Source of the DNA: Haplodiscus bocki
Lineage: Eukaryota
Assembly: GCA_965655095.1 (NCBI GenBank)
Contig: OZ296653.1
Location: 83,266,001-83,330,000 of the forward strand
Length of the DNA: 64,000 nucleotides
Reading direction: 5' to 3'
Shown here: piece by piece, positions 1-64,000 of the stretch
How the letters are laid out: every line of letters starts with the position of its first letter
Numbering within the stretch: position 1 is the first letter of the stretch
Position numbers and translations under genes: made by a program
Notes under the pieces: model-generated
The model's input: only the letters and a program-made list of their open reading frames with translations
Databases searched by the model: none
Told to the model about the DNA's origin: nothing

Positions 1-240
1 ATTCTTTTACTTTTACAACCATTTATAAGTCAACAAATATGATTAAGTGATTATATACTTTGAGAATTATTACATTTATATAAGATTAAATTCAGTCGAT
101 AGAAAACGATATTTATTTATTTTATCATCCTCACTTGAGGTTTTTATATGTTTAAGCAACTTAAATTCTTCTCGGTTGTTGAAGACGATAACTAGGAGTC
201 ATTGAATTATAATACGAAAAGATTGTTATCGTTAAATTGT

Positions 241-639
241 TTATAATGATGAACGAACTAGCTTAATCTCTTTTAACATTGCGCGAAGAAATATATATTC
301 GCGTATTTCTTTACTTACAGAAAATTCATAATAAAAATATCCTCCATTTTGGAATTTATAAAATTGAACACTTCGTTTATCACCACTTACGCATATACTT
401 AATTCCTCATCATAAACATTACAATTTACAGCAGTCTTAAATAAAAAAAACCTAGAACGACTTTCGTTGATATAGTGACGATGAGTTTTTTCAACATCTT
501 CCCAATGGACATCTCCAATAACATGTTTGTTTATTACATAATTATAATCCATATATGAATGTGTTTTTGATTTCATATGATTTGCTTTAGATTTTCGATT
601 AATCACAACGTCACATATCTTACAATAGTAATTCAGCAT
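241..639 (-). pseudogene. Zinc-finger (CxxC...HxxxxxH) viral accessory protein; continues out of frame toward the window start
   Basis: YCKICDVVINRKSKANHMKSKTH. The downstream residues resemble the paralog at 2059-2610. Confidence 0.6.
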
Positions 640-671
640 TTAATTGAGAAAAGTTTCTTTGAAATGTTTTT

Positions 672-986
672 TTATTCATAATCATTCAAAAATGGTTCTG
701 TCACCTTCTGTTGTACTAGTTTTTGAAATGAGAGCATGTATAATATATTTTCTCTTAAATTGGGAATATTCTCAATAATATTTTCAAAAATATTATCATG
801 AATTTTTAATATTATATCGTCTATTATAGACAAACTTACAAGAATCCTACTATGCGCAATTGTTTTATAAAAACTATTAATTATACATTTTCGTACTTGA
901 TTCAGTTCGCAAGTAATTCCTATACTTTTATAATCATAAAATATTGCAGCATTACAAAAAATTGAATTGTCTTTCACTGTTTCCAT
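672..986 (-). CDS. Hypothetical Maverick protein
   Basis: 104-aa ORF with a TAAATG start in the gene-dense viral region. Confidence 0.45.
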   Translation of the reverse strand: METVKDNSIFCNAAIFYDYKSIGITCELNQVRKCIINSFYKTIAHSRILVSLSIIDDIILKIHDNIFENIIENIPNLRENILYMLSFQKLVQQKVTEPFLNDYE

Positions 987-1052
987 TTAGATAAAAAAAA
1001 ATCCTGATAAATTTCCAGCGTTGTAGTTTCACAATTCAATTTATTTAAAGTT

Positions 1053-1560
1053 CTAGTCATAATTTGAATGAATTTTATATGTTCTTAATTTTTTAAACGA
1101 GTTTTTTCCATATTTAGAAATAAGATAATCAACTGATTTGAATAAATCGTCATCAATTATTTTTCGTTTATTAATAAATTTAAAACAGGGAGTTAGAAAA
1201 TAAATATTTTCCCAACCTATTGCAACACTGTATGGAGTTAAATTATTCCCCATATTTGAGATGTATTTATAAATTTCATCATTAGTTAGAAAAGAACATA
1301 TCATATCACCTCCAATATATACGTAACTATGTTTATCATTTTCTTCACCTATTTTAAGCAAAATAGTATTTCGATTAAAAACTTCTTTATCCTGAGCTCC
1401 CGAAAATTAAGTCATATCACATAGTTGACTTTCACCCAAAAATGTTTCCATAGGATTGACCTTGTGTATATTATTTTTCTGATCAGAAACATCTCTAAGT
1501 TTTTGTACTTTAACCCATCCTTTATTCTGAAAAGGTACACCATAGCATTCACAATTATTT
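1053..1560 (-). pseudogene. Hypothetical protein resembling a family seen in large DNA viruses
   Basis: GNTILL..YVYIGG..F.T.DEI.KYISNMGNNLTPYSVAIG.ENIYFL pattern. The 5' part is disrupted. Family resemblance is from memory only. Confidence 0.45.
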
Positions 1561-1824
1561 TCCGTTACATATATAATCGTCATTTATATTAAATAAAATT
1601 ACATGATCAAAATAATCTCCAAGATTTTTAATTCTACTACTTTTGATTTTTAATTCTACATCTAAATCTGTTATTAATTCTTTAAGAATAACAATCTGAA
1701 TCAAACAATCATATCCTATTTTTGATCGATAACGATAACGTAATCTCATATATCTATCTAACATTTCATTTATTTTAGAATGTATTTGTGGATCTTTTTT
1801 AATTACATCTATAAAATCATTCAT
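1555..1824 (-). CDS. Hypothetical Maverick protein
   Basis: 89-aa ORF with a TAAATG start, divergent from the gene at 1885. Confidence 0.45.
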   Translation of the reverse strand: MNDFIDVIKKDPQIHSKINEMLDRYMRLRYRYRSKIGYDCLIQIVILKELITDLDVELKIKSSRIKNLGDYFDHVILFNINDDYICNGK

Positions 1825-1884
1825 TTATCATATGGAGAAAATTAAGACCTTATAAAATCATTTCAAGTAATTTTATCTAAAGAA

Positions 1885-2058
1885 ATGAATAGTGAAAATT
1901 ATGAAGTTATTTACTGTGCTGATGATAATGAATATAGAGTTTATTGTGATATTTGTGATAAATTATGTATTGAAAGATTTTATAAAAATCATCTGAAATC
2001 ACTAACTCATACTAATAACAATCGTAAAAAAAAGATTTCAAAAATTTTAGTTGACTAA
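1885..2058 (+). CDS. Small zinc-finger protein (57 aa)
   Basis: MNSENYEVIYCADDNEYRVYCDICDKLCIERFYKNHLKSLTH...; not in the supplied ORF track. Preceded by the CATTTCAA motif. Confidence 0.6.
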   Translation: MNSENYEVIYCADDNEYRVYCDICDKLCIERFYKNHLKSLTHTNNNRKKKISKILVD

Positions 2059-2610
2059 ATGACGGAGTTACTCTGTAACGTATGCGATCATGAGATATTC
2101 GAAAATGAATCCGAACGTAACAAATATCTAGCTACTTTACGTAAGAAAAATGATAAAAGTTTTTATACAAAATATACTATTAATAAAGTTAATTTGGATG
2201 CATTCGATAAAATTTTAAACAATTCTATCATTACTCATAATAAAAAATATGATTTCTATTTTATTAAATGTGAATTCAAAATAGAAATTGATAATAATTT
2301 CACAGCAAATATAGAATATAATTATCATTATAATACGGACACTAAAAATATAAAGAGTTATTTATTATTTTATATTGATAGTTGTGAATCAGGAGGATAT
2401 AAATTTAGTAATATCAATTATGTGATTATCAACACAATTAGTTGTATGTGTAATATGACATACGAAAATTAGATTAATCAACCAATGCAGGCGATTGAAT
2501 TAGGATTAAACATGATTATTGTTAAAAATCCAGAATTGATTAATGCTCTTGACAGAAATAAAAATCATCCTCTAATCAGAAAATATTCTCACATACCATT
2601 TAATAATTAA
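2059..2610 (+). pseudogene. Cys-containing accessory protein, paralog of 241-639
   Basis: LCNVCD N-terminus. The frame continues past a premature TAG at 2470-2472 to ...HPLIRKYSHIPFNN*. Confidence 0.55.
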
Positions 2611-2859
2611 TGATAAAATTAAAAGATTTCTTTTTTATTAGATGGAATTTATAAAATAATTTTACAATTAAAATTATAATTATATTTATTATTCATATAT
2701 GAATATTTGTGATTATCCAAATCATTAGCAATTCAGTATAAGATAACATATTCATACAAATATAATAATAGTTATAATTCGTGTAAGAGTGATTATACAA
2801 TATCATTCATTTCACAAAATCTTAGAATTTCTTTGTATTCGTAAACTATGCTTAAATAA

Positions 2860-3093
2860 ATGAACATATCAAATGTTATGAATGATTATGATAAAATCAC
2901 ATCTAGTAATTATACAAATATTTTAAATGATTATGATAATATTACAGATACAAATATATGTACAAACAATGAAAATAATATTGATATAACTATACCATCA
3001 TTATTACTAACTTTACCATGTGGTCTATCATTTTTATGTTTGATGAGATTGATGGTATACACATTAATTAAACCTTTATTCAATAAAAAATGA
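2860..3093 (+). CDS. Small Asn-rich membrane protein
   Basis: NDYD repeats followed by hydrophobic IPSLLLTLPCGLSFLCLMRLMVYTLI. Confidence 0.5.
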   Translation: MNISNVMNDYDKITSSNYTNILNDYDNITDTNICTNNENNIDITIPSLLLTLPCGLSFLCLMRLMVYTLIKPLFNKK

Positions 3094-3820
3094 TGGATAA
3101 AACTTTATACCCAAATCATCCAGTTAGGTGTATTATAACCGGATCATCAGAATGCGGCAAATCAGTATTTCTAACAAATTTAATTTTAAATATTATTAAC
3201 GAACATGATAGAATATATATCTAATCACCTAGTCTTCATCAAGATTTATATCAAAGATTAATTAAATGTTTTAGTAATTATATACCTATTCACATAATCC
3301 CAAACATTTTAAATGAAGAAGATATTGATATAGTAATTGAAGAGATAGTTAATAAGAAAGACTTTGAAAAATCAGATACTGAGAGAGAGACATATGAATC
3401 AATTGAAGAATTGAAATTTCCTCAAGAATATGAAGATGGTGGTATCATTATACTATATGATCTCAATGAAAAAGAAATGAATGATCCTAGAGTACAAGCA
3501 ATGTTCAAACGATCAAGACATAATAACCTATCTATTTTTAGAATCTCCTAAGATTACTACGAACTACCAAAGGAAACAATTAGAGCTAATGGAAATATCT
3601 ATCACATATTTAAACCAAACAATTTCTTAGACCTTCGTTATATTTATCAAGACAAAATTTCTATGGATATATGAGTCTCAATGAATTCAAATTATTAACA
3701 TCTACTTGTTGGAATGAAAAATATCAACCACTTGCTATTGATATGACTAAAGATAAATACTGCGGCCGTTATAGATTAGGATTAAATTCAATATTTGTAC
3801 CAAATAGCAGTCCTTTTTGA
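3093..3820 (+). pseudogene. A32-like DNA packaging ATPase
   Basis: Walker A ITGSSECGKS, degenerate Walker B IIILYDL, RSRHNN and IRAN motifs. Internal stops and a frameshift. Confidence 0.88.
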
Positions 3821-3828
3821 TTATTTAA

Positions 3829-4717
3829 ATGAGTATTTATTCTAATGTAACTGAACAAGATCTTACCAATTTAAGAAAATTAGCAGAATAACAGAAAGAA
3901 CAACGAGCTCCTAAAATCAAAAATAGAATCTTAAAACAAACTCATGATATAAAACTCGCAGAATCCCTATCACCTATCACTAAAAAAGTAGATGAGACTA
4001 CTAAAAAACTAAGTGAAGTTATTAAAAAATCAATTTCTCAAAATGAAAATAAGCAAGAGATAGTCCCGATTGAAATTGAATCAGAAGATGAAAATATTCA
4101 AACTAATTTAAGAGCCCTTCCGAATAGTTCCATTTTTAGTGCCTTAAAGACAAAAACATTAGGGAGATTATTGTCTAGTTCCAATTCTCTAAAAATAAAA
4201 TCTGGTCTTTTTGGTGCAACAATACTCGGTGTTCCCATATATACTCTAGGAGAAGATAAACTGAGAATACGTGATAAAATTTATGATTTAACTCCCGAAA
4301 TTTACAAAGCACTATCTTATACAGGATATACTGGTAATACTATGAAAAATGAAAATGATATTTTAATGTTGAATAATATTATAAACGATTTAGGTTATAC
4401 AGGCGTTGGAGATAGAGATTCAAAACGAAAAACATTTTTAACAATAACACTTCCTAAATTAGTTAATGATATTCGAGAAAAAAACATTTGAAATTACAGA
4501 CGACTCTGATGATTTACAAGAAGGAGTGAAAATTATCTTCCCTTCAAACATAGTTGATATTTACACCAGACTTGAAAAATTACTAGGATTAAAATTATCA
4601 GGCCATACCGATACTCTCACAGAAGCTAGCAATTTAATAGATGAATTATATAGGAGAGGTGAAATACAAAACGAACAACAATATCGAAATGCTCCTAATA
4701 AATTTCAAAAACAATAA
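3829..4717 (+). pseudogene. Conserved Maverick coiled-coil/core-like protein
   Basis: Disrupted ORF ending in PSNIVDIYTRLEKLLGLKLSGHTDTLTEASNLIDELYRRGEI, a motif typical of Polinton proteins. Confidence 0.6.
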
Positions 4718-5503
4718 ATGGAACTACCGAGTAAATTAATAGAACAAATAGCTTATAATACACGAGCAAAAATTGAAGAGCATATGTTGATTGTTATGGA
4801 TAAGAGCACACACGAAGAGCATGTACTTCAACCACTTCAAACGAATAAAAAAAATTTAAAATAGCAGTCACTTTTCTAACTGGTTATAACGGTATTTTAA
4901 ATGTTACGAATTCAAATAAAATTTTATTTCCTAAAATCAGTTACTGATAAAGACGGTTATATAATAATAACTATTCCACCACGTGGTTACGAAATAGAAT
5001 CATTGAACAATGAAAAAAAGAGGATCATTGTTGATGAAGAACATTATACTGAAGCAAATTATCCATTTACAATCAAACCAAACTTTTCAACACTATGATC
5101 AATTATAGAAATATCCACTCAAGGACCTGTAAAAACATTCGCTCCCGATGATAGTATAGATCTTCTAGGATTTAATAGGACTACAAAAATTGAAGAATAT
5201 AACCTATCACCTAATCCTGGTGATATTTTATCGTTTGACAATATTTTTCTCGAATGTGATATTGCTCAAGGTATGATTTATCGAGGAAAACGAAGTTTAA
5301 TTATTCATAATTTTACTATGGATGTTGATCCTGGGTATAAATACATAGAAAAATTTCGTGGTGGAGAGCAATGATATATGATGGAAAGTAAGGATATTAT
5401 TTCAAGCATTTGTTTCAAGTTGAAAAATGAAAATGGAAACTTAGTATCATTTAATGGCCAATCGCTTACATTCAGATTATCAATTAAAGAAATTAATTCT
5501 TAG
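4718..5503 (+). pseudogene. Minor capsid protein (penton, single jelly roll)
   Basis: ITIPPRGYEIESLN, LLGF, NIFLECDIAQG, DVDPGYKYIE, FKLKNENGNLVSFNG motifs; located upstream of the MCP. Frameshifts present. Confidence 0.8.
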
Positions 5504-5505
5504 AA

Positions 5506-5661
5506 ATGCCTAGAACAATAAAAAAATCGAGATTACATTCTAATGAACATAAAACTAAAATTAAAAAAGAAGTGAATAATACTAAATCAAATTTACCTCA
5601 ACATCTTCAAACATTTAAACAGAAACTTCTATCAGGAAAGGGTTTTTTAGTATATAAATGA
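5506..5661 (+). CDS. Small basic putative core protein (51 aa)
   Basis: Lys-rich MPRTIKKSRL... ending LLSGKGFLVYK, which contains an adenain consensus site LxGx/G. Confidence 0.5.
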   Translation: MPRTIKKSRLHSNEHKTKIKKEVNNTKSNLPQHLQTFKQKLLSGKGFLVYK

Positions 5662-6948
5662 GCTTAGAAGAATTTCAATTAGTAGATAATGAACCATTTG
5701 ATAATAGCATCATAGAAAGAGATTTTACTAAAATTTATCACCAACTAGGAGCACAATTAAATCAATCAGATCAAAATATTGAATTCCTTTTTGGGCGAAA
5801 ACAATAATAATCATCAAATAGGCAATGGTTATCTTGAATTTAATATTACAGTACGGAAAAACGATACCACAAATTTTCATCATGAAGATCCTATTCGTTT
5901 AGTCAACAATGGTTATGCTTTCTGTTTTAAAGAAGCTCGTTTAAGCACCAGCATCGGTAGTGATATTGAACATAATAAATTTTGTGGTCAAGTATCTACT
6001 ATTATGAAAGTGATATCAAATAAAGATGATGATTTATTATCACAATTTGGTAATATTAATGAAAATGATATTCCAATTCTTGAGAGATTGGTTAATTTAC
6101 CACCTCAAATCAAATCTACACTTCATCAGAAGATGTTAATCGATAATCATACTGATCCCAACAAAGGTAAAATTAAAGGATGTTTATATTTAGAAGATAT
6201 TTTTGGATTTTGCAAAACTTTTAAGAAAGTAACTGAAAATTTAGTCTTTCACCTAACGTTTAAGACAAATGACTTACAGGATATTATATATACATCTGTG
6301 GATGATGATATGAATGTGACTATTAATAGTTTGTATCTGTTTATACCTAATCTAATTCCCAGTGTTGAAACTCAATTGATGTTTAATGAAGCCACTCAAA
6401 ATAATTATAAGATCTCTTTCGATGAATGGTACACAGAGAGACGAGTAATATCTGATATGATCTTTCAACTAGACATAGGATCAGCACAACAAGTTAATAG
6501 TCCTAAATATTCAATTTGTGCTCACCAAACAAAAGATAGGACAAACGCTTCTAATAAAAAAATTAATATTGCTATATTCGATAATCTCGATCTTAGAAAA
6601 TACCACGTTGAAATAGATAGTTTACGATACCCTAGAGAAAGTTTACTTATAAATTATGAACAAAATGATTATATTGAGCAATATTAAATTTTGAAACCAT
6701 TCTTTCACGAATATATAGAACCAATATTAAATCCTCTTATATCATATCCAGATATGAAAACAAAATACCCTATCGAAATAATAGATTTAAGACATCAACC
6801 TGATCATATAACACCTAAAAAAATTCAATTATTTCAAGAATATGGTGCTGATTCTCACAATGCTAAATTGTTTTTATTAATAGTCAGACGAAAAGAAATT
6901 GATATAATAAGTGATGGAAATAAACTCATTGAGGTTAAAGTTATATAA
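5658..6948 (+). pseudogene. Major capsid protein (double jelly roll)
   Basis: GYLEFNITV, LVNNGYAFCFKEARLS..G..IE, LEDIFGFCK, INSLYLFIP, SPKY, YP motifs. Frameshift near 5790 and a stop at 6685. Confidence 0.85.
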
Positions 6949-6950
6949 AT

Positions 6951-7354
6951 ATGACAGTTTTAAATTTTAAAGATTTTATGAAAAAAAATCAAAAAATGAT
7001 ACTATGATAGAATCTCAATTACAAAGAGTTTATAATTATTTTATATACCCCAGAGATTCAAAATTATATTCAGATAAAGGATTTGTAAATATTGATAATG
7101 GTAGTATGGGTGGATTTCATTGGACTTGTTTTATAGTAAAAGATAACAAACCATACTACTTTGATAGTTTCGGTGCTCAGCCAGCTAAATTTCTACTTAA
7201 ACAATTACCTAAACCGATAATATATCATAATTATAAAATACAAGATATAAATTCCAAATTATGTGGCTCATACTGCTTATACTTTTTCTATTTAATTGAA
7301 CGAATGAATTATTATGATGCTATTTTAAAAATGTATTTTCACGATTTTGAATAA
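6951..7354 (+). pseudogene. Adenain-like cysteine maturation protease
   Basis: Catalytic His (GFHW), Asp (YFDSFG), Gln (IQD) and Cys (LCGSYC). Frameshift in the A-run near 6985. Confidence 0.9.
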
Positions 7355-8839
7355 TGCCAATTAATGTATTTGGAAACTCTTCTCATAATAATAATAATAA
7401 CAAAATTGACACAAGTTTATTTGTACAAAAGCCATATTTGACAACTAATTATATAGAAGCTAATATAGAAGAGGATATTGACTTAAAAAATCAATTTAGA
7501 ATCAGAAATTTACCTGATCGTACTATTATTAGAGAACCAGCCTCAAAAAATTACGTTCATAATAAATTCAACGATCCTAGTATAATAAAAAAACTCTGCA
7601 CATATAGATCTGAATGATAGAAATATTACCAACGCTAGATTTATTCAAGTCAATCAATGGCATCAAATCGATTCTCATTTAACAGCTACGCTATATGTCG
7701 ATAATGCTATATCTGATGGAGTAAATGAATCATCATTATTAAGATTAGATCCTGATGAAAAATTGAAACAAGATTCTATAATTCTTAATTCTACCTTAAC
7801 ATCACCGAAAACGATATTAGAAGTACCTACTGAAAATTATGTTGATAATAAAGTTAATGATCCTAGTAAGGTAAAAAACACAGATCATGTTGACTTCAAC
7901 GATAAATATATTGATAACTTTAGTTGGATTAAAGTAAACCACATGCCTACAGTTGAAGAAAATCTAACACCAAAACTTTATGTCGATAATGCCATACACC
8001 AAATCATAGGATATACTAATGGATTGCATGAAATCATTAGAAATAGACGAGATTTATCATCAGTGTTTAATGATCAAGTCAATGAATTTGATAATAATAA
8101 ATTGACTAATTTAGATAGTGTCACTGTTAATAGAAATCCTAATTTAGATAATGAACTAGCAAACAAAAAATATATCGACGATGAATTAGATAAAAACACT
8201 GTTCTTAGATTTAATCAAACACTAGAAAACTATCTTAAAGTGTCGGTTGGAAATGACACTAATAATCATACTAAATATGATAAAAAACAAATTACAGATA
8301 CAACAATTATTAAATATCCAAACACAGGAGGATATCTATTATAGAATTCGGTTATAAAATGTAATGATAAAAATAATAATGGTAAAATACGAAACTTTAT
8401 AAAATCTACAAAAACAAACAGTCCAACGGGTTATTCCGGAGCAACGAGTTTACCTCCAATAGGTAATAGTTTCATGTATATAGAAAAGACTTCTAATAAT
8501 CATGGTAATAATTTTTTGTCAGCTTCGAACGAACAGATATTAATTATTCAAGTTAGTAATATAACATTCTACTACAACAGATTTTCAATTTTAACAAATG
8601 ATTCTTTAAAAGCAATGGGTCGTTCTAGAACTCAATTATTATTAGAAGATAATAGTTGGTCAACTAGATATACGATACCTAAAAATGATCGATATAATGA
8701 TTCATCAACTCAGTGGACGAAACCAAGTTTAAATTTTACTATAGAAAATTATGGTATTAGATTAATATATGATGAAATAGATAGAGCTCACGCTGATATG
8801 TGTTTCAGTAACATTACAATCACACACTCTATAGATTAA
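7354..8839 (+). pseudogene. Fibre/spike-like protein with repeated ..TK.YVD shaft motifs and a C-terminal MAM-like beta domain
   Basis: Repeats ASKNYVHN, TATLYVDN, TENYVDN, TPKLYVDN, ANKKYIDD; C-terminal SFMYIE...ADMCFSNITIT. Split over ORFs 7354-7617, 7763-8344 and 8474-8839. Confidence 0.6.
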
Positions 8840-9300
8840 ATGAATTATGAAAGTTATTTCAAAGATTTATTCGAATCTATTCCTGATTATAGAAAAATAG
8901 TCTCAATAATATTTTTAATTCAAAATGAGAAAGATTTTGTAAAAGAATTTGGAGTTTTGAAAAATGATATTCATCGTTCAGGTTTAGAATTCAAAAATAT
9001 TTTAATGGAAGAAAATGAAGAATACTTAGATTATATTAAAAACGAAGAATAATCCATAATTGAAAAGATTTTGAATAAGTAAATGGAACAATATTTCTCA
9101 ACTATGTTTGAAGACGTTAGACATGAACGATCGTTAATATTATTATTATCATTAACAGATCCAGATATCTTAAGACAAAGCAAATTCACACATGATGAAA
9201 TAGAGATTATAAAAAATTTAGCTTTAGAAAAATAACACAGACAAAGAATTTTAAAAGAGCATGTCGCGATTGAATTGTTAAAAACAATTTTCTGACAAAT
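8840..9300 (+). pseudogene. Two small related helical proteins (starts at 8840 and 9083)
   Basis: MNYESYFKDLFESIPDYRKIV and MEQYFSTMFEDVRHERSLI share an N-terminal pattern. Both have premature stops. Confidence 0.4.
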
Positions 9301-9302
9301 AA

Positions 9303-9920
9303 ATGAATAACTATCCGAATTTAAAAAATGAACCAGAGTTGTTAAAGATAAAAACAAGAGATGATGAAATTAAAAATCTAAAATATCAAACGGAAAAACA
9401 TGATTATGAAAAAATATTAATGAGTCTTAAAATTGATAATGAATATTATAGGAAAAAATCTAAAAGTTTAAATAAAAAGAAAGTATTATTAATTATCACC
9501 GAAAAATTAATCGGATCAAGATCAGCAGTAGGTACTTCTACAATTTCGTTAACAAATCCAAGCATTGGTATAGTGCTAACTAGTTCTACTGCTTTGTTGA
9601 CGTCTCTTGCTATTTTAATCACGAATGAATATATATCAAAATTAAAATTACGTTATACAAAACTAAGAGATTGGATAAATTTTATTACAATTTTATATGA
9701 GAAAACATTAAATCAATCTATGATACATAAAAAAAATTGATGAAAAAGAAGCTCAAGAATTAAAAAAAGACTTATAATCATTACCTTGATAAACGAAAAG
9801 AAATTATGATTTCAACTAAATTCAAAGTAGAAGATATTTTTGGTGAATTAATCAGTAAAGATTCTAATTCACCAGAACAAATAACTACACTTAATAATTT
9901 TCTAGCGAAAATAAGGTAAT
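9303..9920 (+). pseudogene. Coiled-coil protein with a hydrophobic hairpin (putative membrane protein)
   Basis: GTSTISLTNPSIGIVLTSSTALLTSLAILIT; frameshift near 9735. Confidence 0.5.
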
Positions 9921-10183
9921 TTTAAACAAAACTTAATTTCAACTTTTTTAAACCTAAAAAGAAAACAAATATTGATTATCAACCGAGTGCTCCTCCCTAT
10001 TACGAACAAATTTTCAATTATTAATTGACAAAGACATGGTGTGTTGGTGGAAGACATTAGAGTAATACTATTAATATAACTGAATATGAAAAGAGAAATC
10101 CTAAGACTAAAAGACTCGTTAAAATTATCAAAGGAAAGTGTAGTTTTTGCAATCGAAACAAATCACCAATTTTTACTAAATAA

Positions 10184-10612
10184 ATGACTAGAGGAGAAAA
10201 ATTTTTTAAAAATGCTAAATGTACACATGGGCATAGATCAGCTATGTCAAATTCAGCATGGTGTGACCTAAATAAAAATTGTACTGTTTTGAAATTACAC
10301 GATATGTGTCATAATCCTAAGTGTAAATGTCAAAAACAAATTACTTTCAGTCCAAACCAATTTCAATTGGATGGTGATGGTTTTAAAAATACTATGAAAA
10401 AAATTTTTACGGGGACACAATCAGCTTGGAATAAAGTTCTCAAACCAGCGTTAAATATGGCTAGTCCATATATCGGAATGGCTGTTAGTGCTAAGACTAA
10501 AAATCCAAAAATTGGACAATCAACGACTAATATATTGAAGAGTATTTCAGGAGGTAAAATCTTATCACTAACCGATATGTACGGACGTGGTTTAAGATTA
10601 AAAGTAATGTGA
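10184..10612 (+). CDS. Putative protease-processed virion protein with an amphipathic helix (protein VI-like)
   Basis: Intact 142-aa ORF with a Cys/His-rich N-terminus and adenain consensus sites LDGD/G, ISGG/K and MYGR/G. Confidence 0.5.
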   Translation: MTRGEKFFKNAKCTHGHRSAMSNSAWCDLNKNCTVLKLHDMCHNPKCKCQKQITFSPNQFQLDGDGFKNTMKKIFTGTQSAWNKVLKPALNMASPYIGMAVSAKTKNPKIGQSTTNILKSISGGKILSLTDMYGRGLRLKVM

Positions 10613-10641
10613 AATCATTTCAAAGATAAATTTCTAAGTAA

Positions 10642-11307
10642 ATGAGTAATTGTATTAAAGAAATATACGATTATGATTTAGTTAAACAATGTTTAAAAGG
10701 TGGAAATACCTCACTAGAGAGTAATTTTCATGAAAATAAATCAACTAAAGATGGGTTAAACTCTATCTCTAAAGGATGTATGAAAGATTATTACTTGAAT
10801 AATTCTATTAAATTAACTCAGAAACAGAAAAATTATAATTTAAAAAATCACGATCGAATAAAACCTTATAAAAACGAAAATACAGAAAAAACTAATGATT
10901 ATAATAAAAAACATATTAAACAAAGGAGACGGCCAGATATTAATTATCGTATAATTCTTATCACAAGAAGTAGAATTTATCAAGCTTTAAAAGGAATGGT
11001 TAAATCATCTTCCACAAAAGGTATTTTAGGAATAGATATTGATACTAATAAAAAGGGGATAGAATTTCAAATGACTCCAGAGATGAAATGGTGTAACATT
11101 GAGATTGATCACGTGAAACCTATTTGTATGTTTGATGTATCTTAAGATGAAGAAATAAAATAAGCATTCTCCTGGAAAAATACACAGCCCTGGCTAAAAC
11201 AAAATCATCAACTCAAAGGTAAAAAATTTAATTTCCTAGATTATCAACTGCAATTCATTAAGGCTTATCAATTTATCAAATTAAATGATCAAGAAGGACT
11301 TAATTGA
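10642..11307 (+). pseudogene. HNH-type endonuclease
   Basis: RSRIYQALKG, EIDHVKPICMFD and WKNTQP....N..KG after reading through a stop at 11143. Confidence 0.7.
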
Positions 11308-12136
11308 AACTTTTATTGATGAAAATTATAGTAAAACAGCAAAGAAAAATTATCCAATTAAAAAAATAGTTTACAACCACATTGATGAAATCTGGTCAAT
11401 TGATTTAGAAGACTTTTCAGATTATAAAACTTCATATAATAAAGGATTTAGATATATAATTTTATTTATCGATAATTTTTCTAAATATTTGTGGGCAATA
11501 CCATTGAAAAAAAGTGAAACAATAACAGATGAATTTTCAAATATTCTAACAAAATCAAAACGAAAGCCTCTAAAAATAGAGTCTGATAGAGGAGCCGAAT
11601 TTTATAATAGTATAGTTCAAAATTTTATAAACAATAAAAATATTCATCCCTATTCAAGATTCATAGACAAAGGTCCCTCAATTGCTGAAAGAGTCATCAG
11701 AAGTGTACGTAGTTTATTAAAAAAGCCCGTATTTGAAAAAGGAAATGCCAATTGGATTTCTGAACTTTCATCTGTTAATAAACAATATAATAATACTATC
11801 CACAGTTCAACGAAAAAGACCCCTACTCAAGCTAGTGAAAAATTAAATGAAAAATTAGTATATAACAATCTCAAAGACAACAGAGAAAATCAGAAACCAA
11901 AATTTAATCTAGGACAATTAGTTCGTACAGCTGATATCAAACGAGTCTTCAGTAAAGGTGATTCAACAAGTTAGTCATATATATTATAAACTATAACCGA
12001 AGTCATTCATGACACTATTCATAGCTATAGAATCGACTACTTACCCGAGAGATAAAACGAAAATCTATTACTACCAAAAAAACTAACCCTTGATGAAAAC
12101 AAAAAAGTTATGAAAGAACTAAATTTAATTCAATAA
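11285..12136 (+). pseudogene. Retroviral-type (rve) DDE integrase
   Basis: WSIDL (D), ESDRGAEF (D), IAERVIRS (E), YNNTIHSS..KTP, PKFNLGQLVR. Premature stop at 11972. Confidence 0.92.
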
Positions 12137-12707
12137 TGTAATAAATAATAAATGGAATTAACAGAAGATGAAATTATAGAAAAAATATGCCAAACACTGT
12201 GGGCATTGTAATCGAAATACATTACTACCATACGAATAAGAATTTACTTGCGTTTCATGCGGACAGAATGTAAACAAACGAAAACATAAACTATCTAAAA
12301 TTCAACGTAAAAAATAATTTTATTATTCGATTGAAATATGCAGAACAAAAAATATTTTGTATATGTATAGATGTATATAAAATTTACGAAGGTAATGATT
12401 ATGATGAAATATTTGAAATTTTATCCACATTAAAAAATAAAAAATTGAAACTAAACAATATCTTAATTGAAAAATATAAAGATATGTTAGAAAATCCTAA
12501 TTTCGAACAAGATTATTGGTCACGAACAGCAATGAGTATTAGATTAACGAAATGGTTGATTTATTACGATAGATCTTATTATGATGATATGAATTAATTT
12601 GATTTAATGGGAAGTATTTGCTTGTGCTATTGTACTTCAGTATAATTGTAAATAAGAAGAAATTTGAGATCTTGGATAAATCATTTCAAATAATTCTTAC
12701 TATATAA

Positions 12708-15700
12708 ATGGAGATGATAGCGAAAATAAAAAACTATCACGGAATAGAAAACGAAGAATTGAACGGAATATTAAAATGGATGATGAAATGAAATTATTAA
12801 TAAATAAAATTATAACAGAAAAGAAAAAAAGAAAAATATTAATAAAATTAAGGAGTTAGAAATTAAATTAGTTGAAATTATATATTCAAACAATCCTAAT
12901 ATATTACAATCTGCTTTGAAAGAGTTAAATAAAAGTCAAGTTGTTAATAAAATTTTACATGAGATTAAACAAGAAATATTAGTAGATTATGTTGGTGAAT
13001 TTGAACTGGTCGGTAATTTAAAAGTTGGCGATCAAATCAGACAAACTCATATTAGATTATAAAATATTTCTGATTATGAAGCATATGTTAATAGCATTGA
13101 TGAAGGTTACGACAGTCAAGATAGTATTTTTCAGGGTTATATTTATAAAGTCAATACTCCTCAATTTAATTTAGTTAATAGAAGTCAATATGGTAATGGT
13201 TGTGATTTTAAACATGAAATTATTGAATATCGAGGTAAAAAATGCTTTATACCAACTAAAGGTTCTTGCTTTGTTAAATGTATTAAATTCATAACAGGTG
13301 AAGATTAGAAACAACAATATCTAGACTTTATCCGAAATGGAAAAAAAGAACAAATATTATGACAAAAGCTAGAATTCAACCATTTTGTAGAGCTAATATT
13401 ATTAATTTAGGATATTATAACGGTGATAGAGTCTTTCCTAGATCTGTTACAAATAGAGATAGTGCTTTGTTTTTGTACAAAAATCACTTTTGTGTAATAT
13501 GGAAATCGGAAGGTGTTAGTTTTAATCAAGGTATTAAAGAATTAGAAGATTATTCAAAAATAGTTATTAATTATATAACTGAAGAAAATGTTAATTCTCA
13601 TTTTAAATATGAATTCATACAAAAGAAAATTGAATCTCATCTGATTAATTTTATTGTATAAGATCTTGAAACTCGTAACACTGATAGAGCTAGACCTTAT
13701 TGTATTTCATTTTATCGATTAAGTAAATTAGAAGTAGATATAATCGTGATTTGACACCATATGAAATAGATAAAAGTAAAAGAGACACTTTAGTATTTGA
13801 TGGAGGCAATTGTAACAGTAATGCTTTAGATTTTTTAATTAAAATTCAAAGGAGAAGGAAAAGTTAAAAATAAAATTGTTGAATATAACATTCAATTACA
13901 TGCCCATAATGGATCAGGTTTCGATACTTGGATTATATTAAATAATCTCCCTTGTGATAAACATATTGTTGATATTATTAAAAATGGAAAAGGAATAAAT
14001 TCTTTAAAAGTTTTCAATGGTTAAATATATAATGGTAAAAAACAAATTCCTGAATATCTAATTTTTAGATGTGGTATGACTCATTTAAATCATTCGTTGA
14101 AAAAATTAGGTAAGACTTTTAAATTACAAAAAGAATTATCAAAAACTGAAATGAATCACATTAAAGTAGATGGTAATAATTATAAAGACAAAAAAGACGA
14201 ATGGTTAGATCATGTTAGGAATGACGTATTATGTACTGCTTTTTCATAAGCGAGATATAGGAAAGCTATGAAAGAAATAAAAGGATTTTCTATGAAGGAT
14301 TGCTTGTCTTTACCAGGCTTAGGATAGAAATATTTTAACTCGTTAAGAACAGAAGAAGACGAGCCTATATACACTTATAATGATCAATACATGAGATGGT
14401 TTGTTCGTCAATCAATAAAAGGAGGGCGAGTATGTGCATTTAATCAATATTATAAATCAAAAATTTGTGATGATATCGAGAAAAATATATCAGAAGAATT
14501 AAATGTTGAAGGAAATATTTATAATAATATAGAAACTTATTTGAATTATAAGAACAAACATTATAAAGATTATGAAGAAGAATTTGAAAGTAAATTTAAC
14601 GATTATAGAGATGAGGATGTTGATGAAAAAGAAAAATGTATCAATGAAAAATTAAGTCAACTCCCTATACATCAATTAATAAAACAAATAAAATTAGATG
14701 AATTATTATGGGATTTCGATGCTGTGAGTTTATATCCTAGCGCCATGTGGGATGAAAACAGTATTTATCCTAAAATCGAAGCGGGATATGCTTTTACAAG
14801 AGATATGAATGACGAACTTGTTGAAAAATTTAAAAATCAAACTTTTAAACAAGGGTCTGCTATATTGAAAATAAAATATTATAAACCAAAAAAATTAATG
14901 GTTCAACATCTTCCTGTTAAAGAAAAAGGAAAGAAAATTGAAATTAACCGTATGAGAAACGGATATATTATAGACCATCTAATATCTGCTGATATTTAAG
15001 TAAGCGTCAAAATTGGTGGAAAAGTAATTGAGATATACGAAGGTGTTATTTATCGAGAAAATTTTAAAGTAAGTCCATTTAGAAAAGTTATTGATAAATT
15101 GTTTACTTCAGGACAGAAAAATAAGGATGAAAATAATGAAGTTATGCATTTATTAGAGAAATTGTTGATGAATAGTTTGTATGGAGAAAATATACGGAAA
15201 GACATCGAGGAGAAGTTCGCTTGTAAATCAGAAGCTTGGATGATGACCGAATATGATGAAAGAGTAAAGGATTATTGGAAAACATCAGGTAATAATTACA
15301 TTGTTAAAATGATAGATGACGCTGGATTGGAATATGAAGTTAAAAAATTGAATACCATGCCACTTCACTTAGGCGCTTTTGTTTTATCAAACAGAAAAAG
15401 AATTATGAATAATTTCATACACGCAACTAATGGATTTTATACAAATGATGTTTATTACGGAGATACCGATAGATTATATATTGGAAACAAACATTGGGAT
15501 AAATTGGACAAAGCTGGTTTGGTTGGTAAGAATTTACTACAAGGAAAGAAAGATTATAAGGAGGGAGGTATTTTTTAAGGATTGTTTCTAGCACCGAAAA
15601 TAGAATATTGCCTCACTATAAAAAAATACGGTGTTATAGACGCACATAAGACTTTCAAAGGATTTACCAGTGTGTCTGATAACTTAGACAGAAAAGAATA

Positions 15701-15947
15701 CTTTAAAATAATTGGAGGAGATAAATTAGTAGCAAAAGTGCTTCTTAGTTGGAAAAAGTCATTTAGTCTAGGAGTTGTAATTCCACATAAAATGAAAAAT
15801 TGTAATAAATGCACAAAAGATATTTTATGTGATGATTGTGATAAATCAATAAATCAGAGAAAAGAATTCTCAGCAAATCTAAATGAATTAAAACGAGAAC
15901 CTCCGAATGATTTTGGTCATATGCTTCGTAAGTATATAATCACTTAA
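12708..15947 (+). pseudogene. Protein-primed family B DNA polymerase
   Basis: ExoI DLET, ExoII HAHNGSGFD, motif A DFDAVSLYPSAM, motif B KLLMNSLYG, motif C YGDTD, FLAPK. Many lesions; start uncertain. Confidence 0.92.
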
Positions 15948-16118
15948 TCATATTTGTTGACTTATAAATGGTTGTAAAAGTAAAGGAATCCTTTGAAAAG
16001 ACTAGACATGTTAAAAATAACGACAAATCTAAAAAAATATATTCTACGAGGACGAAGAAATGCAAGATACTATGAAAAAATTCTATCTAATAAAAAGAAA
16101 TCTAATAATTTGACTTAA

Positions 16119-16745
16119 TTTTGTCAATTTTCTCGAAGATTATAATAGATACAGAGCTGAACTTTTCAGCTTAAACTAAACTTTTAATGGGCTATCCAAT
16201 GATATATCACTTATAATTGTAGCTTAAAATTTTATAATATCAATATATTTAAGGTATGTCGACATTTTGGGTTTTTGTCAATTTTCTCGAAGATTATAGT
16301 AGATATAAAGTTGATATTTTCAGGGTAAACTAAACTTTTAACGGGCTAACCAAAATATATATCGCACTTTCTTGTCGCTTAAAATTTCATAATCTTTACA
16401 TGTTTAAGGTATGTCGACATATACTGATTTTGTCAATTTTCTCGAAGATTATAATAGATACAGAGCTGAAACTTTCAGCGTAAACTAAACTTTTAACGGG
16501 CTATCCAATGATATATCATTCTCTGTTCTAGCTTAAAATTTTATTCTCCACATGTTTAAGCTAATTATCTACGGAAAAAAAGGTGTTAATTACATTTTTA
16601 GGGTTATCTCGAAGATGGTAAAAAATATGAAGTCGAAATTTTCAGGGTACACTAATTTCTTAATGACCTTTCGAATGACATATCACTCGTCAAGCTAGTT
16701 GAAAAGTTTGTTATCTCTACATGTTTAAGGTCTGTCGACATATTA
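16119..16745. repeat. Tandem array of four ~155-167-bp units
   Basis: TTGTCAATTTTCTCGAAGATTATA at ~16121, 16275 and 16430, with a diverged copy (CTCGAAGAT) at 16608. Confidence 0.9.
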
Positions 16746-19568
16746 CAAAATACACATGCACGAGACTGTGATACAATATGCATATTTTTTCTAGTTTCTC
16801 TCCTTGTATACTGCCACTTATAGCCCAGTGGTATTTGTAAAATTGACTAAGGTTAGGACTATGCTTGATTGGTAGTCACAGTGTTTGGGGTTCACTGTTA
16901 GCCAACGTCCCCCAGTCTTTGTCAACATCATGCACAGAAGCTATATGGAGGAACTGTCTATATCTTAATGCTTGAAAAAGTTGACTAGATCGATGGGGAA
17001 CGTTACCAGGAATGGTCCCTGTAAAATGCTTGAAAAAGAAGACATCAAACTTGGCCAGTGACGTTTTTGTAAAAGTTAAAAAAGATCTAGAATATGTAAT
17101 GATTTGAATAATCCTTTTCGTTTTGTAGGTCAGAAATGGATTAAAAATTGTACGTAATTTTATAATTTCATTTTTATTTCTATTAAACATAAATTTAAAA
17201 TTTCACAACGAGTAAAGCTTTAAAAAAATGGCGAGGCGTAGCAGAGAAAAAATATAAGCGAGAGGCGATAGAGAGCGAAGCGAGGGATTGAAAAGAGCCA
17301 GTGGATGTTGCCGGATAATATCAGTGGGACGAGCGATAGCAAGGAGCTACCGGTATTATCCGCAAAATCCTATATTATTATTCTCAAACTAGCTTAGGCA
17401 TCAAAGAGACATCTAATTTCAATCCGCAATTTCTAAAAAAAAATTTCTGCTTCATAATCGCCATGGCTGAGAATAATGAAAGCTTCTCAACAATGATACT
17501 GCACGAAGCGCGGGAGAAGAGGGTGCGAATGTTTGCCGGAAAAGCCCACCTGGCTTTGACGAAGAAGGGTTTCGACGAATTTGGCGAAACGTCGGATACA
17601 GGCAGGCAAGATATGGTAATCAACGGCCAACATTTCACAACGTTGACCCAACTCAACTGGACAAGAATACTCTTCAGCTTGCTGGGGAACCACATCGCCC
17701 CCACGAGACGTCTTGGTGCCGCTGAGAGCAAACGAGGATTCAGGACTACTGAATGATTCTCGATTTCAGTCAATCATTCTTAACGAGCAAAGTTAGTTCT
17801 GACTTATTAATATGACCACTCATTGAAATCTGGATGTATTAACTATGTTCGTTAGATTTGCAATGGATGCGAATGTTTGCGAGACGATTCGAAGAAGTTT
17901 TAATTTGGATATTTGTTTCAGCTACGAACACAGCTTTCCGTGTGTCAGTGTACGTATATAATTCAAGTGTACACATTCGAAAGGCCGTGTACATTACACT
18001 GCGAAAATAAAAGACGAACAAACAGAATGGGACATTCGAAAGAGACGGCGAGGGCATAACGATACACCACTGTGAAATAATGAAAATTGTCATGGATTAT
18101 AACAGATATCCAGATAGTATCCAGCATAACCAGCCCCAACAAGGTTCTTCAAGTTCAACTAAACAACAATCAAAAATTGCATGCAAGAGGGAAGCGGCTG
18201 AAGAAAACAACACCGATGAAGAAGAAGCGCCTCTGTCTCGCTTCAAATCATCCAAACGAGCAATCGGAAAGTCCGAGACAGCAATTGTCTCTCTCTTGGA
18301 CGTTAGTGAATGAACAATTCAATCAAATTTATTGTTACAAGTTCAACTATTTATAAGTCTGATTATATTGGAGTTGGTTAATGGTCTATACATATAATCT
18401 CCATTTCATTTCAAAAATACCGAATAAGAAATCATAAGGTAAAACTGTCTTTCTCTGGCGAAAAAAAATCGAATTAGCAAAAGTTAATTGTCGAAAAATT
18501 GAAAAAAGAGCCGTTGAATTGAAAAAGGACCGCGAAAAATTAATGAGAACAAAAGTAGTATTTTATGACATCGGTTGGTTTTGATCCTCTGAAACGCAAA
18601 GAGTTGAATTTCAGTTTAATTTCGGAGCTGAAATTCGAATAAAAGACTCAATGGATGCGAAAATGAAACAGGCAGAAAATTTCAGAAGTTCAAAACCCCT
18701 TCCAATTTTACTTCAGAAACGCGCCAACTCTAGCGCGCCAAACCATTTTGGTCCAGAATTCGCGACGTACATGAAATCCCAGTGGAATAAGCCACCAGGC
18801 TACAGGTACCATTGATGTGAATTGAAACTAACCGATTATATATGCAGCTCATTTGGTTAACAGCACCGTTTAATAGCTCAACTGTATCAAGTAGAATAGC
18901 GTATGAATGAAACTGAATGAACTGCAATCACAAAGAATATCTTTATGGCTTATGTAGCGGCTATATAAACTTTGAGCTTTGAGTATTCACAGAGTATTTG
19001 ATTTGTAATACTATATCAAGGAGAAATGAAATTAAACACTGTGACCGTGAAATGGTTCCACAGATATAGAATAGGAACATCGAATTGCTATAATACTGTA
19101 GGGAGCACGAAAGTGTTGGGTAACCCCCCCCCCACCTATACTACTCAGGCATATTCTCTTCTATAAAGCGTCGACTAAAAATATACAATAATGAGACGAT
19201 TTCTTCGAAAATTTGGCCTTTCCTAGTCCCGAACTAGAATCCATGGTTTGAAACTTTTTTAATACTCTCTAGACCACAGACCTTTTGGAGCTTTTAGCAG
19301 TTAACAGCCGCGAACGGCTGAAGTCAGCTCATTCCACAGGGCTTGAAACACTTGCTGTGTTCGATAGTTTCGATTTTTTCAAGAAAGTTCACCATACCCA
19401 AGGCAACTACAGCAATCGTTCGATTTTGCACCAGTCTTGTTTGTTGCATCAAATATTTTGGCGGATAGTCGATAGTGACGGTTATATGATTTTATTTCAG
19501 ACAGTAAGGCTTTCTGGTTAATTTCGCTCGGGCGGAAATAGCAGTTTAAATTTCCAGAAAAGAAAAAT

Positions 19569-22500
19569 TTATGTTGCAAATGTTTTTCTGTTGAAAACAG
19601 ATTCACATGAACTCAGCAGCTGTTGCTGTGTAAACAAAAACAAAATCATTTCAGTTTCATTAATCACACTCAAGTTTCGAACGTAACTGAATCCCTCTGC
19701 CGTTTTCAACCAGTGCGAGCCAATTGCACTTTTGCGCCCTTTAACTCCAGCTGTGCCGCGTTTTTTGGGCGTGCCCACTTTCAAAGTTTGTCGTTTAGCT
19801 TCCCAATCTAACGAATGCAGAGATTTTATTGTGTGAAAGATAAGCTTGCATAGTTGATCGTTCAGGCCAACATACTGCAAAGAAGATCCAATAGAAGGAT
19901 AAAACTTTCCACATTGTTCGAAATCATTTTGGTCGTACGAGCACCATTTGCTGAAGCTACCTCGAGACAGGTTGTATTCGAATACGTGATAATCAGAGTA
20001 CAGAACGGACAAGCAGTTTCTATCTTCCGAAACAACATTCTTGTTCGCTGAGGTAGAAAAACAAAGAGAAACAGGCAATGCCGTTCTTTTAGGAAGTTCG
20101 TGAATAAGTTTAAGGTCCTCTGAACTGAAAATTCCAATATTTCTGTCATCTTTGACCACGGCCATAACTGGTGATTTTTTGTGGAATAGCACTTGTAAAA
20201 TATTACTCTTTGACGATAGTTCAGAATACAGTTTTGTGCAAAACGGTGCTCCTCCCTCTACAAGATCATATCTTTGGAAAAGACCATCAGTAAAGACAAC
20301 GGAAAGCGCATCACAAAAAGAGCTGAAGTTGAGTGCAACAATTGGGGTACTGAAACGTCCTTTCAAAGGCACTTGAGTCAAACTGAAATCTTGGTTTACT
20401 TGGAAAAGTCGGAGAAAAAACTTTGAAGATTTCTGGGAAGAGTAACAGAGCCATTTGGTGTCCTTGGACATTGCAACATTACACAAACTGTGAAAATCGG
20501 GAAGTTTAACTCCAAAGACTTCTCTGAAAGATGCATCTCCCGAAGGAGGGCCAGCATTGTGGATATTCTCTTTTGGGTCATTTTCCATATCTACGTCAGC
20601 ACTTCCAGTGCCTTCTTCACGAGCAGGCGCTTCCTCAGAGGATTCAAGCCGACAAATGCAAAACTCGCCACTTTTTGGCACTGCAATTAGTTTTTCGTCC
20701 CCCAAAACTGAACAGTTGAAATGTTTCGGAAATGCTAGAACCTCAGCAGCAATTTCTCCAAAACCTCTCCACAATTTCATCATGGGCGACTTTTGCCCAA
20801 TCAAAATGTAGTTCGACTTTTCGTTTAGACTTTTAAGAAGAACAGCAGATGTTACTTCGGATGGGATCTTCTTGAGTGTTACACTTTGTACCCATTTATC
20901 TTCATTTTCGATTCTTGAGAAAGCGACTACGTAAGGATCGACACCGGAGGCGTAAACACGATTGGATGTTTCATCGTAAACTAGCGTTGTGATGGCAGCT
21001 AAGTGAGATTTAATAGTCTGCATGACTGTTCCAGAATTCAAATCCCACCACATCGTCCTGCCCAGATTGTCACCCGTCACACATGTGCTGCTATCTATGA
21101 GTACTATAGATCGAATAGACACATCTTCGTGTTTCTCCCCTGGGGAAATTGCACGTTTCCGACCAGACTTGTTTTTCACTTTTTGGTCTCTGAAAACAAG
21201 GTCAACACAACAATATCAGAAAATGGACTTTGAAACATATAAAACTATTTCAAGAGTGGTCAATCTGACCCCGCAACTATGCGTTCCATACTCCAACATT
21301 TGAAGCAGTTTGAACAAGTAAAATTCAAGTGATTCAAAATCGTTGCTTTCAAGCTATTACCCTGACGTGAAAATTTCAGTTATTTGCCCGGCATTCGCAA
21401 CATTTTTTTCTGGCAGAATTCAACACAGAGAAGCAGAACTTCGCAATACATTCTGACTTCTCTTTTGATATCAAAGATTACGCTGACAGATTAAAGGTCC
21501 AGAGAGATATTTGAACATTGATCGGATACTTGATTGACACGTTTAGAAATATTACACCAAATGCCTATCAAAATTTAATTCGAAAAAGTCGAAATGAGAC
21601 AACCTGTCACAGTGTATAATAGTCGAAAAGTTGATCATGGCTATTTAGATCCACCATTTCGCCCAATATTGTAAAGATTAAGAGAGCAAACAACTCAAAA
21701 ATGCACAAAACTAGGTGGCTCAAAAATATTACATGCAACAAAATTGCTCTATCTAAATGGCGAATAGTATATTATCAACAAGACGTCAAGTCGAAACAGC
21801 TTAAAAATTTCTAATCTCAGTTTTCAATCATCACGACCTGTACTCTTGTCGAAACATCGAAAAGAAATGCTTAATTTCGGTCACATAAGTGTAATCAGCT
21901 TTCATAATCTGAACCTAAAGTGGTCATTTTCACAAGAAGAAGAGATTCAGTGGAAGTGTCAATTTTGAAGAATGACAGGCGGTTTGTGCCGGCTTGAAAA
22001 AAGTCCGATGTCTCGTTTTCAATATTAACCATTTTTAGATCGAAATTTTAACATCTAAAGTTTTATGGGGACACCGAATACACTGCCCACACTGTCTCAT
22101 ATTCAAAGCGTTGTTATGTCAATCATTACCTTTTAGAAGGCTATGTTCATTTTTCAGATCAATATTCAAAATTTTTGCACTTTTCAGAACGCGAAAATAA
22201 ACAAGTACCTGCAAAGATGTTTCAAAAAGGGCCCTTTTTGACCGTTTATACTAGACTGATGACGCCACAAAATGCAAGTTTTGGATAAGATATGCATAAG
22301 CCAGTTTCCAATGCATATTCATCCATCCGTGCAGTCAGAACGTGTAAAAAAATCACATCGCTTGAATACCGCGTTTTACTTACTTTGGGACGGTCAAAAA
22401 CTCCACAGTGTAATTGCTCCTCTCAGAATTGTTTTCACTTTGCGACACCATGACAGAGACATCTTTCCATGAGATATGCACAATTACATTGACAGAACCA

Positions 22501-24098
22501 GCCACTAATTCATTTCCCAGGGAAGATAGAGCAAAAATGGCTTCAGAACTCTGTTTGGTTGCTCCGATGGTAGTCAACAACGAAAACGAGATGCTGTCGA
22601 CTTCATTGTTGAGATCAGACGACCCAAAATGTTGTTCACCAGAGCACTCAATATTGTACAAGCGGATCAGTTTATTTTGACTCACCACTGCACACAGAGA
22701 ACTTCCACACTGAAACATTAGAGTTTTCTTTGTAGTCATATAGGAGACAAGGGTAGAGATTAGCGGGGTTCAATCATTTCAGCTAAAAAAACGCTAACAA
22801 TAGCAGTTTCAGAAGAACGCATTGATGCTCAGTAATGTCCTGTTAAATTTGTGGTTTAACCAATGGTTAAATAAATCGGTTAAAAATCGGTTTGTTAAAG
22901 GTTTCAATACAGTGCCTACTTAATTGGTTAACCAATTCGGCTACATTAGCGTCCAATTTAACCAATTTGAATTGGTTTTAAAAATTGTGAATGGTTATTG
23001 GTTAAAAAAATAGTTAAATTAATTTAACTGGACATCATTGGACAAAAACAGTATAGCAGTACTGTCGAAAACCACCAACCAATCAATTAGCAACATTTAA
23101 CGCTTTGGTATCGGTTGCACAACACGATACTGTAAGTTGATTGGTTGGCGCTTTGCAGCCTTTCTCACATCACGGATTCATAATCGAACTTGTCATTCAG
23201 CTTCTAGCAACAGCAAGCATGGTTTTCGAGCATTACAGACAACTTAATCATTGTAGCATGGAGCATTTTTGAAGAAGGTACTAAGATGCAAAAGGCTTAC
23301 ATGCTGCATATCAATTACGGCTCCGGAGAATGTCTGTTCAACTTTAGTGAGACTGCGTAGTGGGAAATTGCAGCTATAGATCTGTCCGGATCCGCTGCCT
23401 ATCAGCACCCAGTGTTTATTGCGACTACCACTGCCACCCGCACTCTCATTTTGTTCTTCATTCTCAAGATCCCCTTGGCTCATTTTTGTCACCCACGCAG
23501 GCATACACAGTATGCAAGATAGCTCATCACTGCAGGGGGGAATATATAATTCCTGCAAACACAAAATAACCGTCATCAGACGAAAATTCCACTTCCACTT
23601 CACCTTGTTTAATCGCTGTATTACGAATACTGCAGCCTAACCTCTCCATTCAGAACATTATTCGATGGCATGTAAAAGCAGCTGTCATGGGATTAAAAAT
23701 AAACAGCATGTTCGCTGCGGCAGCATTTGGAAAAATTGGCAGAACATGCCATCATGAAGCTTTATGTACGAACATTTTTCTAAGCTTTTTCTAACCCACG
23801 TAAAAAATGTTCACGTTGTAGGAATACCTGAAACTAGTTGAATCAACTATATTGCCTGACAAAAGAATAACTGTTCTGTAGTATCTCGTCTGAAAGCTAC
23901 TCTTACAGCTACACCGGTCTTGGTTAGTCCTTCGTGTATAATGTACAACTTAACCTGTGCAAATGCGAACTTGATGTCCCATCTAATGACTGAGTTGTCA
24001 GTGTGAACAGAGTAAAGCTTCCGCCCAAAAACACCCAGTTTCTTCACCCCAGCCGGTACTTCTTGTGGAAAAGACACAACATTGGTCTTCACAAACAT
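19569..24098 (-). CDS. UTP4: U3 snoRNA-associated protein 4 (cirhin), WD40; exons 24098-23955, 23552-23301, 22709-22384, 21189-19569; ~780 aa
   Basis: All three introns are GT-AG and phase-compatible (0,0,2). N-terminus VSFPQEVPAGV matches the UTP4 RFFNYVPSGI pattern; also VTGDNLGRTMWWD, YASGVDP and C-terminal FNRKTFAT. Confidence 0.85.
22830..23040. mobile_element. MITE-like palindromic element in UTP4 intron 2
   Basis: ATGTCCTGTTAAATT (22835) versus AATTTAACTGGACAT (23021-23035), with internal GGTTAA/TTAACC repeats. No clear TSD. Confidence 0.55.
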
Positions 24099-24209
24099 AT
24101 CTGAAAAAAGTGGGAAACTATTAAGACAGTCGGCTTGCAATGACATTTTTTTGCTCCATATATATAAAACTTGCGTGAAAAAAAGCCCATACCCCTGTAA
24201 TAACTTTTC

Positions 24210-27200
24210 TTGGATTTTAAAGTATGCAGCGAAAAATAAAAACGCCCGGCAAACTCGGAGATAATTTGCGCCTTCGAATTTAGATACAAACTTCGAAAAA
24301 ATTGAGATTTGAACAACAAACTGTCAGAAAATTGCTCAAAAGTGCCTTACAGCTCGAAAAAATTGATTTTTCTCGAGTTTTACAAAAAGGAAACTGTAAT
24401 TCGGGCGCTAGGTTCATGGGAAAAACTGGTACATCGGTCGTATTCTACGGCCAATTTGGAACAATTTGGCGAAAGAAAAAAATGTCGCGTTGTTTTGCGC
24501 ATCGTGCAAGTGGCAAAGTTTATGCGAAAAACATGAATGTTGGATGAATGGTTTTCCTATATGAAATTCGGTCGGAAAATATTGAATACTTCAAGTCCGC
24601 ACTGCCCATTGCTTTCAGAAAGATACCCCAGGAGAACCAAATTCACGTTATTCGGTGATCAGAAATGTAATTGATTAACTTTCAACGTACTTCACTTACT
24701 TCTTTTGTGATATTCACAATTATTTCTTTTGCTGCGATACAGTTTCAATTCTATTTTCAAATTCTATAGCTCTCAAGCATACAATTTCTGAGCAAAAACT
24801 TCCTGATTGTCGATCAGTCACCGTTAACAAAACTAGCAAACCCCCCTGTCGGATTTGCAGAACAAATTTTCAATCATTCCCTGTCAATTTAAAGACATGT
24901 TCGCCTCCGCAACTACTGTTATGACGCTGAAGAAATTAAGTACGCATGATCATCATGACGTCATAGCCAAAAGACAATACGTGAGTTCAAGCTTGCTTTC
25001 TACGGAGTCGCTATTTTCACTGGCTTCCTTCGTTCCTTCGGCAATGACGTCACAGAAATTTGCATAGATTTGAAAAACCGACACACTGTTTTATATCTTC
25101 ATTATATATATGATTTCTAAGCCGATGGTCATGAAATCACAGTTGACTTTTTCAGATTTGTATTCCCGTTATGGTGTAAGTCAAATTTTGAAATTACATT
25201 TTACAGGCGGCTATGAAAAACTCAAAACTGGGGAAACAAGCCGGGAAAAACTCAATTGGTACCACTTACAAAAAAGTCTCAGTAAATGAGGGAGTATTTG
25301 ATGTTCCGAAAGAGTTTTCAACAAGTGAACTCTAAACAACAAAAGCGGTGTCACTAAATTGGCCGTACAAACTTGTTCAGAAACTCGTTTACAGGTATTA
25401 ATAAATTTCACACAACGAAGTAGGGTGTCACTACTTTCTGTCGAAAAAAGCTGTATTACAGAACCTAAAAAATCCACCGTGACCGTTCGGAATTTTAAAC
25501 ATGTGCTTTTCGAAAACTTTTGAGATGTGGAGTGGGGGTATCATATGCTTTTTGAGAAAAAAATGTAGACCTTTTTCCAATTGCCCTAGCCACACTTTGC
25601 TAAATTTTATATCAAATTGAAATTCAAATGGACAACAGAACAGAATCATTTCCAAAACTTCGTTCATCTTTCTGAAGGAACACTGAATGATACAGCCGAG
25701 CCTGGGTTTAACAGACCTCGGCGGCAGTCCACGTAATCTAAGCTGTATAAAGGTGTGTGTCATGTCGTGGATAGTGTCATGGACGTAAACAGGGAATTTT
25801 AACACAAAAACTACATTGAAAAATACCTTTGAAAATGACCTCGGACGGAAGAAGTCAAAATTGGTCTAACAATAACAGAAAGACATTGCAACCAGGACCT
25901 TTTATAACAGTAGACTTACAATTCAAGTTCTATTTGCCAGATGATCTGTAACAGAGATGAAACTGGGTCACTTTTGTAGATACTGGACCCTTGTGACGCA
26001 ACGAACCCTGACCAGATAAACAATCTGAGAAAAGTCAACCTTCAAATATGGGGCGAAAAACAAGATTGCCCGGCACACTACGAGATAAATTCAGCTTCAG
26101 AAAAGAGAAACGAACTATGAAAAAAATGAAAATCAAAACCGCAAATTGACAAAAATTGTTCAAAAATGCGCTAAGCTAAAGCTAGCAAAAAATGATTGAC
26201 CTCGAGTTTTACAGACAGAAAACTGTAATTCGGGCGCTAGGTTCATGGGAAAAACTGGTACATCGGTCGTATTCTACGGCCAATTTGGAACAATTTGGCG
26301 GAAGAAAAAAAATTGATGCGTTATTTCGCGTATCGCGCAAGTGGCAAAGTTTATGTAAAAAACATGAAAGTTGGATGAATGATTTTCCTACATGAAATTA
26401 GCTTGGAAAATAAAGAATACTTCAAATGCGCACTGCCCATTACTTTCAGAAAGATACCCCAGGAGAACCAAATTCACGTTATTCGGTGATCAGAAATGTA
26501 TTTGATTACTCTTTAACGTACTTTACTTACTTCATTAGTGATATTCTTATTTGTTTCGTTTTCTGTGATACAGTTTTAATTCTATTTTCAATTTGTATGG
26601 CTCTGAGGCATAAAATTTCTGATCATAAACTGCTTGATTGTCGATCAGTCACTGTTAACAAAACTAGCAAACCCCTCTGTCGAATTCGCAGAACAAACTT
26701 TCAATCATTCCCAGTCAATTTAGAGATCTGTTCAAGTTTATTTGCCTTCGCATTTTCTAACATGATCAAGAACAAATTGAGCAGGCATGATCATCGAAAA
26801 ACAATCCTTGATGTTATGCTTGCTTTCTACGGTTTTCTCACTGTCTTGTTCAGTTCCTTCGGCAATGACGTCACAGAAATTTGCATAGATTTGAAAAACC
26901 GACACACTGTTTTATATCTTCATTATATATATGATTTCTAAGCCGATGGTCATGAAATCACAGTTGATTTATTCAGATTTCTATTCCCGTTATGGTCTAA
27001 GTCATATTTTGAAGTTACAATTTATAAGCGGCCCTGAAAAATTGAAAGCTGTGGAAACAAGCCGGGAACAACTCAAACTGGTACCACTTAAATATAAGCC
27101 TCAATATATGAGGGATCCTTTGATGTATCGAAAAAAAATTTTGTCAGGTAAACAAAAGACGTGTCAGTAATTTGGCCGGACAAACTTGTTCAGAAAGTCG

Positions 27201-30200
27201 TTCACATGTATTAATAAATTTTACATAAGGAAGTAGGGTGTCACTGTTTTCTGTCGAGAAAAGCTGTATTGCACACTCTAAAAAATCCACTGTGACCCTT
27301 TAGCGTTTTAAACATGGCGCTCTTCGAAAATTTTTGAGATGTAAAGAGTGGGGGTATCCTAAGCCTTTTGCGAAAAAATTGTAGACCTAATTCCTTCTGC
27401 CCTAGCCACACTTTGCTAAATCAAATTGAAATTCAAATGAATAACAGAATCATTTCCAAAACTTCCTTATCTTTCTGAAGGAACACCGAATGATACAGCC
27501 GAGCCTGTTCAACAGACCTCGGCAGCAGTCCACGTGATTTAGGCTGTACAAAGGTGTTCGTCATATCGTGGATACAGTGTCATGGATGTAAACAGGGATT
27601 TTCAACAAGAAAACCACATTGCAAAATACTTTTCAAAATGACCTCGGACGGAGGAAATCAAAATTGGTCTCACAACAGAAAGACAGTATAGCCAGGACCT
27701 TTTCCAACAGTATACTTACAATTTGAGCTCTATTTGCCATATGTTCTTTAAAATAGATGAAACTGGGTCCTTTTTGTTGATCCTGGACCCTTTTGACGCA
27801 ACGAACCCTGACCAATTAAACTAACTGAAAAAAATCAACCTTAAAGTTTGCATAGAATTAAAAATCTGTGGCAAAAAAATGGAAACGCCCGGCACATTCC
27901 GAGATAAATTTTGCCTCTAAATTCAGATACAAACTCCGGAAAAAACTGAAATTCAAAAGCACAAAGTGACAGAAAATTGTTCAAAATTGACTTAAAGCTC
28001 GAAAAAACTGATTTTTCTCGATTTTTACAGGCAGAAAACTGTAATTCGGGCGCTAGGTTCATGGTAAAAACTGGTACATCGGTCGTATTCTACGGCCAAT
28101 TTGGAACAATTTGGCGGAAGAAAAAAAATTGTTGCGTTATTTCGCGTATCGTGCAAGTGGCAAAGTTTATGCAGAAAACAGGAATGTTGGATGAATGATT
28201 TTCCTATATGAAATTAGGTCGGAAAATAAAGAATACTTCAAGTGCGCACTGCCCATTACTTTCAGAAAGATACCCCGGGAGAACCAAATTCACGTTATTC
28301 GGTGATCAGAAATGTATTTGATTACTCTTCAACGTACTTTACTTACTTCATTAGTGATATTCTTATGTTTCGTTTTCTGTGATACAGTTTTAATTCTATT
28401 TTCAATTTCTATGGCTCTCAGGCAAAAAATTTCTGATCATAAACTGCTTGATTGTCGATCAGTCACTGTTAACAAAACTAGCAAACCCCTCTTTGGAATT
28501 CGGAGAACAAACTTTCAATCATTCCCAGTCAATTTAAAGATCTGTTCAAGTTTTTTCGCCTTCGCAACTATTACAATGAGGCTAAAAAAATTGAGCAGGC
28601 ATGATCATCAGGACGTCATAGCCGAAATACAATCAGTGATGTTATGCTTGCTTTCTATGGAGGTTCTTTCACTGACGTGCTTCGTTCCTTCGGCAATGAC
28701 CTCACAGAAATGTGGACACATTTGAAAAACCGACACACTGTTTTATATCTTCACTATATATAAAAGATCTCCAAGCCAATGAACATTAAATCACAGATGA
28801 CTTTTTCAGATTTACATTTCCGTTACGGTCTAAGTCATATTTTGAAGTTACATTTTATAAGCGGCCCTGAAAAAATGAAAACTATGGAAACAAGCCGGGA
28901 ATAACTCAAACTCGTACCACTTAAATATAGGCCTCAATAAATGAGGGATCCTTTGATGTATCGAAAAAAAAATTTACAGGTAAACTGTAAACAACAAAAG
29001 CCGTGTCACTAATTTGGCCGGACAAAATTGTTCAGAAACTCGTTTATAGGTATTAATAAATTTCACACAACGAAGTATTTGATTACATTTTAACGTACTT
29101 TACTTACTTCTTTTGTGACATTCACAATTATTTCGTTTGCTCTGATACAGCTTTAATTCTATTCTCAAAATCTATAGCTCTCAAACATAAAATTTCTGAG
29201 CCTAAGTTCCTGATTGTCGATCAGTCAGTCACCTTTGAAAAAATTAGCAAGCCCTCTGTCGGATTTGCAGAACAATTTTTAAATCATTCCCTGTTAATTT
29301 AAAAGTCTGTTCAAGTTCTTTCGCCTTCGCAACTACTGTTATGACGCTGAACAAATTAGACAAGCATGATCATCATGACGTCATAGCCAAAATACAATCG
29401 GTGAGGTTATGCTTGCTTTCTATGGAAGTTGATTCACAGACTTTCTTCGTTCCTTCGGCAATGACTTCACAGAAATTTGAAAACATTTGAAAAACCGACA
29501 CACTGTTTTATATCTTCATTATATATATAAGATCTCCAACCCGATGAACATCAAATCACAGATGACTTTTTCAGATTTTTTTTCCGTTATGGTCTAAGTC
29601 ATATTTTGAAGTTACAATTTATAAGCGGCCCTGAAAAATTGAAAGCTGTGGAAACAAGCCGGGAACAACTCAAACTGGTACCACTTAAATATAAGCCTCA
29701 ATATATGAGGGATCCTTTGATGTATCGAAAAAAAAATTTTTGTCAGGTAAACAAAAGACGTGTCAGTAATTTGGCCGGACAAACTTGTTCAGAAAGTCGT
29801 TCACATGTATTAATAAATTTTACATAAGGAAGTAGCGTGTCACTGCTTTCAGTCGAGAAAAACTGTATTGCACACCCTAAAAAATCCATTGCCACCCTTT
29901 GGCGTTTTAAAGATGGTGCTTTTCGAAAACTTTTGAGATGTAAAGAGTGGGGGTATCCTATGCTTTTCGCGGCAAAATTGTAGGCCTTTTTGCTTCTGCC
30001 CCAGCCACACATTGCTAAATTTCAATTCAAATTGAACTTCAAACGGATAACAAAATGATTTCCAAAGGTTTCGTTAATCTTTTTGAAGGAACACTAAATG
30101 ATACAGATGAGCCTTCGTTTAACAGACCTCGGCTGGCAGTCCACGTGATTCAGGCTGTATAAATGTGTGCGTCATATCGTGGATAGTGTCATGGATGTAA

Positions 30201-30447
30201 ACAGGGATTTTTAGCAAGAAAATTACATTTGAAGATGATCGCGGTCGGAAGAAGTCATAATTGGTCTCACAATAACACAAAGACATCCTAGCCAGGACCT
30301 TTTCTAACAGTATACTTACAATTTAAGTTCTATTTGCCATATGTTCTATAACAGAGATGAGACTGGGTAACTCTGTTGATCTAGGACCCTTGTGACTCAA
30401 CGAAACCTGACCAGATAAAATAACTGAAAAAAGTCAACCTTAAAGTT
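24210..30447. repeat. Tandem array of ~1.8-kb units (3 units, the third with an extra ~0.8-kb internal duplication)
   Basis: TGTAATTCGGGCGCTAGGTTCATGG at ~24395, 26224 and 28040; unit ends AAA(G/A)TCAACCTT at ~26040, 27840 and 30440; segment 28315-29075 is repeated at 29075-29830. Confidence 0.93.
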
Positions 30448-30872
30448 TAGTCAAACAATTTAGTTGCAGGTTTCACAAAAGCAGAATTTTGATTGACAAG
30501 GTCAATCAATATCAATTCGCGTAATATGGATAAATTTATGCCGCTCAGGCAGAATGTCTCCCAAGTTCTAGTACCGGATATCACGTGAGAATGTCACACC
30601 GAGCGGTGTTGAAAAAAATTAAGTGAGCCCGCTGTGATTGGCTGAACGCTCCACAGCTCACTCGGTAACAATTTTATTTCCATTAAATTTAAATTCAGAC
30701 CCTGAACCAACTTGACCCATCTTACGTTTTGTATGGGTCAACCCAATGAGCCTGAACCCAGTTTTATCTCTGCTCTATAACCCATTTATTCCTATCAGTT
30801 ACAATTTGAAATACGAAAGTAATCTAAATTTTTAAATTATCCCAGAACAAATCTCATGAAGTATTTCAAAAA

Positions 30873-33745
30873 TTATGACACAACTGTTAATATTGCTTTC
30901 ACTTTATCACGCTTTCTACGAGGTTTAGCCTTCTCGTTGAATTTTCCTGTAGCATCTGCAAAAAGTTTCGTTTCCTCTTTAGCCTCAATTTGAGTTTTCA
31001 AGTACCGCAACGCTGACATGTTGAATAAAACTCTTCTTTTGAGACGAGATATTTCACTCTGCATCGAAAACCCACAAGGAACAATAACGTTGTTCAAGAA
31101 TTCTTGGTTGAGAATAAAACGACCATGATGAAGCCGAATTAGGGTTAGAATTATTTTGTAACAAATTTCTCGTTTGAATCCGATCACAAAATTTTTAGCA
31201 CTGCATGTTTCAATCAGCCGCATGGCATATGAAAATGGCAACATCATTAAGCTTTGTTCCATTTCATTTGCGCTGATTTTAGCCAAACTATCCAATAAAT
31301 ATTGTTCTGCCGTTTTGCCCAGAGCTTGTAATAGAACAACAGTTTCCCCAGCAGCCACTTGTTCGCAAACTTCAAGAGATTCAATCAACAATTCTGCTCC
31401 CTTCAAAGTCTCCGCTGTTTTCTTAGAGGCTATTGCAGATTCTACATCTTGTCCCAAATTCGGCTCCAATCGCTCCATGTTTTCGCCAATTTCTTTATCC
31501 AGTTCTCGTTCACGTTCATTCTCCTCTTCTTCAGATACTATCAGAGGCTCCATAGTTCGTTGCCATACTCGAATTGCTTTATCAGAACCACTGCTAATTA
31601 GAAAGTCGCCGTTCGGATTGATTTCAAGGGTCCAAACTGTTGCTTCAAAATGCGCTCGCAGAGTTTGAATCATCTGGAATTTATCAGCGTCCCATTGTTT
31701 GATGAGCCCATCTTTTCCAGCCGTGAAAAATAAATGTGTGTTGGGAACAAACCGAACACAAGTTACACTCTCAGCGTGTGCAAATAACGATCGATGGCAA
31801 TCGCCGAAATCCATTCCCCAAATTTTGACATTTCGGTCTGCGGATCCCGTTACGATGAGGCTGCAATCTGTGCATATGTCTACACTCGTGACTGGCAGTT
31901 TGTGACCGTATAGATTGAGGAAGAATTTCAAGCTGTCGAAAAACAAAACCTAAACAAAAGATTCATTTGCACAATTTCACTTTCACAACATTCAGTTCTA
32001 GTTCTTTTTGGTGCTCAATAACTGGTATCTTCCAAGCAAAAGCAAGCTACTGCTACTGAGAGAAAATTGAGCAGCGATACCCATCTGCACTCGCCGTTAG
32101 TTTATCTCGAACTGCAACATCACAAATCAGAAGCGGGTCCAAAAACAATTGAGAGGGGTGGCGGCTATTCCAAGGAACCTTTTAGATGGGAATCAAAAGA
32201 GTAACTTACTTTCACGGTACAGTCGAGCAAAGCAACTGCAATGTATTTGCTATCTTGGGAAACTTTCAGACCAAGTATATCTTCATCCATACTCAATTTC
32301 CTGGCGAGAGATATATTAAGCGCTAATTTGTCATCATTTTCACCGGCTTCTAGGACATAATCCCAAAATTTGAGGCATTTGTCTGACCCACCAGTCACAA
32401 TTCCACGCATATTTGGGAAAGGTTGCATCGCCCAAATCTCCTGAAGATGAGCATCAATTACGGTTGACACTTGACTGTTCCCAATATCAACAATGAACAA
32501 CTGACCCATTTTTGTTCCAATAATCACATGCTTATTGCCAGGGACCATACAGCTTGTGAGAGCATAACCACTCTCGATGCTTCTTATGCAAGACATCGTT
32601 GATTTGTTCCACACCCTTGTGTTCTCTTTGGAACAGGAAACGATTAAAGAGCTGTCACTATCCAGAGTCAAGGTTCGAACATCAGAGCGGTGCCCAGGAA
32701 GCAAAAAAGTGCCATTTGATTTTCCACTTTGGTCTTCTAGATTGACGAGATCAATTGAATTGTTAGAAAGGGTACAATAGACATTTCCACTTGGTGAAAC
32801 GAAACTGAAAGACTTGATTACATCCGAAGCCTTGAATATTAACGCTTTAACGTGCTTTGCGAACGCAAGTTTCGAGTCCTCTTCTCCAGAGTCCTTCTCT
32901 GTTTCAAGCTGTTTGACTAAGTGATCAATTTTATCCACGGTTATTTTCTCGATAGTTTTTGAATTTTTACCGAGACAGAGCATCGAAGTATCTTTCAAGG
33001 GATTTTTCATTAAACATAGCACACCCTTTGAATTGGATCCGAAAAAAGACCCGAGAAGATTTACTGTAAAATTAGTCCATTTGTTCTCTCCCATGATCGT
33101 CTCAGAACCGCTCCTAACCAGATAAAATCGCAACTCTGGGTCTTGCGACCCGGTAACAAGAACTGTTTCATTCGCCAAAAATGTGAAGTTTGTTACTGGT
33201 GTCTCATGACCAACAACAGTGTGGAAACAGTGCTGAACTTTCAAATCCCAAAACTTCAAGAGGCAATCCTTCGAGGACGTTACAAGGCCATTGCTTTTGA
33301 GGAAAGCAGCATCTGTGATTGCGTCAGAGTGCCCTAGTAATCTGTAAAGGCCAACTTGATCAATGACATCCCAAATAACTATATTCGTATCTTTTCCACC
33401 ACTCACAAGTAGAGAATTTTCATCATTGAAAGTCAAACATGTAATTTCTGATTTGTGACCACAAAGAACAGCCAGACAATCGGCCGAGGCGAAATCAAAA
33501 AGTCGAACTTTACCGTCATTGTATCCAGCAGCTAATTGATCACCCTTCGCAATTTTAACAACACGACAAAATTCGGATACTCTGAAAACGCGAATGGAAG
33601 CTTTAGTTCGCAAATTCCATAAATGAACATTCTGACAGGATGCAATGAGAACTGAAGTGTCGTCCACAGCTACGCTATTTGAAGTTTGCGATATAGTCAG
33701 ACCGTAATTTCCTTCATATTCCCATCTGAGATACTCTTTGACCAT
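30873..33745 (-). CDS. WDR3: WD repeat protein 3 (Utp12/Dip2); exons 33745-32210 and 31949-30873; ~870 aa
   Basis: MVKEYLRW start, PGHRSDVR, ALLDCTVK|VLFFDSLKFFLNLYGHKLPV, SADRNVKIWGMDFGDCHRSLFAH and a Utp12-like C-terminal domain. The phase-0 GT-AG intron fits exactly. Confidence 0.93.
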
Positions 33746-34449
33746 TATGCTGCCACTCAGTATATCTAAAAACATACTTACTTTATATAAAGACTTCATA
33801 CAGGAAATATAGAAAAAAATAGAGTAGTATTTGAAAAAGACTTGAATTAACTAATTAAAGTAATCTTAACAATAGATTCACTCAAGCAAATTATAATGGG
33901 AAATAAAATTATGAAGGTATATGTTTCAAAAACAGCTATGCACATCAGATAACAGGGCTCAACGAAAACACCTAAATACATCTGCCTTCCTTTGAACAAG
34001 TGGTGCTCTCCAACGAAGTCAAGTACATATCTTTGTGAACGGTGGTTCACAATGGGGATAAGGTTGCAAAAAATTATCACACTTCCGCTGTTATCGTCTG
34101 TGCTTTTCCAACTTGGAATAATTTTGTAGTAGCGTACTTTGTATTTTCCGATTCTTTGATGGTATAATCGTCAACATCTCCAGTTAAAAATTATTTACAC
34201 AGTAGCAGGTCCTGCCGTTACTTACACAAAGCCGTTAGATTTTCAAGAGCCTCAGTCGTTGTTCGCAACTTTTCAAGCTCATGACCCATTGGCTTATCTG
34301 TTTCTGAGCAGCTTTTAGTTCTTTTACATTACGATTGATCAGTTATCACAGGGGACTCAAAAGTAAGGTACGTAGGGAACTACAACGCAATATCTTAATT
34401 TATAGCAAATTCTTTTTCTGCTCAAAAGCATCGTTTTCGCCACATCCAT

Positions 34450-35520
34450 TGAGTATAACTTCACAACATGTTTTGATGTGACGATGCTTTGCCAGGTTCG
34501 GAGTGGTAATAGTTATTCTGCTGCTTTCCATTTTGAAGGGATCGGGTGCTGGACCTAACGAAAATCTGGCTGAAGACGCAGACGATGTTTTTGTTCACTA
34601 AATCCGTTGCAGTACAAAATTGTTGTCAGTATTACTATAACACGCTTTGCCAATTTATAAATAATAGCAAATCCTTCTGCCAGATAGGTAGCATAAATCT
34701 GTCCAAACATTTCAAATATCCGTTTACATTTTTCCTGCTTCGAAGTCACGCCTATCACGCTGAATGAATAAAGCAGTTGAGTGAATATAACAGACTCAAG
34801 GAACTCACTCGCTTTCTTCATTCGGCATGATCATTTTGTCACCGTAACCGAAACACAATCACTGAGTTTTTTTACCCGCTTTTAAAGGCTTGCAATTTTC
34901 ACTTGCTGTCTTCGGTCTTTCGACAAGGACGTCAGAATTACTTTGATAAATTTGAAAAGCCGAGGCACGGTAATCAAAGAGTCCGATCTCGACAAGTTTA
35001 ACAACTCTGCGAATAATCTCCACATTTCTATAAGTGCAGTATCAATTGCGTTGGGAAAAATTCACAAGAGAATTTATTGAACAATTTTTGCTCCACTTTG
35101 TTCCAAAGCCAACTGAGCTGTAGTTGGTACAAACTGAGTTTGTTGCATCGTTTGAATAAAACTGGAATTGACAGTTTCCAATACGAACATTGCAGCGACA
35201 CCAAGCACAACTTGTAAGCAGTCGGAGAACATTTGCTTCAACAATTTTTACGTCATTGAAAACTTATAGGACATCAAAACTGCAACGCGACCAAACCTTC
35301 AATTTTAAAAAAATGACAAAACCTTAAGATGATAACGTAAACGTACGAATTTTGACGACCCGTTGTTGTGTTTTTACCTTTTTATGCAGTTTTTGTAGAA
35401 TAAAAAAAAACAAGTTTTTCCGGCCTCGGCTTCCCTCTTAACACACTGATTGAATGGACTCACTCCGTTTTATTCACTCCGCGTGATCATCATGACGCCA
35501 TAACGAAAACAAACTCGCGC
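34450..35520 (+). mobile_element. Highly decayed relative of the 1.8-kb repeat unit (possible LINE endonuclease relic)
   Basis: GCATGATCATTTTGTCACCGTAACCGAAACACAATC (34825) and GTGATCATCATGACGCCATAAC (35483) match the array motif GCATGATCATCATGACGTCATAGCC; TTTGAAAAGCCGA matches TTTGAAAAACCGA. Confidence 0.45.
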
Positions 35521-36759
35521 TGATGAACGAGCGTAATAGCCTGGTAAATCAAATAGAAGCCCTCCAACAAAAATATCGTCCCTTCAGAGGAAGGCAGAAG
35601 TGACTATGGAGCAACTGCAGCTTTGGAAGTACGCGGCCATCAGCGTCAGCTTACGCTTGACAAACGGATGAAAACAATCACTGTCTGACGAAAAAGTTGC
35701 AGAGTGCAGAGTTCGGTTATATCACAGCGGTGGAAGAGCTTGATGAGCAGAAGGAGCGATCTAAAGCTCATTCGAGCAGCTGAAAATCCAACAAGGCACC
35801 GTTGCGACATTCAACCGTTAGCTGCAGACTCGCGACATTGCAACTAGAAAGGGCGAGGCTCTAAGTTTATATCAGCAGCTGATGGTGCCGAATGACGCCC
35901 CAGTAGATTAATTACAAGGAGGTTCCGAAAGCTTATTTAATGTGTCGCCCAGACCAGGGAGTAACTCATGAAGCGTTTGTCAGACTACAGCGGGCTCACC
36001 GATTTCAGACGCCCGCAAAGTATATGAACTTGCGGAAAGCGAAGCTGCAATTAGCATTCAGTTTCAAAAACAATCTAGACTCATGAACGTTGTTTTCGCT
36101 TGGGCGTCAATAGGGGATTAATTTCCTCACTGGCCCATGCTTTGTTTTTGCTTTCCTGTTCTGGTTGTTATCTTGTTTTGCTGCAATGAGGCTGACTTCT
36201 CTTTTAGAAGAGAACATTTTAGGATGCTTGAAAAAGATATTTTGTGAAAATAATTTAAACGTCAATAAAAACGATTAATTTAGAATCGGCCATAAAATCA
36301 CTTTTATGAGAAATGTCATGAATCTGGGCTGTTGATTTTGCGAGCTTCCGCAAAGCTACTGTCGTGTTTCGATAGTGGGCAAATTTCAACTAAACAGCTA
36401 TCCGTCGGGTTTCGACGGATGAGCTCCAAAAAACTTTAATCTTACAAGATGACGGCGAGTTTGCTGTTGCCGAACACTTTTCGCTGATAAGGGGTACATA
36501 AGCTAAATGAGGAGTCGGTCATTTGTTTGTTGCCTGATTTCTTCAGATTGCTTTTTAAAACGCTACTTTTTTCCCAGGAATTAAAGCAAACCCTACTCAA
36601 TTCTCGACTACGAAAAAAACTCTCAAGAAAGTCCACAAAATCTTCCTTTTTTCCCAAGTTCTTGGGAACATTATACTAGCTTTCATTTGGAAATAGGACA
36701 GAAGAAACATCATACCCATGTAGGACAATGTATTTAAACTCAATATTGCGTACTTTGTA

Positions 36760-36790
36760 CTCTCTCTCTTTCTCCTTTTCTTTCTTTAGT

Positions 36791-36865
<75 letters not shown>
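36760..36865. repeat. (TTTC)n/(TC)n microsatellite
   Basis: Directly visible. Confidence 0.97.
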
Positions 36866-36866
<1 letters not shown>

Positions 36867-36869
36867 AAA

Positions 36870-39800
36870 GACGAGAAGTTTTCTATGAGCAATCTACTCT
36901 GCAGTTGGTGAGTTGAGTGCCACCAGGTCTCCTCAGAAGTATTAGGCAATAAACTATCTTTAATAGAAAAATCTCCCAAATTCTTGCTCCGTGTACGGAG
37001 TGAAGAAAACTTTCGGAGAGTGAATAGTCCGTTGAGGTACACGTAACTTTGTTTTTCTGAGCGGCTTGAAGGTAAACGTGAGAAGTTAAAATGTATTGAG
37101 ATCGAATACTGTCATGTTACTCTTTCCGGCTATCGCCGTTTCCAATCGGAATAACTTATTTTCGAAACCAATCAGCCCAAATAACTTCTTCCGGAAAAAC
37201 AAAACAGAGTCCGATTTCTTTGCAGAAGTTCCGTGAAAAGGTAGCCTGTATTGTGTAATGGATTTGATGTATATTTTGTAGTCACGTAAGAGAACATTTT
37301 GCACCAAAAAACCAAAGCGTAGAATGTTTAATAAACGGCTTTTTATGTTTTTGAGATCAACATCAACGGGGAAAAGATGATCCTTTTTCGACAGCCTGTC
37401 TACGAAAATGTCCGAAAGTTTGACAAACTTGCAATCTGGTAATATCAAACTACCTAACTTGAGAGCATGTTTTTGAAATCCAAAATGAACAAACTGCGGC
37501 TTTTTGAAGTTTAGGATAAGCCAATTTTCAGGTTAGCAGGTTGGAAGGTGATCGAGCAAATTTTTCGCTTTACTTACAAATTTATCATGATAAACAATGT
37601 TCGTATCATCGAGAAAAAGAAAAAATTCAATTTCATTAGAAAACGTTTGTAAGTTAATGACAAACAAAATTTAAAAACGAGGATCTATTGGTGAGCCCCG
37701 TGGGACACCAACATGGATGTTGGTAGTCTCATATATGATTCCATCAACTAAGACTGTTTGCTTTCTACAACATAAACAGATTCTTATCCAGATTTTTTGC
37801 TGGGTCAAAAAATCCAAAGAATACGAGCTTTCTCAGAAGTTTCCCATGACTTATAGTGAAAAAAAAATATTTGTTCCATATCCGAAAATAAAGAACGATA
37901 AATGCGCTTTATATCACATGATTCTACCCGTAATGTCAGCCAAGGTTTCAATCGTATCATGATGCGCTCGACATCCCAAATGTTTTTCAAATATTTTTTC
38001 TGACGACTCCAAACACTTGGGTATTTGATTGAATGTTGCTCCCTGATTTAATTCAACGCTCGTTTGATCGAAATTCGCTTATAGTTCTTTACATCGGATC
38101 GTGTACAACCTTTAAGAAACGGCAGCAATCTTAGGTATTTGAGACTACATGAACTTTTACCAAGAGGAAAAGGCTGGTTCACACAATAAACAGGAGTCAT
38201 TTATGTCACCGGCAATCTTGAAACTTCATTGGATAGTCCTGAAGTTTTCTAATCTGATAGGTTCATTACCATATTAAGAATCTAGGAGTCATCCACTGGA
38301 AAAAAAAGATATCGTTGACCAAATACTGATTGCAACAGGAAACTTAGGAAATTCTTCTTTCTTTCAAGTAACTCAACAAAAAGATTACGCGTTTTGTCAG
38401 CAACGATCAGTTATTGATATATCCTTTCCACGTTGTTCTCAGCATTTGGAGAAGTGACTGTGCAAAAGAAGATCAGTGATTGTCTCATTTTAATTTGTTG
38501 TTCTTGCTGCTTCTCCAATCAGTTGCAAAAACCTAATATGTGGAAAAAATCAAAATACTTTGAAACTATAACTTCATCTTTTTTGAAAAAATTGTTGGAA
38601 TCTCGCAAAACAGATCCAGATGGAAGATGTTTGCAGCTTCCACTCGCAAGTAGAAAGTTCGCTAAATAGGTGAGAAAATCAGTTTTTAACTTAGACGATG
38701 AAATATACACACGAGCTACCAAATACTCAATCACCAGCTATGATTTTGTTCCGCGGGTTATCCATAATTATGTCAGAAGGCACGAGCTGATAAAATGGGT
38801 CAAGTGACCCCCTGTTTTTGCTCACTCCTTGAACCAAGGCCGGAACGTGGTCATTTTCCAATTTAAAGGGAGCAGGACTCTGAGAATGGTCCCATGTTTC
38901 TGATAGTTTTAAACACAGGGTTTACCCGGGAATTCGGATATTTTGTTGGCAGAATCGTTGTAATGTTTCAAGATACTTGTTTTTTCAAGTGCAGAATCCA
39001 TTCTCTGCCATCTTTCAGAAACTTGAAAATCGTGTTTTGATTCAGTTTTGACTTTTCACGCTTTAAGAGATAAAATAGAGGACCCCTCAGAAAAATGCAA
39101 ATTGTTTTTAGAAACAGGAAAGGGCTCCCTTGATGAAGTTTGAAAAAGTTTTTAAAAACCAGTTCTGAGTAATCATATTAATAAAGGACCGGTTTCGTTT
39201 AACATATCGCCTGAACTTACATCACTGCGTTGACGTAAGGCCTTCGCTAACCCGGCACGCAGAAAAATCAAATCGGCATTGTGCAGACTCGTTCCCCCGG
39301 CATCTTTCACTTGGTACTTACTTGATATGTTCCCCATGCTCCCCTGTTTTAGCTGACGACACACTTGAGAAAATTGGGAGGTCCCTCCGGGCCTCTCACA
39401 GTTTGCACTCGCTGACAAATGTTGATGTCCTCCTGCGACCACCAGCTTCAGCAGTCACATCAAGGACTTTCTGGCACACTTCTTCTTTTGCTTCTTATCT
39501 GACTCCGAAAATCCTGAGATTGTCCCTTCCACCACACTGCTGAATCGAATAAGCATTGAAGAGACTCGTTAGCTAGTTGCTGATTGCAAGCCCTTTCGAC
39601 GTTGCTACGCTGGACCTCAGCTCCTCAGAAACCTTAACGGCGAAGAACCCGCACTGGAAAGACTGGATCCTGAAGTCAATGCGATTCTTTTGGGCAGCGA
39701 CGTCGGGATCCACGCCTTGCAGCACTTGCCGTCTTGACTTCTCCCAGCGCACTCGGTTAGCACTCCTGATTCTCAAAGCTAACTTCATTTGTTAGACTCC

Positions 39801-39914
39801 TAGACATCGAGCAATCTCTCCAATTACTGGATAAGTGAATCGTAACAAATAGGAAGCTGCGAGATTGTTTGCTTCATCATTTTTTTGATTCGTTGAAAAT
39901 TTCTTGCGAGCCAT
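36870..39914 (-). mobile_element. Decayed non-LTR retrotransposon (CR1/L2/Jockey-like): ORF1, APE endonuclease and RT remnants
   Basis: RT remnants VGVPRGSPIDP (~37700) and FLDDTNI (~37610); thumb-like region 37086-37448; endonuclease-like KHLPS..LRDSN (~38600); ORF1-like EDINICQRV (~39420). Confidence 0.75.
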
Positions 39915-40389
39915 AACTGGAACGTTAACAGAAGTTATAGTATATTGATGTAGCAAAATCTTCTAATGATTAAATAAACGTACCGAGTTTGACGGCGATT
40001 TCTTCCTGAAATCTTATCAGGCTGTTTTGTGAAAATCAAAAAATCATCTATTTTAGTGGCTACAGATCTTACTGAAAAAACTCAATTATTTTTCTAGTTC
40101 GGCTTGATCATCAGTACGCCAAAATCGAACCACAAAAAATTTTCTTTTAATATGTCATTTCTTTGGTCTTTGGCTCGCTATTTTTGATTGCGTGCTTCGT
40201 CTTGCGACGACTTCAGGAAAAATTTTTTAGTTCCGAAGAGTTTGTTCACTATCTTCGTTTAAAAAGTATTCATAAAAACTTTTTGATAAAAACCTGGAAG
40301 AGTGATCAAATTGAAGTATTGTAATGAAGGCAAAAATTATTAAAATATATTCTTATTGCTCCCGCAGAAAAGTAAGTTTTTTTGACAAC

Positions 40390-41140
40390 TTTGGTCATAC
40401 CTAGTGGTGGCTACGATTCGTTCAATACAGCACTGGTCCAAATAGTTCACCGTCAGTTCTGTACTTTAATCATAGTTGCTTTGGGTTATTTTGTTCTCGC
40501 CTTCCAAAATCTTGAGAAAAAAGAAAGCTCGCCACTGACACGTACGCACCATTCCCCTTGCCACCTCAATGAACAACGTTCGTCTCCAGGCAAGAAAACA
40601 CCAACGGAGAAAAATCTGGTTGCTATTTGGTGGGGTAGCAATTGTTTCTTAACTCACGGATGGGGACGTCTTTTGAGGTCCCAACCGTGTCCCAAAAACC
40701 CACCCGTTCAGATTCTGGTTTGTTGTTCCCGTTCCGGTTTTCCAATCGAACTGTTCGTTCGAATTGTGCCAAATGTCGAATGTTTGGATCCCATTGACCG
40801 TTCAACATCATTTTCGTAGTGTCGAAAAGAAACATATGTTTCCTAGATCCCTTTTGAGATTTCTACTTTCTTCTTTCATTAAAGTGGACGTTTGAAGTGT
40901 CTGACTCTCAAGGAGCCACTGCTGAGAATTGACATCTGGTGTTTTTGAAAACAACAGACTTGATTTATCTGTTTTCAAGACATAATTTGAAGTTGACGTT
41001 CGATAAGTTAATTGGCTACTTCATCAGGAGAGGAGTTTGAGGCTCAGTTCCAGTCTCATTTGGTGCCACACTGTGTCGCAGGCGGCAATCAAGCCGATGA
41101 AAACAACCCTACATTTCTGCTAAGCTCGGAACTTTTCTTC
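40390..41140 (-). mobile_element. Internally deleted RTE-like non-LTR fragment interrupting a Maverick gene
   Basis: VVFIGLIAACDTVWH (~41060-41110) resembles the RTE RT motif AVFVDLTAAYDTVWH. It follows directly on the Maverick ORF MDQFVLIPATVYNKSL. Confidence 0.5.
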
Positions 41141-41559
41141 AAAATTATTTTGTTCAGTCGGACACTTTGGAAGCTCCTGCTGTTTAACTGATTGGGTAAT
41201 CAAACTCTTGTTGTACACAGTAGCAGGGATGAGAACAAACTGATCCATGTCAAGTTACAATGTTAATGACGGGAAGGGTAGCAACTCTTATGAGCTGTAA
41301 CGCTTTTTCGAAAGCCAAAAGATCTGCTCTTCGCTTTCCAGATGCTCTGTTCAGAGATAAAATCAAAGGTTGTTTCGGAAATTTATCACGTGATATCTTC
41401 TTATGCTTTACAGATTTTCATCGAGCAGATTTACTATGATTTCGAAGAGAAACCTGATAAATTCTTGTGGGCAAATTTGAAAAAGCTTTTTCACTTGCGG
41501 GAAAACGATTACAACACTTGGAGTGTAGAGAAATTTTATGTGTTCAATGTCCGAAGGCC

Positions 41560-42203
41560 TTAAATGTTTCAACCGAAGCGGGTTGTAATTTTATGATATG
41601 GCAGATCCAATGTTTGTACAACAACGCTTTCTATCGTCTGTAGCCGGCGACAAATCAATTAGTAGTCTACCGTTGGGAACAGACATTGCGCCTCAATACC
41701 AATGAACTAGTGCTGATCCGAGACTCAAATGTTCACTGAGCACACCGACTTGCATCACATGACCAGGATGTTTGAATAGAAAAAGGTGCAATCTTAGGAG
41801 CTCAACATCTCGCCCTACTTTACTTTGATGAAACAAGTTGTGCATAATGCAAGTAGTGCTCAAGCCATGGAGCGTTCCAGCAAAAGCAGTACCAACAAAT
41901 GCTTTTGAATTGCAAATCTATTCACATGACTTGTCAAAAGTTGACAAAACTTTGCACTGTGGTTTCTTAACGATTCTAAAAAATTAACGTTTGCACCCTG
42001 AAAAACTTGGAGTTTTTCAATCTGTATTTGCAGATCATCGCAGAGTGAATGAGAGTGTTGACAATAAAAGTGAAGTTTGTCAGAGGTTGGTTGAGAGGTT
42101 CAAGTTTTGTGCCATTTTAAAAGTAGGTGAGACTATCATGTATCGGATGAACCGAACAATGTCAAGAAGACGCAATTCTTTTTTCAATTTTATCTTTTTC
42201 ATA
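41560..42203 (-). pseudogene. Packaging ATPase, copy 1
   Basis: FDKSCE.ICNSKAFV..AFAG..HGLS...MHNLFHQSK.GRDVEL and LLIDLSP.TDDR across frameshifts. Confidence 0.75.
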
Positions 42204-42599
42204 ATTTGGATCAAGGTAAAATGTTTTTCCCTGCAGTACACAACATTCCCACCCAAGCGTTGTATCATCCTAAAGTTTCCGGATGCTGTATTTTCCAAAA
42301 GCAACCAAACATAAACAACATAATAGCAAAAAGTTGGGACAAGAAGGCAATCAGAGATCTGGAACAGGATTGTCCAAAGCAAATCCACCATTTTCTCCGT
42401 TCATATATGTCATCCAAGACAATTCTGCCGAAATTAGTGTTCTCTCAATGATCAGTCAAATAGTTTAAGCGCTCGAGTATTCTACGTTAAATCTCAAAAA
42501 AACAATTGAAACATGTTAAAAGATTTAATTACCTAGAAACTGACAAAAAAAACTCACAAAACCAAAATCACTTAATCAAATGCTTCATTGTTCAGTTAC

Positions 42600-43020
42600 C
42601 AAGCACTTTTGCCGGGTGTTCTGCAGAGTGAAGCATGGTCTCGTGCTTGAAAGGGTGAATCGAGCAGATCCATGATTTTTGATCCCTTAAATGATCATAA
42701 AAATCTCAAAGTTGGGGGCAGCCAATATCACCCAAGTTTTCCACTCTTGCATTTTCTCATCGTTTGTTGCAATTTTCAGTTCCTTTTGCAGAGTTTTCAT
42801 CTTTTACATCTCTTAGATGATTATTGCATTGTTCACTGTGTTTCAAAATTCCACTGCTCTAAATAATTCCGTGTAAGTGCTTGTTTTGTGGTTTTGTATT
42901 TCTCTGGAGGACAAAACGAAAACCCCTGAACCTTCCCATGAATACAAAGTTTCAAATTTTTGACAAAGTTTTTTTCTGCAAGCTCAATATCTTGCTTTTG
43001 AAAATCCACAGATTTGAAAA
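42600..43020 (-). pseudogene. Small Cys/His Maverick accessory gene, copy 1
   Basis: DIELA, KVQGFSFCPPEKYKTTKQA, GCP, WICSIHPFKHETMLHSAE. Confidence 0.55.
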
Positions 43021-43129
43021 TGGAGGCAGTAAGAGTTTCACGTAAAAGAAAGAGTTTTCACGTATGAATAGTTCAATCACGTGACCAAGCACACTAGAAT
43101 ATTGTTTTCTAGCAATCGGTCGAAAAAAT

Positions 43130-43770
43130 TACATGCTTCAAACCTTCACGGGTATCCTTTTTGAGGGAATGCATCCAGTGCTTGTACAATAACGTAATCA
43201 TTTGTCTGTTAGTGGCGAAAAGTCACTGAAAAAGAACCGTACGGAACAGAAGTTGCGTCTCGATACCAGTTAACCAGCTCTGATCCGAGTTTAGAAGGTG
43301 AACTTTGCGTACTGAGTTGCATCACGTCACGAGAAGGCTCTGGAAGAACAATCTGCGTTTCTGCATTTGTCGAAGCTCAAATTTTGCCGTAGTTCACATT
43401 GATGAAACACGTTGTGCCTAAAGTCAAAAAGCACTCATTCCACGATGATATCCTGCGGTAGCAAAACTAACACATGTTTTTCAATTGCAAATCTCTTCAC
43501 ACGAACCGTCATTGCTTAACAAGTATTTTGTACGGTTTTTTTAACGAATCGGTAAAATCAAAGTTTACACCTTCAACAAGCTCGAAAATTCATATCTCTT
43601 TTTGCATAACACGGGAAGGTGACTGGGAGTGTTGTTAGAATAACTTTGTCACTTTTCGGTTGAAGGGTTCCATGTTTAAGCCAATTGCAAAAAAAACTTT
43701 TCCCGTCTTGGGAGGACCGTCAATGATAAAACGAGGCGGTTTTGTGGAAAAAATATTTTTCCTAATATAC
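43130..43770 (-). pseudogene. Packaging ATPase, copy 2
   Basis: Walker A DGPPKTGK, KYLLSNDGSCEEICN, ATAGYHRG, WYRDATSVPYG. Confidence 0.78.
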
Positions 43771-44169
43771 TTGGTGATGCTAAAATGTAACGAGCTGCAC
43801 TACACAAACGCCCCAGCCAATGCTTTCGATTCGTCAGAGTTTTTTATACGGTGAGCTTTCCCAAAACAACCAAACACAGTCAACAGTTTGACAGAAAGTT
43901 AGCACAAAGAACAGTCAATGGTCTGGAACAGGTTTGTCTTAAACAAAACCAATGTCTTTTTTATTATCTGTTCTTGTCACAGACAATTTTGCTGGGAGTA
44001 ATATTCTCTTCTTGGTCTGTCATTTAGCTGTTACGATCATCTAATCAGTGGTGAATCTCGGAGAAATGATTGAAAGAGCTTGAAAGATTTGATTAAAAAG
44101 ATACTGAGAATAAATCTCACAATAGAAAAATCACATCTTTAGCTGCTGCATTATCTAGTTGCAAAACTT

Positions 44170-44600
44170 TCTTGCCCTGCGGTCAGCAGAGTCAGGTATG
44201 TTCTTGTGTTTGAATGGGTAAGTCGAGCGAATCCTCATTCCATCATCTGCTCTAGAATCAACCAGCTTGGGACTTTTCGGGCACCCATGATTATCCGTAT
44301 TTTCCAACTTTTATCCGTTAAAACTCCAAGAACCTCCAAGTTTCCTTTCCCTTCCATAAAATTCTCACCGTTTACATCTCTATGAAAGGTTTTAAGTCGC
44401 TGACTATAATTCAAACCCCTACTGTACCACAAACTTCAACGCCAATTTGTTGTACAGCAATTTGCTTGTTTTGATCGTTTGTACTTTTGTGGAGGACAAA
44501 ATGAGTGTTGCTGTACATTCCCATCATTCAACAAACCCAATTCCTGAAAAAAGTTTATATTTGCAAACTCAGAATCCATTACATTGCGGGACATACTGCT
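44170..44600 (-). pseudogene. Small Cys/His Maverick accessory gene, copy 2
   Basis: FCPPQKYKRSKQA and ICS-like YPFKHKN remnants; paralogous to 42600-43020. Confidence 0.55.
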
Positions 44601-47600
44601 TTAATTGTTGACAAAAATGAATAAGGCAGGCACAAAAAAGTTTTACGTAAAAGCGAAAGAATTGTCCAACGACGTGACCAAGCGTATTTGAAATTAGTCC
44701 TCCTTCAATCATGTAACACTGGCTTGCGCCTTTCCCACAATGTAATTGCTCTGCTCTAGCAGCATCATATAGTACTACAGGTTGTCTACTAACTTCGGCG
44801 TGACAAAATATAAACTCCAATTTTGAATCCCCGTAAGGAAAGATTCATGCAAAAGTTTATTTCGTCAAGGTCACGTAAAAATAGTCTGTCTTAACAGCTA
44901 CATGAACATAGAACTGAGATTTTGCCAACACTTTGTATGCAAATGACAAAATTATGCTCGACTAGTATCGGAAAATACTCAATAGAGAAAGAACATCCAT
45001 TCTCGATTAGAATGGTTCCAATTATCAACAATTATTTCATCCAGAACAATGCACCGCTTGAAAAATACGTCAATGTAGATATACTCGTTCTGACAGGAGT
45101 GGCTTCCAGTAACGGTACACGACACTATTCACTTTATCTGTATCAGAACTGAAGTTTACACATACTTCTGTCCTACCACTATATATTGTCCATTTTAGGA
45201 GAAAAATTTGTTTTGGGATCAGTTGTTTCATTGTGATGTCTTTGCTGCTTTTCGACTACAGTTAGAGGAAGTTTCTGGGGGGAATTTTTCAGAGTTGTTG
45301 GTAAAACCTGATAAAACCCAAATTTGTTCTCAACTTGAGAAAGAGGCTTCCATTATCCCCAGCGCTACAACTCATCCTGATTCGCACAGAATGAAACATG
45401 AAAAACAACAAATATTTGCATCGACTTCCTATAGGTTATTCCAAAATGACTGATAAGCACCAACTTTATCATATGCGAAATTCATTATATCAAGTAGATT
45501 AAAAAATTCTTCAAAATTAGAGTTAACACATTCAAGTTGTCGAATTTTCTCTCCAACTTCTTGCTTGCAAACAATGGGACTGGAACTTATAAACTCTTTG
45601 ACCTGTCGACTTTGCACTGCAGCTTAGTCACGCATATCTTTCTGACTGGACATTTCGCAACGTCAATCACCCTGTCAGCCAGTTTGAATTGTTCGTTTAT
45701 GTCTTTGCATATTGTTGAAAATGGTATACGGGAGAAACTTTGCTCTCCGCTAAAGTTTTCTGCTGCCTTATTTCTTCAATTGCAAGAAATGGTTGAAATC
45801 TGTCTCTCCCATTGTAGTTGCTGCTTTTAGTCGAAAATCTTTGTTGTCATCTTTCTGGAAAACTTTGAGTTTTTTATCCAAGTAGTTGTAGTCGTTTTTG
45901 GAACAAGAAGAAAGTCCAAATCTGTCTTGACTTTTTCGGAAGTCTACATATTTGGCGTAATTTAATCTGTTCTTTCTGAATTGCCTAAATTTTCAGATCC
46001 CTGAATTAGAAAGTTTGAGTTCAAGAAACTGCAATCAAATCCGAAACTTCGCACAAATGCTTCCCAAATTTGTTCATGCACGTTTTGAACACAATTTTAC
46101 GTGATGTCTTTTTTTGTGAAATTCGACATTGATTGTGACACATGTACTTTTCAAAACGTTTTCATCCAAACCAGCACAAACTGTTACAATCTACAAAATC
46201 TTCGTGAATTAGAAAAGAGCAATCGCCGTGGAAACAGTAGTTATTTTACTCTTTTTTACAGGGAACCTGACTTTTGGTTTCGCTGTTGTGTCCCACATTT
46301 TTCTCTGCATGAACTTGATATCTGCAGAATCCAGCTTCTACAGAAATCCTTGATTGCGGTACTAGAAACCTTTTTTCTCACATTTGTTTGCCTGGCTTTT
46401 GAAAAAGATTATGATAAGGTCAAACATTTTATTTACACTTTACATCAAATTACATACACAGTATTACTTATTGAAACAAGTTTTTGTAGCGACATTCAGG
46501 AGAATTTTCACTTTTTTTTCCAAAAAGGAAACTTTGCAGCAACGCAGTGGGTCGATTGGGTCTTTCAGAGACTGCAGTTGTGGTTGACGAATTCTGCTTG
46601 TCCTCCTCATCGTCGAGTTTGAGGTTCTGAGATTGGGCTTTTGTGCAAAAGAACCCTTCTGAAAATTGTAGAAGGTTGGAGGGGAAGGAAGAGTTTACGC
46701 CGGGTTGGAAGATCACATCCTTGTTCAAGTAGGGATCCTCCCAGTGAAATTCAATGTCCTGCAGATCAGGCACATGACATTCGTTTGTGTTCATAGCCTG
46801 TTATCTTGCACTATGGAGATCCTACTTCCTCATTTCAGGTAATCCTTGCTGATTGGGTGTGATTAGATTTCGAGCTGAAAGAGTTTTCAAAATTTCAAAA
46901 ACTTAGGACAAAACGAGTTGCAATCTGGTAGACGAATTTCTTGGGTTCCCTTTGTCTTTTCTGGGACGAGGTCCCTTACAGTCAAATTAAAAGAAACTGG
47001 TCCAAAGTTGAAAGACTATTGGAATCGTTAATTAAAAACTGAGAAAATCATACTACGGAACCATAAATTGAAAATGTTCAAAATGAGACTCGAAAACAAA
47101 TGTTGATTTATTGTTTCAACCAATGGAAGCTCGACAGAGCTATGCCATACACGTAAATGTTTTTTGACGTTTGTTGCATTATTCTTGGTTGTGGCCGATT
47201 GTGATTGGCGGACTGACTTTTGTAGCAAAGGGGACGGTTTCTATATTTCGTAGTCTTGACTCGGTCTTCACTTCAAGCAATGTTTACCATCTCCACCGAA
47301 TAAAATCATTGTCGGCTTTTTTGTGGAAAACTAGGCACATGACATCTGGTTTTGCACATTTGCTGTCGTAAAGGACAGTTTTAGAAATCTGATTGGTTAA
47401 AATGAATGCATAGTTTTCGTTTTTACATTTTGGACAATTCACATCTGCAAAAACTTCTTGGATCGATTTTGGCTTCTCTTCAAATTTTAAGTTCTTTGGT
47501 GACACTTTAGGAAAAGCGTGTTTGTTTGTTCTTCAAGGCGATCAATACGAACTTGACATTTGGAAGCGCGTTCCAGATTTTGAAAATCATTTCTCTGGAG

Positions 47601-48989
47601 AGGTTGAAAATTCTTTTCGTGCACGCAAAACATCTCGAAAGGACACAATTTGTTCGGACGCTTTACGTTTTCAATAAAATTGATTAGGCTAGTCTCATGC
47701 CGATAATCATGTTTGAGTGTGCTACACATCTTGATTGTTTTCTTTTGTTTCGCACTTGCTTGCAACGTAAACTCAAAGTTTGTTTTTTTTGGTAAAATTA
47801 ACGATTGTTGTGGTTTACAACTTCTGTAAGTAATTGCTAACAACCGTGTAGTTCAAACATTTTGGTAGAAAACATGCAAGATTTGTTATTTTCAAAAGGC
47901 AGCGAGAGGCGAGTTTGTCTATTTGAATGTTCAAGAAAGTCTCTAGAGTATTTACTAAAGAGATCGTCTTTTGACATTGTCAATCTACTGTCAGTTTTGA
48001 GTTTTTTTAATGGAATGTTTAAAACTTTGCTATCTTGGCTGACAGTTTTGAGAACATCGCGCAAACTGTCAACCAACCAAGCCAGTTTTTTTTGGAAACA
48101 CTCAGTAAATCCTGGAAAGTCGAACGTTGATCTGACTTCAAATCAAAAAAAGGAGAAAAATGGTAGCAAGAGTTTCTTTGTTGGAGCTTCTGCTATCTCG
48201 TGCAATTCAAAGATGAGACAAGGAGTAGCAAAAGTAATGTGTAAATTTCGCTATTTTTATGCCTCCAGTTTAAAACTTCCTCTTGTATCTCTTTGAAGAA
48301 CCAATAGAGGTTGCACGCACTGGGATCTTGCTCTTTGACAGACATCAACTGCTTGTATTCAGTAGTTTTAGCAAAAACATTTTATCGGTGGTGTGGCCAT
48401 GAACGCGGTTTCGATTGGTGAAGGATTTCAATTTTCAACAAATGCAGCAATGGCGACGCTTTTTTAAAGAAAATAAGACCAAAATTAAACTTTTCGGATG
48501 GTCAAATCTCAGGCGGTAGTTCAGTGGTTAAAAGCTTCGGATGATGAGATGTATGTGTTGGTGAACAATGTCGTGCATTTTGTCGTTCCAATGAATTTAA
48601 CCTCTACATTACAGACTTGATTTGCTTTTCCGGACATTCTGTCGCCGAAATAGGGGAGCCTGTTCCACTTGATAAGTTTTCACGGACAGGGTGAATCATC
48701 CATTTAATTTTATATAAAATAAACACCTTGATATCCTTTTCGTTATGAAAACGAGAGAAAATGATTGAAAGCTCCTTTTACCATTGGCGCTTTTTAATGC
48801 TTGCTCTTTCTTTTTAGGGTCTCACCATATTTGGTATGAAATATTGGAGGACACTTCCTACCTATTTTCTCCGTTTTTCGTTTTGCACTGCTGCAGGCAA
48901 GTTGCTACAATCTTTACGTTGTTTCAGAATTTTCTGTTATACTGATTTTACTCAAACGCCCCCACCCCCCGCAACTGCAACGAAAAAGT

Positions 48990-51900
48990 TACCTGCGAAA
49001 ATTGAGTCACTCAGACTACAGAGAAGATAAATTTCTAGTCACAAGAAGAGATGTTCAACTGGAACACTCTTTTGCTCACATCGCCATAATTTTGCAACAA
49101 CGTTCCAGGAGGCAGTTTTGAACAACCAGATAACCAAGAACCAACAAATATTCCGAGCAAAAAGCACTTAAAAGTTTGTAATTGACATGCAAAAAGCATC
49201 TACAAATGCAAACATTGAAGATGGAACGTGTAGATACTTTTTTGCACACGAAAACAATACCGTTATTGAGAGTCCTAAAATCTTGTTCACACAATATGAT
49301 GTTGCAAACTTGAAAAAAAATGCAGAAATTGCTTATTGTTGCTCTTTGCACAAGAAAAAAATTGAACGCTGAAAGGATTTTTCACAATTTTACAAGTGTC
49401 ACAGCCTTCGCTTGGGTACCTGAAAATTTATCCCAGGTTTCTAAACAAACTGTTTTACCTGAACCACTTTTGAAAAACCACAATGTTTTTTTCTTAACTT
49501 TAGAAAGAAAAACATGACAACCCTACAAGGAGAACCTCTGTTTGTTTGCAAGACTTTTTCTGTATTTTTGTGGTAACGACAAGTTGCAGAAGCACACATC
49601 AAAAAATTTCAATCATTTCTTCAATAACTGCGAGGAAATGGATCCCTCAAAATGTCAAGATGCTCACAACAAAAAGTTTTCAAAATTTGAAGACATACTG
49701 CAGCTCGAAATTTATCTGTTTGGTTTTGATTTCATTGACGGAGAACTCATTGTTGAGCTTGTTTGTTGAAGTATTTGAAAAGAGGACAAAAGTGTCAAGC
49801 TTTTGCGTTCAAACAATCACAATTGTTCCGTCAAAAGCATTGATTCTTTTTTACAAACCTTCCGATGCAACAATTGTGACAATTTTTCTCAAAGGCTGGT
49901 AATTTAGAACGACAATTGATTTCCGGCAGCGAATGCGTCAAACATATTTACCCAAAGAACATTTCCGAGCTAAGAAGAGCTTCTCTCTGAAAAATGAGAT
50001 GCATTCAATATCCCATTTAAAGATGAGCCAAAGCTATTGATAACACCATGCAAAAATTCATTTTGAAGCAATTTGTGTTAAAAAACACTCACACAAGGAG
50101 ACAGAGAAAACAAAGTGGATCAGGAAGCATGTACCCATGTCAGTTTCCATTTCGTCAAATTTGATTCAGGAACCTCTCTTCATTTGCAATACCGACCTCC
50201 ATAAACACGGATAATCATTCATCACTGCTCTCGAAGGGTTGTTTGGCCAAGTCTAGGCGCCGATTAAATTGAAGTTTTGTTGAAGTTGAGACAGCAATCA
50301 AGATAAAACTGTGTGGTATACTGGAACAGTTGAACCAAAGACACAACCGAGCGGACAGGGTGATGGATTCCGTAGAAAAGTGTACCGTAGACTCTGAAGA
50401 AGTAGACCTATATACTCTATTCCTGTAATGGCAAAGGAGTCAATTGATAGACTTAAGGAACAATTTGCACGTAATTGTAAAGTGTCGCCAGTCTCCGAAG
50501 GTTAACGATACAGAAAGGTTTTCCCTATGTGAACTATTTCACTGTAGAGGAGTTGAATAACAAGATTTTTCCTCCGTGTGACTCCTTCCTTAGCATTCTC
50601 CACAATTTTAACCCCCTTCAAAAAAGTACAACGACTTTGAAAACCTTGTTGAAGGTTGGTTATCTATAGAGCAAGCAGAATCCAAGATTGGACAACGTAC
50701 CTGTACTTCCTACTGGAGCGGAAAAATACCTGTAGTTAAAGACTGTCAGGGAAAACAGGCTTATGCAAACTTTTGCAGATTTTCTCAATCATTTTTAAAG
50801 ATGTTGATCCGAAATTGGATGCAATGCAGAAAATGACTAGATTTAACCCCAACAAAGGAAGTGATATGTTGGGGCCTGGGTGCGCACTGCCTAATTTGTG
50901 CAACACTTGTTCACGTGAGTCAACGGATTCAAAATTTTATCCCCTCACAGAAACGGACAAACAATTGCTTGAGAAAAAATGAAAACATATGGTTGATGGA
51001 CTTTGCACAGTTTTTACTGGTAAAACTCTATTGGATTGAACTTTGATTTTGAAATCAACGAGCCTGTGCAAGTTCTTTTGTTGGTTTTAATGCCAGTCAG
51101 TTTTATTCCTACTCAGTGTGACAGCTAATACCGATTGGTTTCAATACTAGGTGGGAATACGACAGTAAAAGCCAACGCTTGACACCACGCCAAACCAAAT
51201 CCAGCTCTTTTGAGAGTATGGTCCCTTCGTACTTCCAACGGGCTCGACCAGTTTCTATAATTGAAAACAATGTTGTTCCACTTAAGAATATTGTTTGTTT
51301 TAGTGTTGACGGGTTTTGCAACCATAGTATATTTTTTTCAAGTCATGGGATGTTTCTGTCTTTGTCAAGAAACGCAAATGACTCCGAATTTGAGAAGAGA
51401 AAGAGGAAGAGGCAGCAAGATGAGATGCGTAAGGTCTATATACAACAAAAAGGATACCATCTTATTCAGATGTAGGTGCCTGGGTGGTGGAGTCTTTTTG
51501 AAACTGATTAAAATGTTGCTTCAGTCAAATTTCATCTCGGCGGAAACTTTCCCTACAAACGTCTTTTGAGTAAAGAGAGACTCATGCAAGGAATTATTGA
51601 TGGAAGACTCTTTGGATACGTTTGATGTGATTTTGAAGTTCCTTAACATCTGCGTCACTGTTTTTCAAAACTTGCTCCGATATTAAAAAATAGCGTGGCC
51701 AGTGAAGATGATATTGGTACTTCGATGAAAGAATTTGCAGAAAAAATAGAAAATTTTAGTTCGGCCCAGAAAACTGCTTAGGTCAAAATTTCACTGAACC
51801 AATGGAACGTTCATCATCCGTTTTTTCCGTATGAATTGAAGCTTGGGCTGGTGTATAAGAAAAGTTATCGGCTCGTTTAATAGATTCCCAAAAAGTGTTT

Positions 51901-52790
51901 CAACACCTTCGTACAGTCTGCGTGAATCAATGACGTCAGCAAAATGAAAATCCAAACTCAAGTGTGGTTACTGAGATTCTGAAAATGCTATTTAACAGCC
52001 GAAACTGGAATCAGAAAATGGAATGAAGCCGACATTTTGTGAGAGCGTCTCTGATCAACGAAAAAACGCACAAGGCAATAAAAGGTAAAAGGTTCATTGC
52101 CCCAGCCACATTACTAATGAACTGTACGAACTGGAACTGGTAAGGGCCGAAATTGAGCCAAACCAATCCTTGTATAATTTTTATTCTATAAAATGTTAAA
52201 CAAAGAATGTTGGAATTCTATTAAAAATTCTTCGAAGAAGTTTTGTGACGCTGACAAGTATGAAGACATTGAAAAAGACACTGACTTCTATTCTTACCTC
52301 TGTCAGAAGTAAATTTGAGAGACGTTTTCCCTAAAATTTGAGACGATTGCAATGAAGTGCGTTTGAGAGATAACACAAACTTTCACTGCCATCAAACCAG
52401 ACAGCTTCTTTCCTACAATGTGCTGCAACACACAGAAGAAACACGATTAGAGAACTGGATCTCTTCAGGAAAGAACTTAGATGTACAGAAAGTTGTGTTC
52501 ATGCAGTTAAACGTACTGTAGTTGTGATCAAATGAGCAATAAGTACAAAATCGGCAGCAACGGTCTGAAAAAACGCAGCTAACAACACATCGGTTATGGG
52601 CCAATGTCAAGTTTACGAAAAGTGTTTCATGAAACTCTCAATGTAACTTCAACCAACATAGAGTTTCAAACAATTGAACATAATAAGGCAACATATGGCT
52701 GAACTAAAAACCAGAAGGGATTGGCCTAAATTTACCCCAAAAAACTTATCGGAGAAGATGGAATGCATACAAAACCCTTTTTATCTGTAA
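48990..52790 (+). pseudogene. Protein-primed PolB of the second Maverick, heavily decayed
   Basis: CRYFFAHENNT, GCALPNL, motif A-like GFNASQFYSYS (~51085), motif B-like KMLFNS (~51985), motif C DTD (~52277), CS.TYC (~52505). Confidence 0.82.
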
Positions 52791-54099
52791 TTTATCACGT
52801 TAAAACTGTGGTCATTGTATACACTCTAATTACCATTTTTGAATTAAATATCAACTTTTTTTCATAGCATTAGGTCTTAGTAGTATCGGTCAACGTAATA
52901 ATTAACCGCCAGCGTAATATTTGTCCTCAGGCGTGATAATTATCTCCGTCCGCGAGCTTTCGAGGAAAAGAAGTGGAAAAAATATTTCGATAAAGGTGTC
53001 ACAGTCCCGAAAATGAGTCATTTTTGCCTGACTCCCACTCTTTATACATTGTAAAACTTCATACCGTTAACTATTTTTTGAAGTACTATCTCAATACATT
53101 GCCCAACACATTCGGAGTACACCCAAAACGAAAAAGTTGTCGACATCCAATCAGAATCAAACACAAAAAAAACCTAAAACTGCGTCAGCTAATCAGAATC
53201 AGGTAGCAATACGCCGAAAAACACCCGAGAGCTCTCGGCTAGGCTGGAGGCTCCCTCTTGGCTTTGGGATCAAGTGGACTCGTTCTAGTTTTTCTTAATG
53301 GATGGAGGGTCCTCCAGCCCATCCAACTTGACCAGCTCACACTTTTACTACTAACACCTCTCGAGTTAAAGTCGCGCAAAAATACTAATTTTTTTATGCA
53401 AGCCCGGCTTGTTTTGGGCGAAATGTATTATAAACATTATGGTGTGATTTTGTAGGCGATAGATTGGTTTGTGCCCATAGATCGGGTACGTTAAACAGGT
53501 TCCACTCCGTGTCAGTTCTATTCAGGGGGACCCCGAACAACATCTAAGGAATGATATCTAAAATAACTGAAAGTTTACGGAGATTAAGACCTAAAGGAAA
53601 AGTATGCATAGTCTCAACGACGGGAACAGAATCCAAAAAAGTCGGAGTGTTATCCTTATACGCCAACAAGATCTAAAATCGAGAGTAAGATCTAGAGACT
53701 CAATCGGATCGGAAAATTCCAAAAAATTCAGTTGATTGCCAAGAACAAAACGCATCATACTGAGAGACATAATCACACAGATCTCATAAAAGTGAACCAG
53801 CAGAGTTTTTTCCTCGCCTTCTAGCATTCGTCTTTTTCAATGCACATAATTGAATGCGCGCAAGGATTTTTAATGTTCGCATGCGGACAGAAATGGGGGT
53901 TTTGTTCTGAGCTCACCTGAAACATCTATAACTTCTCAAATATCTCTGGGTTGATATTATCGTAATAAATATCTCCCGGAGCGAAAGACTCGTTTTTTTA
54001 TAGTGGCTCTTATTTTTTTTCGCCAATATAATCAATCAGTAGGGTCGTTTTTCTTTTTTATTTAATCCAAAATTGCCAACTCTTTTTGTTCAAAAACAA

Positions 54100-54285
54100 A
54101 TAACAGCAGTGGGGTTAGGTTAACAAGGTTCTGAAGCGGTAGGTCTGGGTTCGAATCTCTGCTGTGTCGGATGCTTTTATGATTTCACTAACATTTGCCA
54201 GAAATTCCAATGGTTCCCTTGGCACAGTGGGTAGGACAAAAAGTTTTGAAGCGGTAGGTACGGGTTCGAATCTCGGCCTTTACCT
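54100..54285 (+). promoter_or_regulatory. Two tandem tRNA-derived Pol III promoter-like units (SINE-head-like)
   Basis: TGAAGCGGTAGGT..GGGTTCGAATCTC occurs twice. The second unit has A-box TGGCACAGTGG (54220) and B-box GGTTCGAATC (54263). No valid cloverleaf. Confidence 0.6.
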
Positions 54286-54308
54286 ACAATTTTAAACTCA
54301 AATATTAC

Positions 54309-55070
54309 GACGGAAAATCGTGATACCGCCCCCCTTCTTATTCATGAAAAGTTTCGATACCAGAATTTTTTTGGAACGAGGAAGGGTTCCCTAAAAAATT
54401 TTTCGGTATTGTCAGACAAAACAATTTCGACGGAAAATCGTGATACCCGCCCCCTCTCTTATCCCTGGCATTTTTCGATACCCGAAATTAGTGAAACACT
54501 CAAGGATTCCCCTATGAAAATTTTCGGCACTGTGAAACAAAAAAATTCTGACAGAATATCATGATACTCCCTCCCTCCTCCCCCCCCCCTCTTATCCATA
54601 AACTTTTTCGATACCCGAAATTAGTGAAACACTAAAGTGATTACCTACGAAATTTTTCGGCACTGTGAGACAAAAATATTTCGAAGGAAAACGTGATACC
54701 TCCCTTCTTCTTATCCATAAATTTTTTTCCATAACAGAAACTCTGTGATACACAGAAGGGTTCCCTTATGAAGTTTTTCGTTTTGGTTCTGTGCGACAGA
54801 AAATTTTCGACAAAACCGTGATGCCCCCTCCTATGCATGAAAATTTTCGATACCAGAATTTTTTTGAAACATAGAAGGGTTCCCCTACGAATTTTATCGG
54901 CACTGAGACAAAAAATCTTCAACGGAGAATAGTGATATCCTTCCTTATACATAAAATTTTTCGATACGCGAAATTTTCTGAAACACCGAAGTGCCCCAAC
55001 GAACTTTTTGGCACTGGGAAACAAAAAGTTTTGAACGAAAAGTCGTGTTACCCCCCCCCCCCTCTTTTGC
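54309..55070. repeat. ~120-bp satellite, about 6.5 units
   Basis: Recurrent GAAAATCGTGATACC-C-run, TTTTCGATAC, AAGGGTTCCC and TTTCGGCACTGTGA. Confidence 0.92.
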
Positions 55071-57220
55071 AGAAAAAATAGAAATCAGTGGTGAAATTGA
55101 TTTTTGTAAAAAAAAACCTTCGGAAACTAGATTTTAAACAGTAGTCTCCTTTTTAACTATTTGCATATGTTGATCAAAATGTTTGTATTCGGGCGAAAAA
55201 TATGTGCCGGTGCTAGCCGACCTTCTTGTTCATACATTCGATCTCCACCGAGCTTTTTTATTGATTAAGCTGTTCGTTTTGACACCTAGGAAGCAAAATT
55301 CTTTTTCTTGTGTAGTAAAAAGTTTGTTCAAATTCTCAAGTGCGAAAATTAATTTGGGTTCCACACGTCCGAACATATTTCAGCTGGATTGAAACAATGA
55401 TCATTAATAAAACACCTTGCACCAAATTGGTGTTCAGAGAGTATGAAAGTCTGGACATGAAATTGGCTATTCCTGGTCATCGCTGCATTCCTCTTTCAGG
55501 GTGTCATTTTGCATCAGGAAATCTTAATGTATCAATTTAGAGAAAATCAAAAGAAGATGGGTGGTTGAGCGATGATCTTCATTATCCGTCTCTAGCCACT
55601 GCTAATGCTGGGTCAAAAATTCAGAATTCCGATCCAGCAGATAAAATTGTAAGTGTTGTCGGACCAGCTCTATCGTTTTATGTGTCAATTGCAACAAGAT
55701 TATATGAAATACTTCAAGAGTGCTGTTCTGAGTTGTTGCTCTTATGACAAAGAAAAATACAAAAGTTGTTGAACAGGAATAATGTCGAAAATGAAAAACT
55801 GGGGAGCAACGTTTTGAAAACCGGAACAATGTCAAAAACAGGTCTTTACGTCTACAAAAACGAAGTACATGTGAAAACTATCTAGATCGAAAACAAAATT
55901 TAAAAACGCAAAAGATGATGTCTGGAAACGTCTGGAAACCACGGGTAGCACCAAAGAACGTTTCAAAAGTTGAATCCACACTACCTCGAAAACACAGCAC
56001 TCAATCTGGGCGCAGAAAACGCATAGTCTTCGTTGACCTTTGAGAAAGTCAGATAAAACACATCTCTCCAAATTTTACCAAAATCACGTTTGCTCCAAAT
56101 ATGGTATAATTCAATCGCATTCTTGGCACGAACACACGTATTTGTGTTATCTATATCATTTCATTAGAACTAATTCAAAGCGTTCGAGCAGATCGTTGGA
56201 AGTATAAAACATGTCAGTTTTTGCGAATCGTTCTACACCAACTATGTTATTCAGAAGATTTCTCAGTTCCGTATTTGTCCTACCAGTTTCCGGGTTGATT
56301 TTTAATAGCTTTCGGAAATAATTCATCATAAAAGATCTAGTGAAACTTGTTGCTAATTACAAGCTTCGATCAAAGTTGCAGATCTAAAGCATTAAAATCT
56401 TCAGGATTGAGACCCCTTAATCTAAAAAATGAATCTATGAGCTGACAAGTTTTTTTGCAAGGGCAATGAAATCATTTAAACAGCAACGCAAGAATAACAC
56501 AAAACTTCAAGTTATAGCAAATTGGGTGTTGCACGTGGAAGGGGTATTGTTAATCTATTATTTATTCAGATCTGCTGGCAGTTGACTCAGTCAACACTGC
56601 TGCGTGATAGCGGAGGTTATTATTTATAAATCTCAGTGAGTGTGCCTTGCTTAACCGTGCGAACAAAGGGATTGCGTGAACTCAAGCAAGGACTTTTCAG
56701 CTATAGAATGTTAAATTACATAGAGGCGATTCAATATGTTGAATTGTGAAGGAAATATGACTGCGCGTGTGTAAGGGGAAATAACTCAGCTCTGTCTGAG
56801 GCTGTAAACGTGGGATAGCACACGGGAAAATTCCATATGGTCTTTGAGTTTTTTCAGTAGAGTCTTCCTTTTATATAAAGACAAAATTTATTTCGCTTGT
56901 TTTTATAAAACTCAACCTTGAAATCCAACTAATAATCAGTTATCGTCATTTCAAGTTTAGCATCAAATATCACAGAAGAACAGCAATTATTTCAACAAAA
57001 GTTTTGAAAATTAACGGCAGTATGGAAAGGGGTTGCCACAAAATATACGAATATAAAAAGTTATAAAGCAAGTGAAATTAACCTTGATAAACTTAGGGAT
57101 GAAGGTATAAACTCAATACCTAGTTTAAGTTAGTCCGAACTGAAAAAATAAAATTAAATATAAAAGTTGAGCTTATTGAATTGAATTGAATTGAATTGAG
57201 GATTTATAAAACCATAGATA

Positions 57221-57400
57221 GAAATCGGACTCTTCCAAATTAGTCCAAGTAAATTTTTAGTTAAATATAAAAATTGGACTCTTTCATTTGAGTCCCCAAA
57301 ATTTAAGAATTAAATAAAAAGTTTGGACTCTCATGTTAGTCACCGAAATTTGTAAATTAATAATAAAATTTGGACTCTTTCAATTTAGTCGCAAGAATTT
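57221..57400. repeat. Four ~49-bp repeats, each with a GGACT...AGTC(C) hairpin
   Basis: GGACTC at ~57227, 57276, 57325 and 57372, preceded by an (ATTGA)n run. Confidence 0.8.
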
Positions 57401-58109
57401 ATCAATCAAAATATTAAAACTAAAATTGTCTCTAGATAGCTACCTGTCGGAACTGGAACATCTGTGAACAAAGCAGAAACATACACCATTTTATTTTTCG
57501 ACCAATGCCGCTGCTGATCATTTTCGTCTTGTCTAGCCGGCTTTTTTTACGCAGTTTATTTGACGGTTTGTTTTACGTTTAGCTAATTCACGTTATGGTC
57601 TGGGTTTCAAATATTAGGCCAACGGGTTACCCTTTTAGTCCTTTTTCAGTCCGTGGTGGGAGATACCATCCAGGCTTACAGGAAGAGAGTTCTTTTTACA
57701 TGTGTTTTATTTACATTCATTTTGGACAACTCTTAGCATAAAAAGTTTCCTCCGTGCTGTGATATACACTCGCTCGTTAGGTTTAACCGTAAAGCTGGTA
57801 ATTCACCACCTGCCGCAAGTTACCATCCGCACTTACAAAACACCAGTAATTAAATTTCATTTTTATCTGCGACGCAGGACTAGTCCTAAGGACTGTCAAG
57901 CGGTCGTGGTTATTATATTTGTTTTACTTTTACCAGTTTATCTTAGTGTTAGTAAAAAACAACCACAGTGCGGTGATAACACTCGTCTACCGGGCAGCTA
58001 ATCCTAAGTCAACTGCTAGCGAGATGTCCTCTACTGGGAACCGTAATGATAACTAATGGAGGCTGGCGTCGGCTTTTCGTAGGTGCTGGTTTTTCGGCTA
58101 GTACTGGTA

Positions 58110-58320
58110 GCTGCTATGTTGCTGGTTGATTGCTAGCTGTTGCTGGGCTGCTGCAGGATGAATGCTAGTTGATGCCAAGCTGCTGCTGGTTGAAAGCTAG
58201 TTGCTGCTGTACTGCTGCTGGATAGATGCTAGTTGATGCTGTACCGCTGCTGGATAGAAACTAGTTGATGCTGTACTGATGCTGGATGGATGCTAGTTGC
58301 TGCTGAGCTGCTGCGGGATG
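58110..58320. repeat. ~30-bp minisatellite (GCTGCTGGATAGATGCTAGTTGATGCTGTA-like)
   Basis: About 7 degenerate units directly visible. Confidence 0.8.
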
Positions 58321-58830
58321 AGTTTTGCTCGTCGAAATTGACACTTAGAATTTTATTTGGGCAGAGTGACGTTAAGAGAAAAGAGGTATAAGCAACCTTC
58401 CGCAGGGCCGGAAATTAGAATTGAATGATGTTAGCTGCTCTGCAAATCGGGTGTAGGCTGAAGTTATGTCGACATGCCAGGTGACCATCATGTAACTAAT
58501 GAAAGCGCTTGCATGAAGTTATGTCGCCATACCACGTGACCATTCACTTGAACGGTCACATGACCATGCAAGCATGATACACATCTGAGTTTAAATATTG
58601 AGCTAATCGCGTTGAACCACGTTCCAACACTTTAGAAGTTTTGCTTTTTTCCTTGGCTTGTGCAATTCCAATCCTTTCAGCTATCTTTTATACTGTGTAT
58701 TACTGGGATTATCATGTCCAAGATCCCAGGTTAGTCAACCACATCTGCAGATCTCTTGTTAAACATTGGTCATTTCCTTATAAAAAGCTTACTGCGCCTA
58801 TCTGAGAAAAACAATACATTTATATAGGCG

Positions 58831-60191
58831 TTAGCTATAACGCGACAACTCACTGGGGTTAAAATAATACGAAAATGGTTGGGGATCTATAAAAGAGGAT
58901 TGAGGGTGAGATATGGAACGTGTGGCGCCTTCTGGGTCAGGTAGATAAGTCACTGACGTCTGCAAATATAAGGTATTATTTGAAGGAAAATTTTCAGTTT
59001 TGCTGAACATCTTGCTGTGTGGGAAGAAATTGAAGTTCGTCAAGGTAGGGCATCGGTCTCGGGTACACCTTCGAAAGGATATCTTCTCTGCGGGTGCGAA
59101 AGTAATAGTCTATTTTATTTGGGGGTTGAGTTGCTCGAGAACTGAAAGATGAATTGTTTTGGGGAACTGTCGTGTCAATAACCCATCGTTAAGTCCAAAG
59201 AATAAAGCGAACATGTTTCAGGCGTGTTTCCTGCTGCAGAGTCGAGACCACCTGGGAAGAACTGAACCAAAAAATTATAGCCATAAGGGTGTGTGGAAAA
59301 CAACGGGCTATTATAAAGAGTGCTGGGGTCTTTAGCAGCATCGCGAAGCCGGGTAGAAGATTTGGTATCGAAAACCAATCTCAGTGACGTTATTTTCCAC
59401 AAGGTAATGTCTGTTCCTCCAGACTCCAGTGCTCGCAATCTGTCATAAAAAAAGGTCAATTGGGATCAATTGATGTATATAATTGTTTCACGACAGTTCT
59501 TTGTCTATGTCACTTTTTCATCTAGTTGTTTGATTCGGTGTTCTAAGTCCAAAGAAGGTCCGGGAGTTCTTTGAGTTGGTAGTAGAGCTTGTGGTTGTTC
59601 AGGTAGACGGGGTTTGGATGCAGTGTTTGAAGCGCCCTCTAAAGTAATCGTCAACACAGGCTGCGATTTTTGGGCATTGTTTAGGGCAAACTTGTCTTGA
59701 AAAGCAATTGAACACGGTGGATCGATTCTAAAAGGAACAAGAAGGGAAGAAGGAGAAGGTTCATTAACCTGTCGACGCAATTGGGCTTGCTCATCTTCAA
59801 ACTGGCGAAAAGTTGTGTATAATTTAGGGCGTTGGCGTGTTTCGATATCGAGATCTACAAAGAACTGAGCCACTTATTTTTGAACTGCGTAAAGGTATTG
59901 GAAGTGTTTCATGTTGTCTAGCGGCAAGGTTCGAATTAAGGGTTTTGTTTGTTCCAGTCTTTGTCCTGAAGTTACTCTAAGTTGGCCAACTCGGGCGGTC
60001 AATAGATGCAGTTGCTCTGAAACTGTGGCGCCATTAGTAGTGGGAGAGGTTTTAGAGCACTTAGATGAGACAATAAGATCAGTTATGTCTTGAGAGGTGG
60101 AGGCATCCAATTCGGTTAGCAAATCGGGGCGGTCAATGGAGAATAATTTGGAGCGGTCTTTTGGCATAAATATGGGTGCGTGTGGGCTCAT
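58831..60191 (-). pseudogene. TRAF-like protein: coiled coil plus C-terminal MATH domain, no RING
   Basis: One frame through three stops: LEHRIKQLDEKV..RLRALESGGTDITLWKITSL..LYNSPLFSTHPYGYNFLVQFFPGGLD. After a frameshift: FALFFGLNDGLLTRQFPKTIHLSVLEQ..SFRR..FFPHSKM..NNTLYL. Confidence 0.8.
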
Positions 60192-60950
60192 TGGCCTTCG
60201 ACTGGCTGTATTTCGATAGCTGTTAGAGGTACCAGAAGTCCCTGCGATGATACAGCAGTGTTCTGAATAGTATACTCTCGTCTTTTATAATCCGAAAAAA
60301 CCATCTACCAAGTACAAAAGGCGTTAGTTAATTGGCAGTGAAAATAGGGGTTGTATCGAGGCCTTCGAACAAATTTGTGACGATGATAAAAACTCTCCTT
60401 TCGTTTCTGTTTGGAAACAGGTTGAGTGGTTTGGAATCGATTTGGTCGCGAGAAAGAAACTTGAGCGCATTGAATCGGAACTATCGGAGCTGTTGAAAGA
60501 GATGGTAGTTTCATTAGAGAAAGAGGAGTAGAATGTGATTCCTCCGACTGAATATTGTAAGAATGAGCTTGGGAGTCAAACAATGAAGGTAATAAAATGT
60601 TGGCTCAAGAATCCTGCTAAGGGAATGTAGGTTTACCTTTGAGTCGAATCGGGTTAGCTGTTAGGGAGTGAAAGAATTTGTCCACTAATCGGTTTGGTGG
60701 CTGATCCGGCAATACAACTGGAGAGATAGGAGAGGAAGAAGAAGAAAAGAGAGTGATAACATCTGGATCCGCTGGTAAATTTGAATCAGGCGAAGATAAA
60801 GGTTGATCCCAGTCTTTTCCGTTCAGCGGCGAATCGAGTTCGTCGTGTTGCAGCAAAGAAAGTGGTCGGTCGTCTGAGATGTAAAAAAAGAATATTACGA
60901 TTGAATTTAACACTTAAAAAACAGCTATCAAGTGTAACGCTCATTTTCGC

Positions 60951-63066
60951 CTAGTCAAACAGTGGAAAGAGCCGTAGTGGGGTGATGAATAATCGGGTAA
61001 AGGTGTTCTTCTTTTTTGTTTTTTTTTCATCTATTGGATCTCTGGTCACTTCCTCTAGTCTAGTAGCTGTTGGCTCAGGTTCTAACGCCTGCAGAAGAGG
61101 AACTTGGGGATTGAATACTGACGCTAGAATAGAAGTTATAAAAAAATTGCAAGAAGCGCTCATGAGTGTCTTGCCAAATCCATGTGATGCACCAGTAAGA
61201 CGCCGAATTTCCATTTGTGTTCAGACCATAACTATGAAGTCGTTGATCAACTTGATGAACAAAAAACAAAAGAAGTAAAATCCACAGATGTCCACAACAT
61301 AGACGGTTGATCCGAAAGTGTTCATAAATTGATTTTTGAAGTAAATAGGGGAAATAAATTTGTCCACATAGAAGTCCGTGCACGGAGCATATTAGGAATA
61401 TTGTTCTGGTTCATGAATTGCCGTGTTGGGGACGAAGAGTTCGCGAGAGAATTTTTCAAAAGCTTTCTGTGAAGCAGCGCCGGTAAGAATTTTGTCCAAA
61501 ATTCAGATAACAGTGCTCACGTGTAGACTCCAACATCCCCTGCTCCACCAAAAGCACTTCTGGATACAGGAGTCACATCTTCTGGTCCAAATACTGCTGC
61601 TCGTTTCCTAGTTTCTTGAGTGGGTGTGATAGTGAACTAAGAGTTCTCGTCTTCCATGTCGAATTGAAAGAGATTCTTAATCCGGTCAGGTCAATTTTGA
61701 ACTTGGGCATCTGGAAAAGTTTGTCTGGTGATTGGGTCGGCAAGGAGGATGGCATTTTTGTAGGAAATAGGGATTTCATCGTGACATTGGTTCATCACAT
61801 GCGGCGGAGAACGAATCAAGGGGTAGCGATATAGCCCAAGTGAGGCTGCCATCAGTACTCAGGAACATAGAGCGAATCCCAGTTAACATATAGCCAGCTA
61901 AACGTGGGTTCTCCATCAAAAGCATCAAAATAGTCAACATTTGTGTTCTTTCTTTTTCGCGTAGATTCTTCAAAAGCTGTATCTCGGAGCCTTCGAGCAT
62001 CTTTGAGCTTTCAAAAAATAGACAATCCAGTTGCGTACCTTGAAGGAGTTCATAATCCAGGTTGATCTACTGAGGTGTTCCTGGCTTAAGTTCATCTGTA
62101 TGGGGTTACTCAAGTTTGTGTTCAAATGGCCTGCCCTCAGACGACACTGATGGCTGTTAGTACTATAAGTGTTGTGTTCCCCCTGAAAATGCCGTTTTTA
62201 TCCCAAGGGCCAGATCAACTCCACCACAGTCGATAACCAAGTATAACCAATCGTAGTTGGTCGAGTAACCTTGTACTGGTTTCTTGCAAAAATTTGTGGT
62301 TCCAGTTTTTTCTCGAAGAGATACTGGCTGGTGTTGTTACGTCCACTGGCAAAACACGCAATTGTGCGGGGCGTCCCATGTGTATGCGTAAGGGTCGAAC
62401 GAGGTGGTGTCACATGCGAGTTTTTCCAGGGGGCAAGGTAATTGCAATCCATCTTACCTCATAACTTTGCCTTACTTAGTGCGTTCTTTAAACACGGCGT
62501 CTTGTACATTGCCTTCGAAAGTCTTCCGGTTCACCGATCCATATAAGTGGCATTCATTTTTGTATTTGTCGCTGAAGTCCGCTCCATCGTCATCAAAACC
62601 TTTTTGTTTTACAACCGTTGTTTTTGTTCCCTTCTTGAACTCGAGTGTCTCATCCTTTAAAATGATTGAACCTCCATTCGCTAAGATTCTGCATTGAGAT
62701 GCTGTGACAGGTAAGTCTTCTGTTATTCTTCTTGCATGATGAAGGTCCATGCTTTCGTCGTCTCCATACCCACAGTGCCATTGTTTGCTCTGATGTTTGA
62801 CTCTACAGACTTTTGCGTTGATTTCTTGTCGAAAATGTTTTGTATATACGTCGTGAAATTGCTCTACTGACTTCTAGGTTCTCTGGAGGAATGTTGCATT
62901 TGGAAACCTGGTTCAGGGCGTGGAGGCTGGTTTCTGTCTTTTCTCCAAAGTCCTAATGTGTAACTTGAAGTTGGGAGGCTATGTTGTGCAAGTCTGCGTT
63001 TTCGAGCTTGCTATTTGTGAAACTGGCCAATATAAATAAGAACACGACCTGGTTTCTAACATCCAT
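60951..63066 (-). pseudogene. Envelope glycoprotein, chuvirus-like (class III fusion) type
   Basis: Signal peptide MDVRNQVVFLFILASFTNS; degenerate YDC motif (TH*DFGE); WHCGYGD, SQCRIL, LPCPL...CDTT..DPYAYTW, ENPRLAGYML, FPDPITRQTF; C-terminal TM VVDICGFYFFCFLFIKL. Confidence 0.75.
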
Positions 63067-63299
63067 TGCTTTAGCAAATGGGAAGGGTGGAGTGGAATGT
63101 CTCGTCACAGCTATCAAAAAAATGGAGACACAGGACAAAAAACAGCCGTAATATATTTTACCGGCTACTTTTCGTAGGCATCAACACCAAGCGGTAGCAC
63201 TATGATTATAGAGTCGGTACACTACTCTATGAAACGACGTTGAAATTTTTATAAAGTGTGGTGGACTAAAACAGGTATCGCCAAAAAAGTGCCGAGAAA

Positions 63300-63978
63300 T
63301 AAATTGATCTTACTTCCACCATAGGTAAGTTGATTTGTAGATCCCAGTTGGCTTTTAGCGTCCAACTATCAGGGTTTTGCTTAGTGTCGGAGCAGACTGG
63401 TTGATTGTTATGTATTGCCAAGACTTCGTAGGGTTTGTGAACGACTCACCTACCTTCTTCGCCTATTGTCTGAGTGCCAGGTTGTAGAGATTGCAAGTTC
63501 CGTGTAATAAATTGATCAGTGACAAACCAGTATAGGTCCCAAGGTTAACCTGCAAATACGCCAAGAAATCTACCAAATTTTGGTTTTCCGTCATGTCCAA
63601 AATCGAAGTGGCCAAGTTCCGACTGGCGATTGTGAGAGTCACAAAGAGATTGGCGAATCTTACTATGTGGGCAGGTATTGGGATGACGACTACAATCGGT
63701 AGATTGTCAACCTGGTCAAATCTTTCTTCGACGGGACTTCCGTCAGGTAGCCAAAGGATATTATAATTTTAAGCTCTCCCAAGTAAGTTGAAGTCCCGGT
63801 GCAAAGAAAAACTATTCTGGTGAGTGGTGTGTTTGTGTTCGACTGTGAGGTTGATACTTCTAATTGATGGATTCAGATGATGAGTTCCTCCATTCCACAC
63901 TCCAGGTCTCGTGGAATAAAAATGTCTCCTGCGAACAGTCATCTGATGTGTTTGTAGACGACTGATGTTGGTGGACAC
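63300..63978 (-). pseudogene. Unknown accessory ORF upstream of env
   Basis: The frame of 63769-63978 reads on through a stop as ILWLPDGSPVEERFDQVDNLPIVVVIPIP..LVDFLAYLQVNLG. No RT/IN motifs. Confidence 0.4.
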
Positions 63979-64000
63979 TTGTAAACTTCCAGATTCCCGT

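Follow-up and report, generated by a model that had tools for sequence, protein, structure and literature searches.

The window analysed here, a 64,000-nucleotide stretch of the Haplodiscus bocki genome, begins inside a decayed integrated Maverick/Polinton. The whole element is ~18.6 kb long, and its left end lies ~1,250 bases outside the window. It has the hallmarks of this class, i.e. terminal inverted repeats of ~1.4 kb (84–89% identity between the right end and the left flank of the window), a 6-base target-site duplication, a protein-primed PolB (PF03175), an rve integrase (PF00665), an ATPase (PF04665), and a capsid protein (PF21738). Among 12 pairs of ends, the target-site duplication was exact for the window copy and four other elements and had one mismatch in one. 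As proposed in the first-pass annotation, the element is more AT-rich than the host DNA, with a GC content of 26.1% (1–15929) vs 38.8% in the rest of the window (17386–64000). No second Maverick was found within the window using 14 Maverick protein queries; in the genome, the family is very abundant with 34,103 integrase candidates. The features are as follows:

1–17379, no strand: decayed integrated Maverick/Polinton copy, recognised from the inverted-repeat match to the left flank and from its core genes
241–642, minus: accessory gene, N-terminus with a Cys/His pattern; TAAATG start at 639
672–989, minus: accessory gene; TAAATG start at 986
1053–1586, minus: accessory gene interrupted by a stop; TAAATG start at 1583
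1555–1827, minus: accessory gene, placed head-to-head with that at 1885; TAAATG start at 1824
1885–2610, plus: two accessory genes; start at 1885 without the motif here, TAAATG start at 2059
2857–3093, plus: small gene, C-terminal stretch hydrophobic; TAAATG start at 2860
3090–3820, plus: A32-like packaging ATPase, broken (Pox_A32, E 1.6e-10 in a sister copy)
3826–4717, plus: conserved gene of 280–300 aa with no assigned function, broken; TAAATG start at 3829
4715–5503, plus: conserved 260 aa gene, broken, a minor-capsid candidate by position only; TAAATG start at 4718
5655–6948, plus: double-jelly-roll major capsid protein, broken (PF21738, E 3.4e-9; 3.7e-18 in a sister copy); TAAATG start at 5658
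6951–7354, plus: cysteine-protease candidate, with His, Gln, and Cys conserved in the alignment; start TAAATATG
7354–8839, plus: conserved gene of 390–490 aa with no assigned function, broken; start without the motif in this copy
8837–11307, plus: run of small and medium conserved genes; TAAATG starts at 8840, 9083, 9303, 10184, and 10642
11282–12133, plus: retroviral-like (rve) integrase, broken near its end (PF00665, E 2.4e-8); TAAATG start at 11285
12149–12597, plus: conserved gene of 170 aa, broken; TAAATG start at 12152
12705–15947, plus: protein-primed-type family B DNA polymerase, several breaks (PF03175, E 2.4e-7); TAAATG start at 12708
15930–17379, no strand: right terminal inverted repeat with internal repeats of ~155 bases; its partner is window 1–60 plus the left flank
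15965–15970, plus: outward-facing TAAATG in the right inverted repeat, mirrored at 20–25 on the minus strand
17380–17385, plus: 6-base target-site duplication, second copy just outside the left end

The minor-capsid candidate had no match in Pfam or the PDB and the viral clusters near it are unnamed; Pfam and PDB searches were also blank for the cysteine-protease candidate, whose conserved His, Gln, and Cys we take to be a cysteine-protease motif. The ATPase start lacks the motif in the window copy and has it in 17 of 19 sister starts, and a start near 10025, in the gene run at 8837–11307, has decayed.

The first-pass annotation had listed 17 ATGs preceded by TAA and suggested that this context resembles that of poxvirus late promoters. 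All 17 were confirmed at their coordinates and strands; 16 are homology-anchored starts, the exception being 15968, and one true TAAATG start, at 1583 on the minus strand, had been missed. Using a list of 23 anchored starts that we set based on homology to sister copies, TAAATG is present at 17 and TAAATATG at one, while five lack the motif; by comparison, 27 of 586 other ATGs have TAAATG (Fisher p 1e-16). The signal is positional. The raw abundance of the hexamer was dropped as a test because there is no excess in the whole window (65 sites vs 77.8 expected); 44 sites lie in 1–16100, and for 1–16000 a Markov model gave a mean of 29 and reached 44 in 2 of 100 runs. For eight of the listed sites it had been claimed that the TAA is not the stop of an abutting gene, and this holds because the frame upstream of these TAAs is open for only 0–13 codons, with the caveat that at one of them, 5658, the small upstream gene ends in an ATGA overlap in a different frame. 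The TAAATG at 15968 heads a frame of 35 codons that differs in length and sequence among copies and, therefore, represents a putative gene only; the outward-facing TAAATG itself was kept in nine of nine repeat ends in which the anchor word was found, with frames of 12–67 codons behind it.

The motif is conserved in 19 sister copies. Among 346 conserved starts, i.e. those of ORFs sharing N-termini across these copies, 246 read TAAATG and none reads TAG-ATG or TGA-ATG. TAAAT lies within 8 bases at 291 of the 346 compared with 7 of 189 other ORFs (null 6.1%), and the commonest variants retain TAAAT and move the ATG (TAAATATG, 24; TAAATAATG, 19). The base after TAAAT is G in 246 cases, A in 56, and another base in six and obeys the TAAAT(G/A) rule described in PMC5294985. 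Upstream, T forms the majority at positions −11, −10, and −9 in 17, 17, and 18 of 24 gene groups, respectively (p 4–8e-4), with a background of 37–39% T at 1,930 non-start sites; in vaccinia late promoters, a T ten bases upstream is reported to be conserved (PMC11980589). Both sequence features of poxvirus late promoters, TAAAT followed by G or A and a T-rich element ~10 bases upstream, are thus present. The motif is kept across copies with differing intergenic DNA and at two polymerase types without mutual BLAST similarity; at two sister loci, head-to-head starts share one palindromic CATTTAAATG. In three short contigs from a scan of one metagenome, four homologous starts read TAAATG (three) and TAAATAATG (one), and no relatives were found in viral contigs with an alignment of the Rpo18-like protein described below, the capsid, two unnamed Rpo18-like proteins, and the family-2 polymerase as queries.

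The first-pass annotation had proposed a comparison with host and other Maverick starts, and the outcome is in its favour: none of 14 sampled host starts has TAAATG. A Maverick family of 40% GC, i.e. host GC, has the motif at 2 of 49 starts, and a deeply diverged second AT-rich Maverick family with 26% capsid identity has it at 26 of 26. These data bear on the possibility of nuclear expression by host Pol II, in which TAAATG would reflect an overlapped poly(A) signal or previous stop, or a translation context in AT-rich DNA. Indeed, 120 of 295 sister motifs also match AATAAA or ATTAAA, and at 51 of 295 the TAA is the stop of an upstream ORF in frame with it. On coding strands, the splice-donor word GTRAGT is rarer than expected (15 vs 31; antisense 35 vs 50), which could reflect nuclear transcription; the high abundance of the family and the lack of a helper trace in the assembly also fit this explanation. 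However, stop–start coupling and poly(A)-signal overlap each cover a minority of sites and were rejected as explanations. There are no TAG or TGA equivalents, the motif also stands before first genes and head-to-head genes, which lack an upstream neighbour, sampled host starts lack it, the T-run lies at a fixed distance, and coding strands are full of AATAAA (3.7 per kb without avoidance; 0.1 per kb in host ORFs). Finally, a lone poxvirus Rpo18 would have no role in Pol II transcription. One observation counts the other way, against the helper-based reading: AATAAA is not avoided on family-3 coding strands either (observed/expected 1.3). We consider the Pol II explanation very unlikely. The early-termination word TTTTTNT is depleted on both strands (0.81 sense, 0.70 antisense) and, because this is not specific to the coding strand, does not point to a class of early genes; the terminal repeats hold an inward word like AAAATTGA that resembles an early promoter, but it was not counted because it belongs to the repeat unit.

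At least 11 of the 19 sister copies encode a conserved homologue of the poxvirus RNA-polymerase subunit Rpo18, while no match was found in the window copy, eight of 19 sisters, and the sampled stretches of family 2 and family 3; given this patchy distribution, the gene is either not essential or provided in trans. The gene scores above the curated cut-off of PF03293, as do 150 of 150 scored genome matches, and in the PDB its profile matched vaccinia Rpo18 alone (E 3e-18). The protein has ~137–147 aa compared with 161 in vaccinia and is ~24–34% identical to named poxvirus proteins. With a median dN/dS of 0.31 at a median dS of 0.6, the gene is, by this codon-based measure, under purifying selection. 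Host Rpb7-type proteins have no Rpo18 score and lie outside the Rpo18 clade in the tree, in which the element clade is long-branched and its placement among poxvirus lineages is not resolved.

By the same logic, the helper might instead be a different cytoplasmic large DNA virus, or an element resembling a linear plasmid that has its own polymerase and a TAAA initiator. In yeast, linear elements rely on TAAAN initiators, 5′ A-leaders, and their own polymerase (PMC6211774); the language model places the Rpo18-like protein nearer to unnamed NCLDV clusters (0.91–0.92) than to the poxvirus cluster (0.88); and a search for an Rpb7-like fold, in which the match was weak (Z 6.4, rmsd 6.5, 126 aligned residues; model pLDDT 55), tied vaccinia with ASFV (Z 6.2). 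By contrast, the named relatives by sequence are poxvirus Rpo18 proteins, apart from one long bacterial protein that also scored, the T at −10 together with TAAAT(G/A) matches the vaccinia late class specifically, and no polymerase of such an alternative helper was found in the assembly. We regard a non-poxvirus helper as unlikely.

The first-pass annotation also raised the idea of transcription by a helper-virus polymerase and proposed a search of the assembly for pox/NCLDV RNA polymerase genes. That search found none: VLTF3, D13, extra Rpb1/Rpb2, and a viral cap methyltransferase gave blank results or 1–3 host-like loci, in a search of limited reach in which two pox-family controls matched nowhere and Rpb2 gave two loci vs three host genes expected. 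The idea itself is strengthened by the lack of the motif in host genes and the host-GC Maverick family, the low frequency of stop–start coupling, the T-run, and Rpo18. Because the assembly yielded no helper polymerase, helper dependence is what we infer from these features and, on that footing, helper-polymerase transcription is well supported. The blank search, together with the patchy Rpo18 that is absent from the window copy and the five window-copy starts without the motif, would also fit promoters and Rpo18 that are a legacy of an ancestral satellite phase in a family that is now helper-free. Against such a legacy, the motif is kept across copies with different intergenic DNA, in the family at 26% capsid identity, and at both polymerase types, and Rpo18 shows purifying selection at its median dS. 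Moreover, several family copies have terminal repeats that are 94–99% identical, and motif-bearing insertions are, therefore, recent. A helper-free present is, in our view, quite unlikely.

We conclude that this Maverick family is probably a satellite (virophage-like) virus that relies, for transcription in the cytoplasm, on the RNA polymerase of a poxvirus-type virus co-infecting the host. It shares the helper class of promoter and, among the ORFs scanned, has no catalytic RNA-polymerase subunit of its own. In the suggested mechanism, the helper core polymerase would read TAAA, initiate within the A-run, and append a 5′ poly(A) leader, so that the post-replicative transcript of each gene, produced in the helper's factory, would be nearly leaderless; co-infection would then lead to particles and new integrations. 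More speculatively, the element Rpo18 might be built into the helper polymerase as the stalk, the position at which vaccinia Rpo18 touches the capping enzyme, and supplement or redirect this polymerase. Virophage-like here describes how the element would work; its capsid matches PF21738, and we do not claim membership of Lavidaviridae/Virophaviricetes. A bolder reading, which we find possible but hold with some doubt, is that the germ line harbours endogenous "poxvirus virophages", i.e. Mavericks that use poxvirus late promoters and a captured Rpo18 to redirect, or else sabotage, the polymerase of a host poxvirus lineage not yet described. By analogy with mavirus in protists, these may provide inducible antiviral defence.

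A promoter signature by which Maverick families of a single genome can be told apart allows the expression of animal Mavericks, and their possible need for a helper, to be tested from sequence alone in any animal assembly. If true, our interpretation predicts a poxvirus-type virus in a host in which none has been seen and offers a possible case of a satellite bearing a subunit of its helper's RNA polymerase. In the literature searched, which excluded subscription journals and supplements, neither a promoter signature with a predicted pox-type helper nor a satellite with a helper polymerase subunit was stated.

To our knowledge, capsid and integrase genes are not known in the yeast cytoplasmic linear elements pGKL1/2. 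Their initiator and leaders resemble those proposed here, but unlike the element they encode their own polymerase and capping enzyme (PMC6211774). With vaccinia, the element shares TAAAT(G/A) over the start codon and a T near −10 (late promoter and Rpo18/D7R: PMC5294985, PMC11980589, PMC12917281, PMC10881513); the Rpo18 sequences are also similar by profile match, whereas the element has no catalytic subunit among the ORFs scanned. In Cafeteria, integrated clades of mavirus/EMALEs are reported to differ in GC content and promoter motif, and only EMALEs bearing the late promoter of the helper were reactivated (10.1101/2025.10.09.676808); those elements have a protist host, a virophage-class capsid, and a Mimiviridae helper, whereas here the host is an animal, the element a Maverick, and the motif pox-type. 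The polinton-like viruses associated with entomopoxviruses are likewise small dsDNA elements and proposed poxvirus parasites, and one lineage branches with Maverick-type capsids (PMC11296320). They came from occlusion bodies and section 5 of that paper describes no rve integrase, whereas the element here is integrated at high copy number and its helper has not been seen; "promoter", "TAAAT", and "transcription" are absent from the main text of PMC11296320. The Mavericks/Polintons described as "adintoviruses" have the same inverted repeats, 6-base duplication, pPolB, rve integrase, A32-like ATPase, and double-jelly-roll capsid (PMC8502044, the main text of which does not contain the word "promoter"). 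What distinguishes the element from them is the presence of pox-type late promoters at nearly every gene together with a homologue of Rpo18.

The AT-rich block at the left end of the window is one Maverick/Polinton of ~18.6 kb whose left end lies ~1,250 bases outside the window and whose right end is at 17379. Inverted repeats of ~1.4 kb form its ends, the target site is duplicated over 6 bases, and the element is, as the first-pass annotation held, more AT-rich than the host DNA (GC 26% vs 39%). Its genes, the majority of them broken, include those for an A32-like ATPase, the double-jelly-roll capsid protein, the rve integrase, and a family B polymerase. It belongs to a very large family, for which the integrase gave 34,103 first-look candidates (150 of them scored). 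We sampled 19 of the scored copies as sisters, each taken as a pair of 10-kb stretches; because we took the highest-ranking hits, the sample is biased to copies with open frames. The sisters diverge from the window copy by 20–30% and several have terminal repeats 94–99% alike, which fits repeated invasion out of a diverse virus population. Further features of the window are:

12708–15947, family B polymerase, one of two types found in alternative copies with the same gene order; the other type (L029:3986–7801, in a sister stretch) has no BLAST similarity to it, and the TAAAT initiator is kept at both
16131, 16285, and 16440 (-), 155-base units of the terminal repeat, also in the left flank, with an inward-facing AAAATTGA-like word that resembles NCLDV early promoters
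19569–21053 (-), second ORF of WD40 type
24300–30450, ~1.8 kb unit in three to four diverged tandem copies
30873–33799 (-), host WDR3/Utp12-like gene with long exons
54326–55009, array of a 120–133-base unit
58078–58333, tandem array of a 32-base unit

TAAATG occurs often in AT-rich sequence (44 sites within the element). Across the whole window it shows no excess (65 vs 77.8 in shuffles), so its raw abundance was set aside as a test; its position is what counts. Among 23 window gene starts anchored through homology with sister copies, 17 have TAAATG compared to 27 of the 586 ATGs elsewhere (p = 1e-16), one further start has TAAATATG, and the remaining five are without the motif in the window copy and have it in most sisters. 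All 17 TAAATG sites that had been likened to poxvirus late promoters exist, and 16 are among the anchored starts; that at 15968 lies inside the terminal repeat, and a true start at 1583 (-) had been overlooked.

For the sisters, we grouped ORFs of ≥60 aa on common N-termini, blind to the motif, giving 346 ORFs in 31 groups. TAAAT lies ≤8 bases from the start in 291 of the 346 grouped ORFs vs 7 of the 189 remaining ORFs (Markov null, 6.1%), and the majority of members have it in 24 groups; the other seven apparently comprise two polymerase groups, in which TAAAT is often further upstream, and frames that are internal or antisense. TAAATG itself stands at 246 of the 346 starts and the variants are mainly TAAATATG (24) and TAAATAATG (19), TAG or TGA directly precedes the ATG in none of the 346, and the base 3' of TAAAT is G or A in 302/308. 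Therefore, the constant part is TAAAT rather than a stop before a start, and this constancy suits a transcription initiator. When each gene group is counted once, T predominates at -11, -10, and -9 as the majority base of 17, 17, and 18 of the 24 groups, compared to 37–39% at 1,930 non-start sites, with no T enrichment in any window beyond -13; the window's 17 sites are also T-enriched upstream (2.6 vs 1.6 T in four positions). Vaccinia late promoters are reviewed as having TAAAT(G/A) across the start codon and a T that is conserved ten bases upstream (PMC5294985, PMC11980589), and a structural study reports direct reading of TAAA by the core viral polymerase (PMC12917281).

Stop–start coupling, already held insufficient in the first-pass annotation, would account for 51/295 sister sites (TAA ending an in-frame upstream ORF, 45-aa threshold), and overlap with a poly(A) signal (AATAAA or ATTAAA) for 120/295; each covers a minority, and neither covers head-to-head starts with one common palindrome, seen at two loci and in a third, wider pair. 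The sampled host genes are without the bias: TAA precedes the ATG in 0/14 starts, taken from ten tubulins, two Rpb7-type genes, and histones H3 and H2B. Ten further pattern matches, likewise without TAA, proved to be something other than tubulin starts and were excluded. The polymerase search brought out two more Maverick families, and the motif splits them. An AT-rich second family with 26% capsid identity and a different gene order has TAAATG at 26/26 shared starts in three elements; a 40%-GC family has it at 2/49, both in the same gene (three elements, two near-identical; the 49 include antisense frames). One second-family element carries a RING-finger gene (L164:3377–4180; PF13920, E 9e-9). 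A separate element (L155–L157; G000:C4, ~88.366–88.385 Mb) has a 6-base target duplication and very long inverted repeats, each containing the polymerase gene and neighbouring ORFs, with neither capsid nor integrase among ORFs ≥95 aa.

Just inward of the left repeat, one sister copy has a 137-aa ORF matching the poxvirus RNA polymerase subunit Rpo18 (PF03293); the gene is present in at least 11 of 19 copies (some stretches end before the element does) and not found in the window copy. Genome-wide, 150/150 scored matches were over the cut-off (456 candidates). Vaccinia Rpo18, an Rpb7-like stalk sharing a surface with the capping enzyme (PMC12917281), was the sole match in a PDB profile search (E 3e-18). 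Among 1.84 billion representatives the profile had 58 matches; nine were looked up, and those with names came from sea otter poxvirus, carp edema virus, and salmon gill poxvirus, besides a single long bacterial protein. The element proteins form a single long-branched clade in a 25-row tree, host Rpb7-type proteins fall outside, and the clade is not separated among chordopox, fish-pox, and unnamed sequences (tree without entomopox). Among language-model neighbours, NCLDV clusters without a name ranked ahead of the pox cluster, and the weak fold match was tied with ASFV, as a cytoplasmic but non-pox helper might leave it; given the vaccinia match, we regard such a helper as unlikely. Five unnamed metagenomic proteins on their own branch beside chordopox/fish-pox (P0159, P0165, P0180, P0309, P0312) possibly come from undescribed pox-like viruses. 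Several copies have the gene at both ends, inside the inverted repeats or at their inner edge (L184/L185, L186/L187, L192/L193, L030/L031, L032/L033), and one first-family element (L188–L189; G000:C3:12.676–12.696 Mb) has at its left end a 5-kb tandem unit in which the gene is joined to others resembling second-family ones.

We consider it probable that a co-infecting poxvirus-type helper supplies the polymerase and late factors; element genes would be transcribed from TAAAT, with A-leaders made by slippage, and the rve integrase would insert progeny into the host genome. A role of the Rpo18-like protein as supplement, redirector, or decoy is speculation. Searches of the assembly, of limited reach, found no VLTF3 or D13, no extra polymerase or cap methyltransferase, and none of the pox/NCLDV RNA polymerase genes for which the first-pass annotation had proposed to look. 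This would suit promoters and Rpo18 being relics of a past satellite phase, which we find quite improbable beside a pairwise dN/dS of median 0.31 and maximum 0.49 among 18 open Rpo18-like copies. GTRAGT is under-represented on the element coding strands, which points weakly away from cytoplasmic transcription, and AATAAA is not avoided there (3.7 per kb), which fits it; nuclear expression by Pol II seems very improbable.

Virophages are already known to have promoters matching those of their helper. In searches of open-access main texts, two 2026 preprints among them, we came across no account of Mavericks that carry pox late promoters or Rpo18. Polinton-like parasites of entomopoxviruses are known, with promoters not discussed in the main text (PMC11296320). 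The promoter split among H. bocki Maverick families recalls the EMALE clades of Cafeteria, among which the response is restricted to those bearing the helper's late promoter (10.1101/2025.10.09.676808).

Follow-up and report, generated by a model that had tools for sequence, protein, structure and literature searches.

A two-part signal at the gene starts of a high-copy Maverick in Haplodiscus bocki resembles poxvirus post-replicative promoters

The window analysed here, a 64-kb stretch of Haplodiscus bocki DNA, carries one copy of a Maverick, an integrated, high-copy element of 18.6 kb. Its right terminal inverted repeat lies at 15930..17379 and the left arm at L031:6748-8060, the inner end of which is window 1-60; the arms are ~1.3-1.45 kb long and 84-89% identical, and a 6-bp target-site duplication is found at 17380..17385 (plus strand), with an identical hexamer at L031:6742-6747. 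The plus strand holds an A32-like packaging ATPase (3087..3820) and a double jelly-roll major capsid gene (5658..6948), both broken in the window copy, an rve integrase that ends early (11285..11974; 229 aa vs ~285 in sisters) and a protein-primed PolB region in many pieces (12708..15947). Profile matches to PolB (PF03175) and the integrase (PF00665) are over cut-off, as are those to the capsid (PF21738) and the ATPase (PF04665) in intact sisters; the adenain-like protease matches PF00770 under the cut-off (E 0.017). No large polymerase subunit was found among the scanned ORFs. Two zinc-ribbon genes, when compared with transcription factors, gave weak TFIIB zinc-ribbon matches (E ~0.007) and nothing clear in PDB, Atlas or a homolog search, and two other accessory families had no PDB match.

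Almost every gene of this Maverick opens with TAAAT(G), the sequence that constitutes the vaccinia intermediate/late initiator. Ahead of some of these starts lies the octamer CATTTCAA, hereafter the core. On the minus strand it occupies 659..666, 16 nt before the TAAAT at 642-638 and 19 nt before ATG 639 of the Zn-finger ORF 241-639, whose TAAATG spans 637..642. On the plus strand it is found at 1859..1866, 15 nt before initiator position 1882 and 18 nt before ATG 1885 (Zn-finger ORF 1885-2058); at 10616..10623, 15 nt before TAAATG 10639 of the HNH-like ORF 10642-11145, with no T at -11, the tenth base upstream of TAAAT; and at 12682..12689, 15 nt before TAAATG 12705 at the PolB start (ATG 12708). 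The initiator at 1882 is GAAATG in the aged window copy and TAAATG in 18/20 sisters, and a T at -11 is present at three of these four sites in the window copy. The original prediction had these sites right, placing the motif 18 nt before ATG 1885, 10642 and 12708 and 19 nt before ATG 639, and it was also correct that no motif stands at this distance ahead of the capsid, ATPase and protease genes. It passed over two one-off variants of the core on the plus strand, namely GATTTCAA at 2034..2041, 14 nt before the TAAATG at 2056 of ORF 2059-2472, in whose family the core stands at 15 nt in 9/11 sisters, and TAATTCAA at 12126..12133, 15 nt before TAAATG 12149 of a zinc-ribbon gene; the latter occurs in 23/29 copies, and in sisters its site shares sequence with the end of the integrase frame. 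A fifth exact copy of the core, at 730..723 on the minus strand, lies inside ORF 672-986 with no TAAAT 15 nt on.

Five exact copies in the 16-kb element compare with ~2.4 expected, so the number of CATTTCAA alone is unremarkable and it is the position that stands out, with a rough chance of ~1e-5 even when every 8-mer and 50 possible offsets are allowed for. Across 20 copies picked by their integrase protein, TAAAT lies exactly 15 nt 3' of CATTTCAA at 47/77 sites (0.55 expected), and the ATG at 18 nt from it at just 33/77; the constant distance is therefore to TAAAT, and not to the ATG as had been proposed. The spacing is 15 nt in 82/110 core-TAAAT pairs, with the TAAAT favouring a core at 15 nt chosen where two were present. 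Moreover, the ATG falls outside TAAA in 40/96 core sites (start-to-start offset 4-17 nt, not 3) and the core-TAAA spacing is unchanged. The proposed conservation of position in other copies was borne out by the HNH site, where the core is kept in 25/29 unbiased copies, and the arrangement is far from equally frequent at random positions, given the 5,050 genome matches of TCATTTCAA-N15-TAAAT in a pattern count over Haplodiscus bocki, where N13 gives 143 and the reversed form 41. CATTTCAA thus forms the upstream part of a bipartite signal, whose second part is TAAAT, 15 bases on.

The core sits at -24..-17 relative to the predicted start, its columns are 0.77-1.00 conserved and common to unrelated genes, and it is conserved above its spacer in 8/8 clusters tested (by 0.01-0.16), with a G variant making up 19% of core sites. 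It is present in 64/68 starts of five core-motif clusters vs 31/998 internal TAAAT, and in 15/20 copies of one further set, for which the TAAAT count of 20/20 takes in upstream TAAATs in two start-altered copies. A relaxed count of 27/29 for the PolB core, which picks up the ORF 12152 site as well, was set aside.

TAAATG starts were found in 32/33 major capsid genes, 34/34 of the ORF 5497 family, 26/31 ATPase genes and 18/20 of a second capsid lineage, against a background of 242/5,216 out-of-frame ATGs. The structural genes, before which the motif had not been seen at the fixed spacing, carry the same TAAAT initiator, together with a late-type upstream T run. In the window copy, such late-type starts lie on the plus strand at the major capsid gene (5645..5660; T run including T at -11, TAAATG 5655, no core), the predicted minor capsid gene (4705..4720; TAAATG 4715), ORF 9303-9740 (9290..9305; T at -11 in 29/29 of its family), ORF 10184-10612 (10171..10186) and the integrase (11272..11287; T at -11, 32/32 in the family), and on the minus strand at ORF 672-986 (984..999) and a broken gene at 1053-1583 (1581..1596). 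The protease gene has a TAAAT-ATG start at 6946..6953 (plus strand). Although the copies counted are related and the promoter classes were drawn after the data were seen, T at -11 occurs in 371/388 starts of 16 gene families, including capsid, ATPase and integrase, against backgrounds of 35% locally and 252/998 at internal TAAAT, and in 0/68 starts of the five core-motif clusters (Zn fingers, HNH). Four weaker families fall outside the 371/388 (ORF 8840 10/23, protease 17/22, ORF 7354 8/12, ORF 1555 1/15), and both PolB and the ORF 12152 family combine the core with T at -11. The supposed HNH/integrase block divides between the classes: HNH carries the core, whereas the integrase has its own TAAATG at 11282, of the T-at--11 class, and the core in 0/32 copies.

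It is with vaccinia that this organisation is best compared. In the available text of PMC12917281, the VITF-3-dependent intermediate promoter has its core at -26..-13 and TAAA at -1..+3; the Maverick signal shares TAAA, an AT-rich core inside -26..-13 and a fixed spacer. Also shared is the lack of a T at the tenth base upstream, a base that, in the accessible part of PMC11980589, marks late and not intermediate promoters. However, the core of the element has a strict consensus (AAATCATTTCAA-like), while the portion of PMC12917281 at hand gives none for the vaccinia core, and, unlike in vaccinia, the signal sits in an integrated element without a complete polymerase, at starts predicted from sequence. 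The second class shares with vaccinia late promoters the TAAATG overlapping the start codon, the T at the tenth base within a T run and the virion genes, but four gene families of the element fit poorly and late function is here a prediction. As judged from the motifs, the two-class split matches the published vaccinia intermediate-versus-late distinction. The original prediction of a virus-specific early promoter holds insofar as the motif behaves like a virus-type promoter element, the genes concerned are a putative first-wave subset and the polymerase is likely not the host's, but the layout is that of a poxvirus intermediate (post-replicative) promoter and not an early one. Indeed, a poxvirus early promoter, A-rich and TG-interrupted on the sense strand, is ruled against by the sense core, CATTTCAA, with TGAAA seen on the opposite strand alone. 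A trans-splice acceptor reading of the core was likewise rejected, G following the core in just 34% of sites. In sense coding strands AATAAA is not depleted (0.92-1.12 of expected), which counts for the poxvirus reading, splice-like words are mildly so (0.51-0.79; antisense 0.43-1.25), and TTTTTNT, whose avoidance on the sense strand would go with poxvirus early promoters, stands in core-motif genes at 0.80 sense vs 0.75 antisense.

A homolog of the poxvirus RNA polymerase subunit Rpo18 is present in 12/39 sister copies, though absent from the window copy. The protein matches PF03293 (E 2.6e-20, 73 bits vs a cut-off of 25), and its sole PDB sequence match is vaccinia Rpo18 (E 1.9e-15). The gene has at least 150 genome matches, adjoins element genes in 30/30 fetched loci and has a median dN/dS of 0.21, indicating purifying selection. 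Core and TAAAT precede 25/25 intact Rpo18-like genes, whose promoters often drop the C and retain TT(A/C/G)AA; in one subfamily the core is CATTTAAA, the reverse complement of the divergent gene's start. The predicted fold is Rpb7-like and two-domain (TM 0.79-0.86 to vaccinia Rpo18), and the C-terminal domain lacks a ~20-residue poxvirus stretch. In sequence as well as in fold, the protein lies closest to chordopoxvirus Rpo18 (22-28% identity, against 10-14% for ASFV or cellular Rpb7), nearer than to entomopoxvirus models, and in the tree no sister of the Rpo18-like clade is resolved.

Given gene starts that match poxvirus promoters and the many copies that carry an Rpo18 gene, the element is likely a poxvirus parasite. 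The original prediction had proposed a dedicated reader; since no complete polymerase is encoded by the element, the reader is more plausibly the enzyme of a helper virus. We therefore consider it probable that the signal is a post-replicative promoter read by the polymerase of a helper poxvirus, and that this high-copy element is a virophage-like parasite of that virus. On such a reading, the pair of CATTTCAA and TAAAT would act as a poxvirus-type intermediate promoter for the helper's RNA polymerase, with transcription starting in the AAA of TAAAT and slippage giving 5' poly(A) leaders, as in vaccinia. Expression of the core-motif genes (Zn fingers, HNH, Rpo18-like, PolB) would come before that of the capsid, ATPase, protease and integrase genes. 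The helper's polymerase may take up the Rpo18-like protein and be biased or blunted by it, and the element would be an integrated, virophage-like parasite. A further-reaching version, which we hold tentatively and regard as rather doubtful, is that the Maverick copies, in their thousands, represent endogenous virophages of a poxvirus yet to be discovered and run in two stages on the intermediate/late machinery of the helper, with the captured Rpo18 either rewiring the helper RNA polymerase to favour a sequence-specific core or crippling it, as an inducible anti-poxvirus host defence.

Several known systems offer precedents. Mavirus/EMALE with CroV are likewise integrated and high-copy, carry a protein-primed PolB, an rve integrase and capsid genes, and have promoters that match the transcription system of a large DNA virus; they differ in their protist host, mimivirid helper CroV and one late motif (PMC10945749), where the present element has an apparent animal host, a two-class poxvirus grammar and a captured polymerase subunit. 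The polinton-like viruses associated with entomopoxviruses are also Maverick-related and tied to poxviruses in animals, but were found in occlusion bodies, and the main text of that report does not contain the words 'promoter', 'motif', 'TAAAT', 'transcription', 'RNA polymerase' or 'Rpo' (PMC11296320). The yeast elements pGKL1/2, as far as the available text of PMC6211774 describes them, are linear and protein-primed and combine an upstream core, ATNTGA, with a TAAAN initiator of poxvirus affinity and a poxvirus-related polymerase; they differ in being cytoplasmic and capsid-less, with their own polymerase and capping enzyme and with ATNTGA before every gene, whereas the core described here precedes a gene subset only. 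In Parabasalia, high-copy endogenous polintons have captured a Pokkesviricetes core gene from an Egovirus, KilA rather than a polymerase subunit and in a protist host (10.1101/2024.03.23.586382); 'promoter' is absent from the main text of that paper. A parasite encoding a subunit of its helper's polymerase was not found in the literature searched.

The helper poxvirus reading is weakened by the sequence specificity of the core, set against a vaccinia intermediate core without consensus, by the nuclear location of an integrated copy when the poxvirus polymerase is cytoplasmic, by the mild sense-strand depletion of splice-like words, and by the 75/96 core sites that fit TCAKTY, the consensus of the animal RNA polymerase II initiator. 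Mavericks are, moreover, generally assumed to be nuclear. The core could then be a host Pol II initiator (TCATTT), with the start at its A, a plausible 25-nt leader and TAAATG as an A-rich start-codon context, and the splice-like words would fit. However, an upstream TATA box occurs in 3/96 vs 4% background, the core spacing is tied to TAAAT even where the ATG shifts, the Rpo18-like promoters often lose the C of the initiator, three ORFs of the host in the window begin with something other than TAAATG, and the T-at--11 class and the Rpo18 gene are left unexplained, so that we consider this reading unlikely.

Still less probable is a dual use, in which host Pol II, in the nucleus, initiates at the core to make the first, provirus-freeing proteins, TAAAT being used later by a poxvirus polymerase. 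It would account for the strict core sequence, unlike that of vaccinia in the available part of PMC12917281, for the core at the PolB, HNH and Rpo18-like genes and for how a nuclear copy gets switched on, but the integrase is without a core, and two independent start sites need no strict 15-nt tie. We give an equally low rating to a polymerase that is poxvirus-related without being that of a true poxvirus, whether from another Pokkesviricetes virus or from a linear partner element that encodes a polymerase itself. The pairing of ATNTGA with TAAAN in the yeast elements (accessible text of PMC6211774) alongside the G variant, the TATTT at -15..-11 of the ASFV late promoter (from the part of PMC5294985 available) and the unresolved sister of the Rpo18-like clade would favour it; against it are the chordopoxvirus affinity of the Rpo18-like protein, far from ASFV and cellular Rpb7, and the vaccinia late signature of TAAATG with T at the tenth base, as given in the available section of PMC11980589. 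That there is no promoter at all, TAAATG being stop-start gene packing (TAA is the upstream stop in 24/31, 13/31 and 10/11 of some genes, and in none of the major capsid, HNH, ORF 9303 and ORF 3892 families) and CATTT what is left of a start codon lying back to back on the opposite strand (as CATTTAAA might suggest), is very improbable, as TAAATG persists after long, variable non-coding spacers, no divergent element-cluster gene was found to begin at either the HNH or the PolB core, and conservation of the core exceeds that of its spacer in every cluster tested.

The helper poxvirus reading bears on how animal Mavericks are transcribed and whether a helper virus is needed. Two independent genomic signs, the vaccinia-like intermediate/late grammar and a captured, selected poxvirus polymerase subunit, point to one type of helper. 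It would predict that this host, in which the present searches turned up no poxvirus, has one, and gives sequence handles for finding it; helper dependence becomes testable by reporters and 5' end mapping. The upstream scan could also be applied to further Maverick families, to learn for each whether it is tuned to a large virus and, if so, to which. For the helper genes VLTF3, Pox_Rif, Capsid_NCLDV and VETF large subunit there were 0 matches in the host assembly, where the controls were blank too. Queries of IMG/VR with the capsid and Rpo18-like proteins returned no relative. A scan of part of IMG/VR for the promoter pattern gave 121 loci, 8 of them with an ORF directly after the motif and none with an element-related protein or a coherent helper candidate; one contig had two pattern matches at unrelated genes. 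A metagenome scan recovered 7 short loci of the same Maverick family, with the same TAAATG starts.

The upstream motif is a real feature, confirmed and now extended beyond the four sites of the original prediction, all of which are located as claimed, with CATTTCAA ahead of the ATGs at 1885, 10642 and 12708 on the forward strand and 639 on the reverse strand. Its position is conserved in other copies: the HNH-site CATTTCAA is intact in 24/29 copies found by DNA and in 25/29 found by integrase protein, a selection independent of the motif. A sister sample comprised 39 further elements, each fetched as a separate 10-kb stretch. In the 20 picked by integrase, TAAAT lies 15 nt past CATTTCAA at 47/77 sites (0.55 expected) and an ATG lies at 18 nt in 33/77; among the 72 sites of the other 19 copies, the corresponding numbers are 36 and 26. 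The ATG is displaced in 40/96 sites, as in PolB variants, and there the 15-nt tie between core and TAAAT is retained. The fixed spacing stands, but its anchor is TAAAT rather than the start codon. A minor peak at 11 nt is mostly due to TAAATAAAT at the same sites. Across the genome, the pattern with N15 occurs 5,050 times, with N13 143 times and reversed 41 times, although the matches all derive by copying from a small number of ancestral sites and so represent about seven independent gene families, not thousands of units.

The element is an 18.6-kb Maverick, most of it at window 1-17379, with terminal inverted repeats, a 6-bp target duplication, PolB, integrase, ATPase and a jelly-roll capsid. 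The window copy is aged, with PolB, capsid and ATPase fragmented and ~78% identity to its best relatives, and the family is abundant in the 1.5-Gb genome (150/150 scored integrase candidates match). Tandem repeats of ~155 nt lie within the terminal repeat (window 16118-16711) and in the left arm too. PolB N-termini vary among copies, many of which have an extra zinc-ribbon gene ahead of PolB; a 1272-aa PolB-region ORF in one sister element (L107:5280-9098) combines a zinc finger at its N-terminus with an endonuclease VII match (PF02945) just below the cut-off. Spacers between structural genes (sister stretches L100-L139) range from 0 to >300 nt depending on the copy, consist of recurring AT-rich words and fold modestly (median z -1.6; 14/40 below -2); they may act as 3' end signals or represent small repeats.

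TAAATG marks the start of capsid (32/33), ATPase (26/31), predicted minor capsid (31/32) and most other families, against a background of 4.6% for out-of-frame ATGs, and for several genes its TAA never serves as the upstream stop codon. Two classes of start are present, defined on the same data as counted and in an alignment anchored at TAAAT. Class A (HNH, the zinc finger at 1885, the ORF 2059 family and an Rpo18-like gene) has TT(A/C/G)AA at -21..-17 in 64/68 and T at -11 in 0/68. In class B, made up of 16 families (among them capsid, ATPase and integrase), the core is almost never present and T at -11 is found in 371/388, a count made after four weaker families were excluded (10/23, 17/22, 8/12 and 1/15). 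PolB and the ORF 12152 family carry both marks, and the window copy is less clean, with T at -11 in 3 of the 4 original sites. In a second capsid lineage, TAAATG is found in 18/20, all 18 with T at -11. The two lineages are ~57% identical, yet have near-identical integrases in common, which suggests that modules have been swapped. Within window 1555-1887, ORF 1555-1824 (reverse strand) and ORF 1885 (forward strand) point away from each other; the reverse-strand gene lacks both marks (T at -11 in 1/15), and from its side the core reads TTGAAATG and lies at a variable distance.

The class B layout matches the vaccinia late promoter, in which TAAAT(G) overlaps the start codon and the tenth base upstream is a conserved T; intermediate promoters are described there as being without that T and AT-rich 15-19 nt upstream (PMC11980589). 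Class A matches the vaccinia intermediate layout, which has a core at -26..-13, TAAA at -1..+3 read by the polymerase and a spacer whose length matters (PMC12917281). Because its core is sequence-specific, whereas that of vaccinia is described in the same paper as lacking a consensus, class A is said to work like an intermediate promoter and is not classed as one. A related two-part arrangement is found in yeast virus-like elements (PMC6211774).

One class A gene of sister copies encodes a captured subunit that matches poxvirus Rpo18 (PF03293, 73 bits); in vaccinia, Rpo18 contributes to the capping-enzyme surface (PMC12917281). Vaccinia Rpo18 is the sole match in a PDB sequence search, and sea otter poxvirus, carp edema virus and salmon gill poxvirus are the named relatives among 60 profile matches (10 proteins looked up). 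The model (pLDDT 88.7) best matches vaccinia Rpo18 (TM 0.86), and salmon gill poxvirus in a viral library, a fold not independent of poxvirus sequences since the model alignment contained poxvirus rows. The gene has at least 150 genome matches; all 30 fetched loci (30/30) adjoin element genes, 25/30 are intact, and 25/25 of those carry core and TAAAT. Its median dN/dS is 0.21, versus 0.12-0.16 in core genes. It occurs in 12/39 elements (10/20 integrase-selected, 2/19 DNA-selected; e.g., L108:2207-2644, further loci L261-L310) and is absent from the window copy. In an 18-row tree without entomopoxvirus or egovirus rows, the element copies fall into a single clade that also takes in an unnamed long-branch row, and no poxvirus sister is resolved. 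Unnamed metagenome proteins P0273 and P0285 group with poxvirus Rpo18, though not with any named virus, and may come from unknown poxviruses. One subfamily (L291-L310, e.g., L295 and L303) carries Rpo18-like genes paired on opposite strands at a distance of 14-16 kb, apparently within both terminal repeats. Each is in head-to-head orientation to a small ORF, the start of which is formed by the reverse complement of the Rpo18-like gene's own core.

Core and TAAAT are probably a post-replicative promoter read by the RNA polymerase of a helper poxvirus, a reading for which the Rpo18-like gene is central and independent evidence. The helper's polymerase would initiate within TAAAT, class A genes would be expressed first and virion genes and integrase afterwards, and the Rpo18-like protein would enter the helper's polymerase. 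By analogy with virophages, whose promoters match those of their helper (PMC10945749), the Maverick would be virophage-like. Counted against this reading is that no helper was found in a host-assembly search for VLTF3, Pox_Rif, Capsid_NCLDV and VETF large subunit, in which the controls were blank too, as is a mild depletion of splice-like words; the same word-count test found no AATAAA depletion. The animal Pol II initiator has the consensus TCAKTY, which fits 75/96 core sites and also counts against a poxvirus polymerase, but no TATA box is present upstream (3/96, against a background of 4%), which weighs against that objection. The early promoter originally proposed is not borne out, the class A motif not fitting poxvirus early promoters as outlined in PMC5294985. 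No report of poxvirus-type promoters or Rpo18 in Mavericks was found in the literature, with supplementary gene tables and subscription journals outside the search; polinton-like viruses have been linked to entomopoxviruses, with no promoter analysis in the main text (PMC11296320).

Elsewhere in the window, 19569-21053 and 30873-33799 (reverse strand) contain host WD40 genes whose reading frames are open over long stretches. The WDR3/Utp12 protein is closer to human than to fungal chains, which suggests that the eukaryotic host is an animal. A ~1.8-kb repeat unit is present in three to four diverged copies at 24316-30450, and tandem arrays of ~120 nt and ~32 nt occupy 54326-55009 and 58078-58333, respectively.

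Follow-up and report, generated by a model that had tools for sequence, protein, structure and literature searches.

A decayed Ty3/gypsy element from Haplodiscus bocki belongs to an enveloped retroelement group with a host-derived, RING-less TRAF gene that may act on host TRAF trimers

The window, a stretch of 64,000 nucleotides from Haplodiscus bocki (contig OZ296653.1, positions 83,266,001 to 83,330,000), contains the decayed 3′ portion of a 19.3 kb Ty3/gypsy element. Its features, with the 5′ partner outside the window, are as follows.

56527..58847, minus strand: 3′ LTR (TG...CA, about 2.3 kb), 85.2% identical to the 5′ LTR over 2382 alignment columns
58903..60191, minus strand: captured TRAF-like ORF with two coiled coils and MATH, without RING or zinc finger (minus-strand translation)
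58951..59410, minus strand: MATH/TRAF-C domain inside the TRAF-like ORF (PF21355; Foldseek)
60188..60880, minus strand: ORF X, about 205-230 aa, with an acidic N-terminus, a basic stretch and a small five-strand barrel
60955..63066, minus strand: env, a decayed Monjiviricetes-type (class III, gB-like) fusion glycoprotein (homology; PF24664 in unbroken copies)
63300..63800, minus strand: remnant of an additional small sense ORF upstream of env (similarity by eye)
63801..64000, minus strand: pol-env intergenic region at the window edge, from which the element runs on outside
G000:C6:83339501-83341822: 5′ LTR partner, 17 kb upstream of the 3′ LTR (LTR alignment)

Beyond the window lie pol (protease, Macro, RT, RNase H, integrase), gag, a PBS-like site and the 5′ LTR, ending at G000:C6:83341822. 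The order of the element is gag, pol, env, ORF X, TRAF ORF, LTR. A sequence-only reading of this DNA had described an intronless coiled-coil and MATH ORF on the same strand as env, and this was found from 60191 to about 58903, at 0.76 kb from env (~0.8 kb had been estimated). The 3′ LTR starts about 55 nt past the ORF, closer than the ~0.2 kb given in that reading, and no poly(A) was seen between the two. Its placement of the ORF between env and the LTR was right, but the gap on the env side is filled by the conserved ORF X; coiled coil and MATH are both present, but the ORF is longer than described, with about 430 codons and an extra N-terminal coiled coil. The TRAF-C motifs that it quoted are present in the translated ORF. 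Five in-frame stops and one frameshift interrupt the TRAF ORF, and the env coding sequence is also broken by stops and a frameshift (minus-strand translation). Compared with a young copy, the TRAF ORF is 58-62% identical (dS 0.98, dN/dS 0.26) and env about 60% identical (dS 1.2), which bears out the similar decay of the two genes. The target duplication is no longer recognisable at this old copy. The small ORF upstream of env had no Pfam match, and by eye it has an apparent counterpart in one other family of the group (E, below); the small ORF after pol gave no usable Atlas match.

By its LTRs, PBS and gag-pol order, the element is a Ty3/gypsy (Metaviridae) LTR retroelement. Gag precedes pol in natural unbroken copies, and the Pfam domains of their pol follow the order given above, with the Macro domain barely past the cut-off (E 1e-4). 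Env is a separate ORF of 720-760 aa after pol and matched PF24664 (Monjiviricetes_fusion) with E 1e-33 and 4e-43 in such copies. A PBS-like TGGTGCG is located 3 nt past the LTR. Target duplications of 4 bp were found in two of the four copies examined, the ends of the other two being unresolved by alignment. Named RT relatives are about 30% identical, and the close RT relatives are all nameless.

Of 1,153 candidates obtained with TRAF DNA, 40 matches were scored, and of 2,967 obtained with PF21355, 150; many of the latter lie in open frames that span 433-475 codons. The numbers of candidates should not be read as copy numbers. An LTR follows in 29 of 29 non-self loci from the DNA search, and env was reached within the 1.5-kb flank in 25 of these 29. 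The loci fetched from the PF21355 search comprised 26 element copies and 4 others. Five element families (A to E) of 16-22 kb, with separate ORFs, carry TRAF in the same slot in this one genome. Their pol sequences are 58-85% identical (to family A, 78-80% for B and C, 73% for D and 58% for E; B against C, 85%). TRAF identity to family A is about 39% in B, 46% in C (C-terminal half), 36% in D and 30% in E. For TRAF of the C and D types, searches gave 98 and 137 scored matches.

Linkage of gag-pol, env, TRAF and two LTRs, which the sequence-only reading had proposed to follow through other copies, was found in multiple copies. Env lies upstream in all of ten family A copies picked for their long open frames (10/10). 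Seven of them carry gag, pol and LTR ends with 99.3-100% identity, two are internally deleted with both LTRs, and one has an internal duplication. This set is skewed to young copies, and the env-anchored set serves as the unbiased test: TRAF lies within 1.5 kb in 24 of 29 family A loci (self excluded), the remaining five being broken off or deleted past env. Env is upstream in 6/6 TRAF-anchored long stretches of family B and 4/4 of family D, and env, X and TRAF occur together at 29/30 X-anchored loci of family C and in 4/4 pol-anchored copies of family E; B and D likewise have all three. LTRs are 99-100% alike in young copies, and 96.5-100% alike in families B-E where both ends were retrieved. 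The element group is large and recently active, and the earlier claim holds across the five families: the LTR lineage carries env and, as a fixed accessory gene, a captured, intronless TRAF without RING. TRAF-deleted copies are known in families A and C. One in family C is young (LTR identity 99.9%), which makes the gene dispensable in cis. A copy near C1:34.98 Mb was considered as a sister family lacking TRAF, with PAM2 on a micro-ORF of its own; this was rejected, the copy being a deletion variant (1/30).

Unbroken natural TRAF ORFs encode 431-465 aa in families A-C. PF21355 matched the broken C-terminal half of the window ORF with E 6e-4 and unbroken natural copies with 1e-19 to 4.5e-17. 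The predicted model combines a MATH sandwich with two coiled coils. Its best Foldseek matches were TRAF5/1/4 (E 1e-12), and its best named matches in a viral structure library were the ISKNV viral TRAF. The element TRAF thus has the TRAF-family layout, a coiled coil followed by a MATH/TRAF-C beta-sandwich. RING and zinc fingers are absent as described earlier, with no Pfam match or Cys/His pattern in the scanned element ORFs of families A-E.

Among copies, TRAF dN/dS is 0.07-0.32, which is purifying: with bootstrap, 0.15-0.19 in A, 0.15 in B, 0.22-0.24 in C, 0.08-0.32 in D and 0.07-0.12 in E, the upper bounds being 0.12-0.54. Shifted and antisense frames of the same gene gave 0.8-2.0. Pairwise values for 15 distinct unbroken ORFs were 0.13-0.24 among the listed pairs with dS above 0.15; pairs between A and B were saturated. 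Gag, pol and env gave 0.04-0.10 in the same pairs where TRAF gave 0.15-0.19. Retention of TRAF as an accessory gene under purifying selection is strongly supported. The sequence-only reading had named three findings that would speak against this (the ORF missing elsewhere, its own poly(A) or target duplication, no MATH match), and none of them was obtained.

ORF X is conserved in all five families, with dN/dS of 0.11-0.34. It had no Pfam match and no PDB sequence match. Its model has pLDDT above 90 at residues 161-200, and a fold search returned barrels of the SH3/Tudor/chromo-like type with Z no higher than 4.2, an arrangement that is common. Ets domains were returned for it in Atlas at 0.82, as a lead only. 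In families A-C its 5′ end lacks a nearby start codon and is preceded by a pyrimidine tract and AG, so that ORF X is likely a spliced exon in these families, as far as this can be read from the DNA. The stop of X and the start of TRAF overlap as ATGA in A, TGATG in B and TAATG in C; they are two bases apart in E and about 70 nt apart in D. UAAUG-type stop-start overlaps drive coupled termination-reinitiation in other systems (PMC2699510).

The genome has two non-repetitive host genes that resemble the element ORF along MATH and the first coiled coil: H1 at C5:50.4 Mb (26% across 356 aa, E 3e-41) and H2 at C5:9.06 Mb. Their introns are GT-AG, and one lies inside MATH at a place where the element ORF reads through. 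Element TRAFs, H1/H2 and nameless relatives form one clade apart from canonical TRAFs (100/99), as obtained from the tree against host TRAFs that the sequence-only reading had suggested. In the 59-row tree, the 16 A-D sequences are one clade (100/99) within the host-type clade, which is lineage-specific. Family E was placed with a tree in which 18 of the 59 earlier rows were dropped and two E rows added; it groups with the database proteins P0190 and P0198 (100/98) within that larger clade. A-D and E may share one origin, which was not rejected (AU p 0.38). The branching order among A-D differs between the two trees, and co-divergence of TRAF with RT is therefore only partly supported. The best named relative of the close TRAF relatives is fish TRAF5 (31%), and a metagenome scan found no relatives of P0190.

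Host-clade proteins retain a zinc-finger remnant that element TRAFs lack, which favours transfer from host to element. The upstream exon of H2 begins like the database protein P0133 and encodes a single zinc-finger start. The host donor itself was therefore likely RING-less, judging from this exon and unless a further one exists upstream, and the loss of RING was probably not the element's invention.

Conservation of parts of the protein was compared between A-D and host-clade proteins, with four sequences a group. The trimer-contact segment, taken from the model, scored 0.68 among A-D against 0.70 in the host clade, and strand beta-7 scored 0.17 against 0.70. We take beta-7 to be the peptide-binding edge strand, with peptide-contact residues presumably as in TRAF2/3 structures. 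The beta-7 glycine is lost in A-D, the window's family included, and the groove arginine is retained among these in B only (Q in A, K in C, N in D). The first coiled-coil motif common to the host is present in A and B and not in C, D and E. A modelled mixed trimer of two host-clade chains and one element chain scored 0.66, against 0.00 for the best control; at least 92% of contacts are shared between runs, and partner pLDDT is at least 81. Among solved pairs 51 of 78 attained this mark, and among mismatched pairs 2 of 108. The host chain was P0124, a relative from the database with 74% identity to H1 and not the genome's own protein, and the pass may reflect family likeness only, since solved TRAF trimers exist.

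A role as a poison subunit is favoured by the conserved trimer-contact segment, the diverged beta-7 and the pass of the modelled trimer. RING-deleted TRAF2 acts as a dominant negative. A dominant-negative TRAF2 is also named in PMC7674171. We suggest a Ty3/gypsy radiation with a class III env and a host-derived TRAF, the protein of which may well be a poison subunit of host TRAF trimers that damps stress or cell-death signalling; from the models and comparisons above, we give this slightly less than an even chance. The intronless gene would have been captured through spliced host RNA. In families A-C, a spliced subgenomic RNA would express X first and TRAF next via coupled termination-reinitiation. 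The element TRAF is predicted to join host TRAF into mixed trimers, and these would dampen stress or cell-death signalling in cells in which the element is active. Exon-blind searches of the genome detected no Rel/NF-kB domain, one TNFR repeat and two TIR matches, and a TNFR/TLR-to-NF-kB target is therefore not established.

Other roles were weighed against the poison subunit. In one, which appears rather unlikely, the protein is a rewired adaptor or degrader: the MATH groove would have new partners, and a PAM2-like N-terminus would tie it to an MLLE domain (of poly(A)-binding protein or a UBR5-type ligase), so that element RNA is protected or a host factor is sent for degradation. PAM2 motifs bind MLLE domains. 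LNxxAxxFxP stands at the initiator methionine in families A, B and C despite differing flanks, and among 127,996 positions in the six frames of the window the pattern occurs once. Also in favour are the variation of beta-7 between families and a genome MLLE that is followed by HECT-like sequence, by eye of UBR5 type. The Pfam PAM2 scores of 15.2 and 16.5 bits (PF07145, E 0.017 and 0.0066) are, however, both below the 20-bit cut-off. Two scanned family B N-termini had no match, the motif is absent from families D and E and eroded in the window copy, and the genome MLLE, the sole match in the search for a PAM2 partner, is partial and not PABP. A competitive decoy, the strict form of what the sequence-only reading proposed, would sit as a homotrimer on the TRAF-binding motifs of receptor or adaptor tails and exclude host TRAFs; it is consistent with the complete MATH fold. 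Family E, P0190 and P0198 retain the groove arginine and beta-7 S-x-G of canonical TRAFs, and E consequently fits receptor competition better than a poison subunit. The losses in beta-7 and the groove described for A-D argue against it there, and we hold it to be unlikely.

A structural or trafficking role for the element, such as a scaffold for Env or particles at membranes that leaves host signalling unaffected, would explain why the slot behind env is constant in every family and why internally deleted two-LTR copies drop gag-pol and retain env, X and TRAF (2/10 and 2/6). Yet TRAF dN/dS exceeds that of gag, pol and env, as in host-facing accessory genes, and copies without TRAF still inserted; we consider this role improbable. 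The broken window copy alone could suggest a neutral passenger or an independent retrocopy, inside one element by chance. Linkage in five families and dN/dS far below 1 refute this, and the conserved start coupling and the lack of poly(A) in the ORF-LTR gap also stand against it, leaving it next to no probability.

In a wider view, an enveloped Ty3/gypsy lineage may have independently reached a complex-retrovirus organisation, with spliced and antisense accessory ORFs, Macro in pol, a transactivator-like X and a stop-start-coupled TRAF that antagonises host signalling. That TRAF would have been captured once or twice, kept across families with pol only 58% identical, and still be copied, outnumbering host TRAF genes by at least two orders of magnitude. 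We offer this tentatively, at somewhat below an even chance. Complex vertebrate retroviruses and large DNA viruses typically have accessory genes that act on host signalling; for Ty3/gypsy elements such genes have hardly been documented. In this single genome the donor clade, the absence of introns, the purifying selection and many young copies are visible together. Seeming expansions of RING-less TRAFs in invertebrate genomes can be transposon cargo, which is a warning for their annotation.

Errantiviruses with HSV/gB-type env share with the present elements the gag-pol-env order, an RT-RNase H-integrase pol, a class III-type env and several intact copies per genome (PMC13524379); the present elements differ by a Macro domain in pol and by several small ORFs. 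In that survey of env-carrying Ty3/gypsy elements, TRAF, Macro and accessory do not appear in the main text available, nor TRAF in the supplements available (PMC13524379). No macro domain precedent was among the literature matches listed. ISKNV ORF111L, the megalocytivirus viral TRAF, is likewise virus-borne and host-derived, but it is a DNA virus gene, retains RING, binds TRADD and promotes apoptosis (PMC3352826). Vertebrate TRAF1 is a natural RING-less TRAF (PMC7674171), to which the host donor is apparently similar in layout; by the tree it is not an orthologue, and the zinc finger is missing from the element version as well.

The sequence-only reading knew of no described example of such an element, which does not stand: the giant Burro/GYPSM1 gypsy elements of planarians combine gypsy pol, env and MATH_TRAF_C (PMC6431247). 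This was the only precedent for TRAF in LTR elements in the literature searched, most subscription papers and Repbase reports lying outside the search. Burro is also a gypsy-like LTR element with thousands of copies and env homology to mononegaviral fusion proteins, its MATH_TRAF_C domain is in a separate accessory ORF in Dugesia tigrina, and a dUTPase-like region lies between its protease and RT (PMC6431247). It differs in exceeding 30 kb, in having env as part of the gag-pol polyprotein and in the position of MATH, which lies upstream together with BIR, BCL2 and ankyrin domains (PMC6431247), whereas the present elements arrange gag, pol, env, X, TRAF and LTR in 16-22 kb and their TRAF groups with the host clade of this genome. 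On the basis of position and donor, with no Burro sequence in the trees, the capture was probably independent of Burro. The idea put forward for Burro, that retroelements interfere with apoptosis and ubiquitin signalling, becomes directly testable with a single protein of 250-460 aa. The combination of gypsy, env and TRAF was already known; new with respect to Burro are the visible donor clade, the different layout and the measured selection.

A Macro domain was located in pol of the env-carrying Ty3/gypsy element, between the protease and RT, at the following positions.

L082:908-6439, pol of an element copy
G000:C6:83335700-83336600, Macro domain region on contig C6

Macro-like sequence was also present in two of the 14 database pol relatives tested. 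The stretch just before the domain appeared dUTPase-like when judged by eye.

Families C and D of the element carry two small ORFs between pol and env.

L088:7606-8274 (+), antisense ORF (~180-220 aa) in the pol-env interval
L207:9459-9986 (-), antisense ORF, as above
L088:8423-8887 (-), sense ORF (~150 aa) directly 3' of pol
L207:8859-9317 (+), sense ORF, as above

The antisense product is acidic and rich in proline, and gave no match in a Pfam search. The family C version of the sense ORF contains an S-L-x-x-L-x-C...L-P stretch, which we take to be reminiscent of a BC/SOCS box, without database support.

Rearranged TRAF copies were also observed. TRAF-LTR-start units occur three times in tandem at a single locus (L018), and a similar array of tandem 1.8-kb TRAF copies lies at C4:103.37-103.40 Mb. 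In two deletion copies, L039 and L054, the beginning of env continues in the same reading frame into the MATH domain, and P0162 and P0173 from the database look alike in this respect. Degraded host-type TRAF fragments form inverted pairs ~2 kb apart (L093/L094 and L097/L098), for which a DNA match to the element was sought and none was found.

Three further features were mapped in the window.

24200-30500, tandem units of ~1.8 kb
54300-55050, short array of ~120-nt units
1-15989, AT-rich block bounded by 60-nt inverted repeats (98%)

Remnants of a double jelly-roll protein, an integrase and a type B DNA polymerase were found inside the AT-rich block, which is read as a decayed Polinton/Maverick-like element.
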